A stretch of DNA of 64,000 bases from an uncultured Chloroflexia bacterium (GTDB lineage Bacteria > Chloroflexota > Limnocylindria > Limnocylindrales > CSP1-4). The position numbers were made by a program, and so were the translations under genes. The stretch is taken from NCBI GenBank assembly GCA_963725875.1, contig CAVRZZ010000003.1:336817-400816 (forward strand), written 5' to 3'. The notes beneath the pieces were generated by a model. The model saw only the letters and a list, made by a program, of their open reading frames with translations. It did not search any database and was not told the origin of the DNA. Shown here one piece after another: positions 1 through 64,000 of the stretch. Positions within the stretch are counted from its first letter, which is position 1. Every line of letters begins with the position of its first letter.

Positions 1-1
1 C

Positions 2-322
2 GGATCCCCGCTCGCGATGCCCTCGATCTACCGGCGGGTGGAGGCCACGGCCCCCCGCGGCATGCGGCCCCGCACGCCGTTCCCCAAGCAGCTGCGGCTG
101 TGGGTCAACGCCTGGACCAAGGACGACCCTGCGACCGCCGGGCACCACGACATGGCCGCCCGCTTCCCGGCCCCGGACCCCAATGCGCAGCACGTCCAGG
201 ATCTCGAGACGTGGGGTCGGTCGGCGGCTCCGACCGCCCCGGCCGGGGCCCACGACGCGCTCGACTACCTCAGCTCGCGGGTCGTCGGCACCGCGGTCGA
301 CGCCGCGCTGCGCGTGCTGTGA
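2..322 (+). CDS. 3' end of a CDS entering from upstream of the window; function unknown
   Basis: Open frame runs from the window edge to TGA at 320-322 (ORF 17..322 is in the same frame). No recognisable motifs. Confidence 0.3.
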   Translation, partial: GSPLAMPSIYRRVEATAPRGMRPRTPFPKQLRLWVNAWTKDDPATAGHHDMAARFPAPDPNAQHVQDLETWGRSAAPTAPAGAHDALDYLSSRVVGTAVDAALRVL

Positions 323-655
323 ACGGTAGGATGCGCGGGTGAGGATCATCGTCGACGTCGTGGCGGATCCCGCGGACCGGCCGCCCTGCGGCGCCCGCGT
401 CCGCGTCGAGGCGCGCGACACGACGTACGAGGACGCCCCGGCCGAGACCGTCGCGGCGGCCGACGGAATCGTGCGCGACGACGAGGGCGCCGCGCTCGAG
501 ACCGTGGAGCTGGAGCTGACCGTCGTCCCCGCCGTCTCCACGATCTGGGTCCACGTCGACGTGGACGGCGACGGGCGCGTGAGCCTCGGCGACTACGTGA
601 CGATGGCCTCGTTCCCGGTCCCGGCCCATGGACGGCGGGCGCGTGACCGTCGCGG

Positions 656-1600
656 TCAGGCGGGTCTGACCAGCCAGTCGGCGAGGGCCTGCGTGATCGG
701 CTGGCCGGTCCGCTGCTCGATGAAGAGGAACTCGCCGGCGGTGTTGACCTCGAGGAAGACGTGGTCGCCGGCCGGGGTCCGGCGCAGGTCGATGGCGCCG
801 TACACCAGGCCCAGCCGGTCCATGAGCGCCCGCAGCCGGGCTTCGACGTCGGCCGGGAGGTCGGTCGCGGTCGTGCTCGCCTGGCCGAGGGACATCCGGA
901 AGTCCACCGGGTAGTCGGTCGCCCGGGCGTCGATGGCGGCCGGAAAGATCCGGTCGCCCACGATGGTCACGCGCAGGTCGGCCTCGGCCTCGATGTACTC
1001 CTGGAAGATGACCGGGGCCACCCGGACCGCGTCCAGCATCTCCATCTCGGTCTCGCGCACGAGGCGCGTCTCGCGCCACACCTGGTGAGTGGCGGAGAAG
1101 GTCTTGAAGATCGTGCGTCCGATCTCCCGGGACTCGATGAACGCCCGGGCGGCGATCGGGTCGGACGTGATCAGGGTGCGCGGCACGGTCAACCCGATCT
1201 CCGAGGCGACCCGCAGCTGCCACGCCTTGCGGCCCGCGATCTCGTCGCGGTCCGGCGGGTTGCACCACGGGACGTCCAGCAGCAGCCACAGGCCGTTGAT
1301 CGCCTCGTTCCACTCGTTGGCCGTGAACATCCGCGTATCGAAGTCGCTCACCTCGGAGACGTCGGCCACCTGGGGCCGACGCCACCAGACGGCGTGCACG
1401 TTCCCGAGATCGACCGGCGGCCCGTCCGCCGGTCGATACTCGAGCGCCGGGCGGCGCGGGTCCGCGTAGTCGATCGTCAGCGCCGCCCGGCCGGGGAGCT
1501 CGGACAGGTCCAGCAGCAGGACCTCGTGCCCCCCGGCCCGGAGGACGTCGATGACGTGCGCGGCGTGGGGGTCTCCCGGGTGAGAGACGACCAGGATCAC
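656..1600 (-). CDS. ATP-grasp ribosomal-peptide maturase (MdnC/MvdD-type graspetide macrocyclase)
   Basis: 314 aa. Matches microviridin MdnC along its length: N-terminal 'ILVVSHPGD', 'AVWWRRP', 'LRVTIVGDRIFPAAI', 'YGAIDLRRTPAGDHVFLEVNTAGEFLFIE'. GTG start 12 nt after the upstream astacin stop. Confidence 0.85.
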   Translation of the reverse strand: MILVVSHPGDPHAAHVIDVLRAGGHEVLLLDLSELPGRAALTIDYADPRRPALEYRPADGPPVDLGNVHAVWWRRPQVADVSEVSDFDTRMFTANEWNEAINGLWLLLDVPWCNPPDRDEIAGRKAWQLRVASEIGLTVPRTLITSDPIAARAFIESREIGRTIFKTFSATHQVWRETRLVRETEMEMLDAVRVAPVIFQEYIEAEADLRVTIVGDRIFPAAIDARATDYPVDFRMSLGQASTTATDLPADVEARLRALMDRLGLVYGAIDLRRTPAGDHVFLEVNTAGEFLFIEQRTGQPITQALADWLVRPA

Positions 1601-1612
1601 GCCCGTGGGGGC

Positions 1613-2923
1613 TCAGCCACCGGTGGCTCGATCGTGGGCGTCCAGTGCCTGGCCGAGCGCCCCGGACGTCTCGTCGAACTGCGCCTGGAGCTGCTCGCGC
1701 AGGGCGTCGACCTGGGCGATCTGCTCGGCCAAGGCTCCGAGCTGGGCGTCGAGTGCCGCGGCGGCCGGCTCGAGGTCCGCGACATCGCCGGCGGCCGGCG
1801 CCTGGTGCGGCGCCACGACGGCGAAGGGCAGGCCTCCGCCGAGGCGCCCACCGAGACCCGGCTGCACGACGGGATTGACGACCGGGTTGACGAGCGGGCC
1901 GGGGTTGATCACCTCGACCAGGGTGCCGATCGGGTCGCGGCCCGCCTCCTTGATCGTGTCGAGGGCCAGCTCCTTCCGGGTGTCGGTGATGGCCTCCTTG
2001 CGCGTGTCGAAGGCGATCTCCTTCCGGGTGTCCAGGCGGAGGTCCTTGATCTGCTCCTTGCGCGTGTCGAAGATCTGGTCCTTGGGGATCTCCTTGAAGG
2101 TCGTGACGGGGCACATCGCGTTGGCGGAGGCGATGTCACCCGCGCTCAGGGCGGTGCGCTGGCCGATCGTCGCGGCCGGGTTGAGCGGCGTGATCGTGTC
2201 GCTGCCGTCGGTCGAGAACGCGTTCCGCGGGTAGTGCATGATCGAGCCGTAGTCGTACGGCCCCACGTCGTCGCCGTCCGCGATGTGCTGGTTGAAGTTG
2301 TGCTCGAGGCCGGCCTGGATCTTGTCCCAGTGGATGGTGACGAATGCGTCGCGATCCTCCCGGCTCTGCTCGTGCCAGAACCCGATCGTGTGGCCGATCT
2401 CGTGGATCGTGTTGCCGGTCGTGCAGCCGGCCGCCAGGTTGACGAACTGCTGGCCGCCGCGCCGCCCGACCGACGAAGAGCAGCCGGTCGACGGGCGGAA
2501 CGTGACGAAGTCCGCCTCGCCTGTCCGCGCCACGAACCGGAAGCCGGTGTTCGCCTGCCAGTGGGCGATCGCGTCGGTGACGCGGGCCTGGTTCGGCAGC
2601 GCCGGGTCGACGGTGAAGGGGACGGTGCAGTTGGGCCAGCGGAACTGCGCGCCGCTGATGATCACGCTCTCGGGCAGCGCCCCGCTGACCTGGGCCCGCA
2701 GCGCCTCGCTGGCCCGCTCGACCTCCTCGACCGTGCCCAGGACGATGTCGCCCTCGAACATGGCCAGCCCGTCGACCGCCACGTACTGGACGGCCCGGTG
2801 GTGGAAGGTGTTCCCCGCGATCAGGGCGGTGCGGACGTCGTTGCCCGTACGCTGCTCGCCGGGATCGTCGGAACTGGCGTTGCCGCCACGCTTCGGAGCC
2901 ATGGCCCCCCCTTTCGGCCGCAC
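1613..2923 (-). CDS. Astacin-family (M12A) zinc metalloprotease with C-terminal DTRKE tandem repeats; no signal peptide
   Basis: Zinc motif 'HEIGHTIGFWHEQSREDRD' and Met-turn 'SIMHY'. No N-terminal hydrophobic signal. Residues ~276-326 read 'KDQIFDTRKEQIKDLRLDTRKEIAFDTRKEAITDTRKELALDTIKEAG', followed by a coiled-coil-like tail. Start could instead be the ATG at 2903 (SD-like AAAGGGGGGG just upstream). Confidence 0.8.
   Translation of the reverse strand: MRPKGGAMAPKRGGNASSDDPGEQRTGNDVRTALIAGNTFHHRAVQYVAVDGLAMFEGDIVLGTVEEVERASEALRAQVSGALPESVIISGAQFRWPNCTVPFTVDPALPNQARVTDAIAHWQANTGFRFVARTGEADFVTFRPSTGCSSSVGRRGGQQFVNLAAGCTTGNTIHEIGHTIGFWHEQSREDRDAFVTIHWDKIQAGLEHNFNQHIADGDDVGPYDYGSIMHYPRNAFSTDGSDTITPLNPAATIGQRTALSAGDIASANAMCPVTTFKEIPKDQIFDTRKEQIKDLRLDTRKEIAFDTRKEAITDTRKELALDTIKEAGRDPIGTLVEVINPGPLVNPVVNPVVQPGLGGRLGGGLPFAVVAPHQAPAAGDVADLEPAAAALDAQLGALAEQIAQVDALREQLQAQFDETSGALGQALDAHDRATGG
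1946..2098 (-). repeat. Tandem direct DNA repeats encoding the (F)DTRKE(xI) peptide repeats inside the astacin gene
   Basis: Plus strand shows repeated 'ctccttgcgcgtgtcgaag' and 'ctccttccgggtgtc' units. Coordinates are approximate (+/-3). Confidence 0.7.
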
Positions 2924-2981
2924 GGAGGGGCCCCCTTGGCATGGTCACCCGTGGAACGGACCCCCCACCGCGCCTCTTGCG

Positions 2982-3010
2982 ACGATAGGGCGCGACGCGG
3001 ATCCGGTCAA
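2982..3010 (-). promoter_or_regulatory. Candidate sigma-70-like promoter for the astacin/ATP-grasp operon
   Basis: Minus strand reads TTGACC, 17-nt spacer, TATCGT, about 60 nt upstream of the astacin start. It lies in the 210-nt gap after the cytosine deaminase gene. Confidence 0.3.
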
Positions 3011-3133
3011 CCCGGGACGATGGTCCAGGGGCCTTGGTGGGACCCGCAACGGAGGCGCGGGTGGCGGGCGGGGCCCGGGTGGGACCCGCGTGACCGGACC
3101 GCAGCGCCCGCCCGGCACCACGGCCGGCGCGCC

Positions 3134-3622
3134 TCACTCCTCCCCGATGTCCTCGTTCCAGAGATCGGGGTGCCCGGCGATGAACTCGCGCATCAGCTCG
3201 ACGCACGCGTCGGAGTCGAGGACGGCCACCGCCACGCCGCGCGAGCGCAGGTAGTCCTCCCCTCCGACGAAGCTCCGGCGCTCCCCGATGACGACGCGGG
3301 GGATCCCGTAGAGGAGGATCGCGCCCGTGCACATGTCGCACGGCGAGAGCGTCGTGTACATCGTCGACCGGCGGTACACCGACGCGGGCAGGCGTCCGGC
3401 AACCTCGAGCGCATCGGTCTCGCCGTGGCGGATCGCGCTCCCCTGCTGGACCCGCCGATTCCGACCGGCCCCGAGGACCCGCCCGTCGGCGACGAGCGCC
3501 GCCCCGATCGGGACGCCGCCCTCGTCGCGCCCGATCCGCGCCTGCTCGATCGCGACCTCCAGGAAGGCGCGGTCGACGGCCGCCTGGTCGGCGGGCGGCT
3601 CGCCGGCATGGAGGTCTTTCAT
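3134..3622 (-). CDS. Cytosine deaminase, yeast Fcy1-type (CDA fold, zinc-dependent)
   Basis: 162 aa from the internal ATG at 3622. Near-identical blocks to S. cerevisiae Fcy1: 'GGVPIG', 'GSAIRHGE', 'MYTTLSPCDMCTGAI', 'YGIPR', C-terminal 'WNEDIGEE'. The N-terminal extension of the long ORF 3134..4357 is Arg/Pro-rich junk. Confidence 0.85.
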   Translation of the reverse strand: MKDLHAGEPPADQAAVDRAFLEVAIEQARIGRDEGGVPIGAALVADGRVLGAGRNRRVQQGSAIRHGETDALEVAGRLPASVYRRSTMYTTLSPCDMCTGAILLYGIPRVVIGERRSFVGGEDYLRSRGVAVAVLDSDACVELMREFIAGHPDLWNEDIGEE

Positions 3623-3660
3623 CTCGGGCCGGGCTGCGGCGTTGCCGGCATGACCCCTCC

Positions 3661-3999
3661 TCAGTGCCGGAAGCCCGCCGCGGCGTACGGGTCGACGAGC
3701 GGCTCGCGCTGGCGTTCGAGGCGCGGCAGCTGCCGCTTCAGGTCCGCCAGGAACAGGTCGGCCACGTCGTGGCTGAAGCCGCGCTTCACGACCACCCGCA
3801 GCGCGGCGAGGTCGGTCCGGTTGGCCGGGAACGTGTACGCCGGGACCTGCCAGCCGCGCTCGCGGACGGCGTTCGAGACGTCGAAGGCCGAGAAGTTCCG
3901 CACGTCGTCCCGGAGCGTGAAGGCGAAGACGGGCAGCTCGTCGCCGCGGGTGAGCAGCTCGAAGGCGCGCGCTGGAGCCGGGGACAGGATCGCAGCCAT
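3661..3999 (-). pseudogene. Glutamate decarboxylase C-terminal fragment (about 110 aa remnant)
   Basis: 'RGWQVPAYTFPANRTDLAALRVVVKRGFSHDVADLFLADLKRQL' matches the GadA/GadB C-terminus 'RLRGWQVPAFTL...RIMCRRGF...'. Upstream in the same frame is low-complexity, so only the last ~110 of ~460 aa are present. Confidence 0.55.
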
Positions 4000-4175
4000 C
4001 GAGCGGGGCGGCGACCGGGCCGGGCGGCCGTTCGGGGAGGACGGCCATCCAGGCCCGGTCGCCGCGGGAAGCCCCGCAGGGGGCGTCGACCATGGCGCCG
4101 ACACGATCGGCCGCCATGCCCGTTCTCGCTCCGGGCACCGGGCAGACGGCGTCGGCCTGGCGGTGGCGGGAGTGA

Positions 4176-6147
4176 TCACCTCCAGGCGGTGACCGTCCCG
4201 CTGCTCGCGGATACGCTGCCGCCGGCGTAGAAGTAGACGGTGTAGGTCCCTGGCGGCCGTGAGGTCGTCGCGGCGCTGAAGCTCTTCTTCCTGCCCGAGG
4301 AGGTCGCGAGAGCACCCGACGGCGGGCTCCGACGCACCGGGTTCGCGCCCCCGGCAAACGGGTTGCCGGCGTAGACGGCCAGGGTGCCCTGGACTGTCGT
4401 GGGCGTCGTCCATGTTGCGCTCACGGGTCCGGCGGCGGTGCTCGTGACCGTGTACCAGTACCCGTAGCCAGTGCCGAGACCCGGGACCGACACCTGCGCG
4501 GACGTGGGCCCAGGCGTGGGCGTCGGGGTCGGCGTGGGCGTCGGCGGTCGGCGTCGGGTCGGGTGTCGGGGTCGGCGTCGGGTCGGGTGTCGGGGTCGGC
4601 GTGGGCGTCGGGGTCGGCGTCGGGTCGGGTGTCGGGGTCGGCGTGGGCGTCGGGGTCGGCGTCGGGGTCGGGGTCGGGGTCGGCGTCGGGGTCGGGGTCG
4701 GCGTCGGGGTCGGCGTGGGCGTCGGCGTCGGACCGGGTCCGCCCCCGAGTGCGTTGTGCGCCGCGAGGACATCGAGGCGGCCATGGCCGTAGCTGCTGTC
4801 CGCGCCGGCAGCTCCCAGGTCGCGCGCGGCATCGGTGAGCGCCGCCGACTGGGCGGCCGGGCTCATCTCGGGATGGGCGCTCAGCAGGAGCGCAAGGGCT
4901 CCGGCGACGTGCGGCGCCGCCATGGAGGTTCCCGTCGCCGACTGGTACGTGCCGAAGAGGTCGGCCGTGCGGATCTTCACCCCCGGGGCGACGATCTCCG
5001 GGTATGTGGTGGATGCTTCGCCGCACGCCGACGGGCCGCGGCTCGAGGTTGCGTCAATGACGTCGGTGATCTTCGTGTCGCCCACGGCGAGCGCTTCCGG
5101 GTAGTTCGCCGGGCTGACGCTCGTCGAGGCGCCGGGGCCGTAGTTGCCGGCCGCGAAGACCGGCACGATCCCGGCTGAGAGCAGCGCCTGGAGGTCCGGC
5201 TGGAAGGCCAGGTTGCAGCCCGGCGTGCCGTACGCCCACGAGTTGTTCACCACCTCGGGAGCGTCGGCCGTGGCAGGGTCGCCGTCCGGGTCGAGCACCC
5301 ACTGGAAGGCGGCGTGGATGGCCGTGGCGGTCGCCGTACCACTGTCGTTGAAGATCTTCGCGGCGATCCAGGTAGCCCCCGGCGCCATGCCGATCGACGT
5401 CCCGCCGGCGTCGCCGCCGACGATCACGCCCATGGTGGCCGTCCCGTGGCCGCTCAGGTCGGTCGGCACGCTCGGATGCTGGCCGTAGGGATCGAACCAG
5501 GAATCGGCGCCGCCGCGCCAGCGGCCCGCGAGGTCCGGGTGACCGACGTCCACGCCGGAATCCAGGTTCGCGACGACCACGCCCTGGCCGGTGTACCCGA
5601 GGGCCCACATGGCTGGCGCGTTGACGAGCGCGACGTTGGGCTCGTTGGGCGCCGACGACATCGGGTCCACTGGTGCCGGCGCGCGTGGCGCAACGGCCCC
5701 GGCGGGCACGATGGGGATCTCATCGGGGGTGACGCTGGCCACGTCGGCCCGCGCCGCGATCTCCGCGATCACGTCGGGCGTCGCCGTGACGGACAGCCCG
5801 TTGAAGATCCAGAAGGGCGTCTGCCAGGCGACGCGGCCCTGCGCCGCGCGCAGGCGGAGGATCGCCAGCAGCAGACGCTGCGACGCGAGGGCGTGGTCGC
5901 GGAGTGCCCGGATGACGGCTGCCAGCCGAGTTCTGCGGTCGGCCCCGCCGATCGACTGCAGGTCGGCTCGCGTTCGCATTGTGACGATGACCGTGGACAT
6001 TCCGGCCGGCGTGGACCCGCCGGCCGGAGCGTCGGTGAACGTGGCCGGGCCGCGGACGCCCTGGACCGAGGAGTTCGTGCTCGCGGCCACGGGCACGGCC
6101 GAGACCAGCAGGACGGCCCCCAGGGCCAGGGCGATGATCCGCCGCAT
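4176..6147 (-). CDS. Secreted subtilisin-like (S8) serine protease with PT-repeat linker and C-terminal beta-rich domain; apparent frameshift inside the PT linker
   Basis: Signal peptide 'MRRIIALALGAVLLVSAVPVAAS'. S8 catalytic blocks 'VVVANLDSGVDVGHPDL', 'HGTATMGVI', 'GTSMAAPHVAGALALL'. A long (PT)n tract follows. The C-terminal domain ('GYGYWYTVTSTAAGPVSATW...TYTVYFYAGG') is in a different frame (ORF 4176..4832), so a frame change near ~4520-4560 is needed to join them. Confidence 0.75.
4540..4745 (-). repeat. GC-rich dinucleotide-codon repeat encoding the (Pro-Thr)n linker
   Basis: Plus strand is a (ggcgtcggggtc)n-like repeat. It reads PTPT in one minus frame and RRPRRP or DADP in the others. 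Confidence 0.8.
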
Positions 6148-6160
6148 CGGGAATCTCCTG

Positions 6161-6739
6161 TCAGCTCTGGGCGTCGAGGGGCGCCAGGCGAACGCTGCCG
6201 ATCACGACGGACACCGAGGTGCCGCGCTGGATCGCGCCGCCGGGGTTCGGGTAGAGGATGAAGTAGTTGCCACCGTCGAGGAGCGTGACCTTGTGCCGCA
6301 TCCCCGTCGGCGCGCGGACGACGGCCCCGCTCGACTCGACGAACAGCTCCGGCATGGCCGTCGCGTCGTGGAGGACGTGGGCCGCCTTCTCCTTGTCGGT
6401 GACCGTGAAGCGCAGGTCGATCATGCCCCCGGCCGCGCTGACCGCCACCAGGTTGACCCTGATGCCGTAGTCCTGCTCCATCTTCGCCGCGGACACGACG
6501 CGCGCCGCGGCGACATCGGCATCGGATTCGAGGCCGGTTCCCGCCGACCACGTCAGGCCGGCGGCCACGGCCATCGGCAGGATGAGGACGGCCGCGAGGG
6601 CCGCAATCCAGGTCCGTCGCCGCATGCCGCGTGGTGGGGTGGCCCCGGCCGGCTCGGGCGGAGCCGGCACGGGACCCTGGGCTTCCGGGACCGCAGCCGC
6701 GAGGCTGCGGTCCCGCTCGGAACGCTCGATGCTCGTCAT
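6161..6739 (-). CDS. Hypothetical membrane-anchored protein
   Basis: Single TM stretch 'WIAALAAVLILPMAVAAGL'. Sits between the Ig-repeat protein (4-nt gap) and the S8 protease (13-nt gap). The start may be the internal ATG near 6625. Confidence 0.45.
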   Translation of the reverse strand: MTSIERSERDRSLAAAVPEAQGPVPAPPEPAGATPPRGMRRRTWIAALAAVLILPMAVAAGLTWSAGTGLESDADVAAARVVSAAKMEQDYGIRVNLVAVSAAGGMIDLRFTVTDKEKAAHVLHDATAMPELFVESSGAVVRAPTGMRHKVTLLDGGNYFILYPNPGGAIQRGTSVSVVIGSVRLAPLDAQS

Positions 6740-6743
6740 GGCA

Positions 6744-9668
6744 CTACGGCCCGAAGAGCGGCGACACCGATCGCTTGGAGGCGAAGGCGTCGAAGTACAT
6801 CAGGATGCTGCTGCCGCCGCTGGTGACCGAGCCCAGGCGGACCGCTCCCACGGAGCCCGCGCTGGTCGTGGCCAGCGTCTGCGACACCGCACCATCGACG
6901 TAGAGCGCGAGCGTGCCCGGGTTGGGGCCGACGCTGCCCACGGCCTGCCACACCACCTCGATGCGGTGAGCCGCGTTCGTGACGTTGACCCACGCCGGGT
7001 TGGCAGTGGCGCCCACCTGGATCTGCACCTGCGTCTGCCCCGCACTGAGGCGGTACCGAACGTGGAACAGCTGGGTGCCGAAGGTGTTGGACGTCGCAGC
7101 AGCGAGGATGTCCTGGCCGCTGGACGCATTGGCACGGGGATTGAAGGAGAACTGGGCGTCGTACGTCGGCCATGCCGGGTTGGCGGCCGTGCCGAAGTTG
7201 TACTGGACGTAGTTGGTGTTGTTGCCCTGGGCCTGCAGGCCGCGGGCGCCAACGAGCGCCGCTGCAGTCGACACATTCAGGCGGTTGGTCGTGTTGGTGG
7301 ACCGGCTGGTCCAGCCCCACGGGGCGCCGCCCGTGTCGAAGCCGTTCGAGAAGATGGCGACCGCGACGAGGGACACGGTCGCGCTGCTGGTGGTCGTGCT
7401 CCAGTTGCCCGCCGCGTCACGGACGCGGACGCCCACCGTGTGGTTGCCCGTGGTGAGCGAGCCCGCAGGGATGGCGGCGGCCAGGCCGGCAAAGGGCGTC
7501 CCTCCGCCCGGCGCCGGAGCGGCCGTGTCGATCCAGTACTCGCCGCCGGCAACGCCGCTAGCGAGGCCCGCGACGGGCGGGTCGGCAGCGCCGTCTACCG
7601 TCACGTTGATGCCGCCACCGAGCGTCGGGTTGACGGCCGCAAGGGTGATGCCCGTGAACGTGGGCGCGGTCTTGTCGATGAGGAGGACGACGGAGGCCGT
7701 CGCACCCCAGTTGCCCACCGCGTCCCTGCCGTGGACGTAGATCGTGTGGTTGCCGGCAGTGAGCAGGTCGATCGTGGTGAGCGGGACGTCGGCGTAGCCG
7801 GTCTCGCTCGCGGCATTGAAGACGCCGTCGTTGGCGACGAACGGGAAGCCGGAGCCGTTGGCGCCGACGGTGTCGATGAAGCCCTCGCCGGCGGCGACGG
7901 TGCTGGTGGCGCTGCTGAAGGCCGCGCTGACGCGCACCGACGGGTTGCTGGTGCTCTGACCGTATTGCCCGTTGTTGGCGGCGGGCGGGTTGGTCACGAC
8001 GCCCGAGGTCGTCGGACCGGTGGCCACCACCTCCAGGGTGATCGTGGTGAAGGGACCCCAGTTGCCCGCTGCGTCCTGGGCATGGACCGAGACCACGCCG
8101 CTCTGGCCGGCCGGGATGGTCGCCGAGAGGCTGACGATCGGGGCCGTGTTGTTGCGAGCCACGGTGATGCCGGTGCCGTTTGCACCCGGCGTGCCGATGA
8201 AGTACTCGGCCGCGACAACGTTGCCGTTGCCGGTGGCCGCGTCGCTGGCGGTGCCACTGAGGGCGACGGAGACGGTCCCGCTGGACGGGTTCGGGTTGAG
8301 CACGAGCGCGCTCGTGGCGGGACCCGTCGTGTCGATCGTGAAGTTGGTGGAGCTGAAGGCGCCCCAGTTGCCAGCGGAGTCCTGGCCGTGGACGTAGACG
8401 GCATGCGAGCCGCTCGACAGCGAGCCGAGCGTGATCGAGGCGTTGACCGAGGCGGTCGGCGACCCGAACGTGCCCGACATCGCCGTGCCCGACCCAGCCG
8501 CGCCGGTGGTGTCGATGAAGTACTCGGCGCCCGTGACACTGCTATTGCCCGTGTCGACGTCGCTGACCGAAGCGGCCAGGGCGCCGGACGAGACGGTGAA
8601 GGCCACACCGCTCGTGAGCGGACCGACGGTGTCGCCCGTCGACGAGCCGCTCGGCGCGGCGTCGATGAAGGCGAGCATCCCGCCGATCCCGGACGCGGTG
8701 CTGTTGTTCAGGGTCATGCTCGCGTCGTAGATCGCGTACTTGGTGGAGACCGCGGTCGTCGCCGGAAGCGTCACGAGCACGTCGGCCGTCTGGCCCGGGG
8801 CGATCGTCTCGGCGACCATTCCCCGCGGGACGATCGGGCTGCCGTCCGCGGCGAGCACGGACTGGCGCAGGCCGAGCACCCCGATCGAGTGATGCTGGAT
8901 CCCCGCGTTGGCGTAGCGCAGCAGGAGCCTGTTGCCGGAGGTCACGTTGATCGCCGGGGCCGTGCCGGAGTACGCCACGCCGTTGAGCAGTGAGTACTTC
9001 GGCGCGAAGTACCGCAGGTCGACGGTCCACGGCGTGAGACTGTTGTTCAGGGTCGGGTCGACCTCACCGAGGACGACCATCGCCTCGTCACTGAACGCCG
9101 TGGCGGCATCGGCGTAGGCCTGGCCGGGAGCCCCGGCCGGCTGGACGACGAGGACGCCGTACAGGCCCATCGCCACCTGGTACTCCGAGCCGGGGATGAG
9201 CCCGGCCTCGTAGAGGTAGGTCCCGGGGGCGCCGGCGACGAATGTGTATGACGTGGAGCCGCCCGCCACCACCCCGGTCAGGTCCGGAGCCATCGCCTGG
9301 CCGTCGAAGAGGATCGACGTCGGCCGGGCAAGGTGGTTGACCAGGTTGACGGTGACGGTGTCGCCCGCGGTGGCGACGAGGACGGGACCCGGCAGGGTCG
9401 GGCTCCCGCCGTCGGTGGCGCTGAAGCCCCAGACCGTGACGTTCGCCGGTGTGCCGGGCAGCGCAGCGCCGGTAAGGCTGCCGGTCTCGGCCCACAGGTT
9501 GCAGGTGACGGTCACCGGCGTGGCACCGCCGGGAGCCGAGCACGCCGTCGAGGTGATCGGCCCGGCGGCAGCCGCCGCCCCCGGGATCAACAGCGCCGCG
9601 ACGAGCAGCGCCGGACCCAGGACCAGCGAGGAGAGGAGGGTTCGCTTCATCGTTCGATCCGATCTCAT
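6744..9668 (-). CDS. Secreted multidomain protein: N-terminal multicopper-oxidase-fold region, about five Ig-like repeats, C-terminal LamG/ConA-like domain
   Basis: ATG at 9668 has an SD (GAGGTAGGGGA) and a signal peptide 'MRSDRTMKRTLLSSLVLGPALLVAALLIPGAAAAA'. The N-terminal region resembles MCO domains but has no HxH copper motifs. Repeats of 'GAEYFIDTTG...HAVYVHGQDSAGNWG' follow. The C-terminus is Asn/Thr-rich and beta-rich. Confidence 0.75.
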   Translation of the reverse strand: MRSDRTMKRTLLSSLVLGPALLVAALLIPGAAAAAGPITSTACSAPGGATPVTVTCNLWAETGSLTGAALPGTPANVTVWGFSATDGGSPTLPGPVLVATAGDTVTVNLVNHLARPTSILFDGQAMAPDLTGVVAGGSTSYTFVAGAPGTYLYEAGLIPGSEYQVAMGLYGVLVVQPAGAPGQAYADAATAFSDEAMVVLGEVDPTLNNSLTPWTVDLRYFAPKYSLLNGVAYSGTAPAINVTSGNRLLLRYANAGIQHHSIGVLGLRQSVLAADGSPIVPRGMVAETIAPGQTADVLVTLPATTAVSTKYAIYDASMTLNNSTASGIGGMLAFIDAAPSGSSTGDTVGPLTSGVAFTVSSGALAASVSDVDTGNSSVTGAEYFIDTTGAAGSGTAMSGTFGSPTASVNASITLGSLSSGSHAVYVHGQDSAGNWGAFSSTNFTIDTTGPATSALVLNPNPSSGTVSVALSGTASDAATGNGNVVAAEYFIGTPGANGTGITVARNNTAPIVSLSATIPAGQSGVVSVHAQDAAGNWGPFTTITLEVVATGPTTSGVVTNPPAANNGQYGQSTSNPSVRVSAAFSSATSTVAAGEGFIDTVGANGSGFPFVANDGVFNAASETGYADVPLTTIDLLTAGNHTIYVHGRDAVGNWGATASVVLLIDKTAPTFTGITLAAVNPTLGGGINVTVDGAADPPVAGLASGVAGGEYWIDTAAPAPGGGTPFAGLAAAIPAGSLTTGNHTVGVRVRDAAGNWSTTTSSATVSLVAVAIFSNGFDTGGAPWGWTSRSTNTTNRLNVSTAAALVGARGLQAQGNNTNYVQYNFGTAANPAWPTYDAQFSFNPRANASSGQDILAAATSNTFGTQLFHVRYRLSAGQTQVQIQVGATANPAWVNVTNAAHRIEVVWQAVGSVGPNPGTLALYVDGAVSQTLATTSAGSVGAVRLGSVTSGGSSILMYFDAFASKRSVSPLFGP

Positions 9669-9685
9669 GGTCGTTCCCCTACCTC

Positions 9686-11089
9686 TCATTGCGGACAACT
9701 GTTGGGCAGGGGCGGATCGACCCGCGTGTAGGTGATCGGCCCGGTCATGTTCACGCCCCACGACGTGATCTGGTAGAGCGCGTGGTTGTGGGCGATGATG
9801 TAGAACTCGCCGCACTCGTTGAGCGTGGAGATGCCAGGCGGCATCGGCTCCGTGACGCCCAGGTACGGGCTGCCGCTGTAGAACATGCCGACGGTGAGGT
9901 TCTGCAGGTTCGGCTCGCTGGCAGGCACCGGGTTCGCCGGCGAGTAGTCCTCGTTGTCCCTCCAGTTGAACAGCACGTCCCAGGTCTGGCCGGGGCCGAT
10001 GTTCACGGAGAACTTGTCGAAGGACATGTCCTGGCCGGTCGGACCCTCGAGCGGTGCGCCGTCGCGGCCGATCACCTTGCCGTTGTTCCCGTGCGGATGG
10101 AACGGGTAGTCCTCGGTCCCGACGGACAGGTAGCGGTCGAGGGCCGGATCGGGGTTGGCCGCCGCGTCGTACGGGTGGATCGTCGCCAGCGAGCCGTACG
10201 GCTGGCTGGGCAGCCACGAGGCGAAGTTGTCGGCGATGCTGTCGGGGAACCCGCGGCCATTGATCAGCCAGTAGCGCGGGTGGTAGGTGTTCATGTTGAA
10301 GGCCTTGGTGCCCTTCAGGACCGCAGCGTTCAGGTACGGGTCGATCTCGGAGAGCAGGACCAGGAACTCGGTGTCAGGGTTGAACTTCGAGTCGACCCGG
10401 TCGTTGGCCCAGTCGGGGTGGTCCGCCGGCCGCACGATCAGCGCTCCGAAGAGGCCCATGCGCACCTGCACCTGCGGGCTCGAGAAGAAGCTCGAGCCGC
10501 TGGTCCGCTGCCCGCCGCCGCTCTCGTAGAGGAACGTGCCGGGCTTGGAGGCGACGAAGCTGTAGGTGACCGTGCCGCCGCCCGGCTGCGCGGCCTGCGC
10601 GAGCGAGGTGAGCGCCCCGCCGACGAACTGCGGCTGTGAGGGCACGCCGTCCGCGGTGACGTTCTCCTGGCCCGGGAAGATGATCGACACGGCCGGCGCG
10701 CTCTTCGGCGACGACGTCGTGAACGCGTTCTTCAGGATGACCGTGACGGTGTCGCCCTCGGTGACGCACAGCACGGGCCCCGGGTGCTGGAAGGGCCGGC
10801 TGCCCTCCGAGAAGCCCCACATGTACGCCGTGGTCCCGTCCGGCAGGTTGATGTACCCCGCCTTCGTCGTCAGCGTGAACGTCGGGTTCGGGCCGGCGCT
10901 TGTCGTGCAGGCGATGCCGGTCCGGTTCGCGGACTCCGTGGCCGCCAGGGTCGGCCGCACGGCCGCCGACGACAGCAGCACGCTGGAGACCAGGACCGAC
11001 GAGACCGCGAGCGCCAGCGCCGGGTGGGCGCGCGGGCGCGAGAATCGTCTCATCGTCATCACTCCGCTCTTCGCAAACGGTCTCATCAC
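9686..11089 (-). CDS. Multicopper-oxidase-like protein with degenerate copper sites
   Basis: 467 aa. A TAT-like 'MRRFSRP' is followed by a hydrophobic signal. The domain-1 HWHG position reads 'SIIFPGQ'. Domain 3 has 'HPFHPHG' and 'AHNHALYQ' in place of HCHxxxH, so the T1 Cys is Asn. Start ATG overlaps the upstream gene's stop (ATGA). Confidence 0.75.
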   Translation of the reverse strand: MMRPFAKSGVMTMRRFSRPRAHPALALAVSSVLVSSVLLSSAAVRPTLAATESANRTGIACTTSAGPNPTFTLTTKAGYINLPDGTTAYMWGFSEGSRPFQHPGPVLCVTEGDTVTVILKNAFTTSSPKSAPAVSIIFPGQENVTADGVPSQPQFVGGALTSLAQAAQPGGGTVTYSFVASKPGTFLYESGGGQRTSGSSFFSSPQVQVRMGLFGALIVRPADHPDWANDRVDSKFNPDTEFLVLLSEIDPYLNAAVLKGTKAFNMNTYHPRYWLINGRGFPDSIADNFASWLPSQPYGSLATIHPYDAAANPDPALDRYLSVGTEDYPFHPHGNNGKVIGRDGAPLEGPTGQDMSFDKFSVNIGPGQTWDVLFNWRDNEDYSPANPVPASEPNLQNLTVGMFYSGSPYLGVTEPMPPGISTLNECGEFYIIAHNHALYQITSWGVNMTGPITYTRVDPPLPNSCPQ

Positions 11090-12519
11090 AGGCCCCAGTC
11101 GTTCGGGTACTTCTGGGGTGCCAGGGCGGCGTTCGCCGGGTAGACGTGCACCTCGGTGCGCTGGCCCCCGCCGCCGGCCAGGTTGTCGGCCCGGATGTAC
11201 GTGCGGTTGTAGAGCACGTACGTGTCCGGGCCGGTCCCGCCCGAATGGGCCGGTGCCGTGAAGATCGCGTCGAAGCTCTCGCCGGCGCCCAGGGCGACGG
11301 TGTTCGTGGCGTAGCTCGAGTCGGTGTTGTCGCGGCCGCGGAGGTGGGTCGCGTCCCGGCCGACGACGTGCAGCTTGATGCCGGTGAGCGTCATCGCGGC
11401 TTCCTTGAAGCCGAGGTTGGCGAACCGCAGGAGCACCCGCTCACCCGCCTTGCACGTCACCAGGGACGACATCGGCTGGTTTCCGAGGTCGGCGCTCCGC
11501 GGCCCGGCCGGCGGGGTCAGGTCGTAGCTGCCGTCTCGCACGACCTCGTACGGGTAGGTCGCGTTCGGCAACCCGGTGTCGGAGAAGATCGCCCCGTTCG
11601 GCTCCAGGGTGTCGGGATAGACCCGCCCGTTGAGGAGGCTGAAGTCGGCGTGGTAGTCGCTCCACTCGGGGAGCTGGATGTGGGCGTCGGCCCAGTGGGC
11701 CTCCGCCCAGAGCTCGCTCAGGAACATCGCGTACTCGCGATCGAAGGCCGTCGACGCCGGATGGTTGACCCCGACACTGTCGTTGTAGACGTATCCGAGC
11801 GGGGCGCCCGGAGCCAGGTTGCCCCCGAGCCGGGCGACCGGTGCTCCGGCCGAGTTCCCCTGCTGGTCCTGGGCCGGCCGCACGAAGACGAGGCCGGTCA
11901 TCCCCATGTGCACGTGCTCCACGTCCTCGACGTGGCAGTGGAACATGTAGGTGCCGGGGTCGTGCGACTTGTACACGTAGGTGAAGGTCTGGCCCTGGGG
12001 GATCGACACCGAGCCGGTCGGCTCGCCGTCGAAGAACGGGATGACGTTCTTGAAGCCGTGCCAGTGGAGGGTGTGCGCGTCGAACAGGTCCGGGCGCTGG
12101 GCCAGGCCCACGTTCGTCAGCTGGATCCGGAACGTCGTCGGCGCGTACTCCGTGCCCAGAACAGCGGGGCGGAGTGCTGCGCCTTGTTCTTGAGCTGGTA
12201 CTGGTCGCCGTCGGGGAGGCCGTTCCGTTGGCGAACCCGAAGATGTAGTCGGTGCGCTTGGGCGGCGCGTAGGTGTCCGGGTGGAACACGCCGTAGGCGG
12301 CGGAGCTGATCGCTCGGGTCGGGCGGCAGGGAGATCCAGCCGTCCGTGCCCGACGAGCTTCAGGTCGGGTGGCCGGTCGGCCGCGAGGGCCCGGCCCGGC
12401 TGGAGGATGGTCCCCACCAGCCGGGGCCCGAGGCCCACGGCGGCGGTCGCCGCCGCGGTCAGCCCTCCGTACTTGAGCAGGTGCCGCCGGCTCAGCAGCA
12501 ACCTTCTCTGGTCGCTCAT
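11086..12519 (-). pseudogene. TAT-secreted multicopper-oxidase-like protein with apparent frameshifts in its N-terminal region
   Basis: Clear TAT signal 'MSDQRRLLLSRRHLLKYGGLTAAATAAVGLG'. Contains 'HTLHWHGF' and 'FHCHVEDVEHVHMGM' (HCH...H...M-like). Between ~12120 and 12340 plausible MCO sequence ('TDGWISLPPDPS', 'AYGVFHPDTYAPPKRTDYIFGFANG', 'QHSAPLFWA') sits in the other two frames. At least four frame changes are implied. This could equally be indel sequencing error. Confidence 0.6.
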
Positions 12520-12570
12520 GACGTTCTCTCCCTCGGCGACGATTGGACGGGTGGTTCGCGATCAGGCGTC

Positions 12571-15480
12571 TCACGGCAGGGTCCCGCCGCTGAAGTTGTC
12601 GACCCGGGCGTCGGCCGGGAGCTGGATGCCGATCCGGCCGCCGCCGGTGCCGAACGTCCAGGCGCCCGCGCCGGTGGTGGGGATGGTCACGGTGCCGACC
12701 AGCGTCGTGGTGGCGCCAGACGTCTTCCAGACGTTGACCGTGCCGGTCTCGAGAGCGACGGCAGTGAGCGTGTCGCCGATCGCGAACGTCGCCGCGAACG
12801 TGGCGCGGCGTGGTGAAGAGCGCACCGCTGTTGGTCGTCGTGGACACACGACCACGCTGCCGGTCCCGCGTAGCCCACGCGGATGAAGTTCGTCGGGTTG
12901 TTGGCCGTGCCGCCGCTCGCCTTGAGGATCAGGGTCGCTCGGGATGTTGCCGCCGACCGGCGCGTTGGCGAACGTGAACGCCGCGCCCTGGTGGGCCCCG
13001 AAGCCCGCGACCGCCGTTCCAGATCGCCTGGCCGAGCGCAGGTTCGCGAACGCCTGGTTGCCGTTGACCCGGATGCGGCGGCGCCGAGCGAGGTTCGACC
13101 TGGCTCCAGTTCGCGCCGAGCGTGTTCGCGTTGGCCCGGTTGAAGTTGTCGAGGATGGACATCGTCGGCAGCGGCGAGTCGGCGGCACGATCGTGTCCGT
13201 GTCGGTGGCGCTGTTGTTGGCCGCGGTCGGGTCGGTGATGCCACCCGGCGCCGCGACGGTGGCGGTGTTGACCAGAGTCCCGGCCGCGCTGGCGGAGAGC
13301 GTGGTCGTGGCGGTGAAGGTCGCGCTGCCGCCGTTGAGCAGGGTGACCGTGCCCGGTGCGGCTGTTGCCGCTGCCGGCCGCGGTGCAGCTCGACCCGGCC
13401 GAGGCCGTGCAGGTCCAGGTGCCGACGGTGAGCGACGGCCGGGAACGTGTCGGTCACCGGCGCGCCGTGACGGCCTCGGACCGGCGTTCGAGACGACGAT
13501 GGTGTAGCGTGACGGCGCCGCTCCGGCGGTGACGCTCGTCGCCCCGTCGGTCTTGGTGATGGAGAGGTCGGCCGACGGCGGGCGCGGCGATCTCGTCCGC
13601 GCCGACGTCGAAGCCTCCGAGTCGCCGGGCGAGCCTGGCCGTCGATGTCAGCGGTGGGTGCGGCCAGGGGCGTGGGCGGCTGCTGGTAGGCCGGCACCGC
13701 CTTGCTCGCCGCGCCGGCGTTGTACGCCGGCGACCCGGTGCTGAGGAGGTGGTAGTCGCCGAGGAGGCTCGGCGGGAGGTCGGCGGCGACGAGGATCGCG
13801 CCGACGAAGTTCGGGTTGGTCCGCCACGGGGCGAACGCCGAGCACCGTGTCGTAGGCGGCGACGACGAGCGGATCGGCCGACCGAGTTGGTCGGGCTCGA
13901 GGCGTACGGCGTTCGTGCCCGTCGTCTCTGCTGGAGGACCGAGTTGGTCGGCGACAGCAGGATCGCCGCCGTCGGCGACGCCGAGGTCCCAGTGGTTGGC
14001 GTCGGTCCGTCGCCGATGCCGGTCACGGCAGCGCCGAGCGCGGGTGCCCGCCCGGTTGTCCCAGAAGATGTTGTTGAAGAGCAGCGGGTTGCTGAAGAGC
14101 GGCGAGCCGGCCGGCAGCGTGGCCTGGAGCAGGGTGCTGTTCTGGCCGGTCGACAGGCCGGCCGGGGCCGGCTGAGCCGTTGCTGGTCACGGCCGTGGCG
14201 GTCGTGACGTTCTTCATGATCGTGTTGTTGTAGAACCGCACGTTCGGCGCGTCGTCGAGGGCGATGCCGCCGCCCTCGTGGGTCGACACGTTGTTGACGA
14301 TCATGTTGTTGTAGACGTTCATCGGGAAGTTGCCGGCCATCAGGAACCGGATCCCGCCGCCGTCGTCGTTGGCCAGGTTGGCCTGGATCAGGTTGTCGTA
14401 GATGTCGACCGGGCCGGAGCCCGGCGAGAGCGATCGCGGGGTCGGCCGGCAGCTCGCCGGCGACCATGATCCCGCCGCCCTCGTCGTACGACTGGTTGTA
14501 GTAGATCCGGTTGTCGGTGGATCGGAGCCGTTCGGGCTGAGGCCGTAGACGGACGAGGCCGCCGCCGTACTCGGCCGAGAAGTTGCCGCAGATGTCGTTG
14601 CCGGCGACCTCGTAGTTGTCGGCGCCGGCGAAGAGGCCGACACCGCCGGCCAGGTTGGTGCCGGCGTTGGCGATGATCCGGTTGTTGAGCGATCCGGACG
14701 TCCTCGTTGTGGTTGTTGGTGTCCGGCGCCGGCAGGTCCGGCGTCCCGATGCGGATCGTCCCGTACGTGCCGCCGTTGTTCTGGACCACGTTGTTCGTGA
14801 TCTGCAGGTTGCGGGCGTAGGCGTTGGCGAAGATCGCGCCGCCCTGGGTGACCAGGCCGGCCGGCAGGCCGGTGGGCCCGCCGCCGATCTCGTTGATGTT
14901 GCCGGGGAAGCCCTGCTGGTCGCCGCCGCGGAGGTCGAAGCCGTCGATCGACGGCGCCGTGGTGGCGCTGTAGGTGGCCGGGAAGGCATTGCGCCCGGCG
15001 CTCGGCACGAAGATCGAGATCACCGCGCCGTCGTAGACGGTCTGGTTGCCGTCCCACGTCAGGGCGCCGATCTTGGTGTACCAGTCGGTCAGCCACGGGG
15101 CTGTCGCCGCCGAAGGCGCCGCCGTCGATGATCGAGCCGCGCACGGTTGCCGTCGGGGCTGCCCGGGCCGACGCCCTGCAGCTTCACCTTGCGCGGAGAT
15201 GATCAGGTTCTCGTAGTACGCGCCGCGCGGGTTCTGCCGCGGGTTGGCGCTCGGGTTGTTCGGGTAGACCACCACCAGGGCGTCCCGGTTGTTGCCTCCC
15301 GCCACGTACGAGGCCGCGGCGTCCAGCGCGCGCTGGATCGCGTGGTCGGCCGCGGCCGGGAGCGTCTCAGCCGGCGTGAACCACCGCCCTGCGCTTGCCT
15401 TGGCCGCTGTGTAGCTCGGGTTGCTGGTCGGACCCACCTCGAAGAGCTGCGGGTTGTAGGACCCGCCGAATTCGATAGAA
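12571..15480 (-). pseudogene. Fragmented continuation of the upstream giant adhesin, or a separate gene: parallel beta-helix (NosD-like) repeats plus LamG-like C-terminal domain, broken by multiple frame changes
   Basis: Protein-like stretches are spread over all three minus frames: 'SIEFGGSYNPQLFEVGPTSNPSYTAAKASAGRWFTPAETLPAAADHAIQRALDAAASYVAGGNNRDALVVVYPNNP' (ORF 14388..15437), 'GPVDIYDNLIQANLANDDGGGIRFLMAGNFPMNVYNNMIVNNVSTHEGGGIALDDAPNVRFYNNTIMKNV' (ORF 14023..15144), 'RIIANAGTNLAGGVGLFAGADNYEVAGNDICGNFSAEYGGG', 'SILDNFNRANANTLGANWSQ' (ORF 12929..13162), and 'TVNVWKTSGATTTLVGTVTIPTTGAGAWTFGTGGGRIGIQL' (ORF 12571..13188). They are separated by Arg/Pro-rich nonsense. Confidence 0.5.
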
Positions 15481-18400
15481 GGTGAGGCCGTTGACCGTGC
15501 TCTTGCCGTTGGCGGACGTCACCTTCAGCTGGTGCGGACCCTGGCCGACGGACGGCGAGATCGTCGCGGTCACCGTGATCTGGGTGTCGTTCCACGTGGC
15601 CGTGGTGATCGGGGTGCCGTCCAGCGTCAGCTGGCCGGTGCCCTTGGCGGCGCCGAAGCCCCGGCCGTAGATCGTGAACGCCGGCTGCGTGCCGGTCGTG
15701 TACGGCCGCGAAACCGCATAGAGCTCCGGGGCGCGGGTCGCGGCAGTGCCCGCCGGGTCGTTCACCGAGCAGGAGACCGCCTGGAACGTCGTGGTGCCGG
15801 GCAGCTGGATCGTCACGCCGACCTGGGTCGGCGCCGTGTCGGCCGGGACGATGATGCCCGGCCAGGCCTCGAAGTCGGCCGCGATCGTCCGGAACTGCGG
15901 GTTGTAGTTGGGGTTGAGCCGGCCCGGGATCCCCGGGTCGTTGCCGACGAAGCGGTAGACGTTGCCGCACACGCCCGACGGGGTCGGGCAGTTGATCCGG
16001 TCCGTCGACGGCAGGAGGACGTCGAACAGGCCGTTGTAGTCGGTCTCCACCGTGGTGATCAGGCGGTTGGCGAAGTCGTAGATGCCGACCGGGGTGAACG
16101 GAAGGCCCGCCTTCTCACCGTAGAGCAGCGACTTCGGGTCGGTCGAGAAGTTGAGGTCGTCGACGTTGTAGGCGAAGAAGCGGCCCGGGAGCGGCACGTC
16201 GGTGAAGACGTTGAACATCGGGACGACCGACTTGCCGTTCTGGAGCGTGACGAGCTTCGTGTCGCACAGCGGCTTGGCCTGGCCCTCGAAGGGCGAGCCG
16301 CCGAGCCGGTCGGCGAACGTCGGGTTGTCGGTGGGCGTCGAGGCAGCCACGGCGACCGTGGCGCTGCCGATGCCGGACGGGTCGACGATCGTGGTCGCCG
16401 GGTAGACGTCGATGCCGGTGGGGTCGTTCGCGACGTCGACCTGGTGCAGAGGGCCGACGCACGCGGGCGGCGGGACCTGCGGGACGAAGCTGTCGCCCGT
16501 CGCGATGTTGATGTCCTCTTCGCGGGTGACCTTGTAGACCGGATCGCCGTTGTTGTCCGTCACGCCCGGGAGGTCGACATGGACGAGGTAGTCGGCCGCG
16601 GGGAGCGCCGTGAAGGTGCCGCCGACACAGACCGGGTTGGCCGGGTCGGTGGCGTCGAGCGTGCCGTCGAAGCAGCCGTCGCCGAAGCCGTAGTTGCCGT
16701 CGACGGCGGCGCCGAAGTTGGCGTCGGCGGTCCCCTGGTCCGTGGCGTACGTCCCGAACTGGACGCCCATCAGCGGACCCTCGAGGCAGCCCTTGCCGTC
16801 GCCGACCGGCAGGACCTGCTGGTCCGCCGGGTTGGCGAGAGGCGTCCCGTCGACGTCGCGGGCGATGCAGTCCGTCGGCCGCTGCCAGGTCTCGGTGACG
16901 TACGTGTTCAGGAGCTTGCCCTGGGCATACGACCCGTCGGCCGGGTTGAGCGCGTAGTCGCCGTTCGCGTCGCACGGCACGGTGCCGTACTCCGGGCTGC
17001 CTTCGAGCGGGCAGTCGACCGGGGCGTAGAGGTTGACCGTCAGCCCGGAGACGCCGGGCTGCCAGTCCTCCGCCGCCGCGTACCGCGGATCGAGCTCGTT
17101 GCGGGTCGTGTCGTAGCTGACCGATCCGACGATGCCGCCGTTCTGCGGGTCGACCCCGTTCGCGCCGGTCGGGTCGTAGGCATGGACACCCCAGTCGAGG
17201 GTGCCCGAGAGGCCGATGATCGGCAGGACGCTGACGTCGACGCCCGCACCGAGCACGGTCGTGGGCGTCGGCTGGTTGTCGGCCTGGTAGGTGACGCCGG
17301 TCGTGTAGTAGCGATCGTCGTAGGCCTCGAGGACGAGCCACTCCGTCAGCGGGTAGGCGTTCTCCATCACGTAGTAGCCGCTGGCGTTGGTGGTGACCAG
17401 GGTCGCGCCGCGATCCATCAGCGAGTTCTCGCGCTTGCGGAGCGTCAGCGTGATGTTCGGGACGCCCTGCTCTCCGGCGTCGCGCCGTCCGTTGCGGTTC
17501 GCGTCGTTGAAGACGTAGCCGTCGAACTTGGTGAACCAGCCGGTCAGGGGCCGGACCCCCATGTCGACGGTCTCGCCGTTGGCGACGGTCACGTTGAGCA
17601 GGTCGAGGATGTAGTTCTGGGGCTCGTCCCAGTACGTGATCGTGTAGCTGCCGGCGGGGACGTTCGGGATCGTGAACGTGCCGTCGGCGCCGCCGCGACC
17701 CATCCACACGGCCGTGTCGCCGTTGTTGAGGTCGGACAGGGTGATCCACGGCTTGTCGATCGGCTTGTCGACCTTGCCGCCGCAGAGGCCGCCCCAGATG
17801 GTGCCCGGCAGGCAGGCCCCGCCCGTGGTCGGGACGTAGACCTTCATGGCGTCGATGACGCCCTTGATCGTGCCCGTGCCTCCGGCCCACGAGTCGCCGT
17901 AGGACTTCGACGCGGTGGCGGGATGCGTCCAATGGCTGGCGGCCGGTCCCGGGACGAAGCCGAAGATCTGGGCCGGGAACGGCTCGCCGGCGACGACGAA
18001 CTCCGTGTCGAGGCCGGTCGAGCCCTCCATCTCCCAGGCGTCCCAGTCGTGGTTGCCCTCGAGGGTCGTCGTCTGGACCCAGTTCGAGCCCGTCGGCGGG
18101 ACGGCGGACAGGGCATACCGGTTCGGCCCCAGGTTCGGGATCGTCAGGAGGCCCGGGTCGAGCTGCGGGTCCGAGTAGAGCACGCCGTCGGTGCCGGTCC
18201 AGGTGTTCGTGCTCGGGTGGTAGGTTGCGTCGACGACGCCGTCCATGTTGATGTCGCCGGACAGGCACTTGCCGCCCAGGTGGGTGACGATCGGCGCGTT
18301 GTCGGCGTCGAGGACGATCTCGTCGCCCGGGTCCTGGACCCCGTTGTTGTTCAGGTCGTTGAACTGGTACTTGGTGCACAGCGGGTTGCCGAAGACGTCG

Positions 18401-19125
18401 GTCGTGACCTGCCCGATGTAGTCCGCGATGAAGCCCTGGAACCCGGTCAGGCCGTCCTCGCCGGGGTCGTACTGGCCGTTGGCCGAGGTGATGTCCGCGA
18501 AGACCTGCGCCTTGATGGTCGCGGTCGGCAGGGGGCTCGGCTGCAGGGGCACCTCGACCACACCGGGTGCCTCCATCGGGATCGTGAACGGGGTCCCGTC
18601 GAGCTTGAATCCGTCGGCCAGCACGGAGATGAGGTACCGGCCCGGCGCCAGGTTGGAGATCCCGGTCGTGGTGTTGAGGGTCGTCTCGTCACCCTGCGCG
18701 GCGACCGGCGCGGAGCTCGCAAGCCCAGCGATCGAGGTCCACGTGCAGGAGTCCGGGTAGGCGGTGTTTGGCTGCGTATGGGCCGCGTCGAGCCACGCGG
18801 AGCAGTCCCCGCCCGGGTTCGCGTTCCGCGCGGTGTTCTGGCCGGTGTTGTCCTTGTTGATGATCCACTTGTACGTCGCGACGGGGTCGCCCTCGGTCAC
18901 GCCGGCGCCGCCGAGCGCCCTGGGCTCCGTGCGGGCGGCCTTGACCGCGAGCTTGATGGTGCTGGTCGGGGCGGCCGGCGCCGCCGCCGGGGCGGCGGCG
19001 GTGGTGATCGGAGCGGCCTGTGCCACCGGCACGGCCAGCTGCGTCACGATCATCGCCGCGCTGGCGAGCCAGATGCCCAGGAACCGGAGCGTCCGGTGCC
19101 GCTGGCCAAATCGCGAATGACCCAT
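15367..19125 (-). CDS. Giant secreted cell-surface protein with SdrD-B/CnaB-type and carboxypeptidase-regulatory-like repeats (adhesin-like)
   Basis: ATG at 19125 has an SD (GGAG 9 nt upstream) and a signal peptide 'MGHSRFGQRHRTLRFLGIWLASAAMIVTQLAVPVAQAAP'. One uninterrupted ~1250-aa frame with Asp/Asn/Gly/Thr-rich beta-repeats such as 'FDGYVFNDANRNGRRDAGEQGVPNITLTL' and 'TFTIPNVPAGSYTI'. The frame stops at 15367. The +1 frame continues from ~15475 ('...LTF|SIEFGGSYNPQLF...') into beta-helix sequence, which suggests a frameshift into the next feature. Confidence 0.75.
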   Translation of the reverse strand: MGHSRFGQRHRTLRFLGIWLASAAMIVTQLAVPVAQAAPITTAAAPAAAPAAPTSTIKLAVKAARTEPRALGGAGVTEGDPVATYKWIINKDNTGQNTARNANPGGDCSAWLDAAHTQPNTAYPDSCTWTSIAGLASSAPVAAQGDETTLNTTTGISNLAPGRYLISVLADGFKLDGTPFTIPMEAPGVVEVPLQPSPLPTATIKAQVFADITSANGQYDPGEDGLTGFQGFIADYIGQVTTDVFGNPLCTKYQFNDLNNNGVQDPGDEIVLDADNAPIVTHLGGKCLSGDINMDGVVDATYHPSTNTWTGTDGVLYSDPQLDPGLLTIPNLGPNRYALSAVPPTGSNWVQTTTLEGNHDWDAWEMEGSTGLDTEFVVAGEPFPAQIFGFVPGPAASHWTHPATASKSYGDSWAGGTGTIKGVIDAMKVYVPTTGGACLPGTIWGGLCGGKVDKPIDKPWITLSDLNNGDTAVWMGRGGADGTFTIPNVPAGSYTITYWDEPQNYILDLLNVTVANGETVDMGVRPLTGWFTKFDGYVFNDANRNGRRDAGEQGVPNITLTLRKRENSLMDRGATLVTTNASGYYVMENAYPLTEWLVLEAYDDRYYTTGVTYQADNQPTPTTVLGAGVDVSVLPIIGLSGTLDWGVHAYDPTGANGVDPQNGGIVGSVSYDTTRNELDPRYAAAEDWQPGVSGLTVNLYAPVDCPLEGSPEYGTVPCDANGDYALNPADGSYAQGKLLNTYVTETWQRPTDCIARDVDGTPLANPADQQVLPVGDGKGCLEGPLMGVQFGTYATDQGTADANFGAAVDGNYGFGDGCFDGTLDATDPANPVCVGGTFTALPAADYLVHVDLPGVTDNNGDPVYKVTREEDINIATGDSFVPQVPPPACVGPLHQVDVANDPTGIDVYPATTIVDPSGIGSATVAVAASTPTDNPTFADRLGGSPFEGQAKPLCDTKLVTLQNGKSVVPMFNVFTDVPLPGRFFAYNVDDLNFSTDPKSLLYGEKAGLPFTPVGIYDFANRLITTVETDYNGLFDVLLPSTDRINCPTPSGVCGNVYRFVGNDPGIPGRLNPNYNPQFRTIAADFEAWPGIIVPADTAPTQVGVTIQLPGTTTFQAVSCSVNDPAGTAATRAPELYAVSRPYTTGTQPAFTIYGRGFGAAKGTGQLTLDGTPITTATWNDTQITVTATISPSVGQGPHQLKVTSANGKSTVNGLTFYRIRRVLQPAALRGGSDQQPELHSGQGKRRAVVHAG

Positions 19126-19193
19126 TGCCTGGTACTCCTCGTTCCTGATTGCCCGTCGAATGCCGGCCCCGGAGGCGCGGCGGTCACCTGTGC

Positions 19194-19841
19194 TCATCGA
19201 TCGCCTCCGGCGTGGGTGGTTCCCGCGGTCGCGGGAGACTCGAACGGCCCATCCGACGCGGCCAGCGCCGGTGCGGATGCCTGGGCCGGGTGCATGGATG
19301 GGGCCGCCCGCCACGCGCCTCGCCAGGGCATGCCGGCGAGCAGCGAGATGGGGGCGAGGACGAGAACCGCCGCCTCCAGCGCATACAGGGCGTCGGCCGC
19401 GAGGTCGTCGAGGAGGCTGACGCCCGCCTCTTCCTCTGCGCCGAACAGCAGGCCGTGAAGCTGGTTGCCGGGGATGCTGAGGGCGGCGAACAGCAGTGCG
19501 GCGAGCACCCCCCAGAGGGCCATGGTCGTCAACGACGCGCGCTCCCCCGGCTCCGTTGGTCGGAGCCTGGCGACGAGGAGCGCGGCGATGACGACCGCGA
19601 CGGCCCCGAACGGCACGGCCAGCGCCGTGTCACGGAGCCAGTGCAGAACTGGCGGCAGCTCGTGGTGCTCGTGCACGCCCGCGTGGACGAGCTGCAGAAG
19701 GGCGATCGGCACGGCCGCGAGCAGCCACGCGTACACGACCACCCGGCCCGGCAGCAGGCGGAACCCCGCGCCGGCAGAACCCTCGCCGGGTTCAGGCGCG
19801 CGAGCGCGGGCGTCGACCTGGTCCATCATCGTCGCGGTCAT
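19194..19841 (-). CDS. Hypothetical polytopic membrane protein
   Basis: 215 aa with about four hydrophobic TM segments. Lies directly upstream of the giant adhesin on the same strand. No recognised domain. Confidence 0.4.
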   Translation of the reverse strand: MTATMMDQVDARARAPEPGEGSAGAGFRLLPGRVVVYAWLLAAVPIALLQLVHAGVHEHHELPPVLHWLRDTALAVPFGAVAVVIAALLVARLRPTEPGERASLTTMALWGVLAALLFAALSIPGNQLHGLLFGAEEEAGVSLLDDLAADALYALEAAVLVLAPISLLAGMPWRGAWRAAPSMHPAQASAPALAASDGPFESPATAGTTHAGGDR

Positions 19842-21790
19842 TGGCCATCTCCCTGCTCGGCCCTGGTCGGGTCGCTGACACCTGGTGTTGGGGTTGGGGT
19901 TGGGTCGAATTGGGTCACGGGCCAGCTCACGGTCACGCGGACCACGACCGGCTCGCCGCCGGCCGCCGTGATCGACCCATCGATGGCGCTCATCAGGTCC
20001 AGGACGAGGAGGTACTCGCCGGGCAGGTCGGGCGCCGTCAGGCGGAGGGAGACGCGCTCAGTGGCTCCCGGGGCGAGGTCCAGCTTCGCCCACGCCGCCG
20101 CCGTCTCCGGCGCCGACGTCGCCAGGTCGAGGCGGACCCAGTGCCCGACGAGCAACGCCTTCGGGTCCGCCGGGGCGGCGTCGAACTCGTCGGACGAAAC
20201 GGTGGCCGGCGGCGCGACCCACGGCACGGCGCCGCTGTTCGAGACGGCGACCGGGAGTTCGATGGTGGACCCCGTCGCCAGGTCGAGGTGGTTCGGGGCG
20301 CTGATCGACGCCGAGAGCGGCCTCGTCACCCGGACCATCACGGCAGGCACGGGCGCCTGGGTCGTGGCCGGGAACGCGGCTCCCTCGGGATCATGGACGG
20401 TGGTCACCAGGCGGTACAGGCCCGGGGCATCCGGCGCGACGATGCTGGCCGTCAGGCGCCGCTTGCCCGACGTCACGTCCGCGAGCACCACGACCGCGCC
20501 GAGCACCTCCGGAGTCACGAGCGGCGTCACGGATGGCGCCTCGATCGGGACGGCCAGGGGCCCGGCCGGGGTCGGGGACGGGGCGTCCACCGCGGCCGAG
20601 GTCGGGGCCGGGGCCGACGTGGCGGCCGGGATCGGGGCCGGGGCGTCCACCGCGGCCGGGGCCGGGGCCGGCGCGTCGGCCGGGATCGGGGCCGGGGCGT
20701 CCACCGCGGCCGGGGTCGGGACCGGGGCGTTCACCGCGATCGGATCCCACCGGACGCCCAGGCCGAGCGATGCGACCGGATCGGTGCCCGGCTGGGAGAA
20801 CGTGACGACGAGCTCGACCGACGTGCCGGCGACCGGGATCCCGCGCAGGCGGACGGACTCGACGGTCGGCGGGATCCGCGGCTCGGGGGTCGGGAGCGCC
20901 GCCGGGCTGGCCCCGGCCGTGCCCGGGTCGGCGCGCAGGGCGGCTCCCCGGGCGACCTCGCCGGCGCGCAGGTCGGCCCGCGTCACGAGGGAGCGGTAGA
21001 ACTGGCTGCGGGGCCGGGTCGGGTCGAGGAGCGCCGTCAGGCCCGGGGTCCGGACGCTGGGGAAGGCGATGACGTGGTCGTGGAAGGTGGGCGCGGCCCG
21101 CCAGATCCCCTCGACCGTCCCCTTCCCGGCGAGGATCGCCTCGACGTAGTAGGCCGGGCCGAGGTACCCGTCGGCGATGACCGCCGAGGCCCCCGCGGCC
21201 AGGAACCCCGCCGCGAAGTTGTCGACCCGCTGCCGGGCGACGTCGAGGGTCCCCTCGGGCAGGCCCGGCTCCGAGTTGCCCGAGGCGTAGCACAGGTGGG
21301 AGAGGACGACGACGGCGTTGGGGGCGAGGGTCACCGAGCGGGCCAGGTGCCACTCGCCGAAGTACTGGTGGGCCACGTCGTCGACGCCGGCCACCGGGTT
21401 GAGGCCCAGGCCGTCCTGGGTCCGCGGGTTCAAGGTCCGGCTGTAGCGGCTGGGCCAGCCGTTGCCGTGGCCCAGGTAGACGACGACCGACGCGCCGGCC
21501 AGGGCGGCCCTGGCGGCCTTCCACGTCGCGTCCGGGGAGTAGACCGTGACGACGTCGTCGGTGAACCGGCGCGCCGCGGCGGCGGCCTTCTCCGCGTCGG
21601 CCCGGTAGCTGTCCGTCAGCGCGCCCACCGGGCCGACGATGATCGCCACCCTGGGAGCCGCGGCCCGGACGCCCGGCTGCGCGAAGGGGGCGACGCCGAA
21701 GAGCATCGCGAGCGCCAGGAGCACGACGATCGACAGGCGGGGACCGAGGCGCCGAGCCGCGCGGCTCTGGTCGCCGTGAACGACCTCCAT
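19838..21790 (-). CDS. Secreted protein, paralog A: N-terminal caspase-like (clan CD-like) His/Cys domain, Ala/Pro-rich linker, C-terminal Ig-like domains
   Basis: Signal peptide after the ATG at 21790 ('MEVVHGDQSRAARRLGPRLSIVVLLALAMLFGVAPFA'). Domain blocks 'RVAIIVGPVG', 'VVVYLGHGNGWPS', 'HQYFGE', 'VVLSHLCYASGNSEPG'. About 60% identical over the N-terminal domain to the CDS at 25863-27734. The peptidase assignment rests only on the spacing of the GHG and CxxG motifs. Confidence 0.65.
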   Translation of the reverse strand: MEVVHGDQSRAARRLGPRLSIVVLLALAMLFGVAPFAQPGVRAAAPRVAIIVGPVGALTDSYRADAEKAAAAARRFTDDVVTVYSPDATWKAARAALAGASVVVYLGHGNGWPSRYSRTLNPRTQDGLGLNPVAGVDDVAHQYFGEWHLARSVTLAPNAVVVLSHLCYASGNSEPGLPEGTLDVARQRVDNFAAGFLAAGASAVIADGYLGPAYYVEAILAGKGTVEGIWRAAPTFHDHVIAFPSVRTPGLTALLDPTRPRSQFYRSLVTRADLRAGEVARGAALRADPGTAGASPAALPTPEPRIPPTVESVRLRGIPVAGTSVELVVTFSQPGTDPVASLGLGVRWDPIAVNAPVPTPAAVDAPAPIPADAPAPAPAAVDAPAPIPAATSAPAPTSAAVDAPSPTPAGPLAVPIEAPSVTPLVTPEVLGAVVVLADVTSGKRRLTASIVAPDAPGLYRLVTTVHDPEGAAFPATTQAPVPAVMVRVTRPLSASISAPNHLDLATGSTIELPVAVSNSGAVPWVAPPATVSSDEFDAAPADPKALLVGHWVRLDLATSAPETAAAWAKLDLAPGATERVSLRLTAPDLPGEYLLVLDLMSAIDGSITAAGGEPVVVRVTVSWPVTQFDPTPTPTPGVSDPTRAEQGDGQ

Positions 21791-22099
21791 TGCCCGCGAC
21801 GAACCGCGCAGCAACCACCCCGTCTCGCCACGTCCGGTCGTGGCCGGCCCACCCAGGCGCAACCTGCAACTCCCCTGCGCCGCCGCGGCTCACCCGGCAG
21901 GTGGCCCCCCGGCCACCGTCGGCGCCGGGTGTCATCCGCGGCGGTATCGCACGTCCGGATGCTGCACGCGCCGGGGGGCAGTGAGCATCGGGGCCGCTCT
22001 GCATTCGACCCCGGGTGGGGCCCCGGAACCCGCCGCGGCTCGACCCGGTTTCGCTGGGGGTCAAGACCTGAGGCCGTGGGCCCGAAGCGGGCCGACGCC

Positions 22100-22768
22100 C
22101 TAGCGGTTGGCCGGGATGAGACCCGAGCGGATCGCGTACCGCACGAGACCGGCGACATCGTGGATGTCGAGCCGCTCCATCAGCTGCGCGCGATGCGTCT
22201 CGATCGTCTTGACGCTGAGGTTCAGCGTGGTCGCCATCTGGTGGTTCGTCCGGCCCTCGGCGACGAGCTGCAGGATCTCGCGCTGCCGCCGCGTCAGGCC
22301 GTCGGACGTGCCGTCGCCGTCGTCCGGGGCGCGCCGGAGGTAGTCGGACACGACGTGCCGCGACACCATCGGGCTGAGGTAGGAGCCGCCCTGGGCCACG
22401 GCCCGGACTGCCAGCTCCAGCTCCAGCGGGCTCGAGTCCTTGAGCAGGTAGGCGGCCGCGCCCGCGCGCAGCGCCTGGCGAACGTACTCCTCGTTGTCGT
22501 GCATCGAGAGGACGATCACGCGGACGTGCGGGTACTCGACACGCACATGGGAGATGACCTGGATGCCGCTCAGACCCGGCATCGTGATGTCGAGGACGGC
22601 AACGTCGGGCAGGTGCTCCGCGATCACCGAGAGCGCCTCCCGGCCGTCGGCGGCCTCCGCGACCACCCGGACCCCCGGGATTGCCGACAGGAGGGCACGG
22701 AATCCCGCCCGCACGAGCGCGTGATCCTCCGCCAGGACCACGTTGATCGCCGGCGGCGGGTATGTCAT
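22100..22768 (-). CDS. Two-component response regulator, NarL/LuxR family
   Basis: Receiver domain ('VVLAEDHALVRAGF', 'VAVLDITMPGLSG') plus C-terminal LuxR HTH ('LTRRQREILQLVAEGRTNHQMATTLNLSVKTIETHRAQLMERL'). Start ATG overlaps the kinase stop (ATGA). Confidence 0.9.
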   Translation of the reverse strand: MTYPPPAINVVLAEDHALVRAGFRALLSAIPGVRVVAEAADGREALSVIAEHLPDVAVLDITMPGLSGIQVISHVRVEYPHVRVIVLSMHDNEEYVRQALRAGAAAYLLKDSSPLELELAVRAVAQGGSYLSPMVSRHVVSDYLRRAPDDGDGTSDGLTRRQREILQLVAEGRTNHQMATTLNLSVKTIETHRAQLMERLDIHDVAGLVRYAIRSGLIPANR

Positions 22769-23580
22769 CGGACGATGACCGGCCGGCCAACGGGGAAGCG
22801 CGCGATCACGCGGGTTCCGTCGCCGATCCCCGCCCGGACCTCGACCGCCCCGTCGACGAGCGCGGCACGCTCGGCCATGCCGGCGATCCCGACACACGTG
22901 GCCCCCGTGCAGCGTGTCGGGTCGAATCCGACGCCGTCGTCGGAGACGTCCAGGACGAGGACGCCTGTCCGCGGTCGCAGCCCCACGCGCACGCGCAGCC
23001 GCCGGGCATCGGCGTGCCGGACGGCGTTCGTGATCGCCTCCTGGGCAACCCGGAAGCACGTCGTCTCGACCTCCGCCGAGAGCCGCACGTCCCCGAGCGT
23101 AACCAGGCACGAGATGGCGAGTCCCGATCGTTGAGCGACCTGACGGCACAGCGCCCGCAGGGCGGGGCTGAGCCCGACGTCGTCGAGGAGGGCGGGACGC
23201 AGGTCGAAAGCCGCCGTGCGGACCTGCAGGAGCGCCTCGTCGATCGCGGCGATGCTGTCGAGGAACTCGGCGCTCTCGACGAGCTCGGCCCCGCTTGCGC
23301 CTGTCCACGCATTGACGTGCGCCAGCGACGTGAGGTTGAGGCGAACCAGGGTGAGCGCCTGCCCGACGACGTCGTGGAGGTCGCGCGCGATCCGCGCCCG
23401 CTCGGCCTCCTGGGCGGCCACCAGGCGCGCCCGCGTGGCGCGGTCGTGGCCCTCCAGCCCGTCGTTGGGTCGGTGGATCCCGGTGCCGGGTCGTCCCGGC
23501 CCCAACGTCACGGACTCCCGTGCACCGGCCCGACCCGGGACGAACGTGATCGGCCCCGCCTGGGGCATGTACGCGGCCAT
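22765..23580 (-). CDS. Sensor histidine kinase, HisKA_3/NarX-DesK type, apparently cytoplasmic with no TM segments
   Basis: H-box 'IARDLHDVVGQALTLVRLNL' and HATPase_c blocks 'EAITNAVRHA', 'DDGVGFD', 'GIAGMAERAALVDG'. Start chosen at the ATG of 'MAAYMPQ'. The ORF could extend upstream to 23751. Confidence 0.8.
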   Translation of the reverse strand: MAAYMPQAGPITFVPGRAGARESVTLGPGRPGTGIHRPNDGLEGHDRATRARLVAAQEAERARIARDLHDVVGQALTLVRLNLTSLAHVNAWTGASGAELVESAEFLDSIAAIDEALLQVRTAAFDLRPALLDDVGLSPALRALCRQVAQRSGLAISCLVTLGDVRLSAEVETTCFRVAQEAITNAVRHADARRLRVRVGLRPRTGVLVLDVSDDGVGFDPTRCTGATCVGIAGMAERAALVDGAVEVRAGIGDGTRVIARFPVGRPVIVR

Positions 23581-23843
23581 CCGAATGCTCCTCCATTCCC
23601 GCGACGACTGAGCCTCCCCTGGCTCCCGGCCACCCAGCCTGTCGACCGCCACGGGTCTGCGGCCGACCTCCCCGCCGAGTCCCAGGCAAGCCCACTCCGA
23701 CGGGTGGCCGCAAGGATCGGGTGGGCTGGACACGGCGTCTATAGTCGTCAACGACCATTCGGAAGGTCCGCGGCTTGGTCACGGTGGGGTGGGACGACAG
23801 GCGGTGCCGGCGGCCGAGCCGGCCCGCTCGATGGGGGCGCACG

Positions 23844-24968
23844 ATGTCCCGAGTGGGGTGGGGCGCGAGAGGACCGCAGCGGGGGCCCTGGCTGATCGCA
23901 CGCCCGCTACGGTTGCTGGTGGTGCTCGACGCAGCCGGGATCGCGCTCGCCGCCGCCGTCGTCGCCCAGCTCGGCGATCCGGACATCCTGCTCCACCTGG
24001 TCTGGATCGTCCTCGCGATCGAGGCCTTCGCCTTCGGCCTGCGCATCGTGTCCGTGCGGATCGCCGCCGCGGCGATCTTCGTGGTCGGCTATGGCGTCGC
24101 GAGCAACGGGGACGCCACGCCCCTGGCTGCCGCCCTGTCCGACCTCGACTTGAAGGAGTGGCCGCTCATGGCCGTGATCGCCGTCCTCGTGGCGGTCATG
24201 GCCGATCGCGTGCTCGTCAAGGGGCGGCGCTACGCGGCGCTGTACCGCGCGGCCAGCGATCGGCTGCTGACGGCCCAGGAAGACGAGCGACGACGCCTGG
24301 CGACCGACCTGCACGACGGCGTCGGGCAGACCCTGACTGCCCTCGCCCTCACGCTCGACGCGGCGGAGACGGCCCTCGCGAACCCGCAGGAGTCCGGTGC
24401 GGCGGGGATGGCAGATGTCCACCGGGCACGCGAGATGGCCGGCCTGGCGCTCGAGGACGTCCGCGGCGTCGCCATGCGCCTGCGCCCGGCGCGGTTCCAG
24501 GAAACCGGGCTCGTGGCAGCCATGCGCGAGCTCGCTGCCGCGGCGGGGGTGCCCGTCGAGTTCTCCGCCGACGTGTCTCTCATGCGTCCGGAGCTGCTGG
24601 ACCCCGATCGCGAGGTTGACGTGTACCGGATCGTCCAGGAGGCACTCGGGAACGCCACGCGTCACGGGAAGCCGCGTCGGGTCCGGATCACCGTCGCGCG
24701 CGTCGACCTCCTGCTGCGGGTCGAGGTGGCAGATGACGGCGCGGGGTTCGACCCCGACAGGACCGATGAACGAGGCCTCGGGCTCACGAGCATGCGCGAC
24801 CGCGCGTCGGCAGTCCGCGGAACGCTCCACGTTCGTTCGCGACCCGGCACGGGAACCGTCGTGCGGCTGGAGGTCCCGCTCTCCGCGGACGTCGTGGCGT
24901 CGGTGGTGGACGGAGCCGCGAGCCCGGCGTCGGCCACGGCCGCCCAGTCGGGAGCGCAGGCAGGGTGA
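23844..24968 (+). CDS. Membrane sensor histidine kinase, HisKA_3 type
   Basis: Four hydrophobic segments, then 'RRRLATDLHDGVGQTLTALAL' and HATPase blocks 'QEALGNATRHG', 'DDGAGFD', 'GLTSMRDRASAVRG'. Alternative upstream start at 23775. Divergent from the minus-strand kinase. Confidence 0.8.
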   Translation: MSRVGWGARGPQRGPWLIARPLRLLVVLDAAGIALAAAVVAQLGDPDILLHLVWIVLAIEAFAFGLRIVSVRIAAAAIFVVGYGVASNGDATPLAAALSDLDLKEWPLMAVIAVLVAVMADRVLVKGRRYAALYRAASDRLLTAQEDERRRLATDLHDGVGQTLTALALTLDAAETALANPQESGAAGMADVHRAREMAGLALEDVRGVAMRLRPARFQETGLVAAMRELAAAAGVPVEFSADVSLMRPELLDPDREVDVYRIVQEALGNATRHGKPRRVRITVARVDLLLRVEVADDGAGFDPDRTDERGLGLTSMRDRASAVRGTLHVRSRPGTGTVVRLEVPLSADVVASVVDGAASPASATAAQSGAQAG

Positions 24969-25678
24969 TGGAGGACGGCAACCGCCGTCCCGCCGCGCCG
25001 CCGGGCTCCCGCCGGGTTCCCGCCGGGGCCGGGGTCACGCCCCAATCGCCCCTGCGGGTCGCGCTCGTGGACGACCATCACCTCGTTCGCGAGGGCCTGC
25101 GCCACGTCCTCGACCTGCAGCCCGGGATCCTGGTCGTCGGCGAGGCGGCCGGTCGCGTCGAGGCCTTCGACCTGCTCGCCAGCGGCCAGCCCGACATCGT
25201 GCTTCTCGACATCACGTACCCCGACGACGACGGCCTCGCGATGCTCCGCGAGATCGCTGCCCGCCGGCCCGACGTGCGCGTGCTCGTGCTGACCATGCAT
25301 CGCGATGCCGAGACCGTGCGGCAGGCGCTCCGCGCGGGTGCGGCGGGCTACGTCGTGAAAGGCGCGCGCACCAGCGAGCTCCTCGAGGCCATCTGGGCGG
25401 TCGCCCGCGGAGAGCGGTACCTCCACAGCAGCATCGCGGGCGTCATCACCGACGACGCGCGCTGGATGGAGGCGGGCAGCCCGCTCAGCCCGCGCGAACG
25501 CGAGATCCTGGCCCACATCGCGGCGGGGGCATCGGCCGCGGAGGTCGGGCGAACCCTCGGGATCAGCCCGTACACGGTCCGCCGCCACGTGGCCAACCTC
25601 TCGGCGAAGCTCGGGCTGAGCGGCCCCAAGGCGCTGACCCGGTATGCCGTGGAGCACGGGCTGATCCGCGACGCCTGA
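24965..25678 (+). CDS. Two-component response regulator, NarL/LuxR family
   Basis: 'RVALVDDHHLVREGLRHVL', 'DIVLLDITYPDDDGL', C-terminal 'LSPREREILAHIAAGASAAEVGRTLGISPYTVRRHVANLSAKL'. ATGA overlap with the kinase stop. Confidence 0.9.
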   Translation: MMEDGNRRPAAPPGSRRVPAGAGVTPQSPLRVALVDDHHLVREGLRHVLDLQPGILVVGEAAGRVEAFDLLASGQPDIVLLDITYPDDDGLAMLREIAARRPDVRVLVLTMHRDAETVRQALRAGAAGYVVKGARTSELLEAIWAVARGERYLHSSIAGVITDDARWMEAGSPLSPREREILAHIAAGASAAEVGRTLGISPYTVRRHVANLSAKLGLSGPKALTRYAVEHGLIRDA

Positions 25679-25862
25679 CCGGCTGGGGTCGACCGGGCGC
25701 CGGTGATGCGCCGCGCGCTCCTCGGCCGGCCGGTCAGGGGGTGCGCTGCGCGCTCGACGAGGAATGCCGGGACATGGCAGGCCGGCACGCCAGGGTGCAG
25801 CGCACGCGACCAGTAGCGTGTCGCGCGCGCGGCTGGCCCTGCAGCGTGGCCGGCGCCCCGTT

Positions 25863-27734
25863 TCAGTCGCCGGCGGGCGTCGGGACCAGCGGAGCGGAGA
25901 CCACGACGACCGTCACCGTGATCGGGCGGCCGAGCACCTGGGGTGAGCCCTCGCCCGAGGACCGCTCGAGGCTGGCCACCAGGAGATACGTCCCCGAGTC
26001 CGTGGGTACCGGGCCCGAAAGCCAGCTCGACTGCGCGCTCGCCGCCGGGATCGCGAGCTCCCGCACGATGGGAGGCGCTCCCCCGATGCCCTCGAGGGGG
26101 ACCCAGCGGCCGACCAGGCGGACAGCCGAGCAGACCGTGCCGTCGTCCGGCCCATAGCGGCGCGGATCGGAGGTGCAGCCGCCCCACGGGGCCGCCTCGC
26201 CGTTCGTGACGACGACCTGCACCGATGCCAGCGTGCCGGCGGTGACCGACACGGCCGGCGGAGCGTCGAGCCAGGCGGCGCCCGGGCCGCCCACGTGGAC
26301 CACGAGACCCGGGATCGCGGCCTGGACCGCGTACGGGAAGGCGACGCCGTCGCGGTCGTGGATCGTGACCTCGAGGCGGTAGCGCCCGATCGCGGCCGGC
26401 AGCGTGACCGCGCCGACGAGCCCGCCGGCGGCGACGGTCGCCGGGACGACGTCGACGCGCGAGGCGGTCGACTCACGCGCGACGAGGGTCGGGTCGTCGG
26501 CCGGCGCTGGCTCCGTGCCGGCGGGATCCGGGCTGGCCGTGGCCCCGCCCACGGGCGGCGTGGTGGCCGGGCCCGGGCTGGCCGTGGCCGGCTCCGCGCC
26601 GGCGGGCGCCGGTTCGGCCGTCACACCGGCGGAGGGCGGCGGGCTGCCCGAACCCGGCTCCGCGCCGTCCGAGGGCGCCGGTTCGGCCGTCACACCCGTC
26701 TCGTCGAGCGGCACCCAGCGGGTGCCGAGTCGATACGCGGTCCCGAGCGCGACCCCGGCGGGCACGTCGACGGGGAGCCGGAGCGCGACGTTGGCGTCGG
26801 CGAGCGGCATCCCCGCGAGCGTCGGGGCGCCGGGCTGGGCCCCCAGGTCGAAGGCGTCCGGCGCGACGGACGGCTGTGGCGGCAGGATGAACTCCCAGGC
26901 GCCCGGGTCGCTCTCTCCCGGCGCCGGGCCGGACGGGACGATGCCACCCGTGCCGGCCGCCATCACGAGCGACCGCGCGAAGCCGCCGGACGCGCTCTTC
27001 GGGTCCATCAGCGCGATCGCGCCGGGCGTTCGCGTGCTCTCGAAGGCGCGGACATTGCCGTTCGACGTCGCAGCGCGCTCCCACGCGGTGCGGGCCGACG
27101 CGCGCTTCCCGAGCAGGGTCCGGAGGTACGGGGCGGGAGACGCGTAGGCGTCGGCCACGACCGCCGACGCTCCCGCGGCCAGGAAGCCGGCGGCGTAGTT
27201 GTCGACGCGCTGGCGCGCCGTGGCCTCGCTGCCCTCGGCAACACCGGGCTCCGCGAGGCCCGACGCGTAGCACAGGTGGAGGAGCAGGACGACGGCTCCC
27301 GGCGCCAGGCGCACCTGCTCGGCGACGATCCCCTCGCCGAAGTACTGGTGCGTGGCGTCACCGCGCCCGCCGACCGGGTTGAGCCCGAAGCCGTTCTGGA
27401 CGGAGGCGCGGAGCTTCGTCCCGTAGGGGCTCGGAAACCCGTTCCCGTGCCCGAGGTAGACGACGACCGAGGCGCCCTGGAGGGCCGCGCGAACCCGCGG
27501 CCACGTCGCGTTCGGGGAGTAGATCTCGACGACGTCGTCGGTCCACCGGCGCGCCTCTGCCGCTCCGGCGCGCCCCCAGCTCCGGTACGTCTCCGTGAGC
27601 CCTCCGACGGGGCCCACGACGATCACGACCCGCGGATCGGGCGCCGCCGCCCACGCGGTCGCAGGCGCCGAGCCGACCAGGAGCAGGCCCGAGAGCAACA
27701 GCCCGATGGTGAGGCGGACCCGACGTCCGGTCAT
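25863..27734 (-). CDS. Secreted protein, paralog B of the 19838-21790 gene: caspase-like His/Cys domain plus Ig-like C-terminal domains
   Basis: Signal 'MTGRRVRLTIGLLLSGLLLVGSAPATAWAAAP'. Blocks 'RVVIVVGPVGG', 'VVVYLGHGNGFPS', 'HQYFGE', 'VLLLHLCYASGLAEPG' align with paralog A. Confidence 0.65.
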   Translation of the reverse strand: MTGRRVRLTIGLLLSGLLLVGSAPATAWAAAPDPRVVIVVGPVGGLTETYRSWGRAGAAEARRWTDDVVEIYSPNATWPRVRAALQGASVVVYLGHGNGFPSPYGTKLRASVQNGFGLNPVGGRGDATHQYFGEGIVAEQVRLAPGAVVLLLHLCYASGLAEPGVAEGSEATARQRVDNYAAGFLAAGASAVVADAYASPAPYLRTLLGKRASARTAWERAATSNGNVRAFESTRTPGAIALMDPKSASGGFARSLVMAAGTGGIVPSGPAPGESDPGAWEFILPPQPSVAPDAFDLGAQPGAPTLAGMPLADANVALRLPVDVPAGVALGTAYRLGTRWVPLDETGVTAEPAPSDGAEPGSGSPPPSAGVTAEPAPAGAEPATASPGPATTPPVGGATASPDPAGTEPAPADDPTLVARESTASRVDVVPATVAAGGLVGAVTLPAAIGRYRLEVTIHDRDGVAFPYAVQAAIPGLVVHVGGPGAAWLDAPPAVSVTAGTLASVQVVVTNGEAAPWGGCTSDPRRYGPDDGTVCSAVRLVGRWVPLEGIGGAPPIVRELAIPAASAQSSWLSGPVPTDSGTYLLVASLERSSGEGSPQVLGRPITVTVVVVSAPLVPTPAGD

Positions 27735-27924
27735 GGTGCGATACCGACCCCCTGTCCACGCTCCGCCGTCGTCCCGGTCCGACCCGGGCGACCGTCGCGC
27801 CGCGTCACGTCCTCCCGACATTCTGCACCAGTCCGCTGCACGCGCGGTTACCCGCCATCGTGCCGGACGCCGGCAGTCTCTGCCAGCCCGGCGGCGAAAC
27901 GCAAGGGCCGTTCGGCCGCTGCTG

Positions 27925-27985
27925 GAAGTGTCGCCCGGGTCCGGGTGGACCTGCGCGGACCGGGCGACGTCGCCCGACGGGATCC
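27925..27985 (-). terminator. Candidate stem-loop terminator downstream of rbsK
   Basis: Just after the rbsK stop the minus strand carries the perfect palindrome CGGGCGACGTCGCCCG, nested in a longer imperfect inverted repeat (GCCCGGGTCC...GGACCGGGCG). There is no U-tract, which is usual in high-GC genomes. Confidence 0.25.
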
Positions 27986-27992
27986 GCGGGCC

Positions 27993-28910
27993 CTACTCGC
28001 CGAGGGCGGCCGCCAGCTCCGCGGCCGTCGGCATCCCGTCGCGCGCTCCCGGCCGCGTGGTCGAGAGGCCCGCCGCGGCAACCGCCCGCGCCGCAGCCTC
28101 CGCCAGGCCGCGACCCGCGGCCAGCCCCGCCGCGAGCGCACCGTTGAACGTGTCCCCGGCGCCCGTCGTGTCGACGGGGGCGACCGGCCGGGCCGCGATC
28201 ATGAGCGCCGCGCCCCCGGCGGGCACCAGCAGCGCTCCCGCCGCCCCCAGCGTCACCAGGATCGCCCGGCCGGCCGGCACGCCACCGAGGACCGACCGGG
28301 CGGCCGCCTCCGTCGGGAGGTCGCCCGCAATCGCGGCGAGCTCGGTCTGGTTCGGCGTGAGCACGTCGGCGAGCGCGAGCGTGGCCACCTCGAGCCCGTC
28401 GGCAGGGGCCGGGTTGAGGACCGTCGTGGCACCGGCGCGGCGGGCCGCGCCCAGGGCCGCCCGGACGGCGGCGGTCGGGATCTCGCGACAGGCCAGGACG
28501 ACGTCGCCCGGACCGACCGCCAGCGCCGTGAGCGCCGCCTCCGCGGCTGCCGCGGTCAACGCCCCGTTCGCGCCGGGAGCCACCGCGATCAGGTTCTCGG
28601 CGTGCTCGTCGACCACGATGAGGGCCACGCCGGTCGGTCGCTCGACGGTCGCAAGGTAGGCGACGTCGATCCCCTCCCCCGCGAGCGCCGCCCGCGCAGC
28701 GACGCCGAAGTCGTCGGCACCGATCGCCCCGACGAAGGCGACGCGAGCTCCCAGGCGCGCGGCCGCCACGGCCTGGTTGCCACCCTTCCCGCCGTGGTGG
28801 CGGGCGACGTCCCCGCCGGTCACCGTCTCGCCGGGGCCGGGGAGGCGCGGGGCGACGACCACGAGGTCCACGTTCACGGATCCGACGACGACGACACGAC
28901 CCGGCCTCAC
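27993..28910 (-). CDS. rbsK: Ribokinase
   Basis: 'VVVVGSVNVDLVV', 'GETV', 'GGKGGNQAVAAARLGA', and the anion-hole motif 'DTTGAGDTFNGA'. GTG start overlaps the upstream stop (GTGA). Confidence 0.85.
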   Translation of the reverse strand: MRPGRVVVVGSVNVDLVVVAPRLPGPGETVTGGDVARHHGGKGGNQAVAAARLGARVAFVGAIGADDFGVAARAALAGEGIDVAYLATVERPTGVALIVVDEHAENLIAVAPGANGALTAAAAEAALTALAVGPGDVVLACREIPTAAVRAALGAARRAGATTVLNPAPADGLEVATLALADVLTPNQTELAAIAGDLPTEAAARSVLGGVPAGRAILVTLGAAGALLVPAGGAALMIAARPVAPVDTTGAGDTFNGALAAGLAAGRGLAEAAARAVAAAGLSTTRPGARDGMPTAAELAAALGE

Positions 28911-30427
28911 GCCTCCACCCCCTCGGCCTTCCAGTCCCGGACGAACTCCTCCTGGGCGCGTCGCTCCACCGTGCCCGGCCGAACCGCGCGGACGCGCGTG
29001 ATCGCGTCGCGCGGGTCGACGCCGCCGTCCACGAGGAGGCAGGCGACGGCGGTCCCGGTCCGCCCCAGCCCGCCGCGGCAGGCCACGACGACGCGCTCGC
29101 CTGCCCGGACCCGGCCCGAGACGTCGTCGAGGGTCGCCCGGAACGCCGAGCGGTCGCGCGGCACCTCCATGTCGCGGACGGGATGCCGGATCACGCGGAT
29201 GCCGGCTGCCTCCAGCGCCGGGATCGTGCCCCACGCGCGGCTGATGTCGAGGTCGATGTCCTCCACGAGGAGGAGGAGCGTGGTGCAGCCGTGGACGTCG
29301 CGAAGCCGCTGCGCGTCGGCGGCCGCGTCGCGCCACTGGGGCCCGCCGTAGCCGCGGCGCTTCTTGCCGGGCAGGAGCGTCATCCCGAGCGCACCGCCGG
29401 TGCCGGCCAGCCCGGGAACCCGATCGAGGGGCACCCAGTCGACCCGCAGCGGGTTGACGGTCGAGGTCCGCCACCCGGCCTCGGCCAGGAGCCGGTCCAG
29501 CAGCTCGCCCACGATCTCCCGGCCGCGCAGCCTGGCCAGCCAGACCTGGGGGATGCTTCCCACGCCCCAGCGGATCCCGGCCAGGCCGCCGGCGATCGCC
29601 GCCGTCGTGTCGGTGTCGTTGCCGAAGCGCACGGCACGGACGACCGCGTCCTGGTAGCAGTCCGCCGTGGTGGCGGCCTCCCACGCCGACCAGAAGGCGT
29701 CCGCGGCGTGGCCGCCGCCCGTCCGCCGGCTCCAGGCGAGGAGCCCGGCGAGGGCCGGCGCGAGCGGAGAGCCCGCCACGACCTCGCCCATCGCCTTCCG
29801 GGCGGACGCGAGTGCCGCCCCGGGGTCGTCCGACCGCTCGAGGAGGCGCCGGGCGAGCAGGACGTAGAGCGCGCAGGCGACCCGTGCCAGGGGATCGCCG
29901 TGGGTCACGCCGGACGCGGCGCTCGCCCATCCGACCAGGGTTGCGTCGTCCCGGCCGCGTCCCGCGAGGGCCACCGGGAGGATCCGCATGAGCGACCCGT
30001 TGCCCAGCGCGTGCGGCGTCACGCTCCCCGACCGGTCGGCCGGCACGCCCGCCTGGAGGGCGTGCACGGCGGCGAGCGTCGCGCCTCCGACGTCGAATGC
30101 CCCGTCGCCGTCCGGCGTGTAGGCGCCGTGCTCGTGCCACGCCCGGATCCGGCGCCCCTGGTCCTCGGGATCGAAGCGGACGACCGGCCGGCCACCGGCC
30201 GGATCCGCCACCAGGAGGGAGTCCAGCAGCGCGAGCATGAGCGCGCCGTCGTCGCTCCACGTGCCCGGGGGCTGGCCGTGCGTGCCCGGCGCCCCGAACC
30301 GCACCTCGCCGATGGACTCGGGTGGGCGGAACTCGTATGGGACGCCGAGAGCATCCCCGACGAGATGGCCCCAGACGGCGCCCTCCAGGCGCTCGGCCTC
30401 CTGCTCCAGCCGGTCCATGCACGCCAG
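28907..30427 (-). CDS. ADP-ribosylglycohydrolase (DraG/ARH-like) fused to a C-terminal Cys-based protein-tyrosine/dual-specificity phosphatase-like domain
   Basis: N-terminal 'LVGDALGVPYEF' and 'FGNDTDTTAAIAGGLAG' are ARH family signatures. C-terminal 'VVVACRGGLGRTGTAVACLL' is a CX5R P-loop. About 506 aa from the ATG at 30427. Confidence 0.8.
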   Translation of the reverse strand: MACMDRLEQEAERLEGAVWGHLVGDALGVPYEFRPPESIGEVRFGAPGTHGQPPGTWSDDGALMLALLDSLLVADPAGGRPVVRFDPEDQGRRIRAWHEHGAYTPDGDGAFDVGGATLAAVHALQAGVPADRSGSVTPHALGNGSLMRILPVALAGRGRDDATLVGWASAASGVTHGDPLARVACALYVLLARRLLERSDDPGAALASARKAMGEVVAGSPLAPALAGLLAWSRRTGGGHAADAFWSAWEAATTADCYQDAVVRAVRFGNDTDTTAAIAGGLAGIRWGVGSIPQVWLARLRGREIVGELLDRLLAEAGWRTSTVNPLRVDWVPLDRVPGLAGTGGALGMTLLPGKKRRGYGGPQWRDAAADAQRLRDVHGCTTLLLLVEDIDLDISRAWGTIPALEAAGIRVIRHPVRDMEVPRDRSAFRATLDDVSGRVRAGERVVVACRGGLGRTGTAVACLLVDGGVDPRDAITRVRAVRPGTVERRAQEEFVRDWKAEGVEA

Positions 30428-30512
30428 CGTAGCGGGCCGCGGGCGAGCGCGGGGCGTACGATCGGACACCACGTCCCTCGTCGCCGCCCCGTCTCGCCAC
30501 CCGGAGGTCAGG

Positions 30513-31064
30513 ATGTTCCGGCTCCTCTCGACGCTCCTCGCGAAGCGCCTGGCCCGGCGCTTCGCGAAGCTCCTCGCCCTTCTCCTCGGCGCCTCGATCG
30601 GGGCCGGCGTCGCCAGCGCGCTGGCCGCGCTGAACCTCAAGAAGAAGGCACCGCCGCTCCCGGACCCGGCCGACGACGTCATCGACGTCGTCGCGATCAT
30701 GGAAGGCGCGCAGCTCGCCAGCCGCGCGACCGCCTTCCGCGGCGGCCGGCTCGTCTGCTGGTACGCGGGGGTCGACCTGGACCTGCGCGACGCGACGCTC
30801 GCCCCCTCTGGTGCGCATCTCGAGGTGCGGACCGTGTTCGGCGGCACCCGCGTCGTCGTCGCCCAGGGCGTGCCGGTCCGCGTCGGCGGACCCGCGATCT
30901 TCGGCGGCACGATGAACTCGACGGGTGCGCCCCAGCCGTCGGCCGACGCCCCGGGGCTGGAGATCACCGGCTTCACGATCTTCGGCGGGCTCCAGGTCAT
31001 CGCCGCCGAGCAGGGCGAGGAGATCCCCGGCTGGACCGGCGAGCGCGACCGCCCGCCGGCCTGA
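30513..31064 (+). CDS. Membrane-anchored beta-rich protein, LiaF/DUF2154(DUF4097)-like
   Basis: GGAGG 6 nt upstream of the ATG. N-terminal TM 'LLALLLGASIGAGVASALAAL', then 'LVCWYAGVDLDLRDATL...FGGTRVVVAQGVPVRVGGPAIFGG' repeats typical of LiaF-C-like domains. Confidence 0.5.
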   Translation: MFRLLSTLLAKRLARRFAKLLALLLGASIGAGVASALAALNLKKKAPPLPDPADDVIDVVAIMEGAQLASRATAFRGGRLVCWYAGVDLDLRDATLAPSGAHLEVRTVFGGTRVVVAQGVPVRVGGPAIFGGTMNSTGAPQPSADAPGLEITGFTIFGGLQVIAAEQGEEIPGWTGERDRPPA

Positions 31065-31094
31065 CCTGCGCGGCAGGAGCCGTAGACTCCGCGG

Positions 31095-31775
31095 GTGACC
31101 ACCGTCCTCCTCGTCCGCCACGGGCTCACCCCCCTGACCGGCCCCGTGCTGGCCGGCCGGGCCCCCGGCGTCCATCTCGACGAGCGCGGCCGCGCGCAGG
31201 CAGCCGCGCTGGGCGAGCGCCTGCGCGCCGTTCCCCTGGCCGCCGTCGTGTGCTCGCCGCTGGAGCGCTGCCGCGAGACGGCCGACGTCATCCTTGCCGG
31301 GCGCGACCCCGCGCCGCCCTTGCACGTCGAAGCGGGCGTCGCCGAGGTCGACTATGGGACCTGGACCGGCCGTGATCTGAAGGCACTTCGCCGGGAGCCG
31401 CTCTGGGCGGTGGTCCAGGGCCACCCGTCCGGCGCGGTCTTCCCCGGCGGCGAGGGTCTCGCCCAGGTCAGCGCGCGGGCGGTGGCGGCCGTGCGCCGCT
31501 GGAACGCGACGCTGGGGCCGGACGCGACGTACGTCCTCGTCAGCCACGGGGACGTCATCAAGGCGATCCTCGCCGACGCCCTGGGCCTGCACCTCGACGG
31601 CTTCCAGCGGATCGGTGTCGGTCCCTGCGCCCTCTCCGTCGTGCGCTACGGGACGGCTGCCGTGGCCGTGGAACGGGTCAACGACACCGGGGGAGGCGTG
31701 GCTGCCCTCGTGCCCGCACCCCCGCGAAGCCGGCGCGGCACGCGCGCCCCGGCGACCGGGCGTCCGGCGCGGTAG
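31095..31775 (+). CDS. Histidine phosphatase family protein (phosphoglycerate-mutase-like)
   Basis: GTG start. 'VLLVRHGLT' RHG motif, 'LERCRETA', 'LVSHGDVIKAIL'. Confidence 0.8.
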   Translation: MTTVLLVRHGLTPLTGPVLAGRAPGVHLDERGRAQAAALGERLRAVPLAAVVCSPLERCRETADVILAGRDPAPPLHVEAGVAEVDYGTWTGRDLKALRREPLWAVVQGHPSGAVFPGGEGLAQVSARAVAAVRRWNATLGPDATYVLVSHGDVIKAILADALGLHLDGFQRIGVGPCALSVVRYGTAAVAVERVNDTGGGVAALVPAPPRSRRGTRAPATGRPAR

Positions 31776-31784
31776 AGTCCCTCC

Positions 31785-32366
31785 ATGTCTCGTCGCGTCT
31801 ACGACTACGGCCTCCCCGATCAATTCGTCGCCGGCACCGTGGGCCTGCCCGGCGACCGGACGTTCTTCCTGCAGGCGAAACGAGGCGGCTCGCTCGTCTC
31901 GGTCGTGCTGGAGAAGGTCCAGGTGCAGGTGCTGGCCGAGCGGATGACACTCCTGCTGGCCGAGGTGTCGCGGCGGGGCGTGCGCGTCCCCGAGGCCCTG
32001 CTGCCCGGCGACGACGACACCGCGCCCCTCGACGAGCCGCTCGTCGAGGCGTTCCGGGTCGGGACCATGACCCTCGCCTGGGACGGCGAAAGCGACGAGA
32101 TCGTCGTCGAGGCTCGGGCCCAGGTCGAGGCGGACGACGACGAGGACGAGGAGGAGGACGAGGCGGACGAGGAGCTCGAGCTGTCCGACGATGATCCCGA
32201 CGGCCCGGACGTGCTCCGCGTACGCCTGACGCCCACGCGGGCGCGCGCCTTCGCCGAGCGGTCCCTGCGCACGGTCGCGGCCGGCCGCCCGCCGTGCCCG
32301 GTGTGCGGCCAGCCCCTGGACCCGTCCGGCCACCTCTGCCCGCGCCGCAACGGGTACGTGCACTGA
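31785..32366 (+). CDS. DUF3090-family protein with acidic insert and C-terminal Cys4
   Basis: 'MSRRVYDYGLPDQFVAGTVGLPGDRTFFLQA...', C-terminal 'CPVCGQPLDPSGHLCPRRNGYVH'. Its usual actinobacterial neighbours are present on both sides. Confidence 0.7.
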   Translation: MSRRVYDYGLPDQFVAGTVGLPGDRTFFLQAKRGGSLVSVVLEKVQVQVLAERMTLLLAEVSRRGVRVPEALLPGDDDTAPLDEPLVEAFRVGTMTLAWDGESDEIVVEARAQVEADDDEDEEEDEADEELELSDDDPDGPDVLRVRLTPTRARAFAERSLRTVAAGRPPCPVCGQPLDPSGHLCPRRNGYVH

Positions 32367-32403
32367 CCGGCACCCCGGTCCCGCGCCCCGCCGGACGGGC
32401 CGG

Positions 32404-33240
32404 ATGGTGCCCGTGACCGACGAGACGCGCCGTCCGGACGAGGCTGGAGAGCCCTGGCCCTCGGAGCCGTCCGTCCCCGACGAGGCGGAGCCCACACTTC
32501 CGCCCGCCGTCGCGCTGGCGCCGGCCACGGCCCTCCCGTTCCTCGAGACCGGCGAGATCGAGCTCGTCGGACGCCTCGTCGCGGCCTCGAACGTCACGCT
32601 CCTGGTCGCGGTCCACGGCCACGTCCCCGGGCGCGGCGAGACGGTGGCCGCTGCCGTCTACAAGCCGATCCGCGGCGAGCGGCCGCTGTGGGATTTCCCC
32701 GACGGCACGCTGGCCCATCGGGAGGTTGCCGCGTTCACCGTGTCGCAGGCCAGCGGCTGGGACGTCGTCCCGCCCACCGTCTTCCGCGAGGACGCGCCGG
32801 TCGGGCCCGGGATGCTGCAACTGTGGGTGCAGGTCCGGGAGGACCGAGACGTCGTGGAGCTCGTGCGCGCCGCCGACCCACGCCTGCGCCGGATCGCCCT
32901 GTTCGACGCGGTGGTGAACAACGCCGACCGGAAGGGGGGCCACCTGCTGGTCCGCGACGACGGGATCGTCCAGGGGGTCGACCACGGCGTGACCTTCAGC
33001 GTGGACCCGAAGCTGCGGACGGTCCTCTGGGGCTGGCGCGGAACGAAGCTCGCGGACCGCGAGATGGAGACGCTCGCCCTCCTGCGCCGCGCGCTCCCTC
33101 GCCTGCGCGGCGCCCTCGACCCTCACCTCGCCGCCGACGAGCTGGACTCGGTCCGCGAGCGGATCGAGGGCCTGCTGCGGGCCGGCCGCTTCCCCCAGCC
33201 GCACCCCGACTGGCCCGCCGTGCCCTGGCCCTGGTACTGA
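32404..33240 (+). CDS. SCO1664-family protein (PI3/4-kinase-like fold)
   Basis: 'LVGRLVAASNVTLLVAV', 'AAVYKPIRGERPLWDFPDGTLAHREVAAF', 'FDAVVNNADRKGGHLL'. Conserved trio with the two preceding genes. Confidence 0.7.
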   Translation: MVPVTDETRRPDEAGEPWPSEPSVPDEAEPTLPPAVALAPATALPFLETGEIELVGRLVAASNVTLLVAVHGHVPGRGETVAAAVYKPIRGERPLWDFPDGTLAHREVAAFTVSQASGWDVVPPTVFREDAPVGPGMLQLWVQVREDRDVVELVRAADPRLRRIALFDAVVNNADRKGGHLLVRDDGIVQGVDHGVTFSVDPKLRTVLWGWRGTKLADREMETLALLRRALPRLRGALDPHLAADELDSVRERIEGLLRAGRFPQPHPDWPAVPWPWY

Positions 33241-33303
33241 CGACGGGCTGAGGGTCCGCCGCCGCCTGCCCCATCCGCGCCGCGGGCCCGCCCGAACAGG
33301 AGG

Positions 33304-34395
33304 ATGCCGGCGGCACCCGACACGCCGGGCAGCGAGGTTCCCATGCTCGACCACGCGATCTCCGCCGAGGGGCTGCGCAAGTCCTACGGCGATGTCCACG
33401 CCCTGCGGGGCATCGACCTGGCCGTGCCGGCCAGCACGATCCTCGGCCTCCTCGGCCCCAACGGCGCCGGCAAGACGACGGCGGTCCGCATCCTCACGAC
33501 GCTGCTCCACCCGGACGGCGGCAGCGCCACGGTTGCCGGGCACGACGTGCTGCGCGAGCCGGACGCCGTCCGCGCGTCGATCGGCCTCACCGGGCAGTAC
33601 GCCGCCGTCGACGAGAACCTGACCGGCCGCGAGAACCTCGAGCTGGTGGGGCGCCTGCTTCACGTCGGGCGGAGCGCGGCACGCGTCCGCGCGGACGAGC
33701 TCCTGGCGACCTTCGACCTCGCCGACGCCGGGGGCCGCCCGGCGCGCACCTACTCGGGCGGCATGCGCCGCCGACTCGACCTGGCCGCCAGCCTCGTCGG
33801 GCGACCGGCCGTGCTCTTCCTCGACGAGCCGACGACCGGCCTCGACCCCGCCAGCCGGCTCGGCCTGTGGGACGTCATCGAGGGCCTCGTCGCCGACGGG
33901 ACGACGATCCTGCTCACGACCCAGTACCTCGAGGAGGCGGATCGCCTGGCCGACCGGATCGCCGTCATCGACGACGGTCTCGTGATCGCCGAGGGCACCG
34001 CCACGGAGCTCAAGGACCGCCTCGGCGAGGACGTCGTCGACGTTCGCGTGACCGATGCCGGGCGCACGGCCACGGCGCTCGAGCTCCTCCGTCCGCTCGC
34101 GGCGACCGAGCCACGGGCCGACCTCGCCAGCGGCAGGATCAGCCTGCCCGTCCACCATGGGGCCGGCACGCTCGCCGAGGTCGTCCGGCGCATCGACGGG
34201 GCCGGGATCGAGGTTGCCGAGCTCTCGCTGCACCGGCCCAGCCTCGACGACGTCTTCCTGACCCTCACCGGCCGCCGGGCCGACGCGGAGCCCGGCGCTC
34301 CCGGCGCCGCCTCTGACGGCCCCGGCGACGACATCACCCCCGCCACCGTTCAGCGCCGCCGCTTCGGTCGGCCGACCCGGGAGAAGGCCGCATGA
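33304..34395 (+). CDS. ABC transporter ATP-binding protein (DrrA-like exporter ATPase)
   Basis: Walker A 'GPNGAGKTT', signature 'YSGGMRRRLDLA', Walker B 'VLFLDEPTTGLD'. Alternative start near 33343. Confidence 0.85.
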   Translation: MPAAPDTPGSEVPMLDHAISAEGLRKSYGDVHALRGIDLAVPASTILGLLGPNGAGKTTAVRILTTLLHPDGGSATVAGHDVLREPDAVRASIGLTGQYAAVDENLTGRENLELVGRLLHVGRSAARVRADELLATFDLADAGGRPARTYSGGMRRRLDLAASLVGRPAVLFLDEPTTGLDPASRLGLWDVIEGLVADGTTILLTTQYLEEADRLADRIAVIDDGLVIAEGTATELKDRLGEDVVDVRVTDAGRTATALELLRPLAATEPRADLASGRISLPVHHGAGTLAEVVRRIDGAGIEVAELSLHRPSLDDVFLTLTGRRADAEPGAPGAASDGPGDDITPATVQRRRFGRPTREKAA

Positions 34396-35216
34396 CCGCG
34401 ACGATCGCCCCCACCGCCACGGCCGGCCGCAGGCCCGCTCCCAGCGTCGGCCGCTCGCCCGGCTGGATCGTCTCCGACTCGCTCACGATCGCCTGGCGGA
34501 ACATGCTGGCGGTCGTCCGGAACCCCCAGCTGCTCGTGGTCGACACGATCACGCCGATCATGTTCGTGCTGCTCTTCGCGTTCGTGTTCGGGGGCGCGAT
34601 CCAGACGCCGGGCGTCAGCTACATCACGTTCCTGATGCCGGGGATCTTCGTCCAGACGGTGGTGTTCGGCGGCACGAGCACGGCGGTCGGCCTCGCCGAG
34701 GACATGCAGAAGGGCATCATCGACCGCTTCCGGTCCCTGCCCATGGCGCCCTCCGCGGTGCTCATCGGCAAGACCTTCGCCGACCTGCTGCGCAACGCCT
34801 ACACGGTCCTGATCATGACGGTGGTCGGCTTCGCGATCGGGTTTCGGTTCACCGGCAGCCTGCCAGAGTTCCTCCTCGCCCTGCTGCTCGTCACGCTCTT
34901 CGGCTACTCGATCAGCTGGCTGTCGGCCAACGTCGGCCTGCGGGCGAAGTCGGCCCAGGCCGCGCAGGGCGCGATCTTCATCCCGGTCTTCCCGCTGACC
35001 TTCGTGAGCTCTGCGTTCGTGCCGATCGCGACGATGCCAGAGTGGCTGCAGCCGATCGCCGAGGCCAATCCCGTGACGGTCGTCGTGAACGCCGCCCGCG
35101 GCCTCATCGTGGGCGCCCCCGACGCCTGGACCGTCCTGCTGGCCGCCGGCTGGATCGTCGGCCTCGTCGCGATCTTCGCCCCGCTCGCCATCTGGAGCTA
35201 TCGCCGCAAGCGGTAG
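34392..35216 (+). CDS. ABC-2 type transporter permease (DrrB-like)
   Basis: Six TM segments. ATGA overlap with the ATPase stop. Confidence 0.8.
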   Translation: MTATIAPTATAGRRPAPSVGRSPGWIVSDSLTIAWRNMLAVVRNPQLLVVDTITPIMFVLLFAFVFGGAIQTPGVSYITFLMPGIFVQTVVFGGTSTAVGLAEDMQKGIIDRFRSLPMAPSAVLIGKTFADLLRNAYTVLIMTVVGFAIGFRFTGSLPEFLLALLLVTLFGYSISWLSANVGLRAKSAQAAQGAIFIPVFPLTFVSSAFVPIATMPEWLQPIAEANPVTVVVNAARGLIVGAPDAWTVLLAAGWIVGLVAIFAPLAIWSYRRKR

Positions 35217-35249
35217 GCAGTGGACCCCCCCGGCCCGGGAACGCCCAGG

Positions 35250-35681
35250 TCAGGCGGTCGGCGCCTCCACCTTGAGGCCCTCACGCTCGGCGGCCAGGGC
35301 CAGCCGGTCGTCGAGCGTGACCAGCACGAGCGACGCGGGATGGCCCTCCGATGCTGCCAGGGCGGCGGCGAGCTGCAGCGCGTCCCCGGCGCGCAGGGCG
35401 TGAACGCGCAACAACCGCGACGCCAGGGCTCGCACCTGCTCCGACGGCTGGACCTCAGCCCAGGCCAGCTCGAGTGCGTCGAGCCGCTCGTACGCCTGGC
35501 GCGTCGCGACCGGGTCCAGGGCGCCCTCGCGCTCGAGTCGAGCGAGGGCCGACACGCACTCGATCGCCGTGCCCCACCACGTGATCACCTGCGGGTCGGC
35601 CTCGAAGCCCGCCGCGGCCGACGCGCTCGTCGCCTCGTGGACGAGCAGCGGGACCAGGGCGGACGTGTCCCAGAACCTCAC
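35250..35681 (-). CDS. vapC: Type II toxin VapC (PIN-domain ribonuclease)
   Basis: 'MRFWDTSALVPLL' is a PIN N-terminus with the conserved Asp. Size and the overlap with the upstream antitoxin fit a VapBC pair. Confidence 0.75.
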   Translation of the reverse strand: MRFWDTSALVPLLVHEATSASAAAGFEADPQVITWWGTAIECVSALARLEREGALDPVATRQAYERLDALELAWAEVQPSEQVRALASRLLRVHALRAGDALQLAAALAASEGHPASLVLVTLDDRLALAAEREGLKVEAPTA

Positions 35682-35971
35682 CAGCCCGACCGTCGCTCTT
35701 CCAGGACCACGTCGACGATGCTCCTGGCCTCGCGGGGCCGAGGCGCGGGCGAGCGGAGGAGCTCGACCGGCGGTGCGGCGCGGCCGACCCGCACGGCGCC
35801 GGCCCGTTCGAGACGCGCGAGGCGCCCGGCCGGGTCCGGCCCCACCGCTGCCGGCTCGAGACGCGCGACCACGACCCCGCGGTCTGTGACGAGAACGCTC
35901 TCGCCGGCCCGGACGTGGTCGACATAGGCGCTCAGGCCGTTCTTGAGCTGGCTGATCGAAGCGGTCTTCAT
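35678..35971 (-). CDS. Type II antitoxin (Phd/YefM-like), VapB partner
   Basis: 'MKTASISQLKNGLSAYVDHVRAGESVLVTDRGVVVARLE', 97 aa. 4-nt overlap with vapC. Confidence 0.7.
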   Translation of the reverse strand: MKTASISQLKNGLSAYVDHVRAGESVLVTDRGVVVARLEPAAVGPDPAGRLARLERAGAVRVGRAAPPVELLRSPAPRPREARSIVDVVLEERRSGW

Positions 35972-36066
35972 GTGGCTAGTATGGCCATGTCCACGTGGCC
36001 TGTCTAGAGTCGTGCGTCCACGTGGCACCTGACGGGCACCGTGCCTGCCGTCGCGGGGGCACGCTT

Positions 36067-36822
36067 CTACGGTCGCGGGGGCACCGTGCCGACGTGGATC
36101 GTGACGATGCCGCCCGACATCCCGATCCAGCGGGTCCCCACGAGACCCGCCTCGCGCATGACCTCGGCAATCCGCTCCGGTGCCGGGTAGTTCTGGACGC
36201 TGCGCACGAGGTAGGCATAGGCGCCGCCCTGCCCGGCGACCTTCCCGATGAGGGGCACGATCCGGTCGAACCACCAGCGCATGACGCGGGCGAGACGGCT
36301 CCGCGGCCGGGCGATCTCGAGGCACACGACCTTGCCTCCCGGGCGGACGACCCGGGCCATCTCCGCGAACCCCTTCGCGTAGTCGGGCAGGTTGCGCATC
36401 CCGAACGCGATCGTGGCGGCGTCGAAGCCGTCGTCGGCCGCCGGCAGGGCCAGCGCGTCGCCGACCACGAACGTAAGCCCCGGCTGACCATCGTACCGGT
36501 TTCGGGCGACGCCGATCATCCCGGGGCTCAGGTCCACCCCGAGGACCTCGCCGCCCGGCTGGGCCGAGCGCAGGAGGTCGGCCGCCACCTTGCCGGTGCC
36601 GGTCGCGACGTCGATCGCGCGCCCGCCGGCCCTGAGCCCGGCGAACGCGACCGCCCGCCTCCGCCAGCGCGGCTCCTGGAACGCGCTGACGACCAGGTTC
36701 ATCGGGTCGTAGACGCCGCTGATCCGGTCGAACATCGCGCCGACCTCGGCGGGCGCGGCGGCGTTGCCGCGCTCGGTGGCGAGGCCGGACGGGGCACCGT
36801 CGCGCGGGTCGGGGGTGGTCAT
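36067..36822 (-). CDS. ubiE: Demethylmenaquinone methyltransferase (UbiE/MenG, class I SAM methyltransferase)
   Basis: 'VLGVDLSPGMI', 'VVGDALALP', 'FDAATIAFGMRNLPD', 'PGGKVVCLE'. AGGAG 9 nt upstream. Start overlaps the menE stop. Confidence 0.9.
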   Translation of the reverse strand: MTTPDPRDGAPSGLATERGNAAAPAEVGAMFDRISGVYDPMNLVVSAFQEPRWRRRAVAFAGLRAGGRAIDVATGTGKVAADLLRSAQPGGEVLGVDLSPGMIGVARNRYDGQPGLTFVVGDALALPAADDGFDAATIAFGMRNLPDYAKGFAEMARVVRPGGKVVCLEIARPRSRLARVMRWWFDRIVPLIGKVAGQGGAYAYLVRSVQNYPAPERIAEVMREAGLVGTRWIGMSGGIVTIHVGTVPPRP

Positions 36823-39110
36823 GCGAGTCTCTCCTGGGGCTGCGGCGGGCGGGCGGGCGGCCCGGGGTGTGCGGATCCCGGCGGCCCGGGCGGTGTGGAT
36901 GCGGGAGCCGCGGGGAGCGCCAGCGCCTCGCGCAGGGCGGCCGCGATCGGCACGGGATCGGTGATCGGCGCGGTATGGCGTAGCCCCGGCAGGTCGCGGC
37001 GGCGCGCGCCGGGGATCCGGGCCGCGAGCGCGTCGGCGATCGGGGCATAGAAGGGCTCCGACGACGCCCCGGCCAGGATCGTGACCGGGCAGGCGATGCC
37101 GGCGAGCCCGGCGGGGTCGACTCCCTCCATCGCCGCGTCGGCCACCGCGCCGCCGCCCTCCTCCTCGAGGAACGCCCGGGACCGCTCCGGCAGCGCCTCC
37201 CAGGCGCCGGGGCCGGCCACGCCGCGCATGAACGCGCGGGCGGCGGCCGCGGCCCCGCCGCGCGCCAGCGCCTCCGTCGTGGCCTGCGCCACCCGCGCGA
37301 AGGCGCGCCGGGCCCGCTCGCCGGCAACCGGTCCGTACGGCGGCTCGTAGGCGACGACCGCGGCCACGCGCTCCGGGAGGCGCGCCGCCGCCTCGAGCGC
37401 CACGACGCCCCCGAAGCTGTGCCCGAGCAGGACCGCGCGGTCGACCCCCTCCACGTCGAGGAGCGCGGCCAGGTCGGCCACGTGCTCCGCGATCGAGACC
37501 GCGCGCGGTGGATCGAGACGCCGGTGGCCGCTGCCCAGCCGATCGGGGGCCAGGACGCGCAGGTCGCCCGGTGCGGCGAGCGCTCGTGCGAGCGGCGCCA
37601 GCTGGCGACCCGTGGAGAGCGTCGCGTGGAGGACGACGACGGCCGGCGTGAGTCGGTCGCGGAGCTCGCCGCGCCGCAGCTTGCCGGCCGCGGTGCGCGG
37701 CAGCGCGTCGAGGCGGACGAAGGCGGCCGGCACTTCGTACGGGGCCAGCCGCTCGCGGCACCAGGCCCGGAGCCGCTCGTCGCCGGGGTCGCCCGGGTCG
37801 CCTGCGCCCTCGCGGAGGACGATGCCGGCCACCGGCACGGCGCCCCAGGTCGCGTCCGGCCGGCCGGCGACGCCGGCCTCGACGACGGCCGGGTGGGCCT
37901 CGATGACGGCCTCCACCTGCGCCGGGTAGACGTTCTCACCACCGCTGACGACGAGGTCGGCCCGCCGGTCGGCGACGAAGAGCCGCGCCGCCGCGTCGAG
38001 ACGTCCGAGGTCGCCCGTCCGCAGCCAGCCGTCCAGGGTGAAGGCCGCCGCGGTCCCCGCCTCGAGCCCGAGGTAGCCGCCGAACGCCGCCGGCGTCCGG
38101 ACCTGGATCTCCCCGACCCCGTCCGCGCCCGGCTCGGCGATCCGGACAACGACCCCGGGCAGGGGCCGGCCGGCGGAATCCGGCAGGACGGCGGCTTCCC
38201 CGGCCGGCAGCGCCGTCACGCCCGAGCCGGCCTCGGTGAGGCCGTAGGTCGGGACCACCGGCCAGCCCGCGGCTGTCGCCCGCCGCACGAGGTCCGGCGA
38301 GATCGGGGCCCCGCCCAGCAGCACGGCCCGCAGGGTCGTCGGCAGTCGCTCGCCCGCGGCGGCGGCCAGGAGCCGCTCGAGCTGCGCGGGGACGAGCGAG
38401 ACGTGGCTCGGGGCGTTGGGCTCGCCGAGCGCGGCGAGCACCGCGGCCGCGTCGAACGGGTCGACGACGTGGAGCGGCACGCCTGCGCCGACGGCCCGCC
38501 ACGCCACCCCGAGCCCGGCGACGTGGGCAAGGCCGAGGCACAGGAGCCAGCCGGTCGCCGGCGGGAGCGCGGCAGCCCAGGCGAGGGCGCTGGCGGCCAG
38601 CGAGGCATGGGAGAGGATCGCCGCCCGTGGCGTGCCGGTGGTTCCCGAGGTGAGGACGGCGACCGCCGGGGCGGCCGGATCCACGGGGATCGCGCGGCGG
38701 TCGCCGACCCGGGCGCCGGCGACGAGGCCCGCCGGGTCGCGCGCGGGCACGCCGTGACCGGCTGCCGCGGCCGCCAGCCCGGGGTCGTGGACGAGCAGCC
38801 GGGGCGCGGCCGCCGTCAGGGCCGCGGCGATCTGCGGGCGGGCGAGGCGCGTCCCGAGCGGGACGGCGACGGCGCCGGCCCGGCCGATCGCCGCGAGGAG
38901 CGCGACGGCCCCGGCCGACGGGCCGGCGAGGAGCGCCACCCGGTCGCCGGGCTCGATCCCGGCCGCCTGCAAGCCGGCGGCCGCGAGGTCGGCCAGCCGA
39001 TCGACTTCCGCCCAGGGGTGGTCGCCGGCAGCGTCGCGCACCGCGAGGGCACGCGGTCGCGCAGCCGCATGCCGCCGGAGATCGAGGGCGAGGATCGGCC
39101 CGAGGCTCAC
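36819..39110 (-). CDS. menE: o-Succinylbenzoate-CoA ligase (MenE) fused in frame to a C-terminal alpha/beta-hydrolase domain
   Basis: AMP-binding motifs 'LTSGTTGTPRAAIL', 'TYGLTEAGSG', 'GWLRTGDLGRLD', 'PRTAAGKLRRGELRDRL'. The frame then continues without a stop into 'VVLHATLSTG...LLGHSFGGVVALEAAARLP' (GxSxG nucleophile elbow). About 763 aa in total. GTG start overlaps the menC stop (GTGA). Confidence 0.85.
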   Translation of the reverse strand: MSLGPILALDLRRHAAARPRALAVRDAAGDHPWAEVDRLADLAAAGLQAAGIEPGDRVALLAGPSAGAVALLAAIGRAGAVAVPLGTRLARPQIAAALTAAAPRLLVHDPGLAAAAAGHGVPARDPAGLVAGARVGDRRAIPVDPAAPAVAVLTSGTTGTPRAAILSHASLAASALAWAAALPPATGWLLCLGLAHVAGLGVAWRAVGAGVPLHVVDPFDAAAVLAALGEPNAPSHVSLVPAQLERLLAAAAGERLPTTLRAVLLGGAPISPDLVRRATAAGWPVVPTYGLTEAGSGVTALPAGEAAVLPDSAGRPLPGVVVRIAEPGADGVGEIQVRTPAAFGGYLGLEAGTAAAFTLDGWLRTGDLGRLDAAARLFVADRRADLVVSGGENVYPAQVEAVIEAHPAVVEAGVAGRPDATWGAVPVAGIVLREGAGDPGDPGDERLRAWCRERLAPYEVPAAFVRLDALPRTAAGKLRRGELRDRLTPAVVVLHATLSTGRQLAPLARALAAPGDLRVLAPDRLGSGHRRLDPPRAVSIAEHVADLAALLDVEGVDRAVLLGHSFGGVVALEAAARLPERVAAVVAYEPPYGPVAGERARRAFARVAQATTEALARGGAAAAARAFMRGVAGPGAWEALPERSRAFLEEEGGGAVADAAMEGVDPAGLAGIACPVTILAGASSEPFYAPIADALAARIPGARRRDLPGLRHTAPITDPVPIAAALREALALPAAPASTPPGPPGSAHPGPPARPPQPQERLA

Positions 39111-40276
39111 CCGGCCGCCTCCACGACCTCGACCGCGAACCGCCGCAGGGCCGCGTCGTCGAGGGCGATCCCGAGGCCGCCGGTGCCCACCCCGCCGGGC
39201 GCTGCCAGCCGGCCGTCCTCGACGAGCAGCGGCGTCCGGAGCAGGTCGTGCTCGAGGAGGCCGGCCGTCGCGAGGCCATGCGGGAGCGGGCCGGCAGCGC
39301 CGCGCCACCGGACTGCCGGCAGCGCCGCGGCGGCGGCCCGGGCGGCCGCCACGCCGATCCCCGTCTCGAACAGCGTGGAGAGGACCACGGGCACGCCGCG
39401 CGCCGCGGCCCCCGCGGCAATCTCCGCCACCGCGACCGGGCCGCCGACCCGTGCCGGCTTCACGACCAGGACGTCGGCCGCCTCGGCAGCCAGGACGGCG
39501 CGCGCGCCTCCCGGCGAGTAGACCGCCTCGTCGGCGGCGATCGGGACCGCGACCCGGCGGCGCAGCTCGGCCGCGCCCTCCGTGTCGTCCGCCGCGAGCG
39601 GCTGCTCGGCGTACTCGAGGTCGAACCGCGCCACCGCCTCCAGGCGGTCCTCGGCCGTCGCGAGGTCCCAGGCCCCGTTGACGTCGAGCCGGAGCCGGAT
39701 CTCGGGGCCGACGGCCTGCCGGATCGCGCGAACACGCGCAACGAGGTCCTCGGTCTCGCGCTCGGCGCCGGCCTTGAGCTTGAGGGTCCGGAAGCCCGCC
39801 TCCATCGCCTGGAGGGCAGCTTCGGCACCTTCGCGGGGAGCGGCGAACCCGATCGTGCCGTTGACGGGGACGGCGGCCCCGTCGGGGTCGAGCGCCAGGT
39901 CGAGCCTTGCGGCGTCGAGGGCCGCCCGGAAGGCCCGGCCCGGCCCACCCAGCAGCTCCAGCTCCTCCGGGTCCGGGAGATCCCCCTCGCGAGCGCCGCC
40001 GGTCGCATCCCGGATCGCCCGCGCCAGGATCGTCTCCTCGACCTCGGTCGCGTCGGGCTCGAGGACCGCCTCGCCGGCCGCGAGCCGGCCGTCGGCACCC
40101 TCCAACAGCACGATCCACGCCTCGCGGTGGAGCCACATCCCGGTGGCGGTGGCGAACGGCCGCCGGAACGGAACGCGGACGCGGAGCGCGGAGAGGCCGC
40201 CGACCTTCACCGCCTCGAGGAGGTCGCGCAGGGCGGCGGCATCGCCCGGGTGGGCCCGCTCCCGGGTGTCGCTCAT
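39107..40276 (-). CDS. menC: o-Succinylbenzoate synthase (MenC, enolase superfamily)
   Basis: 'LKLKAG', 'LRLDVNGAW', 'LEYAEQP', 'ADEAV', and its position in the men operon. Confidence 0.9.
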   Translation of the reverse strand: MSDTRERAHPGDAAALRDLLEAVKVGGLSALRVRVPFRRPFATATGMWLHREAWIVLLEGADGRLAAGEAVLEPDATEVEETILARAIRDATGGAREGDLPDPEELELLGGPGRAFRAALDAARLDLALDPDGAAVPVNGTIGFAAPREGAEAALQAMEAGFRTLKLKAGAERETEDLVARVRAIRQAVGPEIRLRLDVNGAWDLATAEDRLEAVARFDLEYAEQPLAADDTEGAAELRRRVAVPIAADEAVYSPGGARAVLAAEAADVLVVKPARVGGPVAVAEIAAGAAARGVPVVLSTLFETGIGVAAARAAAAALPAVRWRGAAGPLPHGLATAGLLEHDLLRTPLLVEDGRLAAPGGVGTGGLGIALDDAALRRFAVEVVEAAG

Positions 40277-41235
40277 GTCGCGGGGCCCCCGATCTGCACC
40301 CCGGCGAGGGCCAGGCCGGCCCCGAAGAGCACGCCGAAGACGAGCGCCAGCCGCGCCGTGCCCTTGAGCACCGCGTTCAGCTCGCCCGGCCGCTCGAAGT
40401 CGCGGACGGTCCGCATGAGGGACACCGCGAGTGGCAGGGTGAGGAGCGGCAGGCCCTGGACGAGGGCCGGGAGGCCGCCACCGGCTGCCAGCCCGGCCGC
40501 GGCGAGGGCCGCCGGGACGGCGAAGGCGATGCCCAGCAAGAGCGCGTACTCGAGCGCCGTGCGCTCCCGGCCGAGGATGACGGCGAGCGTACGCTTGCCG
40601 GCCGTGGCATCGGTCGGGATGTCGCGCAGGTTGTTCACGACGAGGATCGCGGTGACCAGCGCCCCGACCGGGATGGCCGCGAGGAAGAAGAGCGGGTTGA
40701 GGCGCAGGGCCTGGAGATAGGCCGTGCCGGCCACAGCGACGAGCCCGAAGAAGATGAAGACGAAGACCTCGCCGAGGGCCCGGTAGCCGTACGGGAAGGG
40801 CCCGCCCGTGTAGGCCAGCGCGGCGACGATGGCCAGCGCCCCGAGCGCCAGGATCACCGGCCCGCCCACGACCACCAGCCACAGCCCCACGAGGCCGGCG
40901 ATGGCGATGACGAGCCCGATCGCGACCTCCAGCTGGCGTTCGGTGACGAGGCCCGAGGCGGCCACCCGCGTCGGGCCGGCGCGATCGGGCGTGTCGGCGC
41001 CGCGGCGGTGATCCGAGAGGTCGTTGGCGAGGTTCGCAAGCACCTGGAGCAGCAGGGCCACCGCGAGGCATCCGAGCGCGGTGTCGAGGCGGAACGGCGT
41101 CCCGACCGCGAGCGCGGCCCCGAGCCCGACCACGACCCCAGACGCGGCCGCCGGCAGGGTCGCCGGGCGGATCGCGAGGAGCCAGATGCGGAGCGCGGAC
41201 GGGCGATCGACCCGCGGCGAGGACCCGCTGCTCAC
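40273..41235 (-). CDS. menA: 1,4-dihydroxy-2-naphthoate polyprenyltransferase (MenA, UbiA family)
   Basis: Polytopic membrane protein. '[11 protein letters not shown]' Asp-rich motif. GTG start overlaps the menB stop. Confidence 0.85.
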
Positions 41236-42080
41236 GGACGACGCGGGAACTTCGTGAAGTCCGGCCTCCGCTTCTCGAGGAAGGCGCGCGATCCCTCGTG
41301 CGCCTCGTCGGTCGTGTAGTACAGGCCGGTCGTGTTGCCGGCGAACTCCTGGAGCCCGGCCAGCCCGTCGGTCGCCACGAGGAAGGCCGACTTGAGGAAG
41401 CGGATCGCCGTCGGGCTCATGGCCAGGATCTCGTCGGCCCAGGCGACCCCCTCGGCCTCGAGATCGGCCAGCGAGACGACCCGGTTCACGAGCCCCATCC
41501 CCAGGGCCTCGTCGGCCGTGTACTGGCGGCACAGGAACCAGATCTCCTTGGCCTTCTTGTCGCCCACCAGCCGGGCCAGCAGGCCGATTCCGAAGCCGGC
41601 GTCGAAGCTGCCGACGCGGGGGCCGACCTGCCCGAAGACCGCGTTGTCGCTGGCGATCGAGAGGTCGCACACGACGTGGAGGACGTGGCCGCCGCCGATC
41701 GCGTAGCCGTTGACCAGGGCGATCACCGGCACCGGCAGCGACCGGATCTGGCGCTGCAGGTCGAGCACGTTGAGGCGGGCGATCCCGTCCTCGCCGACGT
41801 ACCCGCCGGCGTGGCTCTTGTAGTTCTGGTCACCGCCGGAGCAGAAGGCCGCGTCGCCCGCCCCGGTAAGCAGGACGCAGCCGATGGAGGGGTCGTCGCG
41901 GATCCGCGCGAAGGCGTCGATCAGCTCGGCGACGGTCTGCGGGCGGAAGGCGTTGCGGACCTCCGGCCGGTTGATCGTGACCTTCGCGATCCCGGTCCCG
42001 GAGTGCTCGTGGCGGATGTCGCGGTACTCCCGGACGGGGGTCCAGGTGACGGGCGACGGGGATGGGGCGGGCGTGGTCAT
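41232..42080 (-). CDS. menB: 1,4-dihydroxy-2-naphthoyl-CoA synthase (MenB, crotonase fold)
   Basis: '[15 protein letters not shown]', '[13 protein letters not shown]', '[22 protein letters not shown]', '[10 protein letters not shown]'. Confidence 0.95.
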
Positions 42081-43018
42081 GCGGCGGTCTCCAGGAGGAA
42101 GTCGAGGACGAGGGCGTGGAACCGGTCGGGTCGCTCGAGGTGCGGAGCGTGGCCCGCGCCGGCGACGACCGCGAGGCGCGCGCCGGGGATTGCCGCGGCG
42201 ACCTCCTCGGCCCGGGCCCGCGCGGGATCGGCGGCGCCGGCCACCACCAGCGTCGGGGCGGTGATCGCGGCGAGGCGGTCATGGAGCGGCTCCATCGCGC
42301 CCTGGCCGCCGTAGACGAGCGACGCAGCGAGGCCGAGCGGGGCGTTGGCGCGGCGGATCGCCGCCTGGCGGCTGCGGGCCGTGGCGGGGAGGGCCGCCTC
42401 GCCGGCGAGGACCGGCTCCGCCGCCCAGCGCGCGGCGAATGCCTCGATGCCCTCGGCCACGGCGAGCCGGGCCCACTCCGCGTCGGCGGCGGCGCGCTCG
42501 GCCCGTGCCGCGGGATCGGCGATCCCGGCGGACGGTGCCTCGAGCACCAGGCGCCGGACCAGCGGGGGGTGGGCCACGGCCAGGCGGAGGGCGATCCGGG
42601 CGCCCATCGAGTAGCCGACGACGTCCACGGGCCCGGCGCCGAGGCGCCGCACGAGCGAGGCCAGGTCGTCTGCCGTCCGCTCCACCGAGGTCCGGGGGCG
42701 GTCGTCGGGCGCGGCGGCGGCCGGCAGGCCCGCAGATGCCACGCCCGGGACGGCCGCGCCCGGGGCGGCCCCGCCCAGGGTGACCCCGTGCAAGGCGCCA
42801 GCCGCGACGGGCGCAACCGCGGTGGGGGCCCGAGCGACGTCGGCCTGCCAGCCCGTCCCCCCGTGGCCTGGCAGGTCGGGGACGATGGCCCGGACGCGGC
42901 TGCCCAGCCCCGCGATCGCGGCCCACGAGAGACCGCTGCCCGAGAAGCCGTGAAGGAACAGGACGGGCTGACCGTGGCCCGCGACCCGGACCGTCCAGCG
43001 CATCCCCGCGATCTGCAT
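42077..43018 (-). CDS. menH: 2-succinyl-6-hydroxy-2,4-cyclohexadiene-1-carboxylate synthase (MenH, alpha/beta hydrolase)
   Basis: '[13 protein letters not shown]', '[11 protein letters not shown]', C-terminal '[11 protein letters not shown]'. Sits between menD and menB. Confidence 0.8.
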
Positions 43019-43032
43019 CCGCAGGCGCTCGC

Positions 43033-44841
43033 TCACGGGGCCGTCTCCCCCGGGTCCCCGTCGAGCAGCTCGGCGAGCGCGGCCTGTACCGCGGCCGCAG
43101 CTTCGCGGTGAAGGGCGACGTTGCGGGCCCGCTCGGTCCGAAGCTCGAGGACCTGGATGCCCGGCGTCGCCAGCGAGGCTTCGAGTGAGGGACGCAGCTC
43201 GGCCGGTCCGACCCGCCGGTGCTCGGCCCCAAGCGCCGTCACCGCCGGCCCGAGGTCGATCCCGTGCGGCGTGCCGAAGAGCTCCTCGAAGTGGGCCGGC
43301 AGGCCGGCCGCCGGCACCGACGCCGTGGCCTGGGGCAGGAACGAGAAGATCCCGCCGCCGTCGTTGGCGATCGCCACGATCGTCGCGGAGAGGCCGTGCA
43401 GGCGCGCCGCCACGAGGGCGGTGAGGTCGTGGAGCAGGGCAACGTCGCCGATCACGAGCGCCGTCGGCGCCCCGGCGGCGGCCGCGCCGAGCGCCGACGA
43501 GAGCACGCCGTCGATCCCGTTGGCGCCCCGGTTGGCGAGCGGCCGGATGGCGCGCGGCCCGGCCGGCAGCCAGGCGTCCATGTCGCGCACGGGCATCGAG
43601 CTGCTGGCCCACAGGATGCCGCCGTCGGGCAGGAGGTCGCCGAGGATGGCGAACGGGGCGCCCTCGAACGCCTCGCCGGACCCGGTGAGCCCGGCGAGCC
43701 AGCCGCGCAGCGCCCGGTCTGCGGCGCGATCCGCGGCGAGCCAGCGGTCGAGCCACGCGCTCCGGCGCGCCGGACTCGGCCGGAGGCGGCTCCCGGCCGT
43801 GCGGCGGTCGTCCCCGGCGAGCGCGTCGGCGAGCGCGTGCGCCGTCGTGGTCGCGTCGGCTTGGACCATCGTCGCCGGGACGATCGCCGGCTCGCGCCAG
43901 CCCGCCTCGCCGTCGACGACGACAAGGTCCGGACGGCGCTCCTCCAGCAGGGTGAGCAGCGCCTTGGAGGTGGACATCGCCCCGAAGCGGAGGACGAGGT
44001 CTGGCTCGTTCGCCTCGCGCCACGGCCCGGGGCGCATGAGCTGGTCGCCGCGCGCCATCACGAGGGATCGGTCGTGCGGGCCGCACCGCGCCAGCGAGAG
44101 CGGATCCGCAAGGACCGGCCAGCGCAGGGCCGCGGCGAGGCGACCCAGCGCGGCCGGAAGGGCGGGGTCGTCCTGCGGCCCCGCTGCGATGAGGCCGCGC
44201 TCGACGCGGGCGAGCCGGCGGGCCAGGTCCTCCGCGTCGCCGTCCGCGAGCACGCGCCGGCCGGCAACGACCCGGATGGACGGCTCGCCCGGCAGCGGGC
44301 CCAGCGGCCCGTCCGGGACGAGCGGCTCGCGGAACGGGACGTTGAGGTGGACGGGGCCGGCCGGGCCGGCCGCGGCGGTGACGACGGCGCGGGCCGCGAC
44401 ACCCGCGACGTGGCGCCGCGTGACGTCCTCGCCGTCGAGGAGCGGCAGGTCGGCGAACCACTTCGCGTGGGTGCCGAAGAGCCCCACCTGGTCGATCGTC
44501 TGCGGGGCGCCGCGGTCGCGCAGCTCCGGCGGCCGATCCGCGGTGAGGATCACCAGCGGCACCCTGCCCAGGGAGGCCTCGACGACAGCCGGCAGGAGGT
44601 TCGCCGCGGCCGTGCCGGAGGTCGTGAGGACCGCCACGGGCCGCCGGCCGGCCTTCGCGATCCCGAGCGCGAAAAAGCCTGCGCTCCGCTCGTCGAGCAG
44701 GACCCGGACGCGGATCCCGGGGTGGGCGCGCAATGCCAGGGCGAGCGGCATGGAGCGGGAGCCCGGGCAGACGACCGCGTCGGCGACGCCCGCCGCGGCG
44801 AGCTCGTCGACGAACCCGCGCAGGGCGAGGGTGTCGGTCAT
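43033..44841 (-). CDS. menD: 2-succinyl-5-enolpyruvyl-6-hydroxy-3-cyclohexene-1-carboxylate synthase (MenD, ThDP enzyme)
   Basis: 'AVVCPGSRSMPLALAL', 'LLDERSAGFFALGIAKA', 'GNDGGGIFSFLPQ'. Strong SD (GGAGGAGGCGGAGG) before the ATG at 44841. Confidence 0.9.
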   Translation of the reverse strand: MTDTLALRGFVDELAAAGVADAVVCPGSRSMPLALALRAHPGIRVRVLLDERSAGFFALGIAKAGRRPVAVLTTSGTAAANLLPAVVEASLGRVPLVILTADRPPELRDRGAPQTIDQVGLFGTHAKWFADLPLLDGEDVTRRHVAGVAARAVVTAAAGPAGPVHLNVPFREPLVPDGPLGPLPGEPSIRVVAGRRVLADGDAEDLARRLARVERGLIAAGPQDDPALPAALGRLAAALRWPVLADPLSLARCGPHDRSLVMARGDQLMRPGPWREANEPDLVLRFGAMSTSKALLTLLEERRPDLVVVDGEAGWREPAIVPATMVQADATTTAHALADALAGDDRRTAGSRLRPSPARRSAWLDRWLAADRAADRALRGWLAGLTGSGEAFEGAPFAILGDLLPDGGILWASSSMPVRDMDAWLPAGPRAIRPLANRGANGIDGVLSSALGAAAAGAPTALVIGDVALLHDLTALVAARLHGLSATIVAIANDGGGIFSFLPQATASVPAAGLPAHFEELFGTPHGIDLGPAVTALGAEHRRVGPAELRPSLEASLATPGIQVLELRTERARNVALHREAAAAVQAALAELLDGDPGETAP

Positions 44842-46292
44842 GCCTCCGCCTCCTCCAGGCGACCGAGGGCCGAGGCGACCGGGCGCAGCTTGATCCGCGA
44901 CTCCTCCCACTCGAGCGCCGGGTCGGAGTCGGCGACGATGCCGCAGCCCGCGAAGAGCGTCGCCGCCCGGCCGTCGACCAGCCCGCACCGCAGGGCGACC
45001 ATCAGCTCACCGTCGCCGTCGGCGCCGAGCCAGCCCACGGGCCCGGCGTACCAGCCCCGGTCGAAGCCCTCGTGCTCGGCGATGAGGTCGAGCGCAGCGC
45101 CGCGCGGCTCGCCGCCGACGGCCGGCGTCGGGTGGAGGCGTTGCGCCAGCGCCAGGATGCCCGTCTCGTCGCGCAGCAGGCCCTCCATCGGCGTGACGAG
45201 GTGCTGGACGTGGCGAAGCGCGAGGATCCCGGGCTCGGGGGCCACCTCGAGGCGCTCCGCGATGGGCCGGAGGGCGTCGCGGAGCATCGCCACGACCACG
45301 GCGTGCTCCTCCCGGTCCTTGTCGCTCACGAGGAGGCCGGCGGCGAGCCGGGCATCCTCGGCGGCATCGGCTCCCCGCGGGGCAGAGCCGGCGATGGCAA
45401 CCGTGCGAAAAGCGCGTCCCTCCGTGCGGGCGAGCCGCTCGGGCGTCGCGCCGAGGAACGTCACGCCGTCCCGGACGAAGGCGAAGGTCGTGCTCTCCGG
45501 GCCCGCAGCCGCGAGGCGCCGCAGGGCGTTGAGCGGGTCGAGCTCGAGTGGCGAGAGGACGGCCACGCGGCGGGCCAGGACCACCTTGTCGAGGCGGCCG
45601 CGGCCCACCGCGCCCGCGAAGAGGCCGACGAGCCGGTCCCACGCGGCGCGGTCGGGCTGCTCCCCGGTGATCGCGAGCGGGGCGCCGGCCGGCCGGGCCA
45701 CGAGCGCGCCCGGCGCCGGCGTGAGCTCACGGGCCCGCGCGGCCAGCCTGTCCCAGAGCCGGGCGTGGGAGCGCGCCGACGAGCTCGCCCCGCCCACGGC
45801 CGCGGCCGTGACGAACGTCCCGTCGGCGGTGCGCGCGACCGCGAGGGCGGGCAGGACGAGCGAGGACGCCCCGAAAGCCGCCCACGCGTCGCCGGCGCCC
45901 GGGAGGGTGCCGGTGAACCCGAGGCCGCCGAGCAGCACGGGCCCTGCACCCCGCGGCAGGCCGGCAGGATCGCCCGCCGGGCCACCGAGCGCCGCCCCGT
46001 CCAGCAGCTCGCGCCAGGCGTGCGCTGCCGTCTCGAACCGGTCGGGCCCTGCCGGCTCGACGGCCCACGCCCGGCCGATCGCCACGATCGCCGTTCCCTC
46101 GGCCGGCTGCAGCCAGAGCCCGGCCTCCAGGTCCGCCTCGCGGGCCGCCGCGAAGAGCGCCAGCGGATCGACCTCCTCGACCCGCGCCGTGGCCGCCCGC
46201 AGGCGTCCCGGCGCGACCCCGGACAGCGCCTCGAGCGCCCGACCGAGGTCCTCGTCGCCGAGGTCGAGGCCAGGCCGGTCCACGACGGTCAT
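44838..46292 (-). CDS. menF: Isochorismate synthase (MenF)
   Basis: Chorismate-binding blocks 'KVVLARRV', 'TTFAFVRDGVTFLGATPERL', 'GGEPRGAALDLI', 'GWYAGPVGWL', 'ALRCGL', 'AGCGIVADSDPALEWEESRIK'. Confidence 0.9.
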   Translation of the reverse strand: MTVVDRPGLDLGDEDLGRALEALSGVAPGRLRAATARVEEVDPLALFAAAREADLEAGLWLQPAEGTAIVAIGRAWAVEPAGPDRFETAAHAWRELLDGAALGGPAGDPAGLPRGAGPVLLGGLGFTGTLPGAGDAWAAFGASSLVLPALAVARTADGTFVTAAAVGGASSSARSHARLWDRLAARARELTPAPGALVARPAGAPLAITGEQPDRAAWDRLVGLFAGAVGRGRLDKVVLARRVAVLSPLELDPLNALRRLAAAGPESTTFAFVRDGVTFLGATPERLARTEGRAFRTVAIAGSAPRGADAAEDARLAAGLLVSDKDREEHAVVVAMLRDALRPIAERLEVAPEPGILALRHVQHLVTPMEGLLRDETGILALAQRLHPTPAVGGEPRGAALDLIAEHEGFDRGWYAGPVGWLGADGDGELMVALRCGLVDGRAATLFAGCGIVADSDPALEWEESRIKLRPVASALGRLEEAEA

Positions 46293-46960
46293 CGGCCGGA
46301 CCCCCCCGCGCCCCAGGCGCCGCCGATCCGCGCCTCGGGAACCCCGACGCTCCGGAGCAGCAGCGCACGGAGCGTGGGATAGGCGTCCTCCAGGAGCCCG
46401 GGGTCGTCGGCGAGGAGCCAGCGGGCGACAACCTCGTTGAGGGCGCCGAACCAGGCCACGCCGGTGATCGCCGTGTCGATCGGCGGGATCGAGCCGTCGG
46501 CGACCGCCTCGTCGAGATACCCGGCGATGAGGCGCGCGAAGCGGTCGTGCAGGGCGTTCGTCTCGGCGTTGAACGCGCGGCCGGCGCCGAGGGCGTCGAG
46601 GAACAGGAGCCGGGCCATCGTGCGGTGCCCGGCGAACGTCGTCAGGACCGTGTGGAGCGCCGCTTCCGCCCTCGCGATGGGGTCGGTCTCGGCGGCCACT
46701 GCGCGGTCCACCTTCACCGCGAGCCGGTCCGCCGTCGAGCGCATCAGCTCGCGGAAGATCGCCTCCTTGGTCGCGAAGTGGAAGTAGACGCCGCCCTTGG
46801 AGGTGTCGGCGGCCGCGGCGATGTCGTCGACGGCCGTGTCGCGATACCCGCGGCGCGCGAAGGTGTTGAACGCGGCATCCAGGATCTGCTCGCGCCGCGT
46901 CCGGCTCTTCTCGGCCTGGGCCGTCGTCCGCGTGTCCGTCGTCCGCTTGTCGGTGGTCAT
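46289..46960 (-). CDS. TetR-family transcriptional regulator, first gene of the men operon
   Basis: HTH 'REQILDAAFNTFARRGYRDTAVDDIAAAADTSKGGVYFHFATKEAIF'. Its stop overlaps the menF start (ATGA). Confidence 0.85.
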   Translation of the reverse strand: MTTDKRTTDTRTTAQAEKSRTRREQILDAAFNTFARRGYRDTAVDDIAAAADTSKGGVYFHFATKEAIFRELMRSTADRLAVKVDRAVAAETDPIARAEAALHTVLTTFAGHRTMARLLFLDALGAGRAFNAETNALHDRFARLIAGYLDEAVADGSIPPIDTAITGVAWFGALNEVVARWLLADDPGLLEDAYPTLRALLLRSVGVPEARIGGAWGAGGSGR

Positions 46961-47077
46961 GGGCCGGCTCTCGTGCACCTTGCGTCGGATGACCCGCAAA
47001 ACCGACCGACCGGTCGGTTTGCTCACTATACGTCGTTCGGGGGCGCGCTCCCGGCGGATGCCCGGCACGCCCGCGCC

Positions 47078-48376
47078 TCACCCGGCGGGCAGCTCGAGGA
47101 CGAACCGGGCCCCGCCTCCGGAGCCGTCGGCCACCGTGAGGGTCCCCTCGTGCAGCTCGACGAGGCGGCGCGCGATCGCGAGGCCCAGCCCGGAGCCCGC
47201 GTCGGCACGCGACCGCGACCCAGGCATCCGGGCGAACGGCTCGAAGATCTTCTCGCGCATTGCCGCCGGCACGCCGGGCCCCTGGTCCACGACCTCCACG
47301 CGCCCACGCCGGTCCCCGACGACGGCTGCCGTCACGGCCACGGTCCCGCCCTCCGGCGAGTGCCGGAAGGCGTTGTCCAGGAGGATCAGCAGGACCTGCA
47401 GGAGGCGGTCGGGGTCGCCCTCCGCGGCGATCGGGGGCGCGACGTCGTCCGGCCCGACCAGGCGCAGGCCGCGGTCCTCGGCGAGGGGCGTGGCGCGCCG
47501 CACCGCGGTGCGCGCCAGCGCAACCAGGTCGAGCGGCGAGGTCTCGATTGCGAGCGCGCCCTGCTCCGACGCAGCCAGGGCGAGCAGGTCCTCGACGAGC
47601 CGTCCGAGCCGATCGGCCTCGCCCACGATGTCGGCGACCAGCGGGCGGCCAGCGGGCGCGACGAGCTCCTCGCGCTCGAGGACCTCGGCCGAGGACCGGA
47701 TCACCGCGGCGGGCGTCCGGATCTCGTGGGAGGCATCCGCGACGAAGCGCCGCTCGGTCTCGAAGGCCGCCCGGATCGGCACGAGGGCACGGCCGGTGAT
47801 CCACACCGTCGCCAGCGCCGCGCCGACGAGGCCGACCGCGCCGACCACGAGAATGGCGAGCATGAGCGCCTGCGTCTGCCGATCGTGGAGCGTGAGCACG
47901 ATCCCGGCCTGGAGCCAGCCGGTGATCGCATTGTCGTGCGTGACCGGCGCCGTCAGGAGGCGGACCCGGGTGCCGCCGGCGTCCACGGTCCGCAGGTCGC
48001 TCCCCGCCGCCCGGGCGGCAGACACCGCGGCCTGGTCGGGAAGCCCCTCCAGCGAGACCCCGGACGGGTTGGAGACCAGGGCGCCCGAGGCGTCCAGGAC
48101 GAGGTAGAACGTGTCCGACGCCTGCGGCACGTGGCTCTCGGAGTCCTCTCCGCCCTCGGTCTTGACCTCGCCATCGAGCTGCGCGAGGTACGCCGCCGAT
48201 GCCGCGGCCAGGGCACGGTCGACCTCCGAGCGCAGGATCGAGGTGCCGACGAGCGCCGTCGCGACGCCGATCGCCAGGACCAGGGTGCCGATGACCGCGA
48301 GCGTCCCGACGGCCAGCCGCCGTCGCGTCCGCGCCAGGAGCGCCGCGTTGGGGCCGGCGGCGGACGTCCTCCTCAC
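47078..48376 (-). CDS. Sensor histidine kinase (HisKA/HATPase_c; partner of the OmpR-family regulator)
   Basis: TM, extracytoplasmic region, TM, then 'FVADASHEIRTPAAVIRSSAEVL' and 'LLDNAFRHSP', 'DQGPGVP', 'GSGLGLAIARRLVELHEG'. GTG start overlaps the regulator stop. Confidence 0.8.
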   Translation of the reverse strand: MRRTSAAGPNAALLARTRRRLAVGTLAVIGTLVLAIGVATALVGTSILRSEVDRALAAASAAYLAQLDGEVKTEGGEDSESHVPQASDTFYLVLDASGALVSNPSGVSLEGLPDQAAVSAARAAGSDLRTVDAGGTRVRLLTAPVTHDNAITGWLQAGIVLTLHDRQTQALMLAILVVGAVGLVGAALATVWITGRALVPIRAAFETERRFVADASHEIRTPAAVIRSSAEVLEREELVAPAGRPLVADIVGEADRLGRLVEDLLALAASEQGALAIETSPLDLVALARTAVRRATPLAEDRGLRLVGPDDVAPPIAAEGDPDRLLQVLLILLDNAFRHSPEGGTVAVTAAVVGDRRGRVEVVDQGPGVPAAMREKIFEPFARMPGSRSRADAGSGLGLAIARRLVELHEGTLTVADGSGGGARFVLELPAG

Positions 48377-49065
48377 GAGGGGTCGACCCGGAGCGCATAG
48401 CCCACGCCGCGGACCGTCCGCACCAGGCGTTCGCGGCCGAGCTCCGCAAGCTTCCGGCGTACGTAGCTCACGTACAGGTCGACGACGTTGGAGTAGACGT
48501 CGGGCTCGGCGCCCCAGACCGCGTCGAGGATCTGCTGGCGCGTGACGACCCGGCCCTCGTGGCGGATGAGGTAGGCCAGGAGCGCGAACTCGCGCGCCGA
48601 CAGGTCGACCGCCCGCGTGCCGACGCGCGCGACGTGGCGCTCCTGGTCCAGCTCCAGGTCGCCGGCCGTGAGCGGGCCCGGCGCGCTGACGGCCGGGCGA
48701 CGGCCGAGGGCCCGGACCCGGGCGAGCAGCTCGGAGAAGGCGAAGGGCTTGCCGAGGTAGTCGTCGGCACCGGCGTCCAGGCCGGCGACCCGCTCGTCGA
48801 CACCGCCGAGCGCGGTCAGGATGAGTGCCGGGGTGGCCACCCCGCGCGAGCGGAGGAGGCGCAGGAGCTCGAGACCCTCCAGGTCGGGAAGCATGCGATC
48901 GAGCACCAGGACGTCGTACGGCTCGCCCGTGCCGCTCGCGAACGCGAGGGCGCTCACGCCGTCCGGGGCGAGGTCCACCGCGTGGTTCTCCGCCACCAGG
49001 ACGCGCCGGAGGAGCTCGCCCATCCGGGGCTCGTCTTCGACCACGAGGATCCGCATCGGCCCCAT
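48373..49065 (-). CDS. Response regulator, OmpR/PhoB family
   Basis: 'MRILVVEDEPRMGELL', 'DVLVLDRMLPDLEGLELLRLLR', winged-helix 'LSAREFALLAYLIRHEGRVVTRQQILDAVWG...VVDLYVSYVRRKL'. Start could be the ATG at 49056. Confidence 0.85.
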   Translation of the reverse strand: MGPMRILVVEDEPRMGELLRRVLVAENHAVDLAPDGVSALAFASGTGEPYDVLVLDRMLPDLEGLELLRLLRSRGVATPALILTALGGVDERVAGLDAGADDYLGKPFAFSELLARVRALGRRPAVSAPGPLTAGDLELDQERHVARVGTRAVDLSAREFALLAYLIRHEGRVVTRQQILDAVWGAEPDVYSNVVDLYVSYVRRKLAELGRERLVRTVRGVGYALRVDPS

Positions 49066-49214
49066 CCTCGCGGCCGTGCGGGCGACCGTCAACGGCCGGA
49101 GGGCATTCCTGTGAGAACGCACATCCCGGGCACATGAGGGGTTCAGCGTCACGCGCGACACTCGCAGCATCCCGAACCGATCGCGGGCTCGACCCGCCGC
49201 ACCGGAGCTGACCC

Positions 49215-49532
49215 ATGAACTCCTCCCCCACGCCTCGCAGGATCCCCGGAGCCAGCCGCCTCGGCCTGGCCGTGGCCGCCCTCGCCGCGGCCGGCACGTT
49301 CGCCGCGGCCGTCGTCGTCGCGGGCCTCCCCGCCGCCCCCACCGCCGATGCTGCGGCTACGGCCCCGACGACGTCCCAGGTCCTCGTCGACCCGACGACC
49401 GGCGAGCGGGTCGTGCTCGACACGGTCTACGTCGTCACGCCCGCGCCGGCCGCGGCCGCGCAGGCGCCGTCGGGGGGCGAGGACGAGCATGCCGACGGCC
49501 GCGAGCACGAGCACGAGGGCGGAGACGACTGA
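49215..49532 (+). CDS. Small secreted protein; function unknown
   Basis: Signal-like 'LGLAVAALAAAGTFAAAVVVAGLPAAPTADA', acidic His-rich tail 'EDEHADGREHEHEGGDD'. Divergent from the response regulator. Confidence 0.4.
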   Translation: MNSSPTPRRIPGASRLGLAVAALAAAGTFAAAVVVAGLPAAPTADAAATAPTTSQVLVDPTTGERVVLDTVYVVTPAPAAAAQAPSGGEDEHADGREHEHEGGDD

Positions 49533-49533
49533 C

Positions 49534-49980
49534 ATGGCCGTGCGACACGACCCCCAGGCACGGAAGGCCGCTCCTCCCCCTGTCCGCGCCTCCTCCCCGG
49601 CCGCCCCGACGGGCGGCCGGGGAGCCGACCTGCCGCCGCGCGGAGCCGACGTGCCGCGCCGGCGCCCCGACCCCCGTCCCATGCGCGTTGCCATCGCCGC
49701 CGGGGGCGTGGCGGCCATGTCGGCCCTGCTGGCTCTGATCGGCAGCTCGGCGCTGCCCACCACGGCGACGTCCTCCACCGCCGCCTCCGGCTCGCCCGGC
49801 GGCGGGGCCGGCGACGTCGCCCCAGTGCGGCACGTGGTCCGCTACGTCGTCCTCGCGCCCGGCCAGCAGCCCCCCGCGAACGCTACGACGCGCACGTCGC
49901 CGACGGTCGGCGCCCCCGTGGCGGCACCCCAGGTGCGCCAGCGGCCCGCGATCGTCACGAGCCAGTCGGGCAAGCCGTAG
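49534..49980 (+). CDS. Membrane-anchored protein, possible FMN-binding-domain flavinylation substrate
   Basis: ATG sits 1 nt after the preceding stop. TM 'MRVAIAAGGVAAMSALLALIGSSALP', followed by a 'TTATSSTAASGS' Ser/Thr tract. Immediately followed by apbE. The assignment rests on context only. Confidence 0.4.
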   Translation: MAVRHDPQARKAAPPPVRASSPAAPTGGRGADLPPRGADVPRRRPDPRPMRVAIAAGGVAAMSALLALIGSSALPTTATSSTAASGSPGGGAGDVAPVRHVVRYVVLAPGQQPPANATTRTSPTVGAPVAAPQVRQRPAIVTSQSGKP

Positions 49981-50970
49981 ATGCCGGCCGACGTGATGGC
50001 GACGCCCAGAACGCGGCCGTCGCCGGCGGAGCTGCCGCTCGAGCACACCACCCTCGCCGCACGGGCGATGGGCGGGCGGCTCGGCATCCACCTGGCGACC
50101 ACTCGCGGGGATCGCGCGACCGCCGCCCGGGATGCGCGCCGCGCGGCCGATCGCGTGGTCGCCTGGTCGCGGCTCCTCACGCGCCACGATCCCGGCTCGC
50201 CCCTGGTCCGCCTCAACGACGACCCGCGCGACGCCGTGCCCGTGGGACCGACCCTCGGCGCCGCGCTCGCGTGGGCCGACGACGCGGGCCTGATGACCGG
50301 CGGGCTCGTCGACGTCACGCGCCTCGCCGAACGCCTCGCGGCAGAAGCCGGCGACGCCGCCCTCGACGGCCCCGTCGCGCCGGCAGGCCAGTCCCCCGCG
50401 AGCTGGCGCGTCGACCGACGGGACCCGAGAACGGCCACGGTGGTCCGGGTTCCCGGCACGCGCTTCGACCTCGACGGCATCGGCAAGGGCTGGCTGGCGG
50501 ATCGCGCGCTGCGCCTCCTCGCGGGCCACCCGGGCGCCGTCGTGGACGCCGACGGCGACGTCGCGGCGCGGATCGCGCCCGGCGACCGGTGGGAGATCGG
50601 CGTGGCGGACCCGCGGAGCGACGACGCCATCCTGGCGCTGCTCGTGCTAGCCGACGAGCCCGGCACGTCCGCGCCGGGTCGCCGCACCTGGGGCGTGGCG
50701 ACCTCGGGCACGAGCATCCACCGTTTCGGCGTGCAGGCCCACCACCTGATCGACCCACGCACCGGTCGGCCCGCAGTGACGGACGTCGTCCAGGCGACGG
50801 TTGTCGCGTCCGGGGCGGCGGTGGCCGAGGTGTTTGCCAAGAGCGCCGTCATCCTCGGGTCCGCCGCTGGGCTCGACTTCCTCGACCGATCGGGCGTGGC
50901 CGGCGCGATCGTCCTCCTGGAGGACGGCAGGGTGCTCGCCCTGCCGCGCACCGCGGCGTTCCTCGCATGA
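49981..50970 (+). CDS. apbE: FAD:protein FMN transferase (ApbE family)
   Basis: 'TRFDLDGIGKGWLAD', 'GGLVDVTRL', 'WGVATSGTSIHRFG', 'HLIDPRTGRP'. Confidence 0.85.
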   Translation: MPADVMATPRTRPSPAELPLEHTTLAARAMGGRLGIHLATTRGDRATAARDARRAADRVVAWSRLLTRHDPGSPLVRLNDDPRDAVPVGPTLGAALAWADDAGLMTGGLVDVTRLAERLAAEAGDAALDGPVAPAGQSPASWRVDRRDPRTATVVRVPGTRFDLDGIGKGWLADRALRLLAGHPGAVVDADGDVAARIAPGDRWEIGVADPRSDDAILALLVLADEPGTSAPGRRTWGVATSGTSIHRFGVQAHHLIDPRTGRPAVTDVVQATVVASGAAVAEVFAKSAVILGSAAGLDFLDRSGVAGAIVLLEDGRVLALPRTAAFLA

Positions 50971-51704
50971 TCTACCGCGGCCTCGACCCCCGCCTGCGCC
51001 TGCTCCGCTGGGGCCTCTTCGGCCTCGCCGTCGCCTTCGTCCTGCTGGTGACGCTCCCGGCCGCCGCGGGGGCCCTCGTGCAGGTGGCGCAGACGGCCCC
51101 GGATCGCCTCCCGTGGGTCGCGACGCGCCTGATCGGGTTTCTCTCCTACTTCGCGGTCGCGGGCTCGGTCATCTACGGGCTCCTCCTGTCGACCAAGATC
51201 CTCGACGCCATCGCCCACCGTCCCGTGAGCTTCGCGCTCCACCAGGACCTGTCGGCGATCGGCCTGGGCCTGGCAGGCGTGCATGCCGTCCTGCTGGGCC
51301 TGGACGGGAAGGTGCCGTTCTCGCTGGTCGAGATGGTGGTGCCCTTCGCGGCCCCGTACCGGCCGCTCTGGGTCGGCGTGGGCCAGGTTGCGCTGTACCT
51401 GGTGGCGATCGTGTACGGCAGCTTCTACGTGCGGCGCCGGATCGGGCAGCGATCCTGGCGGGTGCTCCACTACGTCACGTTCCTCGCCTTCGCCGGGGCG
51501 ACGGCGCACGGCATCCTCTCGGGCACGGACAGCGGCACGGCCTGGGCCTGGTGGAGCTACGTCGTCGCGACCGCATCGGTCGTCTTCCTGACCGCCTACC
51601 GGATCATCCTCGCGATCGAGGCGCGCCGGGCGGTCTCCGGCGCTTCCGGATCAAGGCCCGCCCCTCGTCCCTCGCCCCTCGAACTCCGCGCTCCGGGCGG
51701 CTGA
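50967..51704 (+). CDS. Ferric-reductase-like transmembrane domain protein (six TM, bis-heme His pattern)
   Basis: ATGA overlap with the apbE stop. His residues spaced inside TM helices ('LHQDLSAIGLGLAGVHAVLLGL', 'LHYVTFLAFAGATAHGILSG'). Confidence 0.65.
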   Translation: MIYRGLDPRLRLLRWGLFGLAVAFVLLVTLPAAAGALVQVAQTAPDRLPWVATRLIGFLSYFAVAGSVIYGLLLSTKILDAIAHRPVSFALHQDLSAIGLGLAGVHAVLLGLDGKVPFSLVEMVVPFAAPYRPLWVGVGQVALYLVAIVYGSFYVRRRIGQRSWRVLHYVTFLAFAGATAHGILSGTDSGTAWAWWSYVVATASVVFLTAYRIILAIEARRAVSGASGSRPAPRPSPLELRAPGG

Positions 51705-51971
51705 GCCCGGCCGCGCGACCCGCGGCGAGACGGCTCGGCGGCACGAGCACGGCCGTGCTCGACACCTTCTACGGCTTCTTCTCGCCGGGAAGCTCCCCGC
51801 GGAAGAGCTCGTGCCCGCGGCGGGCGCCCGGGTCCTGCTCCACGCGTTCCTGCAGGACGCCTGCCGCTTCATCTCATCCGGATGGTGCGACGCGCATACC
51901 GCGGTGCCATCATTCGCGGCAGGCGCGGCAGGCGCGCACGAGGGGATCGACACCAGACCCGGAGGTACCGA

Positions 51972-52436
51972 GTGCGCGAGATCGTGGGCTTCGTGATGGG
52001 GGCCGCTGCCGGAGCCGCGGGCGCGCTGTTCGCCACGTCGACCGAGGGCCGGGCGCTGATCGAGCGCCTGCGGGAGGAGGCGCGGCCGGAGGTCGATCGC
52101 GCGGCGACCGAGTGGGAGCCGGTGCTGAAGGAGGTCGCGCGGGCCGTCCGGCTCGCCGCTCGTGAGGTGGAGACGGCGACCGCCGACCTGCGCACCCGCA
52201 TCGGGGAGATCGCCGCGGCGCTGCCCGACGACGATCTGGCCGCCGCCCCGGCCGGAGACGACCTGGTCGCGGTGTCGACGGCGGCCGCACCGGTTGAGCT
52301 CGGGACACGGACGGCAGGCAAGGGAGGCGTGGGGCCCCGTGCAGTCGAGGCCCCCGTGGAGGCGTCGGCGCGCGACGACGCGAACCCCACGCTCGACGCC
52401 GGCGCCTCCGGCATCGACCCCCAGCCCGGCGCCTAG
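51972..52436 (+). CDS. Hypothetical protein (small membrane anchor plus coiled-coil region)
   Basis: GTG start with GGAGG 6 nt upstream. 'VREIVGFVMGAAAGAAGALFA' then a charged helical region. Confidence 0.4.
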   Translation: MREIVGFVMGAAAGAAGALFATSTEGRALIERLREEARPEVDRAATEWEPVLKEVARAVRLAAREVETATADLRTRIGEIAAALPDDDLAAAPAGDDLVAVSTAAAPVELGTRTAGKGGVGPRAVEAPVEASARDDANPTLDAGASGIDPQPGA

Positions 52437-52464
52437 GCGCCCACCGAGCCCGGAGGCCGCCCCG

Positions 52465-54654
52465 ATGCGTCGGTTCATCGCCCAGGTCGTCGTCAACACG
52501 CTGACGATCCTGATCGTCCTCGCCCTGTTCACGCTCGTCAAGGTCGACTACACGGACCCGTTCACGGGAGCGCGGTTCACGGGACCGGCCCTCGCGCTCG
52601 GGGCCAACCCGGTCCTCACGCTCGTCTTCATGGCGCTGTTCGTCGCGCTCGTGGGGGCGTTCGTCCGGCCGATCGTCCTGGTGCTGGCCGGCCGCCTCCT
52701 GCTGCGCTCGATGGGCCTGATCCTGATCGTGGTGAACGTCCTCCTCGTGTTCGTCGCCGGCTGGCTGGCGCCCGGGGAGTTCGTCGTCGCGCCGCCGACC
52801 TGGGTCTGGGGCACGCTGATCGCGCTCGTCTTCACGCTCATCGCCAGCGGCATCCAGATCGTCGTCGGCATCGACCGGCCGCAGATCGACATGAGCGACC
52901 GCCAGCGCGCGATCTGGCGGCTCCTGGATCGCCTGCCGACGCCGCGCCGCAGCAAGATGGTCGAGAACCTGCGCCTCCTGCAGGTCTACAACACCGTGGC
53001 CAGCTTCGGCCTCGAGATCGGGTTGGAGTCGACTCCGGTGGCGGTCATCCGCGACCGTTTCCAGAAGTACGTCGGCGGGATGAACCGCGAGCTGGCCGAG
53101 CTGAGCACGCCGGCCAAGGTGCGGGTCATGCTGCAGCAGCTCGGCCCCACCTACGTGAAGATCGGCCAGATGGTCTCCAGCCGGGCGGAGGCACTGCCGC
53201 CGGAGTGGCAGGACGAGCTGGCGAAGCTCCAGAACACCGTCCCGCCGTTTCCCACCGAGAAGGCGCACGCGGTCGTCGAGGCGGAGCTGCGCCACCCGAC
53301 CTCAGAGCTCTACGCCTCGTTCGACGAGGAGGCGCTCGCCGCGGCGTCGCTGGCCCAGGTCCACCGCGCCACGCTCCCCGACGGCCGCGAGGTCGTGGTC
53401 AAGATCCAGCGGCCCGACGTCCAGACGATGGTGGCCGCCGATCTCGGGGTCATGCAGGACCTCGCGGGCGTCATGGAGGAGCGCTTCGAGCTGGCGCGGC
53501 GCCTGGACGCCAGGGGGATCCTCCAGGAATTCGCGGCCGGCGTCCTCATCGAGCTGGACTACCGCAACGAGGCGTACCACATGCGGCGCCTCGACGAGAA
53601 CATGGCCGGGATCGAGGGCGTTCGCGTCCCGCTCGTGGACGGCGCGCGCAGCGCCCGGCGGGTCCTCACGATGGAGTTCATCCGCGGCGTCAAGATCAAC
53701 GACGTCGCCGCGATGGAGGCCGCCGGCATCGACCGGGACGACGTCGCGCGACGGCTCCTCCGGGCAGTCATCAAGCAGATCCTCGTCGACGGCTTCTTCC
53801 ACGCCGATCCGCACCCCGGGAACGTGCTCGTCGACACGCGCGACGGCACGATCGTCTTCCTCGATCTCGGTCTCATCGGGCAGCTGGACCGGGACCAGCG
53901 CTTCGACCTGCTCGACCTGATGTGGTCCGTGGTCCAGAAGGATGCCGCCGGCATCGCGGCCGTCATGACCCGGATGAGCATCCAGCGCGGCAAGGTGGAC
54001 CCGGGGCGGGTCCGGGCGGCGATCGACGCGATCGTCTACCAGTACCTGAAGTACGGCGGCGAGGGCGGGGGCGACTTCGGCGCCGCGATCTCGGGCATCC
54101 TCGGGACGCTCTACGACAACGGCCTCAAGCTCAACCAGGACTTCACGCTCGCCCTCAAGGCGATCGTCCAGGTCGAGGAGATCACCCGGACGTTGAGCCC
54201 GTCGTTCGACCTCCTCGACGAGGGCCTGCGCAACGCCAGGGAGCTCCTGACGACCGAGGTGAGCGCCGAGAAGATCGTCGCGGCGCTGCGCCAGACGACG
54301 ATCCAGACGGGCAAGGAGCTCGGCCGCCGCCTCCCGGAGCTGCAGTCCGCCACCCTGTCGTGGCTGGACCAGTACCAGAAGGGGAAGATCGTCGTCGAGG
54401 TCAACACGGCCGACCTCTCCCGCGAGATCGGGAAGGTCGGCCGGGTCGGCCAGACGCTGGCGGCGGGCATCATCCTCGCCGGGGCGATCATCGCGACAGG
54501 GATCGTCTTCACGGCCACGCTCCTCTCCGGCGCAAACATCGTGATCTTCCTGCCCCTGCCCGTGATCCTCCTGATCATCTTCGTCGCCCTGCTCGTGGTC
54601 GGCGTGCGGGTGACCAACCGCATGCTGAGCGGTCCCGTCGAACCCGACGAGTAG
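52465..54654 (+). CDS. UbiB/ABC1-family atypical kinase with a ~200-aa N-terminal four-TM domain and a C-terminal TM
   Basis: GGAGG 9 nt upstream. Kinase blocks 'AAASLAQVHRATL', 'VVVKIQRPDV', 'DYRNEAYHMRRL', 'FFHADPHPGNVLV', 'VFLDLGLIG'. N-terminal 'MRRFIAQVVVNTLTILIVLALF...' polytopic region. Confidence 0.85.
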   Translation: MRRFIAQVVVNTLTILIVLALFTLVKVDYTDPFTGARFTGPALALGANPVLTLVFMALFVALVGAFVRPIVLVLAGRLLLRSMGLILIVVNVLLVFVAGWLAPGEFVVAPPTWVWGTLIALVFTLIASGIQIVVGIDRPQIDMSDRQRAIWRLLDRLPTPRRSKMVENLRLLQVYNTVASFGLEIGLESTPVAVIRDRFQKYVGGMNRELAELSTPAKVRVMLQQLGPTYVKIGQMVSSRAEALPPEWQDELAKLQNTVPPFPTEKAHAVVEAELRHPTSELYASFDEEALAAASLAQVHRATLPDGREVVVKIQRPDVQTMVAADLGVMQDLAGVMEERFELARRLDARGILQEFAAGVLIELDYRNEAYHMRRLDENMAGIEGVRVPLVDGARSARRVLTMEFIRGVKINDVAAMEAAGIDRDDVARRLLRAVIKQILVDGFFHADPHPGNVLVDTRDGTIVFLDLGLIGQLDRDQRFDLLDLMWSVVQKDAAGIAAVMTRMSIQRGKVDPGRVRAAIDAIVYQYLKYGGEGGGDFGAAISGILGTLYDNGLKLNQDFTLALKAIVQVEEITRTLSPSFDLLDEGLRNARELLTTEVSAEKIVAALRQTTIQTGKELGRRLPELQSATLSWLDQYQKGKIVVEVNTADLSREIGKVGRVGQTLAAGIILAGAIIATGIVFTATLLSGANIVIFLPLPVILLIIFVALLVVGVRVTNRMLSGPVEPDE

Positions 54655-54790
54655 CGGCCGGCTCGCCGCGGCGCTCCTGTTCGTGGCGAATCCAGCCCGC
54701 GCCTTCGCCTTCGCCCCCGTGGCCGGCTGAGCGGGAGCCACCGTCGGCCCGGGCCGGCCCGGTGCGGCCCGCCCCGCGCTGGGTCCCCGG

Positions 54791-55828
54791 TCAGCTGCCC
54801 CGCGGCTCGCCGGGCGCGCGGACCCGCAGCGTCGCCGACCAGGCCACCCGCTCGGCCGGCGCCAGCACGAGCGCCCGGTCGGCCGCCATCGCCGAGGCCA
54901 GGTCGTCGTCCGGCGAGGTCGTCGGCTCCAGGGCGTGCTGGACGCGGGGCTCCGCGGGCAGGCCCGGCCAGCCCCCATCGGAGAGCCAGATCCCCAGGTT
55001 GGGGGCGATGGGGGCGTACCAGGTGAGCTCCAGCCGGGCGCCGTCGGGCTGGACGGCCGCCGCGACTCCCGGCAGACCCTCCCCGCTGGCGCTGTCCCAG
55101 CTGCCGTAGAGCTCCCAGCCACCGAAGGCCTTCAGAGCGGTCCCCGCCGCCGCGTCGCGGACCACGTCGAGCGCGACCGGTCGGCCGTCGGTGCCCGGCG
55201 TCTCCGGCCAGTCGGCGCGGCCCGGGACCGGCGCGATCGGCAGGCCGGTCGCCTGCGTCACCCGAACCGAGACGAGCCCCTCCACGTCCAGCCGCGCCCC
55301 CGCCTCGAGGGCCAGGAGCGGGTGCATCGACCAGAGCACCGGCAGGTCGGCCGGCCCGCGGTTCTCCAGCTCGTAGTCGGCGACCACGCGCCCGCCGTCG
55401 AGGCGCAGGCGCCGCGTGAAGCGATACGGGCTCCCTCCCCCGGCCGGGCGCTCGACGACCCACGTCGCCGCGAGCACGGGACCCTCGGGGCGGACCTCCG
55501 CCGGGCGGCCCCACAGGTCGCCGTGGTCGCGAAGCGGGCGTCCCGCCGGGTCGCCCGGGTCGGGGCACGGCGCCACCGTCGGAAGGCACTCGTCCCAGCC
55601 GAACGCGACCGCCCCCCCGTAGACGGCGTCGGGGCCGCTCCAGGCCGGGGCGTCGCCGTTCGGTCCGCTGCTCGGCGGCTTGCCCGCCACGAGCCACTCG
55701 CGGCCGGTCCACAGGTCGACCAGCGAGAGGACGCGCGCCCCGAGCGCCGGGCACACGACGATCCGCACGCGGTCGCTGGCGTTCTCGAAGGTGGCGAAAG
55801 GCCCGAATGGCGGCCCCGGGCGAATCAT
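54791..55828 (-). CDS. Aldose-1-epimerase-like (galactose mutarotase fold) protein
   Basis: Beta-rich 345 aa, 'HGDLWG', 'VADYELENRG', 'LWSMHPLL'. Downstream of a sugar-binding lipoprotein gene. The family call is tentative. Confidence 0.45.
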   Translation of the reverse strand: MIRPGPPFGPFATFENASDRVRIVVCPALGARVLSLVDLWTGREWLVAGKPPSSGPNGDAPAWSGPDAVYGGAVAFGWDECLPTVAPCPDPGDPAGRPLRDHGDLWGRPAEVRPEGPVLAATWVVERPAGGGSPYRFTRRLRLDGGRVVADYELENRGPADLPVLWSMHPLLALEAGARLDVEGLVSVRVTQATGLPIAPVPGRADWPETPGTDGRPVALDVVRDAAAGTALKAFGGWELYGSWDSASGEGLPGVAAAVQPDGARLELTWYAPIAPNLGIWLSDGGWPGLPAEPRVQHALEPTTSPDDDLASAMAADRALVLAPAERVAWSATLRVRAPGEPRGS

Positions 55829-55885
55829 CGGGCCACCGCCGGCGCGGCGCGGCGTGCGAGCTTCATCGCTGGTCGACCTCCGGTT

Positions 55886-56926
55886 TCAGGGCGAGGCCGG
55901 GCCGGCGCACGCGGCGGCGAAGGAGGCCGGGACGAGATCCTCGTAGCTCTCCGGGGTCACGACCGTCCCATGGACGATCGTCTCCGCGGGTGGCGGATCG
56001 CCGCTCTGCGCGGCGTCCCAGAGGACCCGGGCCGCCGCCGCGCCGACATCGCCACCATACACGAAGAGGGCCGCCCGGAAGCCTGTCTCCTCGTCGCGCG
56101 CCCAGGCGCGGCAGGCGAGGTCGGCGCCCAGCCCAACGCCGATGACGTCGGGCGGGGCGAAGCCGGCCGTGGCGAGCGCGTTCAGCCCGCCCTGGACGCC
56201 CTGGTCGGTGCAGCCGACCACGACCCACCGGGCGACCTGCGGGCCGGCCGTGATGAGCGGCAGCGCGGCGTCCTCGGCGGAGCGCACCTCGCCGGAGAAG
56301 GGCACCGCGACGACGTTCGCCGGCGGGATGCCGGCGACCCGGAGGGCCTCCTGCTGGCCCACCGCACGGGCGGCGCACGACGCCAGCGTCTGGACCTCGA
56401 CCGAGAGGACGCCGACCTCCGTCGCCTTCCAGCGGCTCGCGGCGACGAGATCAGCGGCCGTCGCGCCGACCGTCGTGCCGAGGTCGCGGTCGTCGATCCC
56501 GACGAAGGGCACCGGCCGCCCGGCCTCGTCGAGGATCCGCGCCTGCGTGGCCACGAGCGGGACCCCGGCGCCCGTCGCCACCGTCGCCAGCGCCGGCCCG
56601 ATCGACGCGTCGGGGGCTGTCACGCTGATCCCGCGCGCCCCGGCGGCGACCGCCCGCTCCACGAGGCGGACGGCAATCCGCGGATCGCGTCGGGCATCGC
56701 CGACGGTCGACCTCCCACCCAGCTCCCCGATCGTGGCGGCGAAGGCGGCCGCCTCGGCCGCCGGCCCCTCGCCGGCCGAGGCGAACACGGCGACGAAGAG
56801 CGGCCCCGCCGGTGCCGACGGCCCGGCCGTGCCGCCGGCGGGCCCGGCGGGGCTCGGCGACGCGGCCCCGCCGCAGGCGGCCAGGAGAACCGCCACGACG
56901 CCGAGCGCCCAGGTTGAGCGGGGCAT
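55886..56926 (-). CDS. Sugar ABC-transporter substrate-binding lipoprotein (periplasmic-binding-protein type I, RbsB/LacI-like)
   Basis: Lipobox 'VAVLLAACGG'. 'LFVAVFASAGEG', 'VPFVGIDDRDLG', 'VVGCTDQGVQGGLNAL'. Confidence 0.7.
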   Translation of the reverse strand: MPRSTWALGVVAVLLAACGGAASPSPAGPAGGTAGPSAPAGPLFVAVFASAGEGPAAEAAAFAATIGELGGRSTVGDARRDPRIAVRLVERAVAAGARGISVTAPDASIGPALATVATGAGVPLVATQARILDEAGRPVPFVGIDDRDLGTTVGATAADLVAASRWKATEVGVLSVEVQTLASCAARAVGQQEALRVAGIPPANVVAVPFSGEVRSAEDAALPLITAGPQVARWVVVGCTDQGVQGGLNALATAGFAPPDVIGVGLGADLACRAWARDEETGFRAALFVYGGDVGAAAARVLWDAAQSGDPPPAETIVHGTVVTPESYEDLVPASFAAACAGPASP

Positions 56927-57103
56927 GCCTACCTCCGCGGCGAGGGGTGGCCGGTGTGGCCCCGGTCGACGCCCGTCGACACCAACCGTACCAAGCCGGC
57001 GGTTCCGGGGCTCCGGGCTCCGGCGGCGCGCCCGTGGGCGCGTGGCCGCCGGCGGTGATCCGCGCGGGGACGGCCCACGCGGCCGGGCGGCGCCGGCCTA
57101 CCG

Positions 57104-57946
57104 TTGACGCACACCACTCCGCAGGGAGGAGCCCACGTGGGCGACCGGCCGGCCCGCATCGCTTCGGCGTGGCTTCCCGTCGCGCTCGTGGCGGCAGCCG
57201 CGCTCATCCCCGAGCTGCGCATCCCCGTGCTCGTCGCCGTCGTCCTGACGGCCGTGGTCGTCCTTCGCCGACCGGGCCGGCCCGCCGGCCCCGGCGTCGC
57301 CTGGGTCGCCGTGCTGCCGGTGGCGGCCGGGCTCGTCGTGGGCCTCCTGCCGGACCCGCGGGTCCCCGATCCGGGCACCTGCGCCGACGTCCTCGCCCCG
57401 CCCGTCCTGCGCCGGCTGCTGCAGGCGGGCGTCGTCCTGGGAACCGCCGGCGTCCTCGCCGTCCGCATGGGCGGGCGGCGCTCGCTCGGGATCGTGCTCC
57501 CGACCGACCGCCGGGTCATCGTCCTCGCGGCGGCGTGCCCGCTCCTGGTGCCGATCGGGCTGCTCCTCGGCCCCATCCTGGCCGAGCCGTTCTTCGACGA
57601 GGTCCGGCTGGCGGTCCCGTCGCCGGCGGCCCTCGTCCCGGCCGCGATCCTCGCGATCATGAACGCGGCCCTCGAGGAGACCGCCTATCGCGGGGCCGTG
57701 CAGCGCTGGGCAGCGCCGGCCCTCGGCCGGGGCGGCGCGATCGCAGCGCAGGCCGTCATCTTCGGATGCGCCCACCAGGGCTCCGACATCGTCGCCGGCG
57801 GCCTCCTCATCCTCGCCGGCATGATGCTGGCCGGCCTGGTCGCGGGCGTCATCGCCGACCGGACCGGGTCGCTCCTCCTGCCGTTCGCGGCGCACGCGGC
57901 GATCGACATCCCGATCGCCCTGGCGCTCACCTGTCGGCTCGCCTGA
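57104..57946 (+). CDS. CPBP-family intramembrane metalloprotease (CAAX protease/bacteriocin-processing type)
   Basis: 'MNAALEETAYRGAV' (EExxxR), 'VIFGCAHQG' (FxxxH), 'PFAAHAAID' (HxxxN/D-like). Confidence 0.8.
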   Translation: MTHTTPQGGAHVGDRPARIASAWLPVALVAAAALIPELRIPVLVAVVLTAVVVLRRPGRPAGPGVAWVAVLPVAAGLVVGLLPDPRVPDPGTCADVLAPPVLRRLLQAGVVLGTAGVLAVRMGGRRSLGIVLPTDRRVIVLAAACPLLVPIGLLLGPILAEPFFDEVRLAVPSPAALVPAAILAIMNAALEETAYRGAVQRWAAPALGRGGAIAAQAVIFGCAHQGSDIVAGGLLILAGMMLAGLVAGVIADRTGSLLLPFAAHAAIDIPIALALTCRLA

Positions 57947-58096
57947 CCCCAGGCGGGCCGGACGTCCCGGGACGGCGGGCCGGTTCTCCCCTATCCGGCG
58001 CGGCGCACACCTGCGACGATCGGACCCGCCACGGGTCCTGTCGTGTCCCGTGGCGCCCTGCGCCGTGCCGTCCCAAGCCGCTCGGGAGAGAAGAGC

Positions 58097-58810
58097 ATGA
58101 AGGTCGCGGACGTGATGACCCGCGGTGTCGTCTCGGTGCGCCCGGAGACGCCGCTCAAGGACGTCGCGCTGCTGATGATCGAGAGGGGCATCAGCGGCGT
58201 GCCGGTCGTGGACGACGCGGGCGCCGTGATCGGTGTCGTCTCCGAGGCCGACTTCGTCATCAAGGAGCGCGGGGTGGGGGCCGTCCGGCACCGCCTGCTC
58301 GCCGGGATCTTCGGCAAATCGAAGCGCACGCAGGCCGAGCTCGCCAAGATCGAGGCGACGACCGCCGGCGAGGCGATGACGCGCCCGCCGATCACCATCG
58401 ACGCCGCCGACACGCTCCAGCTGGCCGCCGGCCTGATGGCGGACCGCAAGGTGAACCGGCTCCCGGTCATCCGCGACGGCCTCCTCGTCGGGATCGTGAC
58501 GCGTGCCGACGTGGTGCGGGCCTTCGTCCGGACCGACGCGGATCTCGAGCGTCTCGTCCGCGAGGAGGTCCTCGCCAAGACGGCCTTCGCGCTGGAGCCC
58601 GATACGTTCGACGTGGCCGCCAGCGGCGGCGTCGTCCGGCTGGCCGGACGCGTCGACCGGCGCTCCCTGGCCGACACGATCGTGGAGGTCACGCGCGGGC
58701 TCGGCGGCATCGTGGGCGTGGAGTCCGAGCTGACCTGGGAGATCGACGACGTCGGCGGCCCTCCGCAGCCGCCCGAGCCGGAAGTCCTCATGACGCTCCG
58801 CCCGCACTGA
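58097..58810 (+). CDS. CBS-pair plus BON domain protein
   Basis: Two CBS motifs ('VMTRGVVSVRPETPLKDVALLMIERGISGVPVVDDAGAVIGVVSEADF', 'AMTRPPITIDAADTLQLAAGLMADRKVNRLPVIRDGLLVGIVTRADV') and a C-terminal BON-like 'VVRLAGRVDRRSLADTIVEVTRGLGGIVGV'. Confidence 0.75.
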   Translation: MKVADVMTRGVVSVRPETPLKDVALLMIERGISGVPVVDDAGAVIGVVSEADFVIKERGVGAVRHRLLAGIFGKSKRTQAELAKIEATTAGEAMTRPPITIDAADTLQLAAGLMADRKVNRLPVIRDGLLVGIVTRADVVRAFVRTDADLERLVREEVLAKTAFALEPDTFDVAASGGVVRLAGRVDRRSLADTIVEVTRGLGGIVGVESELTWEIDDVGGPPQPPEPEVLMTLRPH

Positions 58811-59097
58811 CCCGGCGGTGCGGAACCGGGCGCCGGGGCGTGCTGCCGGGGATGCTGCCGGGCCGGCGACGCCGCTCGCTCACGGCCTCGTTTGACAGGT
58901 CGGCCCCGAGCGGCGATGCTTGGCGGGTCGAGACGACGCGCCCAGCTGGGTCCGAGCACCGAATGCCCCGCTCTCCGCTCCGCGTCGTCCCCTTCGATCG
59001 CCCCGGCACCACCATCCGCCGGACGAGCGATCGCGCAGCTACCACGACGATCGACCCAACTCGATTCGGGCGATCGTCACGAAAGGATTCCAGGGAC

Positions 59098-59307
59098 ATG
59101 ATGTCCAGGCTCTCCCCGGCGCGGCGTCCAGCCGCTCCGCTCGCGCTCGCCGCGCGAACCGCAGACGCGCGCCGGCGACGGCGGCGCGGCGGCGTCGACG
59201 CGCGCCTCTATTGCGGCACCAACGGGTGCCCCACCACGCTCCAGCTCGACGCCCGAACCGGCGTCGCCGCCTGCCCCATCTGCGGGTTCCAGCGCCGACT
59301 CGCCTGA
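59098..59307 (+). CDS. Small Cys4 zinc-ribbon protein (69 aa)
   Basis: 'YCGTNGCPTTLQLDARTGVAACPICGF'. ATG preceded by AAAGGA. Confidence 0.35.
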   Translation: MMSRLSPARRPAAPLALAARTADARRRRRRGGVDARLYCGTNGCPTTLQLDARTGVAACPICGFQRRLA

Positions 59308-59499
59308 GCCGACCCGGCCGGGCCGACAGCCCGGCATGCGCCGGGGACGGCCTCGGTGTGGACGGGGCTCGTGGACGGACCGTGGACAACCCGTCCGGCG
59401 GGCCGGATTCTCGTGGACAGAACCCCTTGCGGCCGGCGGCGCCGGCAGGCCATCATCTGGTCAGCCCGAAGGGGCCGTGATGAACGGACCGCGGTGCCG

Positions 59500-59690
59500 C
59501 CGCAAGGCGGCCGGGTTCCTCGCAAGGGGAGCCGGGCCCTCCGTCAGGAGGGTCGGCCCTTCCGCAAGGGAGGCGAAGCGGTTCGACGGTCGCACCGGTG
59601 CCGCAAGGTATCGGGCCCGCTCGCAAGAGCGGGAGGTGCTCCGCAAGGAGCGCCACAGCCGCCCGCAAGGGTGGCGAGTCCCCCGCAAGG
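59500..59690 (+). repeat. Array of nine direct copies of YCGCAAGG with ~20-21-bp phasing, upstream of the NitT/TauT ABC operon
   Basis: Copies start near 59500, 59520, 59541 (CCGTCAGG variant), 59562, 59601, 59621 (TCGCAAGA variant), 59641, 59663 and 59683. Spacings are 20, 21, 21, 39, 20, 20, 22, 20. No credible ORF covers the array. Confidence 0.7.
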
Positions 59691-59786
59691 GGGGCGTGGC
59701 GACCGGGTCGGCGGTCCTTTCGGGCGCTTCCTTGCCCTGCGCCCCCCGGGGGGCGCCGCGGCTTCCCGGATGTAGACTCGACCGCG

Positions 59787-60713
59787 ATGGTCCCGCGCGC
59801 CGCCGGCGCGCCCGTTCCGCCCGTCGAGGAGCCCGTGTCCGACGCGCCACTGTCCGACGCGCCACCGTCAGCTGCGCCGCGGTCGGCCGCGACGGCGATC
59901 CGCCTGGCCGCCCTGCGCTTCTCGTTCCCCATCGACGGGCAGCCGGTCCCCGTCCTCGACGGCATCGACCTCGAGGTCGGACCGCGTTCCGTCGTCGCCC
60001 TCGTGGGCCCAAACGGGTGCGGCAAGAGCACCCTCCTCAGGGTCATCGCCGGCCTGCTCCCGGCTGCGGCCGGCACGGTCGAAGTAGAGGGGCGCCCGGT
60101 CGCCGGGCCTGATCCCCGCGTCGGGCTCGTGTTCCAGGAATCGCGGCTGCTCCCCTGGCGCACGGCGCTCGCGAACGTCTCCTTCCCGTTGGAGGTCGCC
60201 GGCCACCCTCGCGCGGCGCGCGAGGCGCGCGCCCGCGACCTCCTGGCGCTCGTCGGCCTCCGCGAGTGGGAGGGGGCGCGCCCCGGGGAGCTCTCCGGCG
60301 GCATGCGGCAGCGGCTGGCGATCGCGCGGGCGCTGGCCCTCGAGCCGTCCGTCCTGCTCCTCGACGAGCCGTTCAGCGCCCTCGACGCCCTGACCCGCGA
60401 GCGCTTCAACGTCGAGCTCCTGCGCCTCTGGGAGCGGATCGGGACGACGATCGTCCTCGTCACCCACAGCATCCCCGAGGCGGTCTTCCTCGCAGACCGC
60501 GTCATCGTGCTGTCGCCGCGCCCGACGGTCGTGGCCGCCGACGTGCCGGTGGACCTGCCGAGGCCGCGCCGGTTGGCGGACCTCGACGCCGCCGCCCTGA
60601 CCCGCACTGCGGCGGTGATCCGGGCCCAGCTCGGTGGCGCCACCGACGACGCCTTCGCGGTCGCCACGGGAACCGTCGGCGAGCATGCCGAGCCCGACGA
60701 GGTCGTGGAATGA
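59787..60713 (+). CDS. ABC transporter ATP-binding protein, NitT/TauT (SsuB/TauB-like) family
   Basis: Walker A 'GPNGCGKST', 'LSGGMRQRLAIARAL', 'LLLDEPFSALD'. First in-frame ATG after the repeat array. Confidence 0.85.
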   Translation: MVPRAAGAPVPPVEEPVSDAPLSDAPPSAAPRSAATAIRLAALRFSFPIDGQPVPVLDGIDLEVGPRSVVALVGPNGCGKSTLLRVIAGLLPAAAGTVEVEGRPVAGPDPRVGLVFQESRLLPWRTALANVSFPLEVAGHPRAAREARARDLLALVGLREWEGARPGELSGGMRQRLAIARALALEPSVLLLDEPFSALDALTRERFNVELLRLWERIGTTIVLVTHSIPEAVFLADRVIVLSPRPTVVAADVPVDLPRPRRLADLDAAALTRTAAVIRAQLGGATDDAFAVATGTVGEHAEPDEVVE

Positions 60714-61465
60714 GCGACACGCGCGGGCGCGTCGTGCTGCCGGCCGTCGCCTTCGTCGGGTTCCTGCTGACCTGGCAGGCGATCGTCTGGATCGGCAGCT
60801 ACCCGACGTTCATCCTGCCCGGCCCGCTCGTCGTGGCCCAGCGCTTCGTCGAGGCGTGGCTCGAGGGGATCTTCTGGCCGCACCTCGTGACGACGCTCGC
60901 GCAGATCGCCGTCGGCTTCACGGTCGGCGCCGCGGCCGCCCTGCCCACCGGGTATGTCCTGGCCCGCTCGCGGCTGGCCAACCGGATCATGTCGCCGTAT
61001 CTCGTGGCGGCCCAGGCGGTCCCGATCCTCGCCCTGGCGCCGCTCATTGCCCTCTGGTTCGGCACCGGGCTGCTGGCCCGCTCGATCATCATCGCCCTGG
61101 TGGTCTTCTTCCCGGTGGCCATCAGCGTGATGGTCGCCATCCGCGGGGTCGATCGCCGCCTCCTCGAGATGGCCCGCAGCTACCGGGTGACTCGCCGGCA
61201 GCGGATCCGCCTCGTGGAGATCCCGGCGGCGCTGCCCGGCATCGTGGGCGGCCTGCGGATCGGGATCACGCTGGCCGTGGTCGGGGCAATCGTCGCCGAG
61301 TGGACCGGCGGCGAGCAGGGCCTGGGCGTCCTGATCAACCTGGCCCGCGGCAGCCTGTTCGACATCCCTCTCCTCTTCGCCACGCTGGTCCTGATCGCCC
61401 TCCTCGGGATCGCGCTCTACGCCAGCGTGCTGGTCGTCGAGCGCCGGGTGCTGGCCCGGTCCTGA
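60710..61465 (+). CDS. ABC transporter permease, NitT/TauT (SsuC/TauC-like) family
   Basis: ATGA overlap with the ATPase stop. Six TM segments and an EAA-like loop 'EMARSYRVTRRQRIRLVEIPAALPGI'. Confidence 0.85.
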   Translation: MSDTRGRVVLPAVAFVGFLLTWQAIVWIGSYPTFILPGPLVVAQRFVEAWLEGIFWPHLVTTLAQIAVGFTVGAAAALPTGYVLARSRLANRIMSPYLVAAQAVPILALAPLIALWFGTGLLARSIIIALVVFFPVAISVMVAIRGVDRRLLEMARSYRVTRRQRIRLVEIPAALPGIVGGLRIGITLAVVGAIVAEWTGGEQGLGVLINLARGSLFDIPLLFATLVLIALLGIALYASVLVVERRVLARS

Positions 61466-61750
61466 CGGCCGGCCGCGCCGCCCCGTCCGGCGGTGCTACG
61501 ATCGCCGCGCCTTCGGGGCAGGGTGCAATCCCCGACCGGTGGTAGCGCCCCCAGGGGCCGAGCCCACGAGTGCCTCGCCGACCGCGACGAGGCGCAGACC
61601 CGACCGCGACCGGTCCGCCGGACGCGCCAGCGGGGCCGACGGTCAGAGTCCGGATGGAAGAAGGCGACGGTGCACGCTCGCGAGCGTGCCGCCGTCCCGT
61701 GTTGCCCCGGGGCCGCATCGCGAGCACGGGAGACACGCGTGACCACCTCG
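61466..61750 (+). promoter_or_regulatory. 285-nt structured spacer inside the ABC transporter operon; candidate cis-regulatory RNA or operator
   Basis: Perfect 18-bp palindrome GCACGCTCGCGAGCGTGC at ~61672-61689, flanked by GGCGACGG/CCGCCGTCC. Further downstream CCCGTG...(GCCCCGGGGC)...CACGGG stem-loop. An earlier 'GGTGCAATCC' resembles part of the cobalamin-riboswitch core, but the B12 box is absent. Confidence 0.25.
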
Positions 61751-62857
61751 ATGAACGACTTCCCGGCGGCCCGGCGCCGCGCCCGCGGCCGGCTGGCCCC
61801 GCTCCTCGGCGGGCTGGCGATCATCGCCGCCGCGTGCGGCGGCGCCGGCTCCGCCACCCCCGGAGCCTCGCCGTCCCCCGCGGCATCCACGCCGGGAGCA
61901 TCCCCAACGCCCGCGCTGCCCTCCCCCACCCCGGCCGAGGCGGTCAAGCTCACCGTCGGGCTGGGCTACATCCCCAGCGTCCAGTTCGCCCAGTTCTACC
62001 TTGCCGACCAGGCGGGCTACTACCGGGACGCTGGCCTCGAGGTCACCTTCCAGAACAAGATCGACCCCGAGCTGATCACCCTCGTCGGCCAGGGCGCCCT
62101 GGACGTGGGGATCGCGGACGGGACGAGCGTCATCCCGGCAGTCAGCCAGGGGATCCCGGTCCGCTACGTCTTCACGGTCTACGCCGACTTCCCGAGCATC
62201 GTCTTCGCCAAGGCGTCGTCGGGGATCCGGACGGCGGCCGACCTGAAGGGCAGGAAGATCGGGATTCCCGGCAAGTACGGGTCGTCGTGGATCCAGCTCC
62301 AGGCGCTCCTCGCCGGCGTGGGGCTCACGCCCGACGACGTCGACGTCGTCCCGTTCCCCGACTTCGGCCAGCTGGCCGCGCTCCAGCAGGGGGTCGTCGA
62401 CGCGGCGACGGGGTTCGTCAACAACGAGCCGGTGCAGATGGAGCTCGCGGGGACGCCGGCCGTCGTGCTGGCCCTGCCGGCCGACGCCCAGCTCCCCGGC
62501 AACGGCCTCATCGTGAGCCAGGCGGCCATCGACGGCCCGAAGGCGGACGCGATCCGCGCCTTCATCGCGGCGACACGGCGGGCGATGGACGAGATCTCCG
62601 CCACCCCCGAGGTCGGCCTCGACGCGGCCGTCGCCCGCATCCCCGAGCTCGCCACCGACCAGGAGACCCAGCTCGCGGTGCTGCAAGCCACGATCGACAC
62701 GTGGCAGAACGATTACACGGCGGCGAACGGGCTGGGGGCGGTCGACGTCACCGCCTGGGAGCGCTCCATCGCGTTCATGAGCAGCCTGCCGGATTCGCCG
62801 GTCGCGAAGCCGGTCACCGCGGCGGACTGCGTCGACGCGACCTTTACCGCGCGATAG
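61751..62857 (+). CDS. ABC transporter substrate-binding lipoprotein, NMT1/THI5-like (SsuA/ThiY-like) family
   Basis: Lipobox 'LLGGLAIIAAACGG', Ser/Pro/Thr-rich linker, then 'KLTVGLGYIPSVQFAQFYLADQAGYY', 'KIGIPGKYGSSW'. Confidence 0.8.
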   Translation: MNDFPAARRRARGRLAPLLGGLAIIAAACGGAGSATPGASPSPAASTPGASPTPALPSPTPAEAVKLTVGLGYIPSVQFAQFYLADQAGYYRDAGLEVTFQNKIDPELITLVGQGALDVGIADGTSVIPAVSQGIPVRYVFTVYADFPSIVFAKASSGIRTAADLKGRKIGIPGKYGSSWIQLQALLAGVGLTPDDVDVVPFPDFGQLAALQQGVVDAATGFVNNEPVQMELAGTPAVVLALPADAQLPGNGLIVSQAAIDGPKADAIRAFIAATRRAMDEISATPEVGLDAAVARIPELATDQETQLAVLQATIDTWQNDYTAANGLGAVDVTAWERSIAFMSSLPDSPVAKPVTAADCVDATFTAR

Positions 62858-62943
62858 GGCGGTCGGTGGGCGCCCGGCGGTCCGGAAACGGAAGGGCCGG
62901 CCCGACCGCCGCGAGGCGGCCGGGCCGGCCCAGGCACAGCAGG

Positions 62944-63504
62944 TCAGGCGGACGCGCCGACCTGCTCCCGGTCCGCGACGGGCGCGATCTCGTCGGCCGC
63001 GACCTCGAGCTCGATGGTGATGTCGTCCGAGACGAGCCAGCCGCCGGCCTCGAGCCCGACGTTCCAGGTCAGGCCCCAGTCGGAGCGCTTGATCCTCGTC
63101 GTTGCCTCGAAGCCCGCGTGGCGGCGCCCGTCCATGCCCTTCACGATCCCGAGGGCCTCGGCGTCGAGGACGACGGAGCGGGTGACGTCCCGGATCGTGA
63201 GGTCACCGGTGATCGCCCAGCGATCGCCCAGCGGCGCGATGCCAGTGCTGGCGAAGGTCAGCGTCGGGTACGTCTCGGCGTCGAGGAAGTCGGCCGAGCG
63301 CAGGTGGTTGTCCCGCGCCTCCATGCCGGTGTCGACCGTGGCCGCCGGGATGCTGACCTCGACCCGGGAGGCGGCCGGATCGGCCTCGTCGAACTCGAGC
63401 GTCCCGGTGACGCTCTTGAAGATGCCCCGCACCTTCGTGATCATCATGTGCTTCCCCGTGAAGCTCACGACGGTGTGGGCCGTGTCCAGCTGCCAGGTGC
63501 TCAT
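62944..63504 (-). CDS. YceI-family protein
   Basis: 'MSTWQLDTAHTVVSFTGKHMMITKVRGIF', 'RDNHLRSADFLDAETYPTLTF', 'TIRDVTRSVVLDAE'. Confidence 0.8.
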   Translation of the reverse strand: MSTWQLDTAHTVVSFTGKHMMITKVRGIFKSVTGTLEFDEADPAASRVEVSIPAATVDTGMEARDNHLRSADFLDAETYPTLTFASTGIAPLGDRWAITGDLTIRDVTRSVVLDAEALGIVKGMDGRRHAGFEATTRIKRSDWGLTWNVGLEAGGWLVSDDITIELEVAADEIAPVADREQVGASA

Positions 63505-63564
63505 GTGCGTTTCCCTGCTCCTGTCCCTGTGCTCGGGCCGGGACCCTGCGCCCCGGCTCGGTGG

Positions 63565-63590
63565 TAGTTGACTGCGCAACTATATCACGG
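63565..63590 (+). promoter_or_regulatory. Candidate MarR operator in the divergent yceI-marR intergenic region
   Basis: Inverted repeat CGCAACTAT, 8 nt, ATAGTTGCG, between the divergently transcribed yceI and marR starts. Confidence 0.35.
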
Positions 63591-63627
63591 CATAGTTGCG
63601 TGTGCAACAACTCGTTCGCAGGAGCGC

Positions 63628-64000
63628 TATGATGCGGATCGCTCGAGCGGCCATCCGACCAGGAGACCCGATGACGCAGACAACCGCGCGTTCCCGCGCC
63701 AGCCGGGACGTCGCCGGCGCGCCCAGCCCCGACGACCCGCGGCTGCGCGCCTGGATCGCGTTCCTCCAGGCGTACGCGGTCGTGACGCGCCGGCTGGAGG
63801 CGGAGCTCCAGGCCGAGCGGCGACTCTCGCTCGCCGACTATGACGCCCTCGTCCAGCTCGCGATGGCCGAGGATCGACGGCTGCGGATGAGCGAGCTCGC
63901 GGACCGAGTCGTCCTCTCGCGCAGCGGGGTCTCGCGCCTGGTGGACCGCCTCGTCGCCGACGGGCTCGTCGCCCGGCGCGCCTGCCCGACGGACGCGCGC
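63628..64000 (+). CDS. MarR-family transcriptional regulator (5' part; continues beyond the window)
   Basis: AGGAG 5 nt upstream of the ATG. 'LRAWIAFLQAYAVVTRRLEAELQAERRLSLADYDALVQLAMAEDRRLRMSELADRVVLSRSGVSRLVDRLVADGLVARR' is a winged-HTH MarR signature. Confidence 0.7.

Follow-up and report, generated by a model that had tools for sequence, protein, structure and literature searches.

The gingipains RgpB and Kgp (MEROPS C25, clan CD) are enzymes of Bacteroidota that carry a prodomain at the N-terminus and a C-terminal domain for type IX secretion; the His-Cys spacing of RgpB is about 33 residues. CHAT proteases, among them SAVED-CHAT, the DdvA anti-sigma factor, and the TPR-CHAT of Craspase, are cytoplasmic or membrane-tethered signaling or defense effectors that are switched on by ligands or partners. 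Clan CD enzymes are typically insensitive to E-64. The hallmarks of clan CD are a central sheet with the strand order 2-1-3-4-5-6, a catalytic dyad on loops L3 and L4, a small β section between β3 and α3, and a Gly beside the His (PMC4357240). Cwp84, the cell-wall cysteine protease by which Clostridioides difficile processes its S-layer protein SlpA, has a papain fold and belongs to clan CA (PMC12445089).

We analyzed a window of 64,000 nucleotides (contig CAVRZZ010000003.1) from an uncultured Chloroflexia bacterium. Two of its genes, A and B, likely represent an unannotated, putative family of clan CD cysteine endopeptidases that is nearly specific for the class Limnocylindria (Chloroflexota).

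Architecture and Relatives of Paralogues A and B

The features of the two genes, all on the minus strand, are as follows.

19838-21790, minus: paralogue A, 650 aa from ATG (open reading frame and translation)
21662-21790, minus: predicted signal peptide of A, aa 1-43, hydrophobic core aa 19-37 (Kyte-Doolittle 2.53)
20921-21661, minus: putative catalytic domain of A, aa 44-290, predicted caspase-hemoglobinase fold
21467-21469, minus: putative catalytic His108 codon of A, in the G-H-G motif after β3
21290-21292, minus: putative catalytic Cys167 codon of A, in H-L-C-Y-A-S-G after β4
20563-20738, minus: Pro/Ala-rich linker of A, a DNA tandem repeat (Tandem Repeats Finder: period 54, 2.9 copies, 86% matches)
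19841-20578, minus: C-terminal region of A, aa 405-650, two β-sandwich modules (Ig-like, FW/CARDB-like)
25863-27734, minus: paralogue B, 623 aa, architecture as in A
27648-27734, minus: predicted signal peptide of B, aa 1-29, hydrophobic aa 6-26
27447-27449, minus: putative catalytic His96 codon of B
27270-27272, minus: putative catalytic Cys155 codon of B

Alternative starts lie upstream in both genes (TTG at 21862 for A, ATG at 27821 for B). The proteins are 40% identical over 582 aligned aa (E 1e-98) and about 50% identical in the N-domain, which bears out the initial annotation in calling them paralogues. The conserved blocks quoted there are found at aa 102-114 (VVVYLGHGNGWPS) and 165-176 (HLCYASGNSEPG) of A and at aa 90-102 (VVVYLGHGNGFPS) and 153-164 (HLCYASGLAEPG) of B. 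The domain order in A is signal peptide, clan-CD-like domain, short β module, Pro/Ala linker, and two Ig-like modules. Signal peptides, Ala/Pro linkers, and Ig-like C-termini had also been proposed, and we recover them: in each protein the hydrophobic segment is followed by a small-x-small site at which cleavage is predicted (VRA/AAP in A, AWA/AAP in B), the Pro/Ala repeat is seen in A, and the C-terminal part of both is all-β and Ig-like. Homologues likewise start with an N-terminal hydrophobic segment.

More than 1650 homologues of A were found, all of them unnamed and labeled hypothetical in every source. The family comprises at least 1397 clusters at 50% identity and comes almost wholly from metagenome-assembled genomes of Limnocylindria, uncultured soil Chloroflexota. 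The weak tail of the HMM search holds roughly 286 further matches between E 1e-10 and 1e-3. A and B fall into separate deep clades, and each groups there with orthologues from other genomes. The exact sequence of A had no match in the contig collection, and a literature search for Limnocylindria plus caspase returned no paper. Neither A nor B reached the threshold of any Pfam, NCBIfam, or PDB sequence profile, in line with the earlier reluctance to place the N-domain in a named family. Pfam Peptidase_C25 matched neither protein at E up to 0.1; in 11 of 38 homologues it matched below threshold (best E 0.0079), and the matches that we inspected reached 11-13 bits where the cut-off is 23. Three of these end at profile position 243-244 of 374, which by residue count is the protein's GHG motif. 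Sub-threshold matches to Pfam C50 (5/38) and CHAT (2/38, best E 0.016) also occurred, and Peptidase_C14 and C13 gave none with A, B, or the 38 homologues. When the family profile was aligned by hhalign with human caspase-3 (an approximate query sequence), VVVYLGHGN alone fell on VCVLLSHGE with a probability of 0.2, which is not significant and does not count as evidence.

A and B differ from the gingipains in lacking a C25 profile match, in their Chloroflexota host, in the 59 residues that separate His and Cys and include a conserved insert (GLNP...HQYFGE), and in the motif around the Cys, HLCYASG. The predicted signal peptide abuts β1, so that the mature chain would open directly with this strand and, unlike the gingipains, has no N-terminal prodomain; neither protein yielded a type IX secretion C-terminal domain, their C-terminal modules being FW/CARDB-like. 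Unlike CHAT proteases, A and B are predicted to be secreted and carry Ig-like tails. They share neither the motifs of metacaspases, orthocaspases (C14), and legumain (C13) nor a p10-like region or C-terminal legumain prodomain. To Cwp84 the likeness is a functional analogy only. The CWB2 domain is the anchor of Cwp84. In the place of the C-terminal modules some relatives have a CWB2 (cell-wall-binding) or FlgD-Ig domain, whereas in A and B this place is taken by Ig modules of the FW/CARDB-like type.

Predicted Fold and Candidate Catalytic Dyad

An AlphaFold2 model of the N-domain (pLDDT 87.7, pTM 0.88) has the element order β1-α1-β2-α2-β3-(His)-two short strands-α3-β4-(Cys)-α4-β5. In domain numbering, strand E63-67 leads into G68-H69-G70 and strand E120-125 into H126-L127-C128. 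The model thus gives the α/β/α sandwich on a caspase-type sheet that defines the clan (PMC4357240), with the His after β3 adjoined by Gly and the Cys after β4. The dyad is conserved across the family, the His being kept in 334 and the Cys in 335 of 338 relatives. Other near-invariant residues in the same set (domain numbering) are Arg149 (338), Glu107 (335), Glu135 (335), Asn152 (335), and Asp151 (331), and position 168 is acidic in 327 of 336 sequences. The residue before the Cys is Leu, as against the usual small residue, and the pLDDT drops below 50 in the loop right after the His (domain residues 73-78). The best Foldseek matches are SAVED-CHAT (E 8e-4), a C11 protease, and separase, at TM-scores of only 0.34-0.44. 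The model points to a caspase-hemoglobinase (clan CD) fold for the shared N-domain, with kinship at the clan level only. The caspase-like fold guessed in the initial annotation is upheld by this predicted topology, which places the His and Cys at their canonical positions; following the adjacent strands β3 and β4, the side chains of His108 and Cys167 would be juxtaposed.

Neighboring Two-Component Systems and Gene Order

Two kinase-regulator pairs lie between A and B, and two further genes follow A on its strand.

22100-22771, minus: RR1, NarL-type response regulator (Pfam Response_reg 1.1e-26, GerE 3.7e-16)
22765-23751, minus: HK1, soluble HisKA_3 kinase (Pfam HisKA_3 and HATPase_c; no transmembrane segment)
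23775-24968, plus: HK2, membrane HisKA_3 kinase (Pfam HisKA_3 and HATPase_c; four transmembrane segments by hydropathy)
24965-25678, plus: RR2, NarL-type response regulator (Pfam Response_reg 2.3e-26, GerE 2.2e-13)
21791-22099, minus: RR1-A intergenic region, with blocks conserved in two related genomes and a hairpin, GGTGGCC-GGGG-GGCCACC
19194-19841, minus: 215-aa membrane protein, four predicted transmembrane segments (hydropathy); its start overlaps the stop of A (ATGA)
15367-19125, minus: predicted secreted SdrD_B/TIG-domain protein (Pfam), about 1250 aa, the next gene on the strand of A

All four two-component proteins pass Pfam thresholds, and the two divergent systems are as first described, HK1 with RR1 on the minus strand and HK2 with RR2 on the plus strand. 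Like LiaSR/DesKR-like NarL/FixJ systems, they pair HisKA_3 and HATPase_c kinases with REC and GerE regulators. HK2 further resembles those systems in its four transmembrane segments with short loops between them, and from its sequence looks like a kinase of the intramembrane-sensing type; such kinases often report envelope stress. HK1, unlike them, has no membrane or recognizable sensor domain. The true start of HK1 is probably further downstream; its alignment with the relative at locus L002 begins only at aa 56.

A had been placed directly downstream of the first kinase-regulator operon. The position stands, A being on the same strand as RR1 and 309 nt downstream; as to a shared transcript, this arrangement makes co-transcription possible and goes no further. 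B is convergent with RR2, so the two can have no common transcript, and lies downstream of genes for a PfkB kinase and an ADP-ribosylglycohydrolase. In a three-way alignment (A2), the RR1-A intergenic region has a mean column identity of 71%. Scans of 19000-28500 gave no Rfam match and found neither sigma-70 promoters nor intrinsic terminators.

The initial annotation went on to read the whole arrangement as a duplicated module of sensor, regulator, and effector, in which each of the two-component systems would regulate one secreted protease of its own. We consider this unlikely. In its favor, the order A-RR1-HK1 followed by the divergent HK2-RR2 is collinear at loci L002 and L005 and partly at L029, the RR1-A intergenic region contains conserved blocks, HK2 resembles an intramembrane-sensing kinase, and in 7 of 10 loci of A's clade some NarL-type regulator lies on the same strand within 8 kb upstream. 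However, at the loci other than that of A these regulators reach just 32-38% identity with RR1, against 64-80% between the protease domains there and A, so that they are not orthologues of RR1, and giant multicopper oxidase genes intervene between regulator and protease. A and B belong to different old clades, RR1 and RR2 are 39.5% identical and HK1 and HK2 about 37%, a divergence that we judge usual for NarL-family paralogues, and B is convergent with its presumed regulator. At L002, B and RR2 are parted by about 2.4 kb of other ORFs, and at L005 there is no copy of B within 8 kb. Three stretches are candidates for control sites: those upstream of A and of B and the one between HK1 and HK2. 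They have no motif in common, the 11-14-mers that they share being no more numerous than in shuffles.

A neighborhood survey of 80 loci of family members points the same way. Orthologues of RR1 and the kinase adjoin a family member only at L002, at L005, and partly at L029, and most loci have other neighbors. Any NarL-type match at all is found in only 9-13 of the 80 loci, and by a rough estimate that assumes about one NarL-type regulator per 100 kb, chance alone gives a similar number. The tie of A to its adjacent two-component genes is local, confined to close relatives and not family-wide; within this genus, the adjacent divergent HisKA_3/NarL pair may control A.

On the other side of A, the 215-aa membrane protein is conserved after A only at L002 and L005, where the SdrD_B/TIG gene, preceded by GAGGAG 9 nt upstream of its ATG at 19125, is also collinear. 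On the strength of the ATGA overlap and this collinearity, A is probably in an operon with the small membrane protein and the giant adhesin-like protein in this genus. Close homologues of the giant multicopper oxidases seen at other loci of A's clade were sought in the window with tblastn and ruled out, there being no significant match. The window's own multicopper-oxidase-like genes belong to a different subgroup.

Proposed Mechanism and Meaning for the Limnocylindria

As putative clan CD endopeptidases, A and B would be exported by a Sec-dependent route and cleaved after an AxA-type site. By analogy with other clan CD enzymes, the Cys thiolate would attack the peptide bond after the P1 residue and the His would protonate the leaving group. 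The P1 pocket would be built of loops L1/α1, L4, and L5. Two nearly invariant acidic positions (domain numbering), Glu135 on L4 and Asp/Glu168 on L5, could favor Arg or Lys at P1, the preference of gingipains, clostripain, and metacaspases; for A and B this is our guess from these residues. The C-terminal modules would tether the enzyme to the cell surface or to its substrates, and in A's genus the enzyme would be made from one operon with the membrane and adhesin-like proteins. Signal peptides, the CWB2 and FlgD-Ig domains of relatives, and the locus of one CWB2-bearing relative speak for an extracellular or cell-surface location. That relative sits among MreB, MreC, GH18, another CWB2 protein, and four genes of dTDP-sugar-pathway type (nucleotidyltransferase, epimerase/dehydratases, and dTDP-sugar isomerase).

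Hydrolysis and transpeptidation are not separable by fold alone, and the same fold could serve an enzyme that cuts a signal in surface proteins and transfers them to an envelope acceptor. PorU (C25-like), which acts in type IX secretion, and GPI8, which attaches GPI anchors, are enzymes of this kind. We regard such a sorting role as very unlikely here, as no acceptor, sorting motif, or conserved gene for a substrate came to light and nothing in the genes that surround most members (thioredoxin-like protein, MerR, MFS, LigD, Ku) suggests an envelope theme. Least probable is that the N-domain is instead a Rossmann- or flavodoxin-like domain with another activity (for example glycosyltransferase-like or amidase) or a catalytically dead binding module. 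Weak Pfam matches to the Rossmann-like Glyco_transf_4 (best E 0.003) occur in homologues. A glycosyltransferase fused to the homologues was considered on account of these matches and dropped because they are sub-threshold and overlie the same N-terminal α/β region.

The endopeptidase reading of A and B leaves our understanding of caspase-fold enzymes unchanged. A 2025 review counts eight recognized families in clan CD (PMC12445089), to which this would add one more, and a large one. Hundreds of "hypothetical proteins" would gain a testable catalytic dyad and a defined domain boundary, and the domain definition is offered for family databases. A bolder proposal, which we hold to be quite improbable, is that the family acts throughout the Limnocylindria as a surface maturation or sorting enzyme (protease or transpeptidase) for adjoining large secreted adhesins and multicopper oxidases, with the A-type copy under envelope-stress control by the neighboring intramembrane-sensing HisKA_3/NarL system; if true, the family would do the work of the sortases, PorU, or Cwp84 of other bacteria. 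For this class of abundant but uncultured soil and freshwater Chloroflexota, the family would provide a handle on the processing and display of very large secreted proteins.

Two secreted paralogues and their family

The two paralogous proteins, A and B, are encoded in a window of 70-78% G+C by the following ORFs.

19838-21790, minus strand: ORF A, 650 aa
25863-27734, minus strand: ORF B, 623 aa

Pairwise alignment gives 40% identity over 582 residues (E 1e-98), which bears out the paralogy proposed in the initial annotation, and the sequence blocks quoted there lie at aa 102-114 (VVVYLGHGNGWPS) and 165-176 (HLCYASGNSEPG) of A and at aa 90-102 (VVVYLGHGNGFPS) and 153-164 (HLCYASGLAEPG) of B. 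The signal-like N-terminus, linker and Ig-like modules that it described are likewise present. Each N-terminus has a hydrophobic stretch and, after it, a small-x-small site (VRA before AAP in A, AWA before AAP in B), and the mature proteins are therefore predicted to start with AAPRVAIIVGP (A) and AAPDPRVVIVVGP (B). A tandem repeat (20563-20738, period 54, 2.9 copies) codes for the Pro/Ala linker of A.

A word-indexed search returned more than 1650 relatives, all unnamed, and an exhaustive HMM search returned 1397 clusters at 50% identity (E up to 1e-3; 621 at E up to 1e-30), with no informative name among the cluster members. At least 590 stretches of species-representative genomes matched, and the best 80 of these are nearly all from Limnocylindria/Limnocylindrales or "Chloroflexia" MAGs. 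The C-terminal module of the A/B type is 30-58% identical across family members of ~600 aa; in other members it is replaced or extended by FlgD_ig/Big_13 or CWB2 cell-wall-binding domains. A 771-aa member with a CWB2 domain (L081, contig ERZ25039492:contig_16807, 6001-8316) is flanked on one side by MreB, MreC and four dTDP-sugar-pathway-type genes and on the other by GH18, a second CWB2 protein and GT2. These variants, taken together with the L081 neighborhood, support a cell-surface location of the family.

Fold and putative dyad of the N-terminal domain

The initial annotation guessed that the shared N-terminal domain (N-domain) was caspase-like, with a His/Cys signature. Neither A nor B has a match in Pfam, NCBIfam or PDB sequences, and a 38-sequence family profile has none in the PDB. 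AlphaFold2 modeling of A aa 40-290 from the 38-sequence alignment gave a confident structure (pLDDT 87.7, pTM 0.88). The structures listed for this model are metacaspase-9 (10.8) and legumain (10.4), next MALT1, GPI8, caspases-1/3/8/9, CED-3 and separases; Foldseek agrees, though weakly, with SAVED-CHAT at the top (E 8e-4, TM 0.44) and then C11 protease and separase. In domain numbering, the elements run b1 (9-13), a1, b2, a2, b3 (63-67), G68-H69-G70, two short strands, a3, b4 (120-125), H126-L127-C128, a4 and b5. This order fits the published description of clan CD, in which the dyad occupies the loops that follow beta3 and beta4, beta3 and alpha3 are separated by a small beta section, and the His has a conserved Gly beside it (PMC4357240). 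The putative dyad is His69 (A His108, B His96) and Cys128 (A Cys167, B Cys155), and both residues are conserved, as had been claimed.

Residues kept among 338 family sequences (domain numbering)
His69: 334/338
Cys128: 335/338
Arg149: 338/338
Glu107: 335/337
Glu135: 335/338
Asp151: 331/338
Asn152: 335/338
Acidic residue at 168: 327/336

The remaining two histidines are far less kept in the same set (His102 in 273, His126 in 292). Profile tests for C25, C14 and CHAT failed with A, B and their homologues. Sub-threshold Pfam matches among the 38 homologues, to Peptidase_C25 (11/38), C50 (5/38) and CHAT (2/38), agree with the fold assignment, and the three C25 matches inspected end at profile position 243-244 of 374, which by residue count is the GHG motif of the protein. 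The model shows a clan CD fold whose topology would juxtapose the His and Cys, so that the earlier guess holds at the level of fold and topology.

Two-component systems and gene neighborhoods

Two HisKA_3 kinase and NarL-type regulator pairs, divergently transcribed, lie between A and B, as the gene positions and domains confirm.

22100-22771, minus strand: RR1, REC + GerE
22765-23751, minus strand: HK1, HisKA_3 + HATPase_c, without a transmembrane segment
23775-24968, plus strand: HK2, four transmembrane segments with short loops
24965-25678, plus strand: RR2, REC + GerE

Kinase and regulator genes overlap by a few bases in both pairs. The longest HK1 ORF begins with ~100 low-complexity residues, and the alignment with locus L002 starts only at aa 56. 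HK1 is effectively a soluble HisKA_3 kinase that lacks a sensor and is transcribed divergently from its membrane-bound counterpart, and the true HK1/HK2 control region is probably ~260 nt rather than 23 nt.

A was placed directly downstream of RR1; it is downstream and on the same strand, with a gap of 309 nt. This intergenic region (21791-22099, minus strand) shares several identical blocks with L002 and L005, including GCCCCGATG, GCAGCAT and GATTGCGC..GGGTGGG, and contains a perfect 7-bp hairpin (GGTGGCC-GGGG-GGCCACC). It has no Rfam match and could be a promoter/operator or a structured 5' leader. No motif common to the three candidate control regions rose above shuffled expectation. The stop codon of A and the start codon of the next gene, for a 215-aa protein with four transmembrane segments, overlap (ATGA) in an operon-like arrangement; a secreted SdrD_B/TIG protein of ~1250 aa, with a GAGGAG ribosome-binding site, is encoded after it. 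B is convergent with RR2, which corrects the layout that had joined them in a module. On its strand B is preceded by an ADP-ribosylglycohydrolase with a fused dual-specificity phosphatase domain (PTP-SAK/Tc-R-P; 28907-31291, minus) and then a PfkB sugar kinase (27993-29000, minus).

Secreted enzymes are encoded in a run downstream of the A operon (3661-12519, minus): an 828-aa S8 subtilase and three multicopper-oxidase-like proteins, of which one has a TAT signal and another, 1157 aa long, a Big_13 domain. In L017 and L077, subtilase and oxidase relatives likewise flank family members. At 13195-15380 (minus), a homologue of a 942-aa beta-helix protein, which L002 encodes in one ORF, is spread over frames -3, -1, -2, -3 and -2, and is either a pseudogene or the result of assembly frameshifts. 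Arg-rich out-of-frame C-terminal tails occur in many database homologues of A, which suggests error-prone assemblies.

We compared the neighbors of the window genes with the 80 best-matching loci of family members, clustering all ORFs of these loci. The full order A-RR1-HK1/HK2-RR2 recurs only in L002 and L005, which are collinear with the window over ~13 kb at 75-82% DNA identity; L029 has part of it. In L002, ~2.4 kb of other ORFs lie between RR2 and the B orthologue, and the flank of L005 has no B copy. In a neighbor-joining tree of N-domains, A and B fall in different deep clades. Members of the largest clades have genes for a thioredoxin-like protein, MerR, an MFS transporter, LigD, Ku and subtilase as neighbors, and lack an adjacent two-component system. 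Some NarL-type regulator lies within 8 kb upstream in 7/10 loci of A's clade; those in loci other than L002 and L005 share only 32-38% identity with RR1, and giant multicopper oxidase genes (Cu-oxidase_2 with Ig/fn3 domains) lie between them and the protease gene, so they are not RR1 orthologues. RR1 and RR2 are 39.5% identical, HK1 and HK2 ~37%. On all these results, the duplicated sensor-regulator-effector module proposed initially is not supported. Local synteny exists, limited to one genus-level group, and regulation of the A operon may underlie it.

In L001, L003, L004, L006, L007, L027, L032 and L039 (~2000-7800 in each), genes for giant secreted multicopper oxidases (1400-1900 aa; Cu-oxidase_2 with Big_3_5/fn3 repeats) immediately precede the protease gene, and several of these loci have a NarL-type two-component system upstream of the oxidases; the giant oxidases are not close homologues of the oxidase-like proteins of the window. 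Just downstream of the protease gene, many "core clade" loci encode a conserved cytoplasmic protein of ~225 aa (L008 10045-10800, L012 10085-10804, L030 9634-10353) with the motifs GLCGGM, NHQV(I/L)A(Y/F)GY and YDPNWP. It has no Pfam match and no homologue in the window; by eye, its Cys...His...Asp pattern resembles a papain-like fold.

Proposed activity and place in clan CD

After Sec export and signal cleavage, the thiolate of A Cys167 or B Cys155 would attack with the help of His108 or His96. By analogy with other clan members (PMC4357240), L1/alpha1, L4 and L5 would form the S1 pocket, and an acidic pocket of Glu135 and Asp/Glu168 (domain numbering) may confer a preference for Arg or Lys. 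The C-terminal modules would tether the enzyme at the cell surface, where the neighboring giant secreted proteins are candidate substrates.

Among known enzymes, gingipains (C25) come closest, both in structure and in having an Ig-like domain after the catalytic one, and CHAT proteases are next; unlike gingipains, the A/B family lacks both a prodomain and a sorting domain for type IX secretion. A 2025 review counts eight recognized families in clan CD (PMC12445089), and on present evidence the A/B family is a further one. The fold and the proposed chemistry are of a known type; what is new is a large, lineage-restricted, wholly unannotated family with a clear putative dyad.

Follow-up and report, generated by a model that had tools for sequence, protein, structure and literature searches.

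The men cluster of an uncultured soil bacterium of the phylum Chloroflexota, class Limnocylindria, lies on the minus strand at positions 36067-46960 of the window, the 64-kb stretch of DNA that was analysed. The cluster comprises nine ORFs with ten domains, in the order tetR-menF-menD-menH-menB-menA-menC-menE::hydrolase-ubiE. Domains were called from Pfam and NCBIfam profile scores, each of which was compared with the cut-off of its family. The features are as follows.

47025-47030, minus strand: -10-like box TATAGT of the putative operon promoter, read from the sequence
46999-47020, minus strand: putative TetR operator, a 22-bp palindrome (AAACCGACCG-GT-CGGTCGGTTT) just after TATAGT and upstream of tetR
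46289-46960, minus strand: tetR, 223 aa, ATG start (PF00440, 59.4 bits, cut-off 24; PF17932, 33 bits)
44838-46292, minus strand: menF, isochorismate synthase, 484 aa, with ATGA overlaps at both ends (TIGR00543, 312 bits, cut-off 225)
43033-44841, minus strand: menD, SEPHCHC synthase, 602 aa (TIGR00173, 423 bits, cut-off 244)
42077-43036, minus strand: menH (hydrolase ABH1), SHCHC synthase, 319 aa, GTG start, with a GTGA overlap with menD
41232-42080, minus strand: menB, DHNA-CoA synthase, 282 aa (NF005637, 445 bits, cut-off 380; TIGR01929, 398 bits)
40273-41235, minus strand: menA, DHNA polyprenyltransferase, 320 aa (NF004751, 304 bits, cut-off 264)
39107-40276, minus strand: menC, o-succinylbenzoate synthase, 389 aa (PF13378, 166 bits)
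37647-39110, minus strand: MenE portion of the fusion, OSB-CoA ligase, residues 1-488 (PF00501, 193 bits; PF13193, 71 bits)
36819-37646, minus strand: ABH2, the alpha/beta-hydrolase domain of the fusion, residues 489-763 (PF12697, 59.9 bits; PF00561, 52.2 bits)
36067-36822, minus strand: ubiE/menG, demethylmenaquinone methyltransferase, 251 aa (TIGR01934, 198 bits, cut-off 158)

The preliminary description of this region had counted eleven genes, a number that falls to the nine ORFs listed. The gene identities and the order that it gave hold up, with Pfam or NCBIfam matches for all nine, and the first ORF is indeed the TetR regulator that was placed at the head of the operon. Its picture of near-complete coupling by 4-nt overlaps, among them the ATGA shared by the tetR stop and the menF start, is right about the overlaps and wrong about the exception. 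The 14-nt gap reported between menD and menH appeared because the ATG at 43018 had been picked as the menH start. With the GTG at 43036 as the start the gap vanishes, and all eight junctions are therefore 4-nt stop-start overlaps (ATGA or GTGA). This GTG has a GGAG sequence 8 nt upstream, and the N-terminus that it defines, V/M-SERLR(M/L)Q, is shared with 11 close relatives, including one in which the start codon is ATG. The final gene, ubiE/menG, shares an ATGA with the menE::hydrolase gene; on its 3' side, the next genes follow after a gap of 95 nt and have a promoter-like site of their own. The cluster is a genuine, tightly packed menaquinone (vitamin K2) operon. Neither the operon nor its translational coupling, in which the eight overlaps would link translation of all nine ORFs, is out of the ordinary.

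The region upstream of tetR contains a conserved palindrome that is likely to be a TetR operator. Of the 39 loci that cover the region upstream of tetR, 38 keep the 22-bp palindrome, and nearly all related loci have a TA(T/G/C)(A/C/G)(A/G)T box at a constant offset on its 5' side. Within the window there is one occurrence of the 18-bp core, compared with 0.24 expected when up to two mismatches are permitted. A TetR-type HTH domain and an inverted repeat at what is probably its own promoter are thus both present, as in systems of TetR with a palindromic operator. The nearest curated families of the regulator are FadR, FasR and ScbR, which are TetRs that bind acyl-CoAs or autoregulators, and all of them score far under their cut-offs. 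From these features we infer that transcription would begin at a promoter whose -10-like box abuts the palindrome, that TetR would bind the palindrome and thereby repress both its own gene and the eight enzyme genes, and that a pathway-related ligand would release it. The tetR gene also has an alternative start, a GTG at 46978.

Among the pathway enzymes, MenC and the MenE portion score under the cut-offs of their best NCBIfam matches, which are nevertheless the expected families (NF002782 OSB synthase, 154 bits; and TIGR01923, 310.3 bits, slightly under the cut-off of 330.15). The MenE portion includes the ANL motifs TSGTTG (P-loop), YGLTE, TGD and PRTAAGK, the lysine codon of the last being at 37680-37682, and its assignment is supported because it is sited in a complete men operon.

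The stand-alone hydrolase, ABH1, has TIGR03695 (MenH) as its best family, at 175.8 bits under a cut-off of 208.55, with the match in two stretches split by an insertion of roughly 45 residues. Its top PDB matches are MenH of Staphylococcus aureus (2xmz, 3e-25) and of Escherichia coli (2e-15). Ten non-glycine residues are invariant in MenH, namely Ser86, His232, Asp210, Tyr85, Arg90, Arg124, Asp128, Trp147, Arg168 and Lys212 (PMC3630204). When aligned to E. coli MenH, ABH1 has nine of the ten (Tyr142, Ser143, Arg147, Arg181, Asp185, Trp204, Arg228, Asp270 and the histidine of a GH pair), and the only change is Lys212 to Ala, at a position with a small kinetic effect (PMC3630204). By these residues, ABH1 is a genuine MenH. 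MenF, MenD, MenH, MenC, MenE, MenB, MenA and UbiE then account for all assigned steps of the classical pathway, and the sole step that lacks an assigned gene in the operon is the DHNA-CoA thioesterase. Searches of the predicted ORFs of the 64-kb window for the PF03061 hotdog domain, at thresholds from 1e-5 to 0.01, gave no match.

MenE reads into the second hydrolase, ABH2, without a stop, in a single ORF of 763 aa at 36819-39110. The stop-free fusion with a GHSFG motif, and the presence of a further, MenH-like hydrolase in the operon (ABH1), had both been recognized in the preliminary description, which also suggested looking for such fusions in other genomes. The full operon architecture recurs in approximately 50 species-level Limnocylindria genomes. 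In a comparison of 53 independent genome loci, MenE and the hydrolase form one uninterrupted frame in 42, and ABH2 is a separate gene adjoining menE in a few. The fusion does not stem from misassembly, because the loci with the single frame are independent and include metagenome-assembled genomes from short reads. ABH2 homologues of at least 43% identity directly follow menE at all loci with enough flanking sequence (about 50 species representatives), and at all of these except three (L039, L041 and L045) they precede ubiE. No homologue of 34% identity or less was found in a men operon. Clustering at 50% identity gives 15 or more clusters of full-length fusions, 745-875 aa long, and 10 of 10 long database representatives in this size range carry AMP-binding, AMP-binding_C and Abhydrolase domains. 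Literature searches found no description of a MenE-hydrolase fusion.

ABH2 belongs to the alpha/beta-hydrolase superfamily and is of the serine-hydrolase type, with the fold, the G-x-S-x-G elbow, the histidine and the acid all present. Ser565 (codon 37416-37418), Glu589 (37344-37346) and His712 (36975-36977) are invariant in all 74 homologues, and position 685 (Glu685, 37056-37058) is Glu or Asp in 70 of them. The AF2 model of the domain has a pLDDT of 93. Judging from these residues and from the model, ABH2 looks active, with an intact catalytic site of the Ser-His-Glu type. The junction lies about 12 residues past the A10 lysine of MenE, the domain's own N-terminal beta-hairpin is missing in this clade, and its tail is rich in proline and alanine.

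Because ABH2 and MenH share a fold and an operon, ABH2 might be a second SHCHC synthase, which would give the operon two MenH copies. MenH structures are among its fold-search matches, and there is a weak match to TIGR03695 over the N-terminal 100 residues. However, this match reaches 34.7 bits against the cut-off of 208.55, the PDB sequence matches of ABH2 include no MenH, and the Tyr and Arg that flank the MenH nucleophile at -1 and +4 are missing: the equivalent of Tyr85 is His, Val or Ile in ABH2 homologues, and that of Arg90 is the Val of the GHSFGGV motif. Since the MenH signature already resides in ABH1, the paralogue explanation is highly improbable, and ABH2 was rejected as a MenH.

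Neither sequence comparisons (family or PDB) nor fold comparisons yielded a signal for the substrate of ABH2. The best curated match is 3-oxoadipate enol-lactonase PcaD (TIGR02427, 60.6 bits; NF051488, 76.9 bits), at scores so far below the cut-offs (255.85 and 390, respectively) that ABH2 is not a member of either family, and the pca gene context of PcaD is missing at this locus. A lactonase-like activity would suit a serious rival to the thioesterase role, in which ABH2 is a metabolite-repair esterase. OSB-CoA, the product of MenE, decays spontaneously to OSB spirodilactone, and ABH2 might reopen the lactone and return OSB to the MenE to which it is fused. This postulated activity accommodates a fusion specifically to MenE about equally well. 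However, the similarities to lactonases do not exceed those to generic esterases, no repair enzyme of this kind is known from any organism, and the thioesterase step would stay without a gene in the operon. We regard the repair function as quite unlikely; if it proved true, the esterase long postulated to recycle OSB spirodilactone would have its first candidate in ABH2.

Other similarities constitute weak links to alpha/beta hydrolases that are capable of thioesterase activity. ABH2 scores 22.1 bits against PF00975 (type-II and PKS-NRPS thioesterases), under the gathering threshold of 26.4 and over the N-terminal 90 residues only, although the same profile reaches 27.2 bits in one distant fusion homologue. 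It also resembles E. coli YbfF (3bf8, E=1.6e-6; NF007954, 30 bits), which has acyl-CoA activity. Small alpha/beta hydrolases of the YbfF and BioH type, which act as esterases and acyl-CoA thioesterases, have a fold in common with ABH2, whose invariant acid lies 24 residues past the nucleophile, as in YbfF (Asp113, after Ser89).

These same similarities could point to a thioesterase that rescues CoA or proofreads, by analogy with PaaI and PaaY, which stand beside the PaaK ligase. ABH2 would then cleave OSB-CoA, or acyl-CoAs mis-activated by MenE, when MenB is limiting, and so protect the CoA pool. Its tether so close behind the A10 lysine of the ligase suits such a role, as does the choice of MenE as fusion partner, which fits about equally well here, and ligase-plus-thioesterase logic exists in other CoA-dependent aromatic pathways. 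However, if ABH2 constitutively cleaved what the adjoining domain makes, ATP would be wasted in a futile cycle, and nothing in the sequence points to OSB-CoA or another acyl-CoA over DHNA-CoA as the substrate. We consider a rescue function improbable.

A further set of possibilities places ABH2 outside synthesis of the naphthoquinone ring, as a hydrolase, esterase or acyltransferase (for example, in a lineage-specific modification of quinones or lipids), or makes it a scaffold that has no catalytic role and has become established in the operon. The invariant triad speaks against a scaffold, and the fixed position flanked by menE and ubiE, together with the class-wide fusion, favours a men-linked role. 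We consider this group of explanations unlikely.

The most parsimonious reading is that ABH2 is the DHNA-CoA thioesterase, to which we give slightly less than an even chance. Its basis is gene context, namely the pathway gap, the strict operon linkage and the fusion. MenE would load CoA onto OSB, MenB would cyclise OSB-CoA to DHNA-CoA, and ABH2 would free DHNA for MenA and give back CoA. The idea is strengthened because ABH2 is strictly men-linked and fused class-wide, because its triad is intact, and because it is clearly not MenH, the true MenH being encoded separately. Because the MenE and thioesterase steps are not consecutive, MenE is an unexpected partner for substrate channelling.

ABH2 would be a non-orthologous, non-hotdog substitute for MenI/YdiI. 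Hotdog thioesterases, including E. coli YdiI/MenI, Synechocystis Slr0204, Arabidopsis DHNAT, and MenI of S. aureus and Listeria, act in the reaction and pathway proposed for ABH2. However, they use an acidic general base, whereas ABH2 has a Ser-His-Glu triad, and they are stand-alone proteins whose genes often lie apart from men operons; ABH2, by contrast, is part of the MenE polypeptide or is encoded beside menE. The characterized DHNA-CoA thioesterases found in literature searches all have the hotdog fold, which counts against the proposal, and a hotdog enzyme encoded elsewhere in the genome may fill the step instead. As an alpha/beta hydrolase, ABH2 lacks the hotdog (4HBT) fold of MenI/YdiI and Slr0204 (PF03061), and this lowers the case that it is a MenI, but leaves unaffected the case that it works like one. 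Moreover, the known enzymes have independent origins in different taxa, which provides a precedent for lineage-specific displacement.

For the class as a whole, we tentatively propose, at somewhat less than even odds, that in Limnocylindria an alpha/beta-hydrolase thioesterase joined to MenE replaces the hotdog MenI of the organisms studied so far, that one polypeptide loads and unloads CoA, and that the co-transcribed TetR senses an intermediate. In classical menaquinone and phylloquinone synthesis, a gene was assigned to the DHNA-CoA thioesterase step later than to any other; the enzyme differs between lineages, and in most phyla its identity has been guesswork so far. ABH2, conserved class-wide, is the best available candidate for this step, and the fusion offers a concrete, cheaply testable thioesterase candidate of a different fold. 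Likewise, TetR and its conserved putative operator would be the first defined men regulatory element in this lineage, which is uncultured and lives in soil and fresh water. Proteins of 750-870 aa annotated as "alpha/beta fold hydrolase" or "OSB-CoA ligase" in these genomes are probably better labelled as bifunctional.

Precedents exist for fused men enzymes, with partners that differ from those of MenE::ABH2. Plant PHYLLO is a fusion of MenF, MenD, MenC and MenH. A predicted fusion of a HAD hydrolase to MenI, termed MenY, is found in gut bacteria, and fusions and operon context have previously been used to predict non-orthologous replacements (PMC4746308). MenH itself (E. coli 4mxd and 4gdm, S. 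aureus 2xmz) resembles ABH2 in its alpha/beta-hydrolase fold, Ser-His-acid triad and occurrence in men operons. Historically, MenH was mis-assigned as the DHNA-CoA thioesterase. The alpha/beta hydrolase Rv0554 (BpoC) of Mycobacterium tuberculosis, which we take to be encoded in the men gene cluster of that organism, is a stand-alone protein with 19% identity to ABH2, and is nearer in sequence to ABH1 and MenH than to ABH2.

Spurious ORFs are plentiful in the window because its G+C content is ~75%. Codon-position G+C indicates uninterrupted minus-strand coding from ~36050 to 48200, the reading frame changing at gene borders. When the frame-consistent ORFs are scanned with Pfam and NCBIfam, the menaquinone (men) operon has nine genes, not the eleven of the preliminary description. 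In transcription order these are:

46289-46960, minus strand, TetR
44838-46292, minus strand, MenF
43033-44841, minus strand, MenD
42077-43036, minus strand, MenH-like alpha/beta hydrolase (ABH1)
41232-42080, minus strand, MenB
40273-41235, minus strand, MenA
39107-40276, minus strand, MenC
36819-39110, minus strand, MenE::alpha/beta-hydrolase, 763 aa (its hydrolase domain is termed ABH2)
36067-36822, minus strand, UbiE/MenG

The response regulator and histidine kinase genes on one side, or the Phd/PIN pair on the other, were considered as the source of the higher count, but these lie beyond the interval in which eleven genes had been placed. The near-complete start-stop overlap described earlier extends to all eight junctions, each an ATGA or GTGA. 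The 14-nt gap thought to separate menD and menH is absent, and is the product of taking the ATG at 43018 as the menH start. The GTG at 43036 is a better start because GGAG occurs 8 nt upstream and the resulting N-terminus, VSERLRMQ, is kept in 11 close relatives; one uses ATG there. This start also yields the overlap with menD. Apart from the gene count and this one start codon, the first description of the operon, including coupling and gene content, was correct, and all of this is ordinary biology.

The fusion of MenE to ABH2 is a new variation on a known pathway organization. Translation of 36819-39110 contains no internal stops and runs from the ANL motifs through PRTAAGK and, ~12 residues on, into VVVLHATLS...GHSFGG. 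Among 53 loci subjected to an ORF-continuity test, MenE and ABH2 share one uninterrupted frame in 42, short-read metagenome-assembled genomes (MAGs) included. A contig end prevents judgment in two, six are long-read contigs with many frameshifts, and in three (L031, L036 and L043) ABH2 is apparently a separate adjacent gene, in agreement with abundant stand-alone database proteins of 284 aa. A compact family emerged when 1.84 billion cluster representatives were searched exhaustively with HMMER: only 129 proteins have E <= 1e-30. At least 15 of these are 745-875 aa long with the hydrolase C-terminal, and all 10 long proteins tested have AMP-binding, AMP-binding_C and Abhydrolase domains. Public records call them nothing more specific than "alpha/beta fold hydrolase" or "O-succinylbenzoic acid--CoA ligase". 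Most fused forms retain the N-terminal beta-hairpin of the hydrolase behind a linker of 4-40 residues; in the window's clade the hairpin is lost and the two domains are joined directly. This pattern implies that the fusion is old and real. The fusion noted in the preliminary description is real, ancient and class-wide. The C-terminal tail (residues ~736-763, window 36819-36900) is Pro/Ala-rich, predicted with low confidence and variable in length among relatives, and ends in …PAAPASTPPGPPGSAHPGPPARPPQPQERLA.

ABH2 homologs occur in MAGs from Chloroflexota, under the labels Limnocylindrales or "uncultured Chloroflexia". When the window's ten proteins were compared by tblastn with 82 fetched loci, the order TetR-MenF-MenD-MenH-MenB-MenA-MenC-MenE-ABH2-UbiE was recovered in essentially all loci with an ABH2 homolog of >=43% identity and sufficient flank (about 50 species representatives). 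Homologs of <=34% identity, in Actinomycetota, Acidobacteriota, a haloarchaeon and others, occur outside men operons.

Two apparent variants of this architecture were rejected. An "ABH-UbiE fusion" (protein P0103), which at first resembled a Rosetta-stone case, is an assembly artefact, as its contig (L002) is frameshifted throughout the operon. Many database homologs of 430-480 aa comprise only AMP-binding_C and the hydrolase, which hinted at a naturally split MenE. However, the split in locus L001 reflects frameshifts within a variable MenE loop, and intact genomes carry a single ORF. The men operon is frameshift-rich in many public long-read MAG contigs of the lineage (L002, L004, L011, L031 and L048-L054), and database proteins in which MenE looks split or the hydrolase looks fused to UbiE, such as P0005 and P0103, are frameshift artefacts that would mislead domain-architecture surveys.

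Sequence comparisons identify the stand-alone ABH1 as MenH. In the PDB it best matches the MenH proteins of Staphylococcus aureus (3e-25) and Escherichia coli (2e-15), and nine of 10 MenH-invariant residues have equivalents. The sole difference is at Lys212, which is kinetically unimportant (PMC3630204). The match to TIGR03695 (175.8) is interrupted by an insertion and falls under the cut-off. By the same comparisons ABH2 is not MenH: it carries His and Val at the positions of MenH Tyr85 and Arg90, its MenH model score is 34.7 bits, and no MenH is among its PDB sequence matches. That ABH2 is a second SHCHC synthase is therefore essentially excluded.

In an alignment of 74 ABH2 homologs, Ser565 (the GHSFG serine), Glu589 and His712 are invariant. 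Glu589 lies in EPPY, 24 residues past Ser565 and directly after strand beta6; at the canonical position after beta7, Glu/Asp685 is present in 70 of the 74. AlphaFold2 predicts, with high confidence (pLDDT 93), an alpha/beta core and a helical lid. In searches of PDB and NCBIfam by sequence, ABH2 gave generic, sub-threshold matches only. In short, ABH2 looks like an active serine hydrolase, and neither sequence nor predicted fold reveals its substrate.

The only classical-pathway step without a gene in the operon is hydrolysis of DHNA-CoA, and a search of the ORFs predicted in the 64-kb window revealed no hotdog thioesterase gene. It is quite possible, though tentative, that ABH2 is the DHNA-CoA thioesterase, because its operon linkage is strict and class-wide, it is fused to a CoA-loading enzyme, its triad is intact, and a separate, genuine MenH exists. 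Known DHNA-CoA thioesterases are hotdog proteins, whereas ABH2 is an alpha/beta hydrolase. These enzymes arose independently in different taxa, so displacement in another lineage is plausible. The literature searched contained no alpha/beta-hydrolase DHNA-CoA thioesterase, no description of a MenE-hydrolase fusion and no precedent for menaquinone in Limnocylindria. Alternatively, ABH2 could be an esterase that reopens OSB spirodilactone, the spontaneous decay product of OSB-CoA. Such an esterase has been explicitly postulated and never identified (PMC6210188), and its product would be the MenE substrate, a better fit to the fusion partner; even so, we consider this reading doubtful. A CoA-rescue thioesterase acting on OSB-CoA is slightly more doubtful, and an unrelated role, or one of another kind, is unlikely, if somewhat less so than either. 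The functional hypothesis of a DHNA-CoA thioesterase is testable.

The operon is preceded by a 117-nt spacer, from the stop of the histidine kinase gene (47078) to the tetR ATG (46960), which contains two elements:

47025-47030, minus strand, -10-like box TATAGT
46999-47020, minus strand, palindrome AAACCGACCG-GT-CGGTCGGTTT, directly after TATAGT

The palindrome, preceded by a -10-like box, is found upstream of tetR in 38 of the 39 loci covering this region, and its core occurs once in the window. This layout is as would be expected for a TetR protein that represses its own promoter and the eight downstream genes. We infer both the binding of TetR to the palindrome and a TetR ligand; the nearest curated TetR families (NCBIfam) are acyl-CoA or autoregulator binders, all matched far under cut-off. 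The literature searched offered no precedent for men operons regulated by a TetR protein, and the conserved putative operator is a useful addition to the description of the operon.

This conserved putative promoter/operator parts the operon from the response regulator and histidine kinase genes upstream. Because a 95-nt spacer with a separate promoter-like site lies beyond ubiE, parting the operon from the Phd/PIN pair, the operon most likely extends from 47030 to 36067. A terminator scan gave no more than three matches, all weak and intragenic, a result consistent with chance.

The OmpR-type response regulator (48373-49161, minus strand) and histidine kinase (47078-48376, minus strand) genes overlap by 4 nt, and 117 nt separate the end of the pair from tetR. 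Because only the closest relatives keep the kinase in this place, it probably borders the men operon without belonging to it. Directly downstream of ubiE, 35250-35971 (minus strand) encodes a Phd/YefM antitoxin of 97 aa and a PIN-domain toxin of 143 aa, also with a 4-nt overlap. Their sigma-70-like promoter-like site is at 36006-35978, and the pair likewise follows ubiE in related locus L001.

Quinone- and flavin-related neighbours at 52465-54654 (plus strand), 49981-50970 (plus strand) and 62944-63579 (minus strand) comprise an ABC1/UbiB-type atypical kinase whose N-terminus carries an unusual 4-TM holin-like domain, an ApbE flavin transferase and a YceI-like (polyisoprenoid-binding) protein. 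A 697-aa protein (28907-31000, minus strand) has both an ADP-ribosylglycohydrolase domain and a DSP-PTPase "Swiss Army Knife" phosphatase domain, and its gene overlaps that of a PfkB-family kinase (27993-28910, minus strand). In the region 12520-15366, G+C is slightly lower and AT skew is strong; the codon-bias filter called no gene there, and no Pfam family matches its long minus-strand ORFs (12687-13697 and 13454-14989). A series of likely secreted or peptide-modifying genes at 656-12519 (minus strand) may represent a graspetide-type or extracellular-protease cluster:

656-1600, minus strand, MvdD-like ATP-grasp
1613-2923, minus strand, astacin
3661-6147, minus strand, subtilase
6744-9698 and 11086-12519, minus strand, two multicopper-oxidase-like proteins

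Follow-up and report, generated by a model that had tools for sequence, protein, structure and literature searches.

Several described systems each resemble some part of the locus reported here. The MAEB motif (metabolism-associated element in Burkholderia; Weinberg et al. 2007, PMC1950547) is a short hairpin repeated head to tail in 2 to 12 copies 5' of metabolic or transport genes; the possibility that it binds protein in the way of CsrB has been discussed. RNAs of the CsrB/RsmZ type are stand-alone, with their own promoter, and carry many hairpins with one loop motif, in a copy number that varies among relatives. Guanidine-II (mini-ykkC) RNAs, often found upstream of transporters, consist of tandem hairpins with freely covarying stems, a conserved 4-nt loop (ACGR) and C-G closing pairs. 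6S RNA and Ms1 (the latter of Actinobacteria) are a few hundred nucleotides long, have their own promoter and pair their termini in a long helix. At the DNA level, the DnaA-box clusters of oriC, of DnaA-regulated promoters and of datA/DARS-type sites are made of 9-mers matching the consensus TTGTCCACA of Mycobacterium and Streptomyces or TTATCCACA of E. coli and Bacillus (PMC4285127, Table 1).

Our locus lies within a 64-kb stretch of DNA, analyzed as a whole and referred to here as the window, and departs from each of these systems. It holds an array of nine small hairpins, capped by GNRA tetraloops and enclosed by a long-range helix that we call P1. In MAEB the stems, an internal purine pair and the linkers are conserved, whereas in our array conservation is limited to the loop and its closing pairs; MAEB is dispersed over many genomic loci, whereas this array occurs once per locus, within P1; and cmscan found no MAEB match in the window. 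The CsrA motif of CsrB/RsmZ RNAs, A(N)GGA, is exposed in loops, whereas the loops of our array are closed GNRA tetraloops. A CsrA-type reading was ruled out, as GGA follows the loop in only two of the nine units and then lies within the stem, and no CsrB/RsmZ-type family in Rfam matched the array. Guanidine-II has two hairpins with kissing ACGR loops, the window RNA nine with GNRA loops; a cmscan signal for that family at 59339-59383 (19.4 bits against a threshold of 32) falls off the array, on DnaA-box-like GGACGG motifs in a stretch that is partly not conserved across homologues, and was discarded. 6S and Ms1 each form a rod interrupted by a central bubble, while the interior here is a bouquet of tetraloop hairpins, and Ms1 adjoins genes for a HAD-IB hydrolase and an oxidoreductase; a 6S- or Ms1-like identity was ruled out by the different synteny and shape and by the failure of the Rfam 6S models to match. 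Rfam 15 gave no match at the gathering score in the window or in the class-2 and class-3 loci, and only chance-level hits at E<=10, in keeping with the first-pass annotation, which had recognized no described class in the array. A literature search of incomplete coverage likewise returned no description of such a hairpin-array RNA. The 64 kb as a whole, at ~75% G+C, contains no Rfam family at the gathering score, tRNA, rRNA and riboswitch families included.

The first-pass annotation had described nine phased direct repeats of an 8-mer, YCGCAAGG or a close variant. The repeat and its spacings are reproduced exactly by the tetraloop starts listed below: between 59494 and 59700 on the forward strand, nine YCG(C/U)(A/C)AG(G/A) motifs follow one another at 20, 21, 21, 39, 20, 20, 22 and 20 nt. 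Exact YCGCAAGG occurs seven times within 190 nt on this strand, and 15 times on both strands of the 64-kb window against an expected 4.3 +/- 2.1. This clustering is not a product of chance: when the window was simulated 500 times with a first-order Markov model as a shuffle-type control, there were never more than 2 copies in 200 nt, compared with the 7 observed. Nor does an open reading frame account for the array, as had also been noted; a coding reading was ruled out because the units do not follow one another at multiples of 3 nt and the indels of homologues are not in frame. Tandem Repeats Finder detected two copies, because the units have only the 8-mer in common. The array is a repeat of structure rather than of sequence. 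Searches of plasmid and viral collections gave no similar sequence, and a scan of a genome collection for three CGCAAGG motifs at 11-17 nt spacing returned, among the matches listed, almost exclusively simple tandem repeats and repeats within coding sequence (RKAEEE-type, collagen-like).

Each 8-mer is a GNRA tetraloop with two closing pairs (C-G and C/U-G) at the top of a hairpin stem. The loop is GCAA in eight of the nine hairpins and GUCA in the remaining one, and the stems, 6-8 bp in total with 4-6 pairs below the closing pairs, all differ in sequence. The 20-21 nt period is made up of two stem arms, the loop and a linker of 1-3 nt. Scanning the whole window for GCAA-loop hairpins with stems of at least 5 bp yielded eight on the forward strand, all in the array, and two unrelated hairpins on the reverse strand. 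Folded as forward-strand RNA, 59464-59745 has a free energy of -190.8 kcal/mol and a z score of -6.5 relative to dinucleotide shuffles; for 59400-59790 the z score is -4.4 on the forward strand and -2.2 on the reverse strand. In this fold P1, a helix of 14-18 bp between the 5' end and a segment ~245 nt further on, closes two multibranch domains of four and five hairpins, with the following elements.

59464 to 59481, forward strand: 5' strand of P1, GCCCGAAGGGGCCGUGAU; alignment columns 2-15 pair with columns 306-319 in 42 of 42 class-1 sequences
59485 to 59585, forward strand: Domain I, a helix of 59485-59492 with 59578-59585 around hairpins H1 to H4
59502-59505 (GCAA), 59522-59525 (GCAA), 59543-59546 (GUCA) and 59564-59567 (GCAA), forward strand: loops of Domain I
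59587 to 59705, forward strand: Domain II, a helix of 59587-59593 with 59699-59705 around hairpins H5 to H9
59603, 59623, 59643, 59665 and 59685, forward strand: starts of the five GCAA loops of Domain II
59707 to 59725, forward strand: 3' strand of P1, GUCGGCGGUCCUUUCGGGC, from the fold and the alignment
59726 to 59738, forward strand: U-enriched tail, GCUUCCUUGCCCU; family pattern GC-YUUY-NN-UG-YCC

What were taken for nine direct repeats are the tips of RNA hairpins, a feature of RNA and not an array of DNA binding sites. The earlier remark that a transcript would present repeated GCAAGG motifs pointed in the right direction. We propose that the region from 59464 to about 59738 on the forward strand encodes a structured RNA of ~265-275 nt, whose 5' end would be the first base of P1, G59464.

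Homologous loci were reached by two routes. Syntenic loci identified through the downstream binding protein (83-67% protein identity) carry the array in six of six cases, so that it is kept upstream of orthologous operons, a check that the first-pass annotation had proposed. A metagenome scan with a pattern of P1 plus the first two loops gave 60 loci: 46 have the gene order of the window (zinc-ribbon ORF, RNA, ATPase-permease-binding protein), which we call class 1, five belong to a second class described below, five represent an unrelated GNRA-rich region and four are chance matches. Dense GNRA-capped hairpins (GAAA, GCAA) were seen in an unrelated group of near-identical contigs (L150, at about 1600-1900 on the minus strand as stored, with L151, L172, L177 and L178); this run has no Rfam match and no recognizable flanking genes, and may be a different hairpin-rich RNA.

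An alignment of 42 distinct class-1 sequences (A2) provides the main evidence for the fold. RNAalifold recovered the hairpins and P1 from it. With the minimum free energy structure of the window placed on the alignment, 90.7% of cells are standard pairs, compared with at most 52% after displacement of the partners by 1-3 columns. Seventeen base pairs have changed on both sides, and the covariation score of 0.227 (0.163 +/- 0.003 in shuffles) was reached by none of 500 shuffles; class-1 diversity comes essentially from two sub-lineages, and because most of it lies between them, these cell counts overstate the number of independent events, many double changes being few events counted repeatedly. 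The nine hairpins within a single sequence serve as an internal control, in that one cap sits on nine different stems. In Domain I, covariation is seen, for example, at columns 28:163 (CG<->UA), 100:109 (CG<->AU) and 120:133 (CG<->UA); in Domain II it is seen in H5, H6 and H7. G:U pairs make up ~17% of stem pairs and are fixed at positions in both P1 and the stems (columns 12:309 are G:U in 42 of 42 sequences), indicating that the forward strand is the RNA.

Sequence conservation is concentrated in the loops and P1. Column entropy is 0.09 bit in each of these, 0.18 in the closing pairs, 0.44 in the outer stems and 0.82 in the linkers and junctions. Within the loop, G and A are invariant and the N and R positions vary by only 0.23 and 0.15 bit; the tally is 328 GCAA loops and 28 other GNRA-like ones (10 GUCA, 9 GUAA, 8 GAAA and 1 GCGA). 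Unit spacing, in contrast to the regular period in the window, ranges from 18 to 24 nt in homologues, one of which has two additional units. Helical phasing is thus not maintained, and the idea that the repeats all face one side of the duplex is not supported. The array region shows the compensatory change and strand asymmetry of a structured RNA and neither property of an iteron array, namely repeats conserved in sequence without pairing and a spacing held to helical phase.

Upstream of P1 lie a promoter-like element and a group of 9-mers resembling DnaA boxes.

59357-59365, 59370-59378, 59381-59389 and 59412-59420, reverse strand: cluster of DnaA-box-like 9-mers, YYRTCCACR
59427 to 59456, forward strand: promoter-like element, TTGCGG at 59427-59432, an 18-nt variable spacer and CATCAT at 59451-59456

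The -10-like CATCAT, which is GATCAT in most homologues, stands 7 nt before G59464. Other sub-classes have TTGACC-N17/18-TATCGT, TATGGT or TAACTT, then 7 nt, then GCCCG; four sub-classes thus agree in their geometry, and the point at which conservation breaks off is immediately before GCCCG. We infer from this arrangement that transcription from the -35/-10 pair would begin (+1) at G59464, where P1 starts. A scan for consensus promoters and terminators in this ~75% G+C DNA flagged nothing, the element at 59427-59456 included. The position of the array between the zinc-ribbon gene and the ATPase gene, as first annotated, stands; its description as part of a plain 480-nt leader does not, because the array has a promoter-like element of its own.

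The last DnaA-box-like motif ends 6 nt before the -35-like hexamer, and the cluster lies 80-145 bp upstream of the array. Four of the window's 16 matches to YYRTCCACR fall within these 64 nt (59357-59420). Across 42 class-1 upstream sequences, CGTGGAC, CGTGGATAA and TCGTGGACAG form invariant islands separated by variable spacers, followed in order by CCCTTGCG, a variable 18-nt spacer, GC(G/C)ATCATC, 5-6 variable bases and the invariant AGCCCGAAGGGG. Class-2 loci contain a perfect TTGTCCACA, and every sub-class examined has three to five DnaA-box-like 9-mers within ~100 bp, so that several clustered, conserved 9-mers close to TTATCCACA or TTGTCCACA recur throughout. These islands are consistent with sites bound by DnaA that would control the RNA promoter. 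Neither an AT-rich unwinding element nor a dnaA or dnaN gene was found near the cluster. For this reason we do not read it as an oriC, and it differs from known DnaA-box clusters also in abutting the promoter of a structured RNA; a literature search of incomplete coverage found no DnaA-box cluster described at a noncoding RNA promoter. In one contig, 3.2 perfect tandem copies of a 69-nt unit lie upstream of the DnaA-box-like cluster of a minimal form of the RNA, described below (L194:4545-4764).

At the other end of the RNA, the 10 nt after P1 are 30-60% U, a three- to fourfold enrichment over the 13% of the window, and this tail is kept in every sub-class examined. It falls below the rule of our terminator scan (at least 5 T in 8), and the stem before it is the long-range P1 rather than a simple hairpin. 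The tail is a candidate for a weak intrinsic terminator tract or for a protected RNA 3' end.

The genes flanking the RNA, and one further conserved element, are as follows.

59098 to 59307, forward strand: zinc-ribbon protein of 69 aa, Arg-rich, a conserved ORF
59772 to 59778, forward strand: GTAGACT, present in 42 of 42 distinct class-1 loci
59835 to 60713, forward strand: ATPase of a NitT/TauT-type ABC transporter, GTG start, Shine-Dalgarno (SD) sequence GAGGAG at 59826-59831
60710 to 61465: permease, followed by an NMT1/THI5-type binding protein at 61748 to 62857

The ATPase had been assigned an ATG start at 59787; the GTG at 59835, with GAGGAG ahead of it, is the more likely start. GTAGACT lies at a variable distance after P1 (26-101 nt) and, in loci with an SD pattern match, at a nearly constant one before the SD and GTG start (55-58 nt, 57 in most). 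A common form of the -10 element is TANNNT, which TAGACT fits, and we regard TAGACT as the candidate -10 of a separate promoter for the ABC operon. Given an invariant element held at a near-constant distance from the ABC start, the operon apparently does not need read-through from the RNA; it probably has its own promoter, and the class-1 RNA may be largely a separate transcript. In the interval from 59772 to 59835, a conserved palindrome comes after GTAGACT, within the ~50 nt ahead of the SD and GTG start of the ATPase; it reads GCGCGCC-N3-GGCGCGC in the window and has a varying loop in relatives. The two elements may be a promoter belonging to the operon and a hairpin in its leader.

The zinc-ribbon gene lies directly upstream of the RNA in all class-1 loci and is missing from class-2 loci. 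Its product (CGTNGCPT...CPICGF, with an N-terminal ARRPAAPL..ARRRRRR) is conserved in ~30 protein clusters and has no Pfam match even at E<=10 and no significant PDB sequence match. An AF2 model (pLDDT 71) gave only a generic zinc ribbon in Foldseek, with no significant fold match, and the label "L32" attached to one homologue by one source was found to be unsupported. It is by position only that the protein may be linked to the RNA. Upstream of this ORF we noted a perfect TTGACA at 58892-58897, a 17-nt spacer, GATGCT and then ~170 nt of untranslated sequence, part of which (gggtccgagcacc..gc.ccgctc.ccgc) is kept in syntenic loci.

The second class places the RNA in a different setting, between an RDD-family gene and punA (PNP_UDP_1), followed by rpiB; it comprises the five metagenome loci and others found through the purine nucleoside phosphorylase. 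These loci keep P1 (GCCCGAAGGGGCC... / ...GGUUCCUUCGGGC) and the tail, and in the punA context enclose about five to seven mostly GNRA-capped hairpins. One group has five GCAA hairpins and a hairpin with a conserved loop, GAGAUCACAUCAA (z = -7.9); in class 2b (L188-L193), the caps are a mixture of GCGA, GUGA and GCAA, together with some loops outside the GNRA pattern. The punA ribosome-binding site lies ~20 nt beyond the tail, which leaves no room for another promoter, and the class-2 RNA must therefore be a leader. A role in cis is better supported for punA than for the operon in this window.

Two minimal forms (L194 and L195:4897-4975), from the punA-rpiB context as well, are ~90 nt long and consist of P1, ~50 nt including a hairpin with the loop GAGAUYACAUCAA, and the tail. 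They have no GNRA array, and their P1 carries a compensatory A-U to G-C change. L138, L187, L188, L194 and L195 have in common a conserved hairpin whose stem covaries and whose loop reads G(A/C)GAUYRCAUCAA(A), with an inner GAU/AUC mini-stem between GA and AA; this type of hairpin is missing from the class-1 RNA of the window and is a candidate protein- or ligand-binding motif. At the other extreme, a class-1 homologue (L127:1685-2009, minus strand) has 11 hairpins, with two extra H2-like units (…TCATCGCAAGGTG…) after H1 that point to unit duplication. Family members thus carry from none to 11 GNRA-capped hairpins, and classes 1 and 2 have in common only P1, the tail and the GNRA caps. Since P1, promoter and tail are kept while the array varies or is absent, these three elements form the core of the family, and the GNRA array represents an addition, made in particular lineages, to the interior of a conserved RNA that P1 closes. 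The drift of class-2b loops and the lack of an array in minimal members also indicate that GCAA loops are not essential to the core function.

Among named homologues, those closest to the binding protein and to the purine nucleoside phosphorylase come from metagenome-assembled genomes (MAGs) labelled Chloroflexota, Chloroflexi or Candidatus Limnocylindrales, with one homologous protein labelled Nanopelagicales and one Patescibacteria; this taxonomy is that of the names attached to MAG proteins only.

Together, these data lead us to favor, with moderate confidence, a structured RNA delimited by P1 and the tail, with a body of GNRA hairpins and with read-through into downstream genes at least in class 2. 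Transcription would start at G59464 from a promoter controlled via the adjacent DnaA-box-like sites, and P1 with the U-rich tail would act as a terminator or as an end-protecting stem. The product would be a discrete RNA that resists nucleases, or else an attenuating leader. Read-through would reach punA-rpiB in class 2 and, here, the ABC operon, which probably also has its own promoter. The GNRA hairpins would form a compact, multivalent body in which the nearly invariant GCAA loops do more than cap helices and make contacts, either in tertiary packing or with a multivalent partner; consistent with loop recognition, the N and R positions of the loops are more conserved than the stems.

The same loop conservation could also reflect a sponge or scaffold acting in trans, in which the nine (in the family, 5-11) near-identical C-GCAA-G tips would titrate a hypothetical RNA-binding protein in the manner of CsrB/RsmZ, with P1 only stabilizing the ends. 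We consider this account unlikely, although it draws on several observations: loop sequences, N and R included, are better conserved than stems and linkers, hairpin number varies through unit duplication, the RNA has its own promoter while the class-1 ABC operon apparently has a separate one, and the adjacent Arg-rich zinc-ribbon protein, one candidate partner, is encoded next to the RNA in every class-1 locus. That gene is absent from class-2 loci, however, the loops of class 2b drift to other GNRA and non-GNRA sequences, and the minimal members have no array with which to titrate anything. C(GCAA)G is a very stable hairpin cap and could have been kept simply as such, and with GGA in only two of nine motifs any protein bound would not be of the CsrA type. 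A more elaborate proposal joins both ideas to the upstream sites. A new class of bacterial regulatory RNA, its transcription set by the replication initiator DnaA through the boxes next to its promoter, would use its multivalent bouquet of 5-11 GCAA loops to sequester a tetraloop-binding protein or to self-associate via tetraloop-helix contacts, linking replication or the cell cycle to punA-rpiB nucleoside salvage and NMT1-type ABC uptake; we offer this as speculation that is unlikely to hold.

It is more doubtful still that the array is a non-adaptive or weakly selected expansion, in which GC-rich hairpins multiplied by tandem duplication in a tolerant loop of a leader RNA, like expansion segments or REP-like palindromes, under the sole requirement that P1 be left undisturbed. 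The absence of the array from minimal members, its lineage-dependent size and the poor conservation of its linkers would all fit. Against this, the nine hairpins are kept position by position across sub-lineages whose binding proteins are ~67% identical, their stems are maintained by compensatory changes, and their loops are nearly invariant. Dispersed copies, too, are lacking: the 64-kb window has no CC-GCAA-GG hairpin outside the array, no second copy of the RNA and no punA, and each 13-kb locus holds a single copy, on which grounds a REP or other dispersed palindrome was rejected.

A metabolite riboswitch, for example a purine-related one, controlling both punA-rpiB and the NMT1-type ABC transporter is very improbable. 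The RNA is co-oriented with and upstream of two transport or salvage operons, its architecture is closed by P1, and class-2 and minimal forms have the conserved hairpin with the GAGAUYACAUCAA loop. But that hairpin is missing in class 1, where the interior contains only generic GNRA hairpins, no Rfam family matches, and junction nucleotides are not conserved between classes. No set of pocket nucleotides is common to all members; the linkers and junctions, at 0.82 bit, are instead the least conserved positions, which makes a riboswitch unlikely for class 1 in particular. For the minimal form it is possible.

Finally, the reading suggested by the first-pass annotation, in which an oligomerizing regulator of the ABC operon would bind phased sites on duplex DNA (an iteron-like array or a cooperative operator), is scarcely tenable. 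In its favor are the regular ~20-21 bp period in the window and the existence of a genuine cluster resembling DNA sites, that of the DnaA-box-like motifs, although this lies 80-145 bp upstream of the array. Against it, the 8-mers are the centers of inverted repeats whose arms differ from copy to copy and covary as base pairs with compensatory changes, G:U pairs are fixed, the structure is strand-asymmetric and the spacing drifts in homologues.

The structured RNA that we favor is a candidate for a new family of RNAs, or for a greatly expanded version of such a family, from uncultured high-GC bacteria. For genome annotation, the lesson of the locus is to look for hairpin symmetry before "phased direct repeats" of GC-rich intergenic DNA are taken at face value. 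If the inferences drawn here hold, an undescribed family of structured RNAs is present in an uncultured, environmentally widespread high-GC lineage, which the names of the closest homologues suggest to be Chloroflexota, probably class Limnocylindria. Its members would combine an unusual trio of features: a P1 helix running from the first transcribed base to a U-rich tract, an interior that has expanded from no GNRA hairpins to 11, and a conserved DnaA-box-like cluster at the promoter. The minimal, 5-, 9- and 11-hairpin forms would then constitute a natural series in which to ask what GNRA arrays do in vivo, and the upstream sites would offer a testable case of DnaA acting on the promoter of a noncoding RNA.
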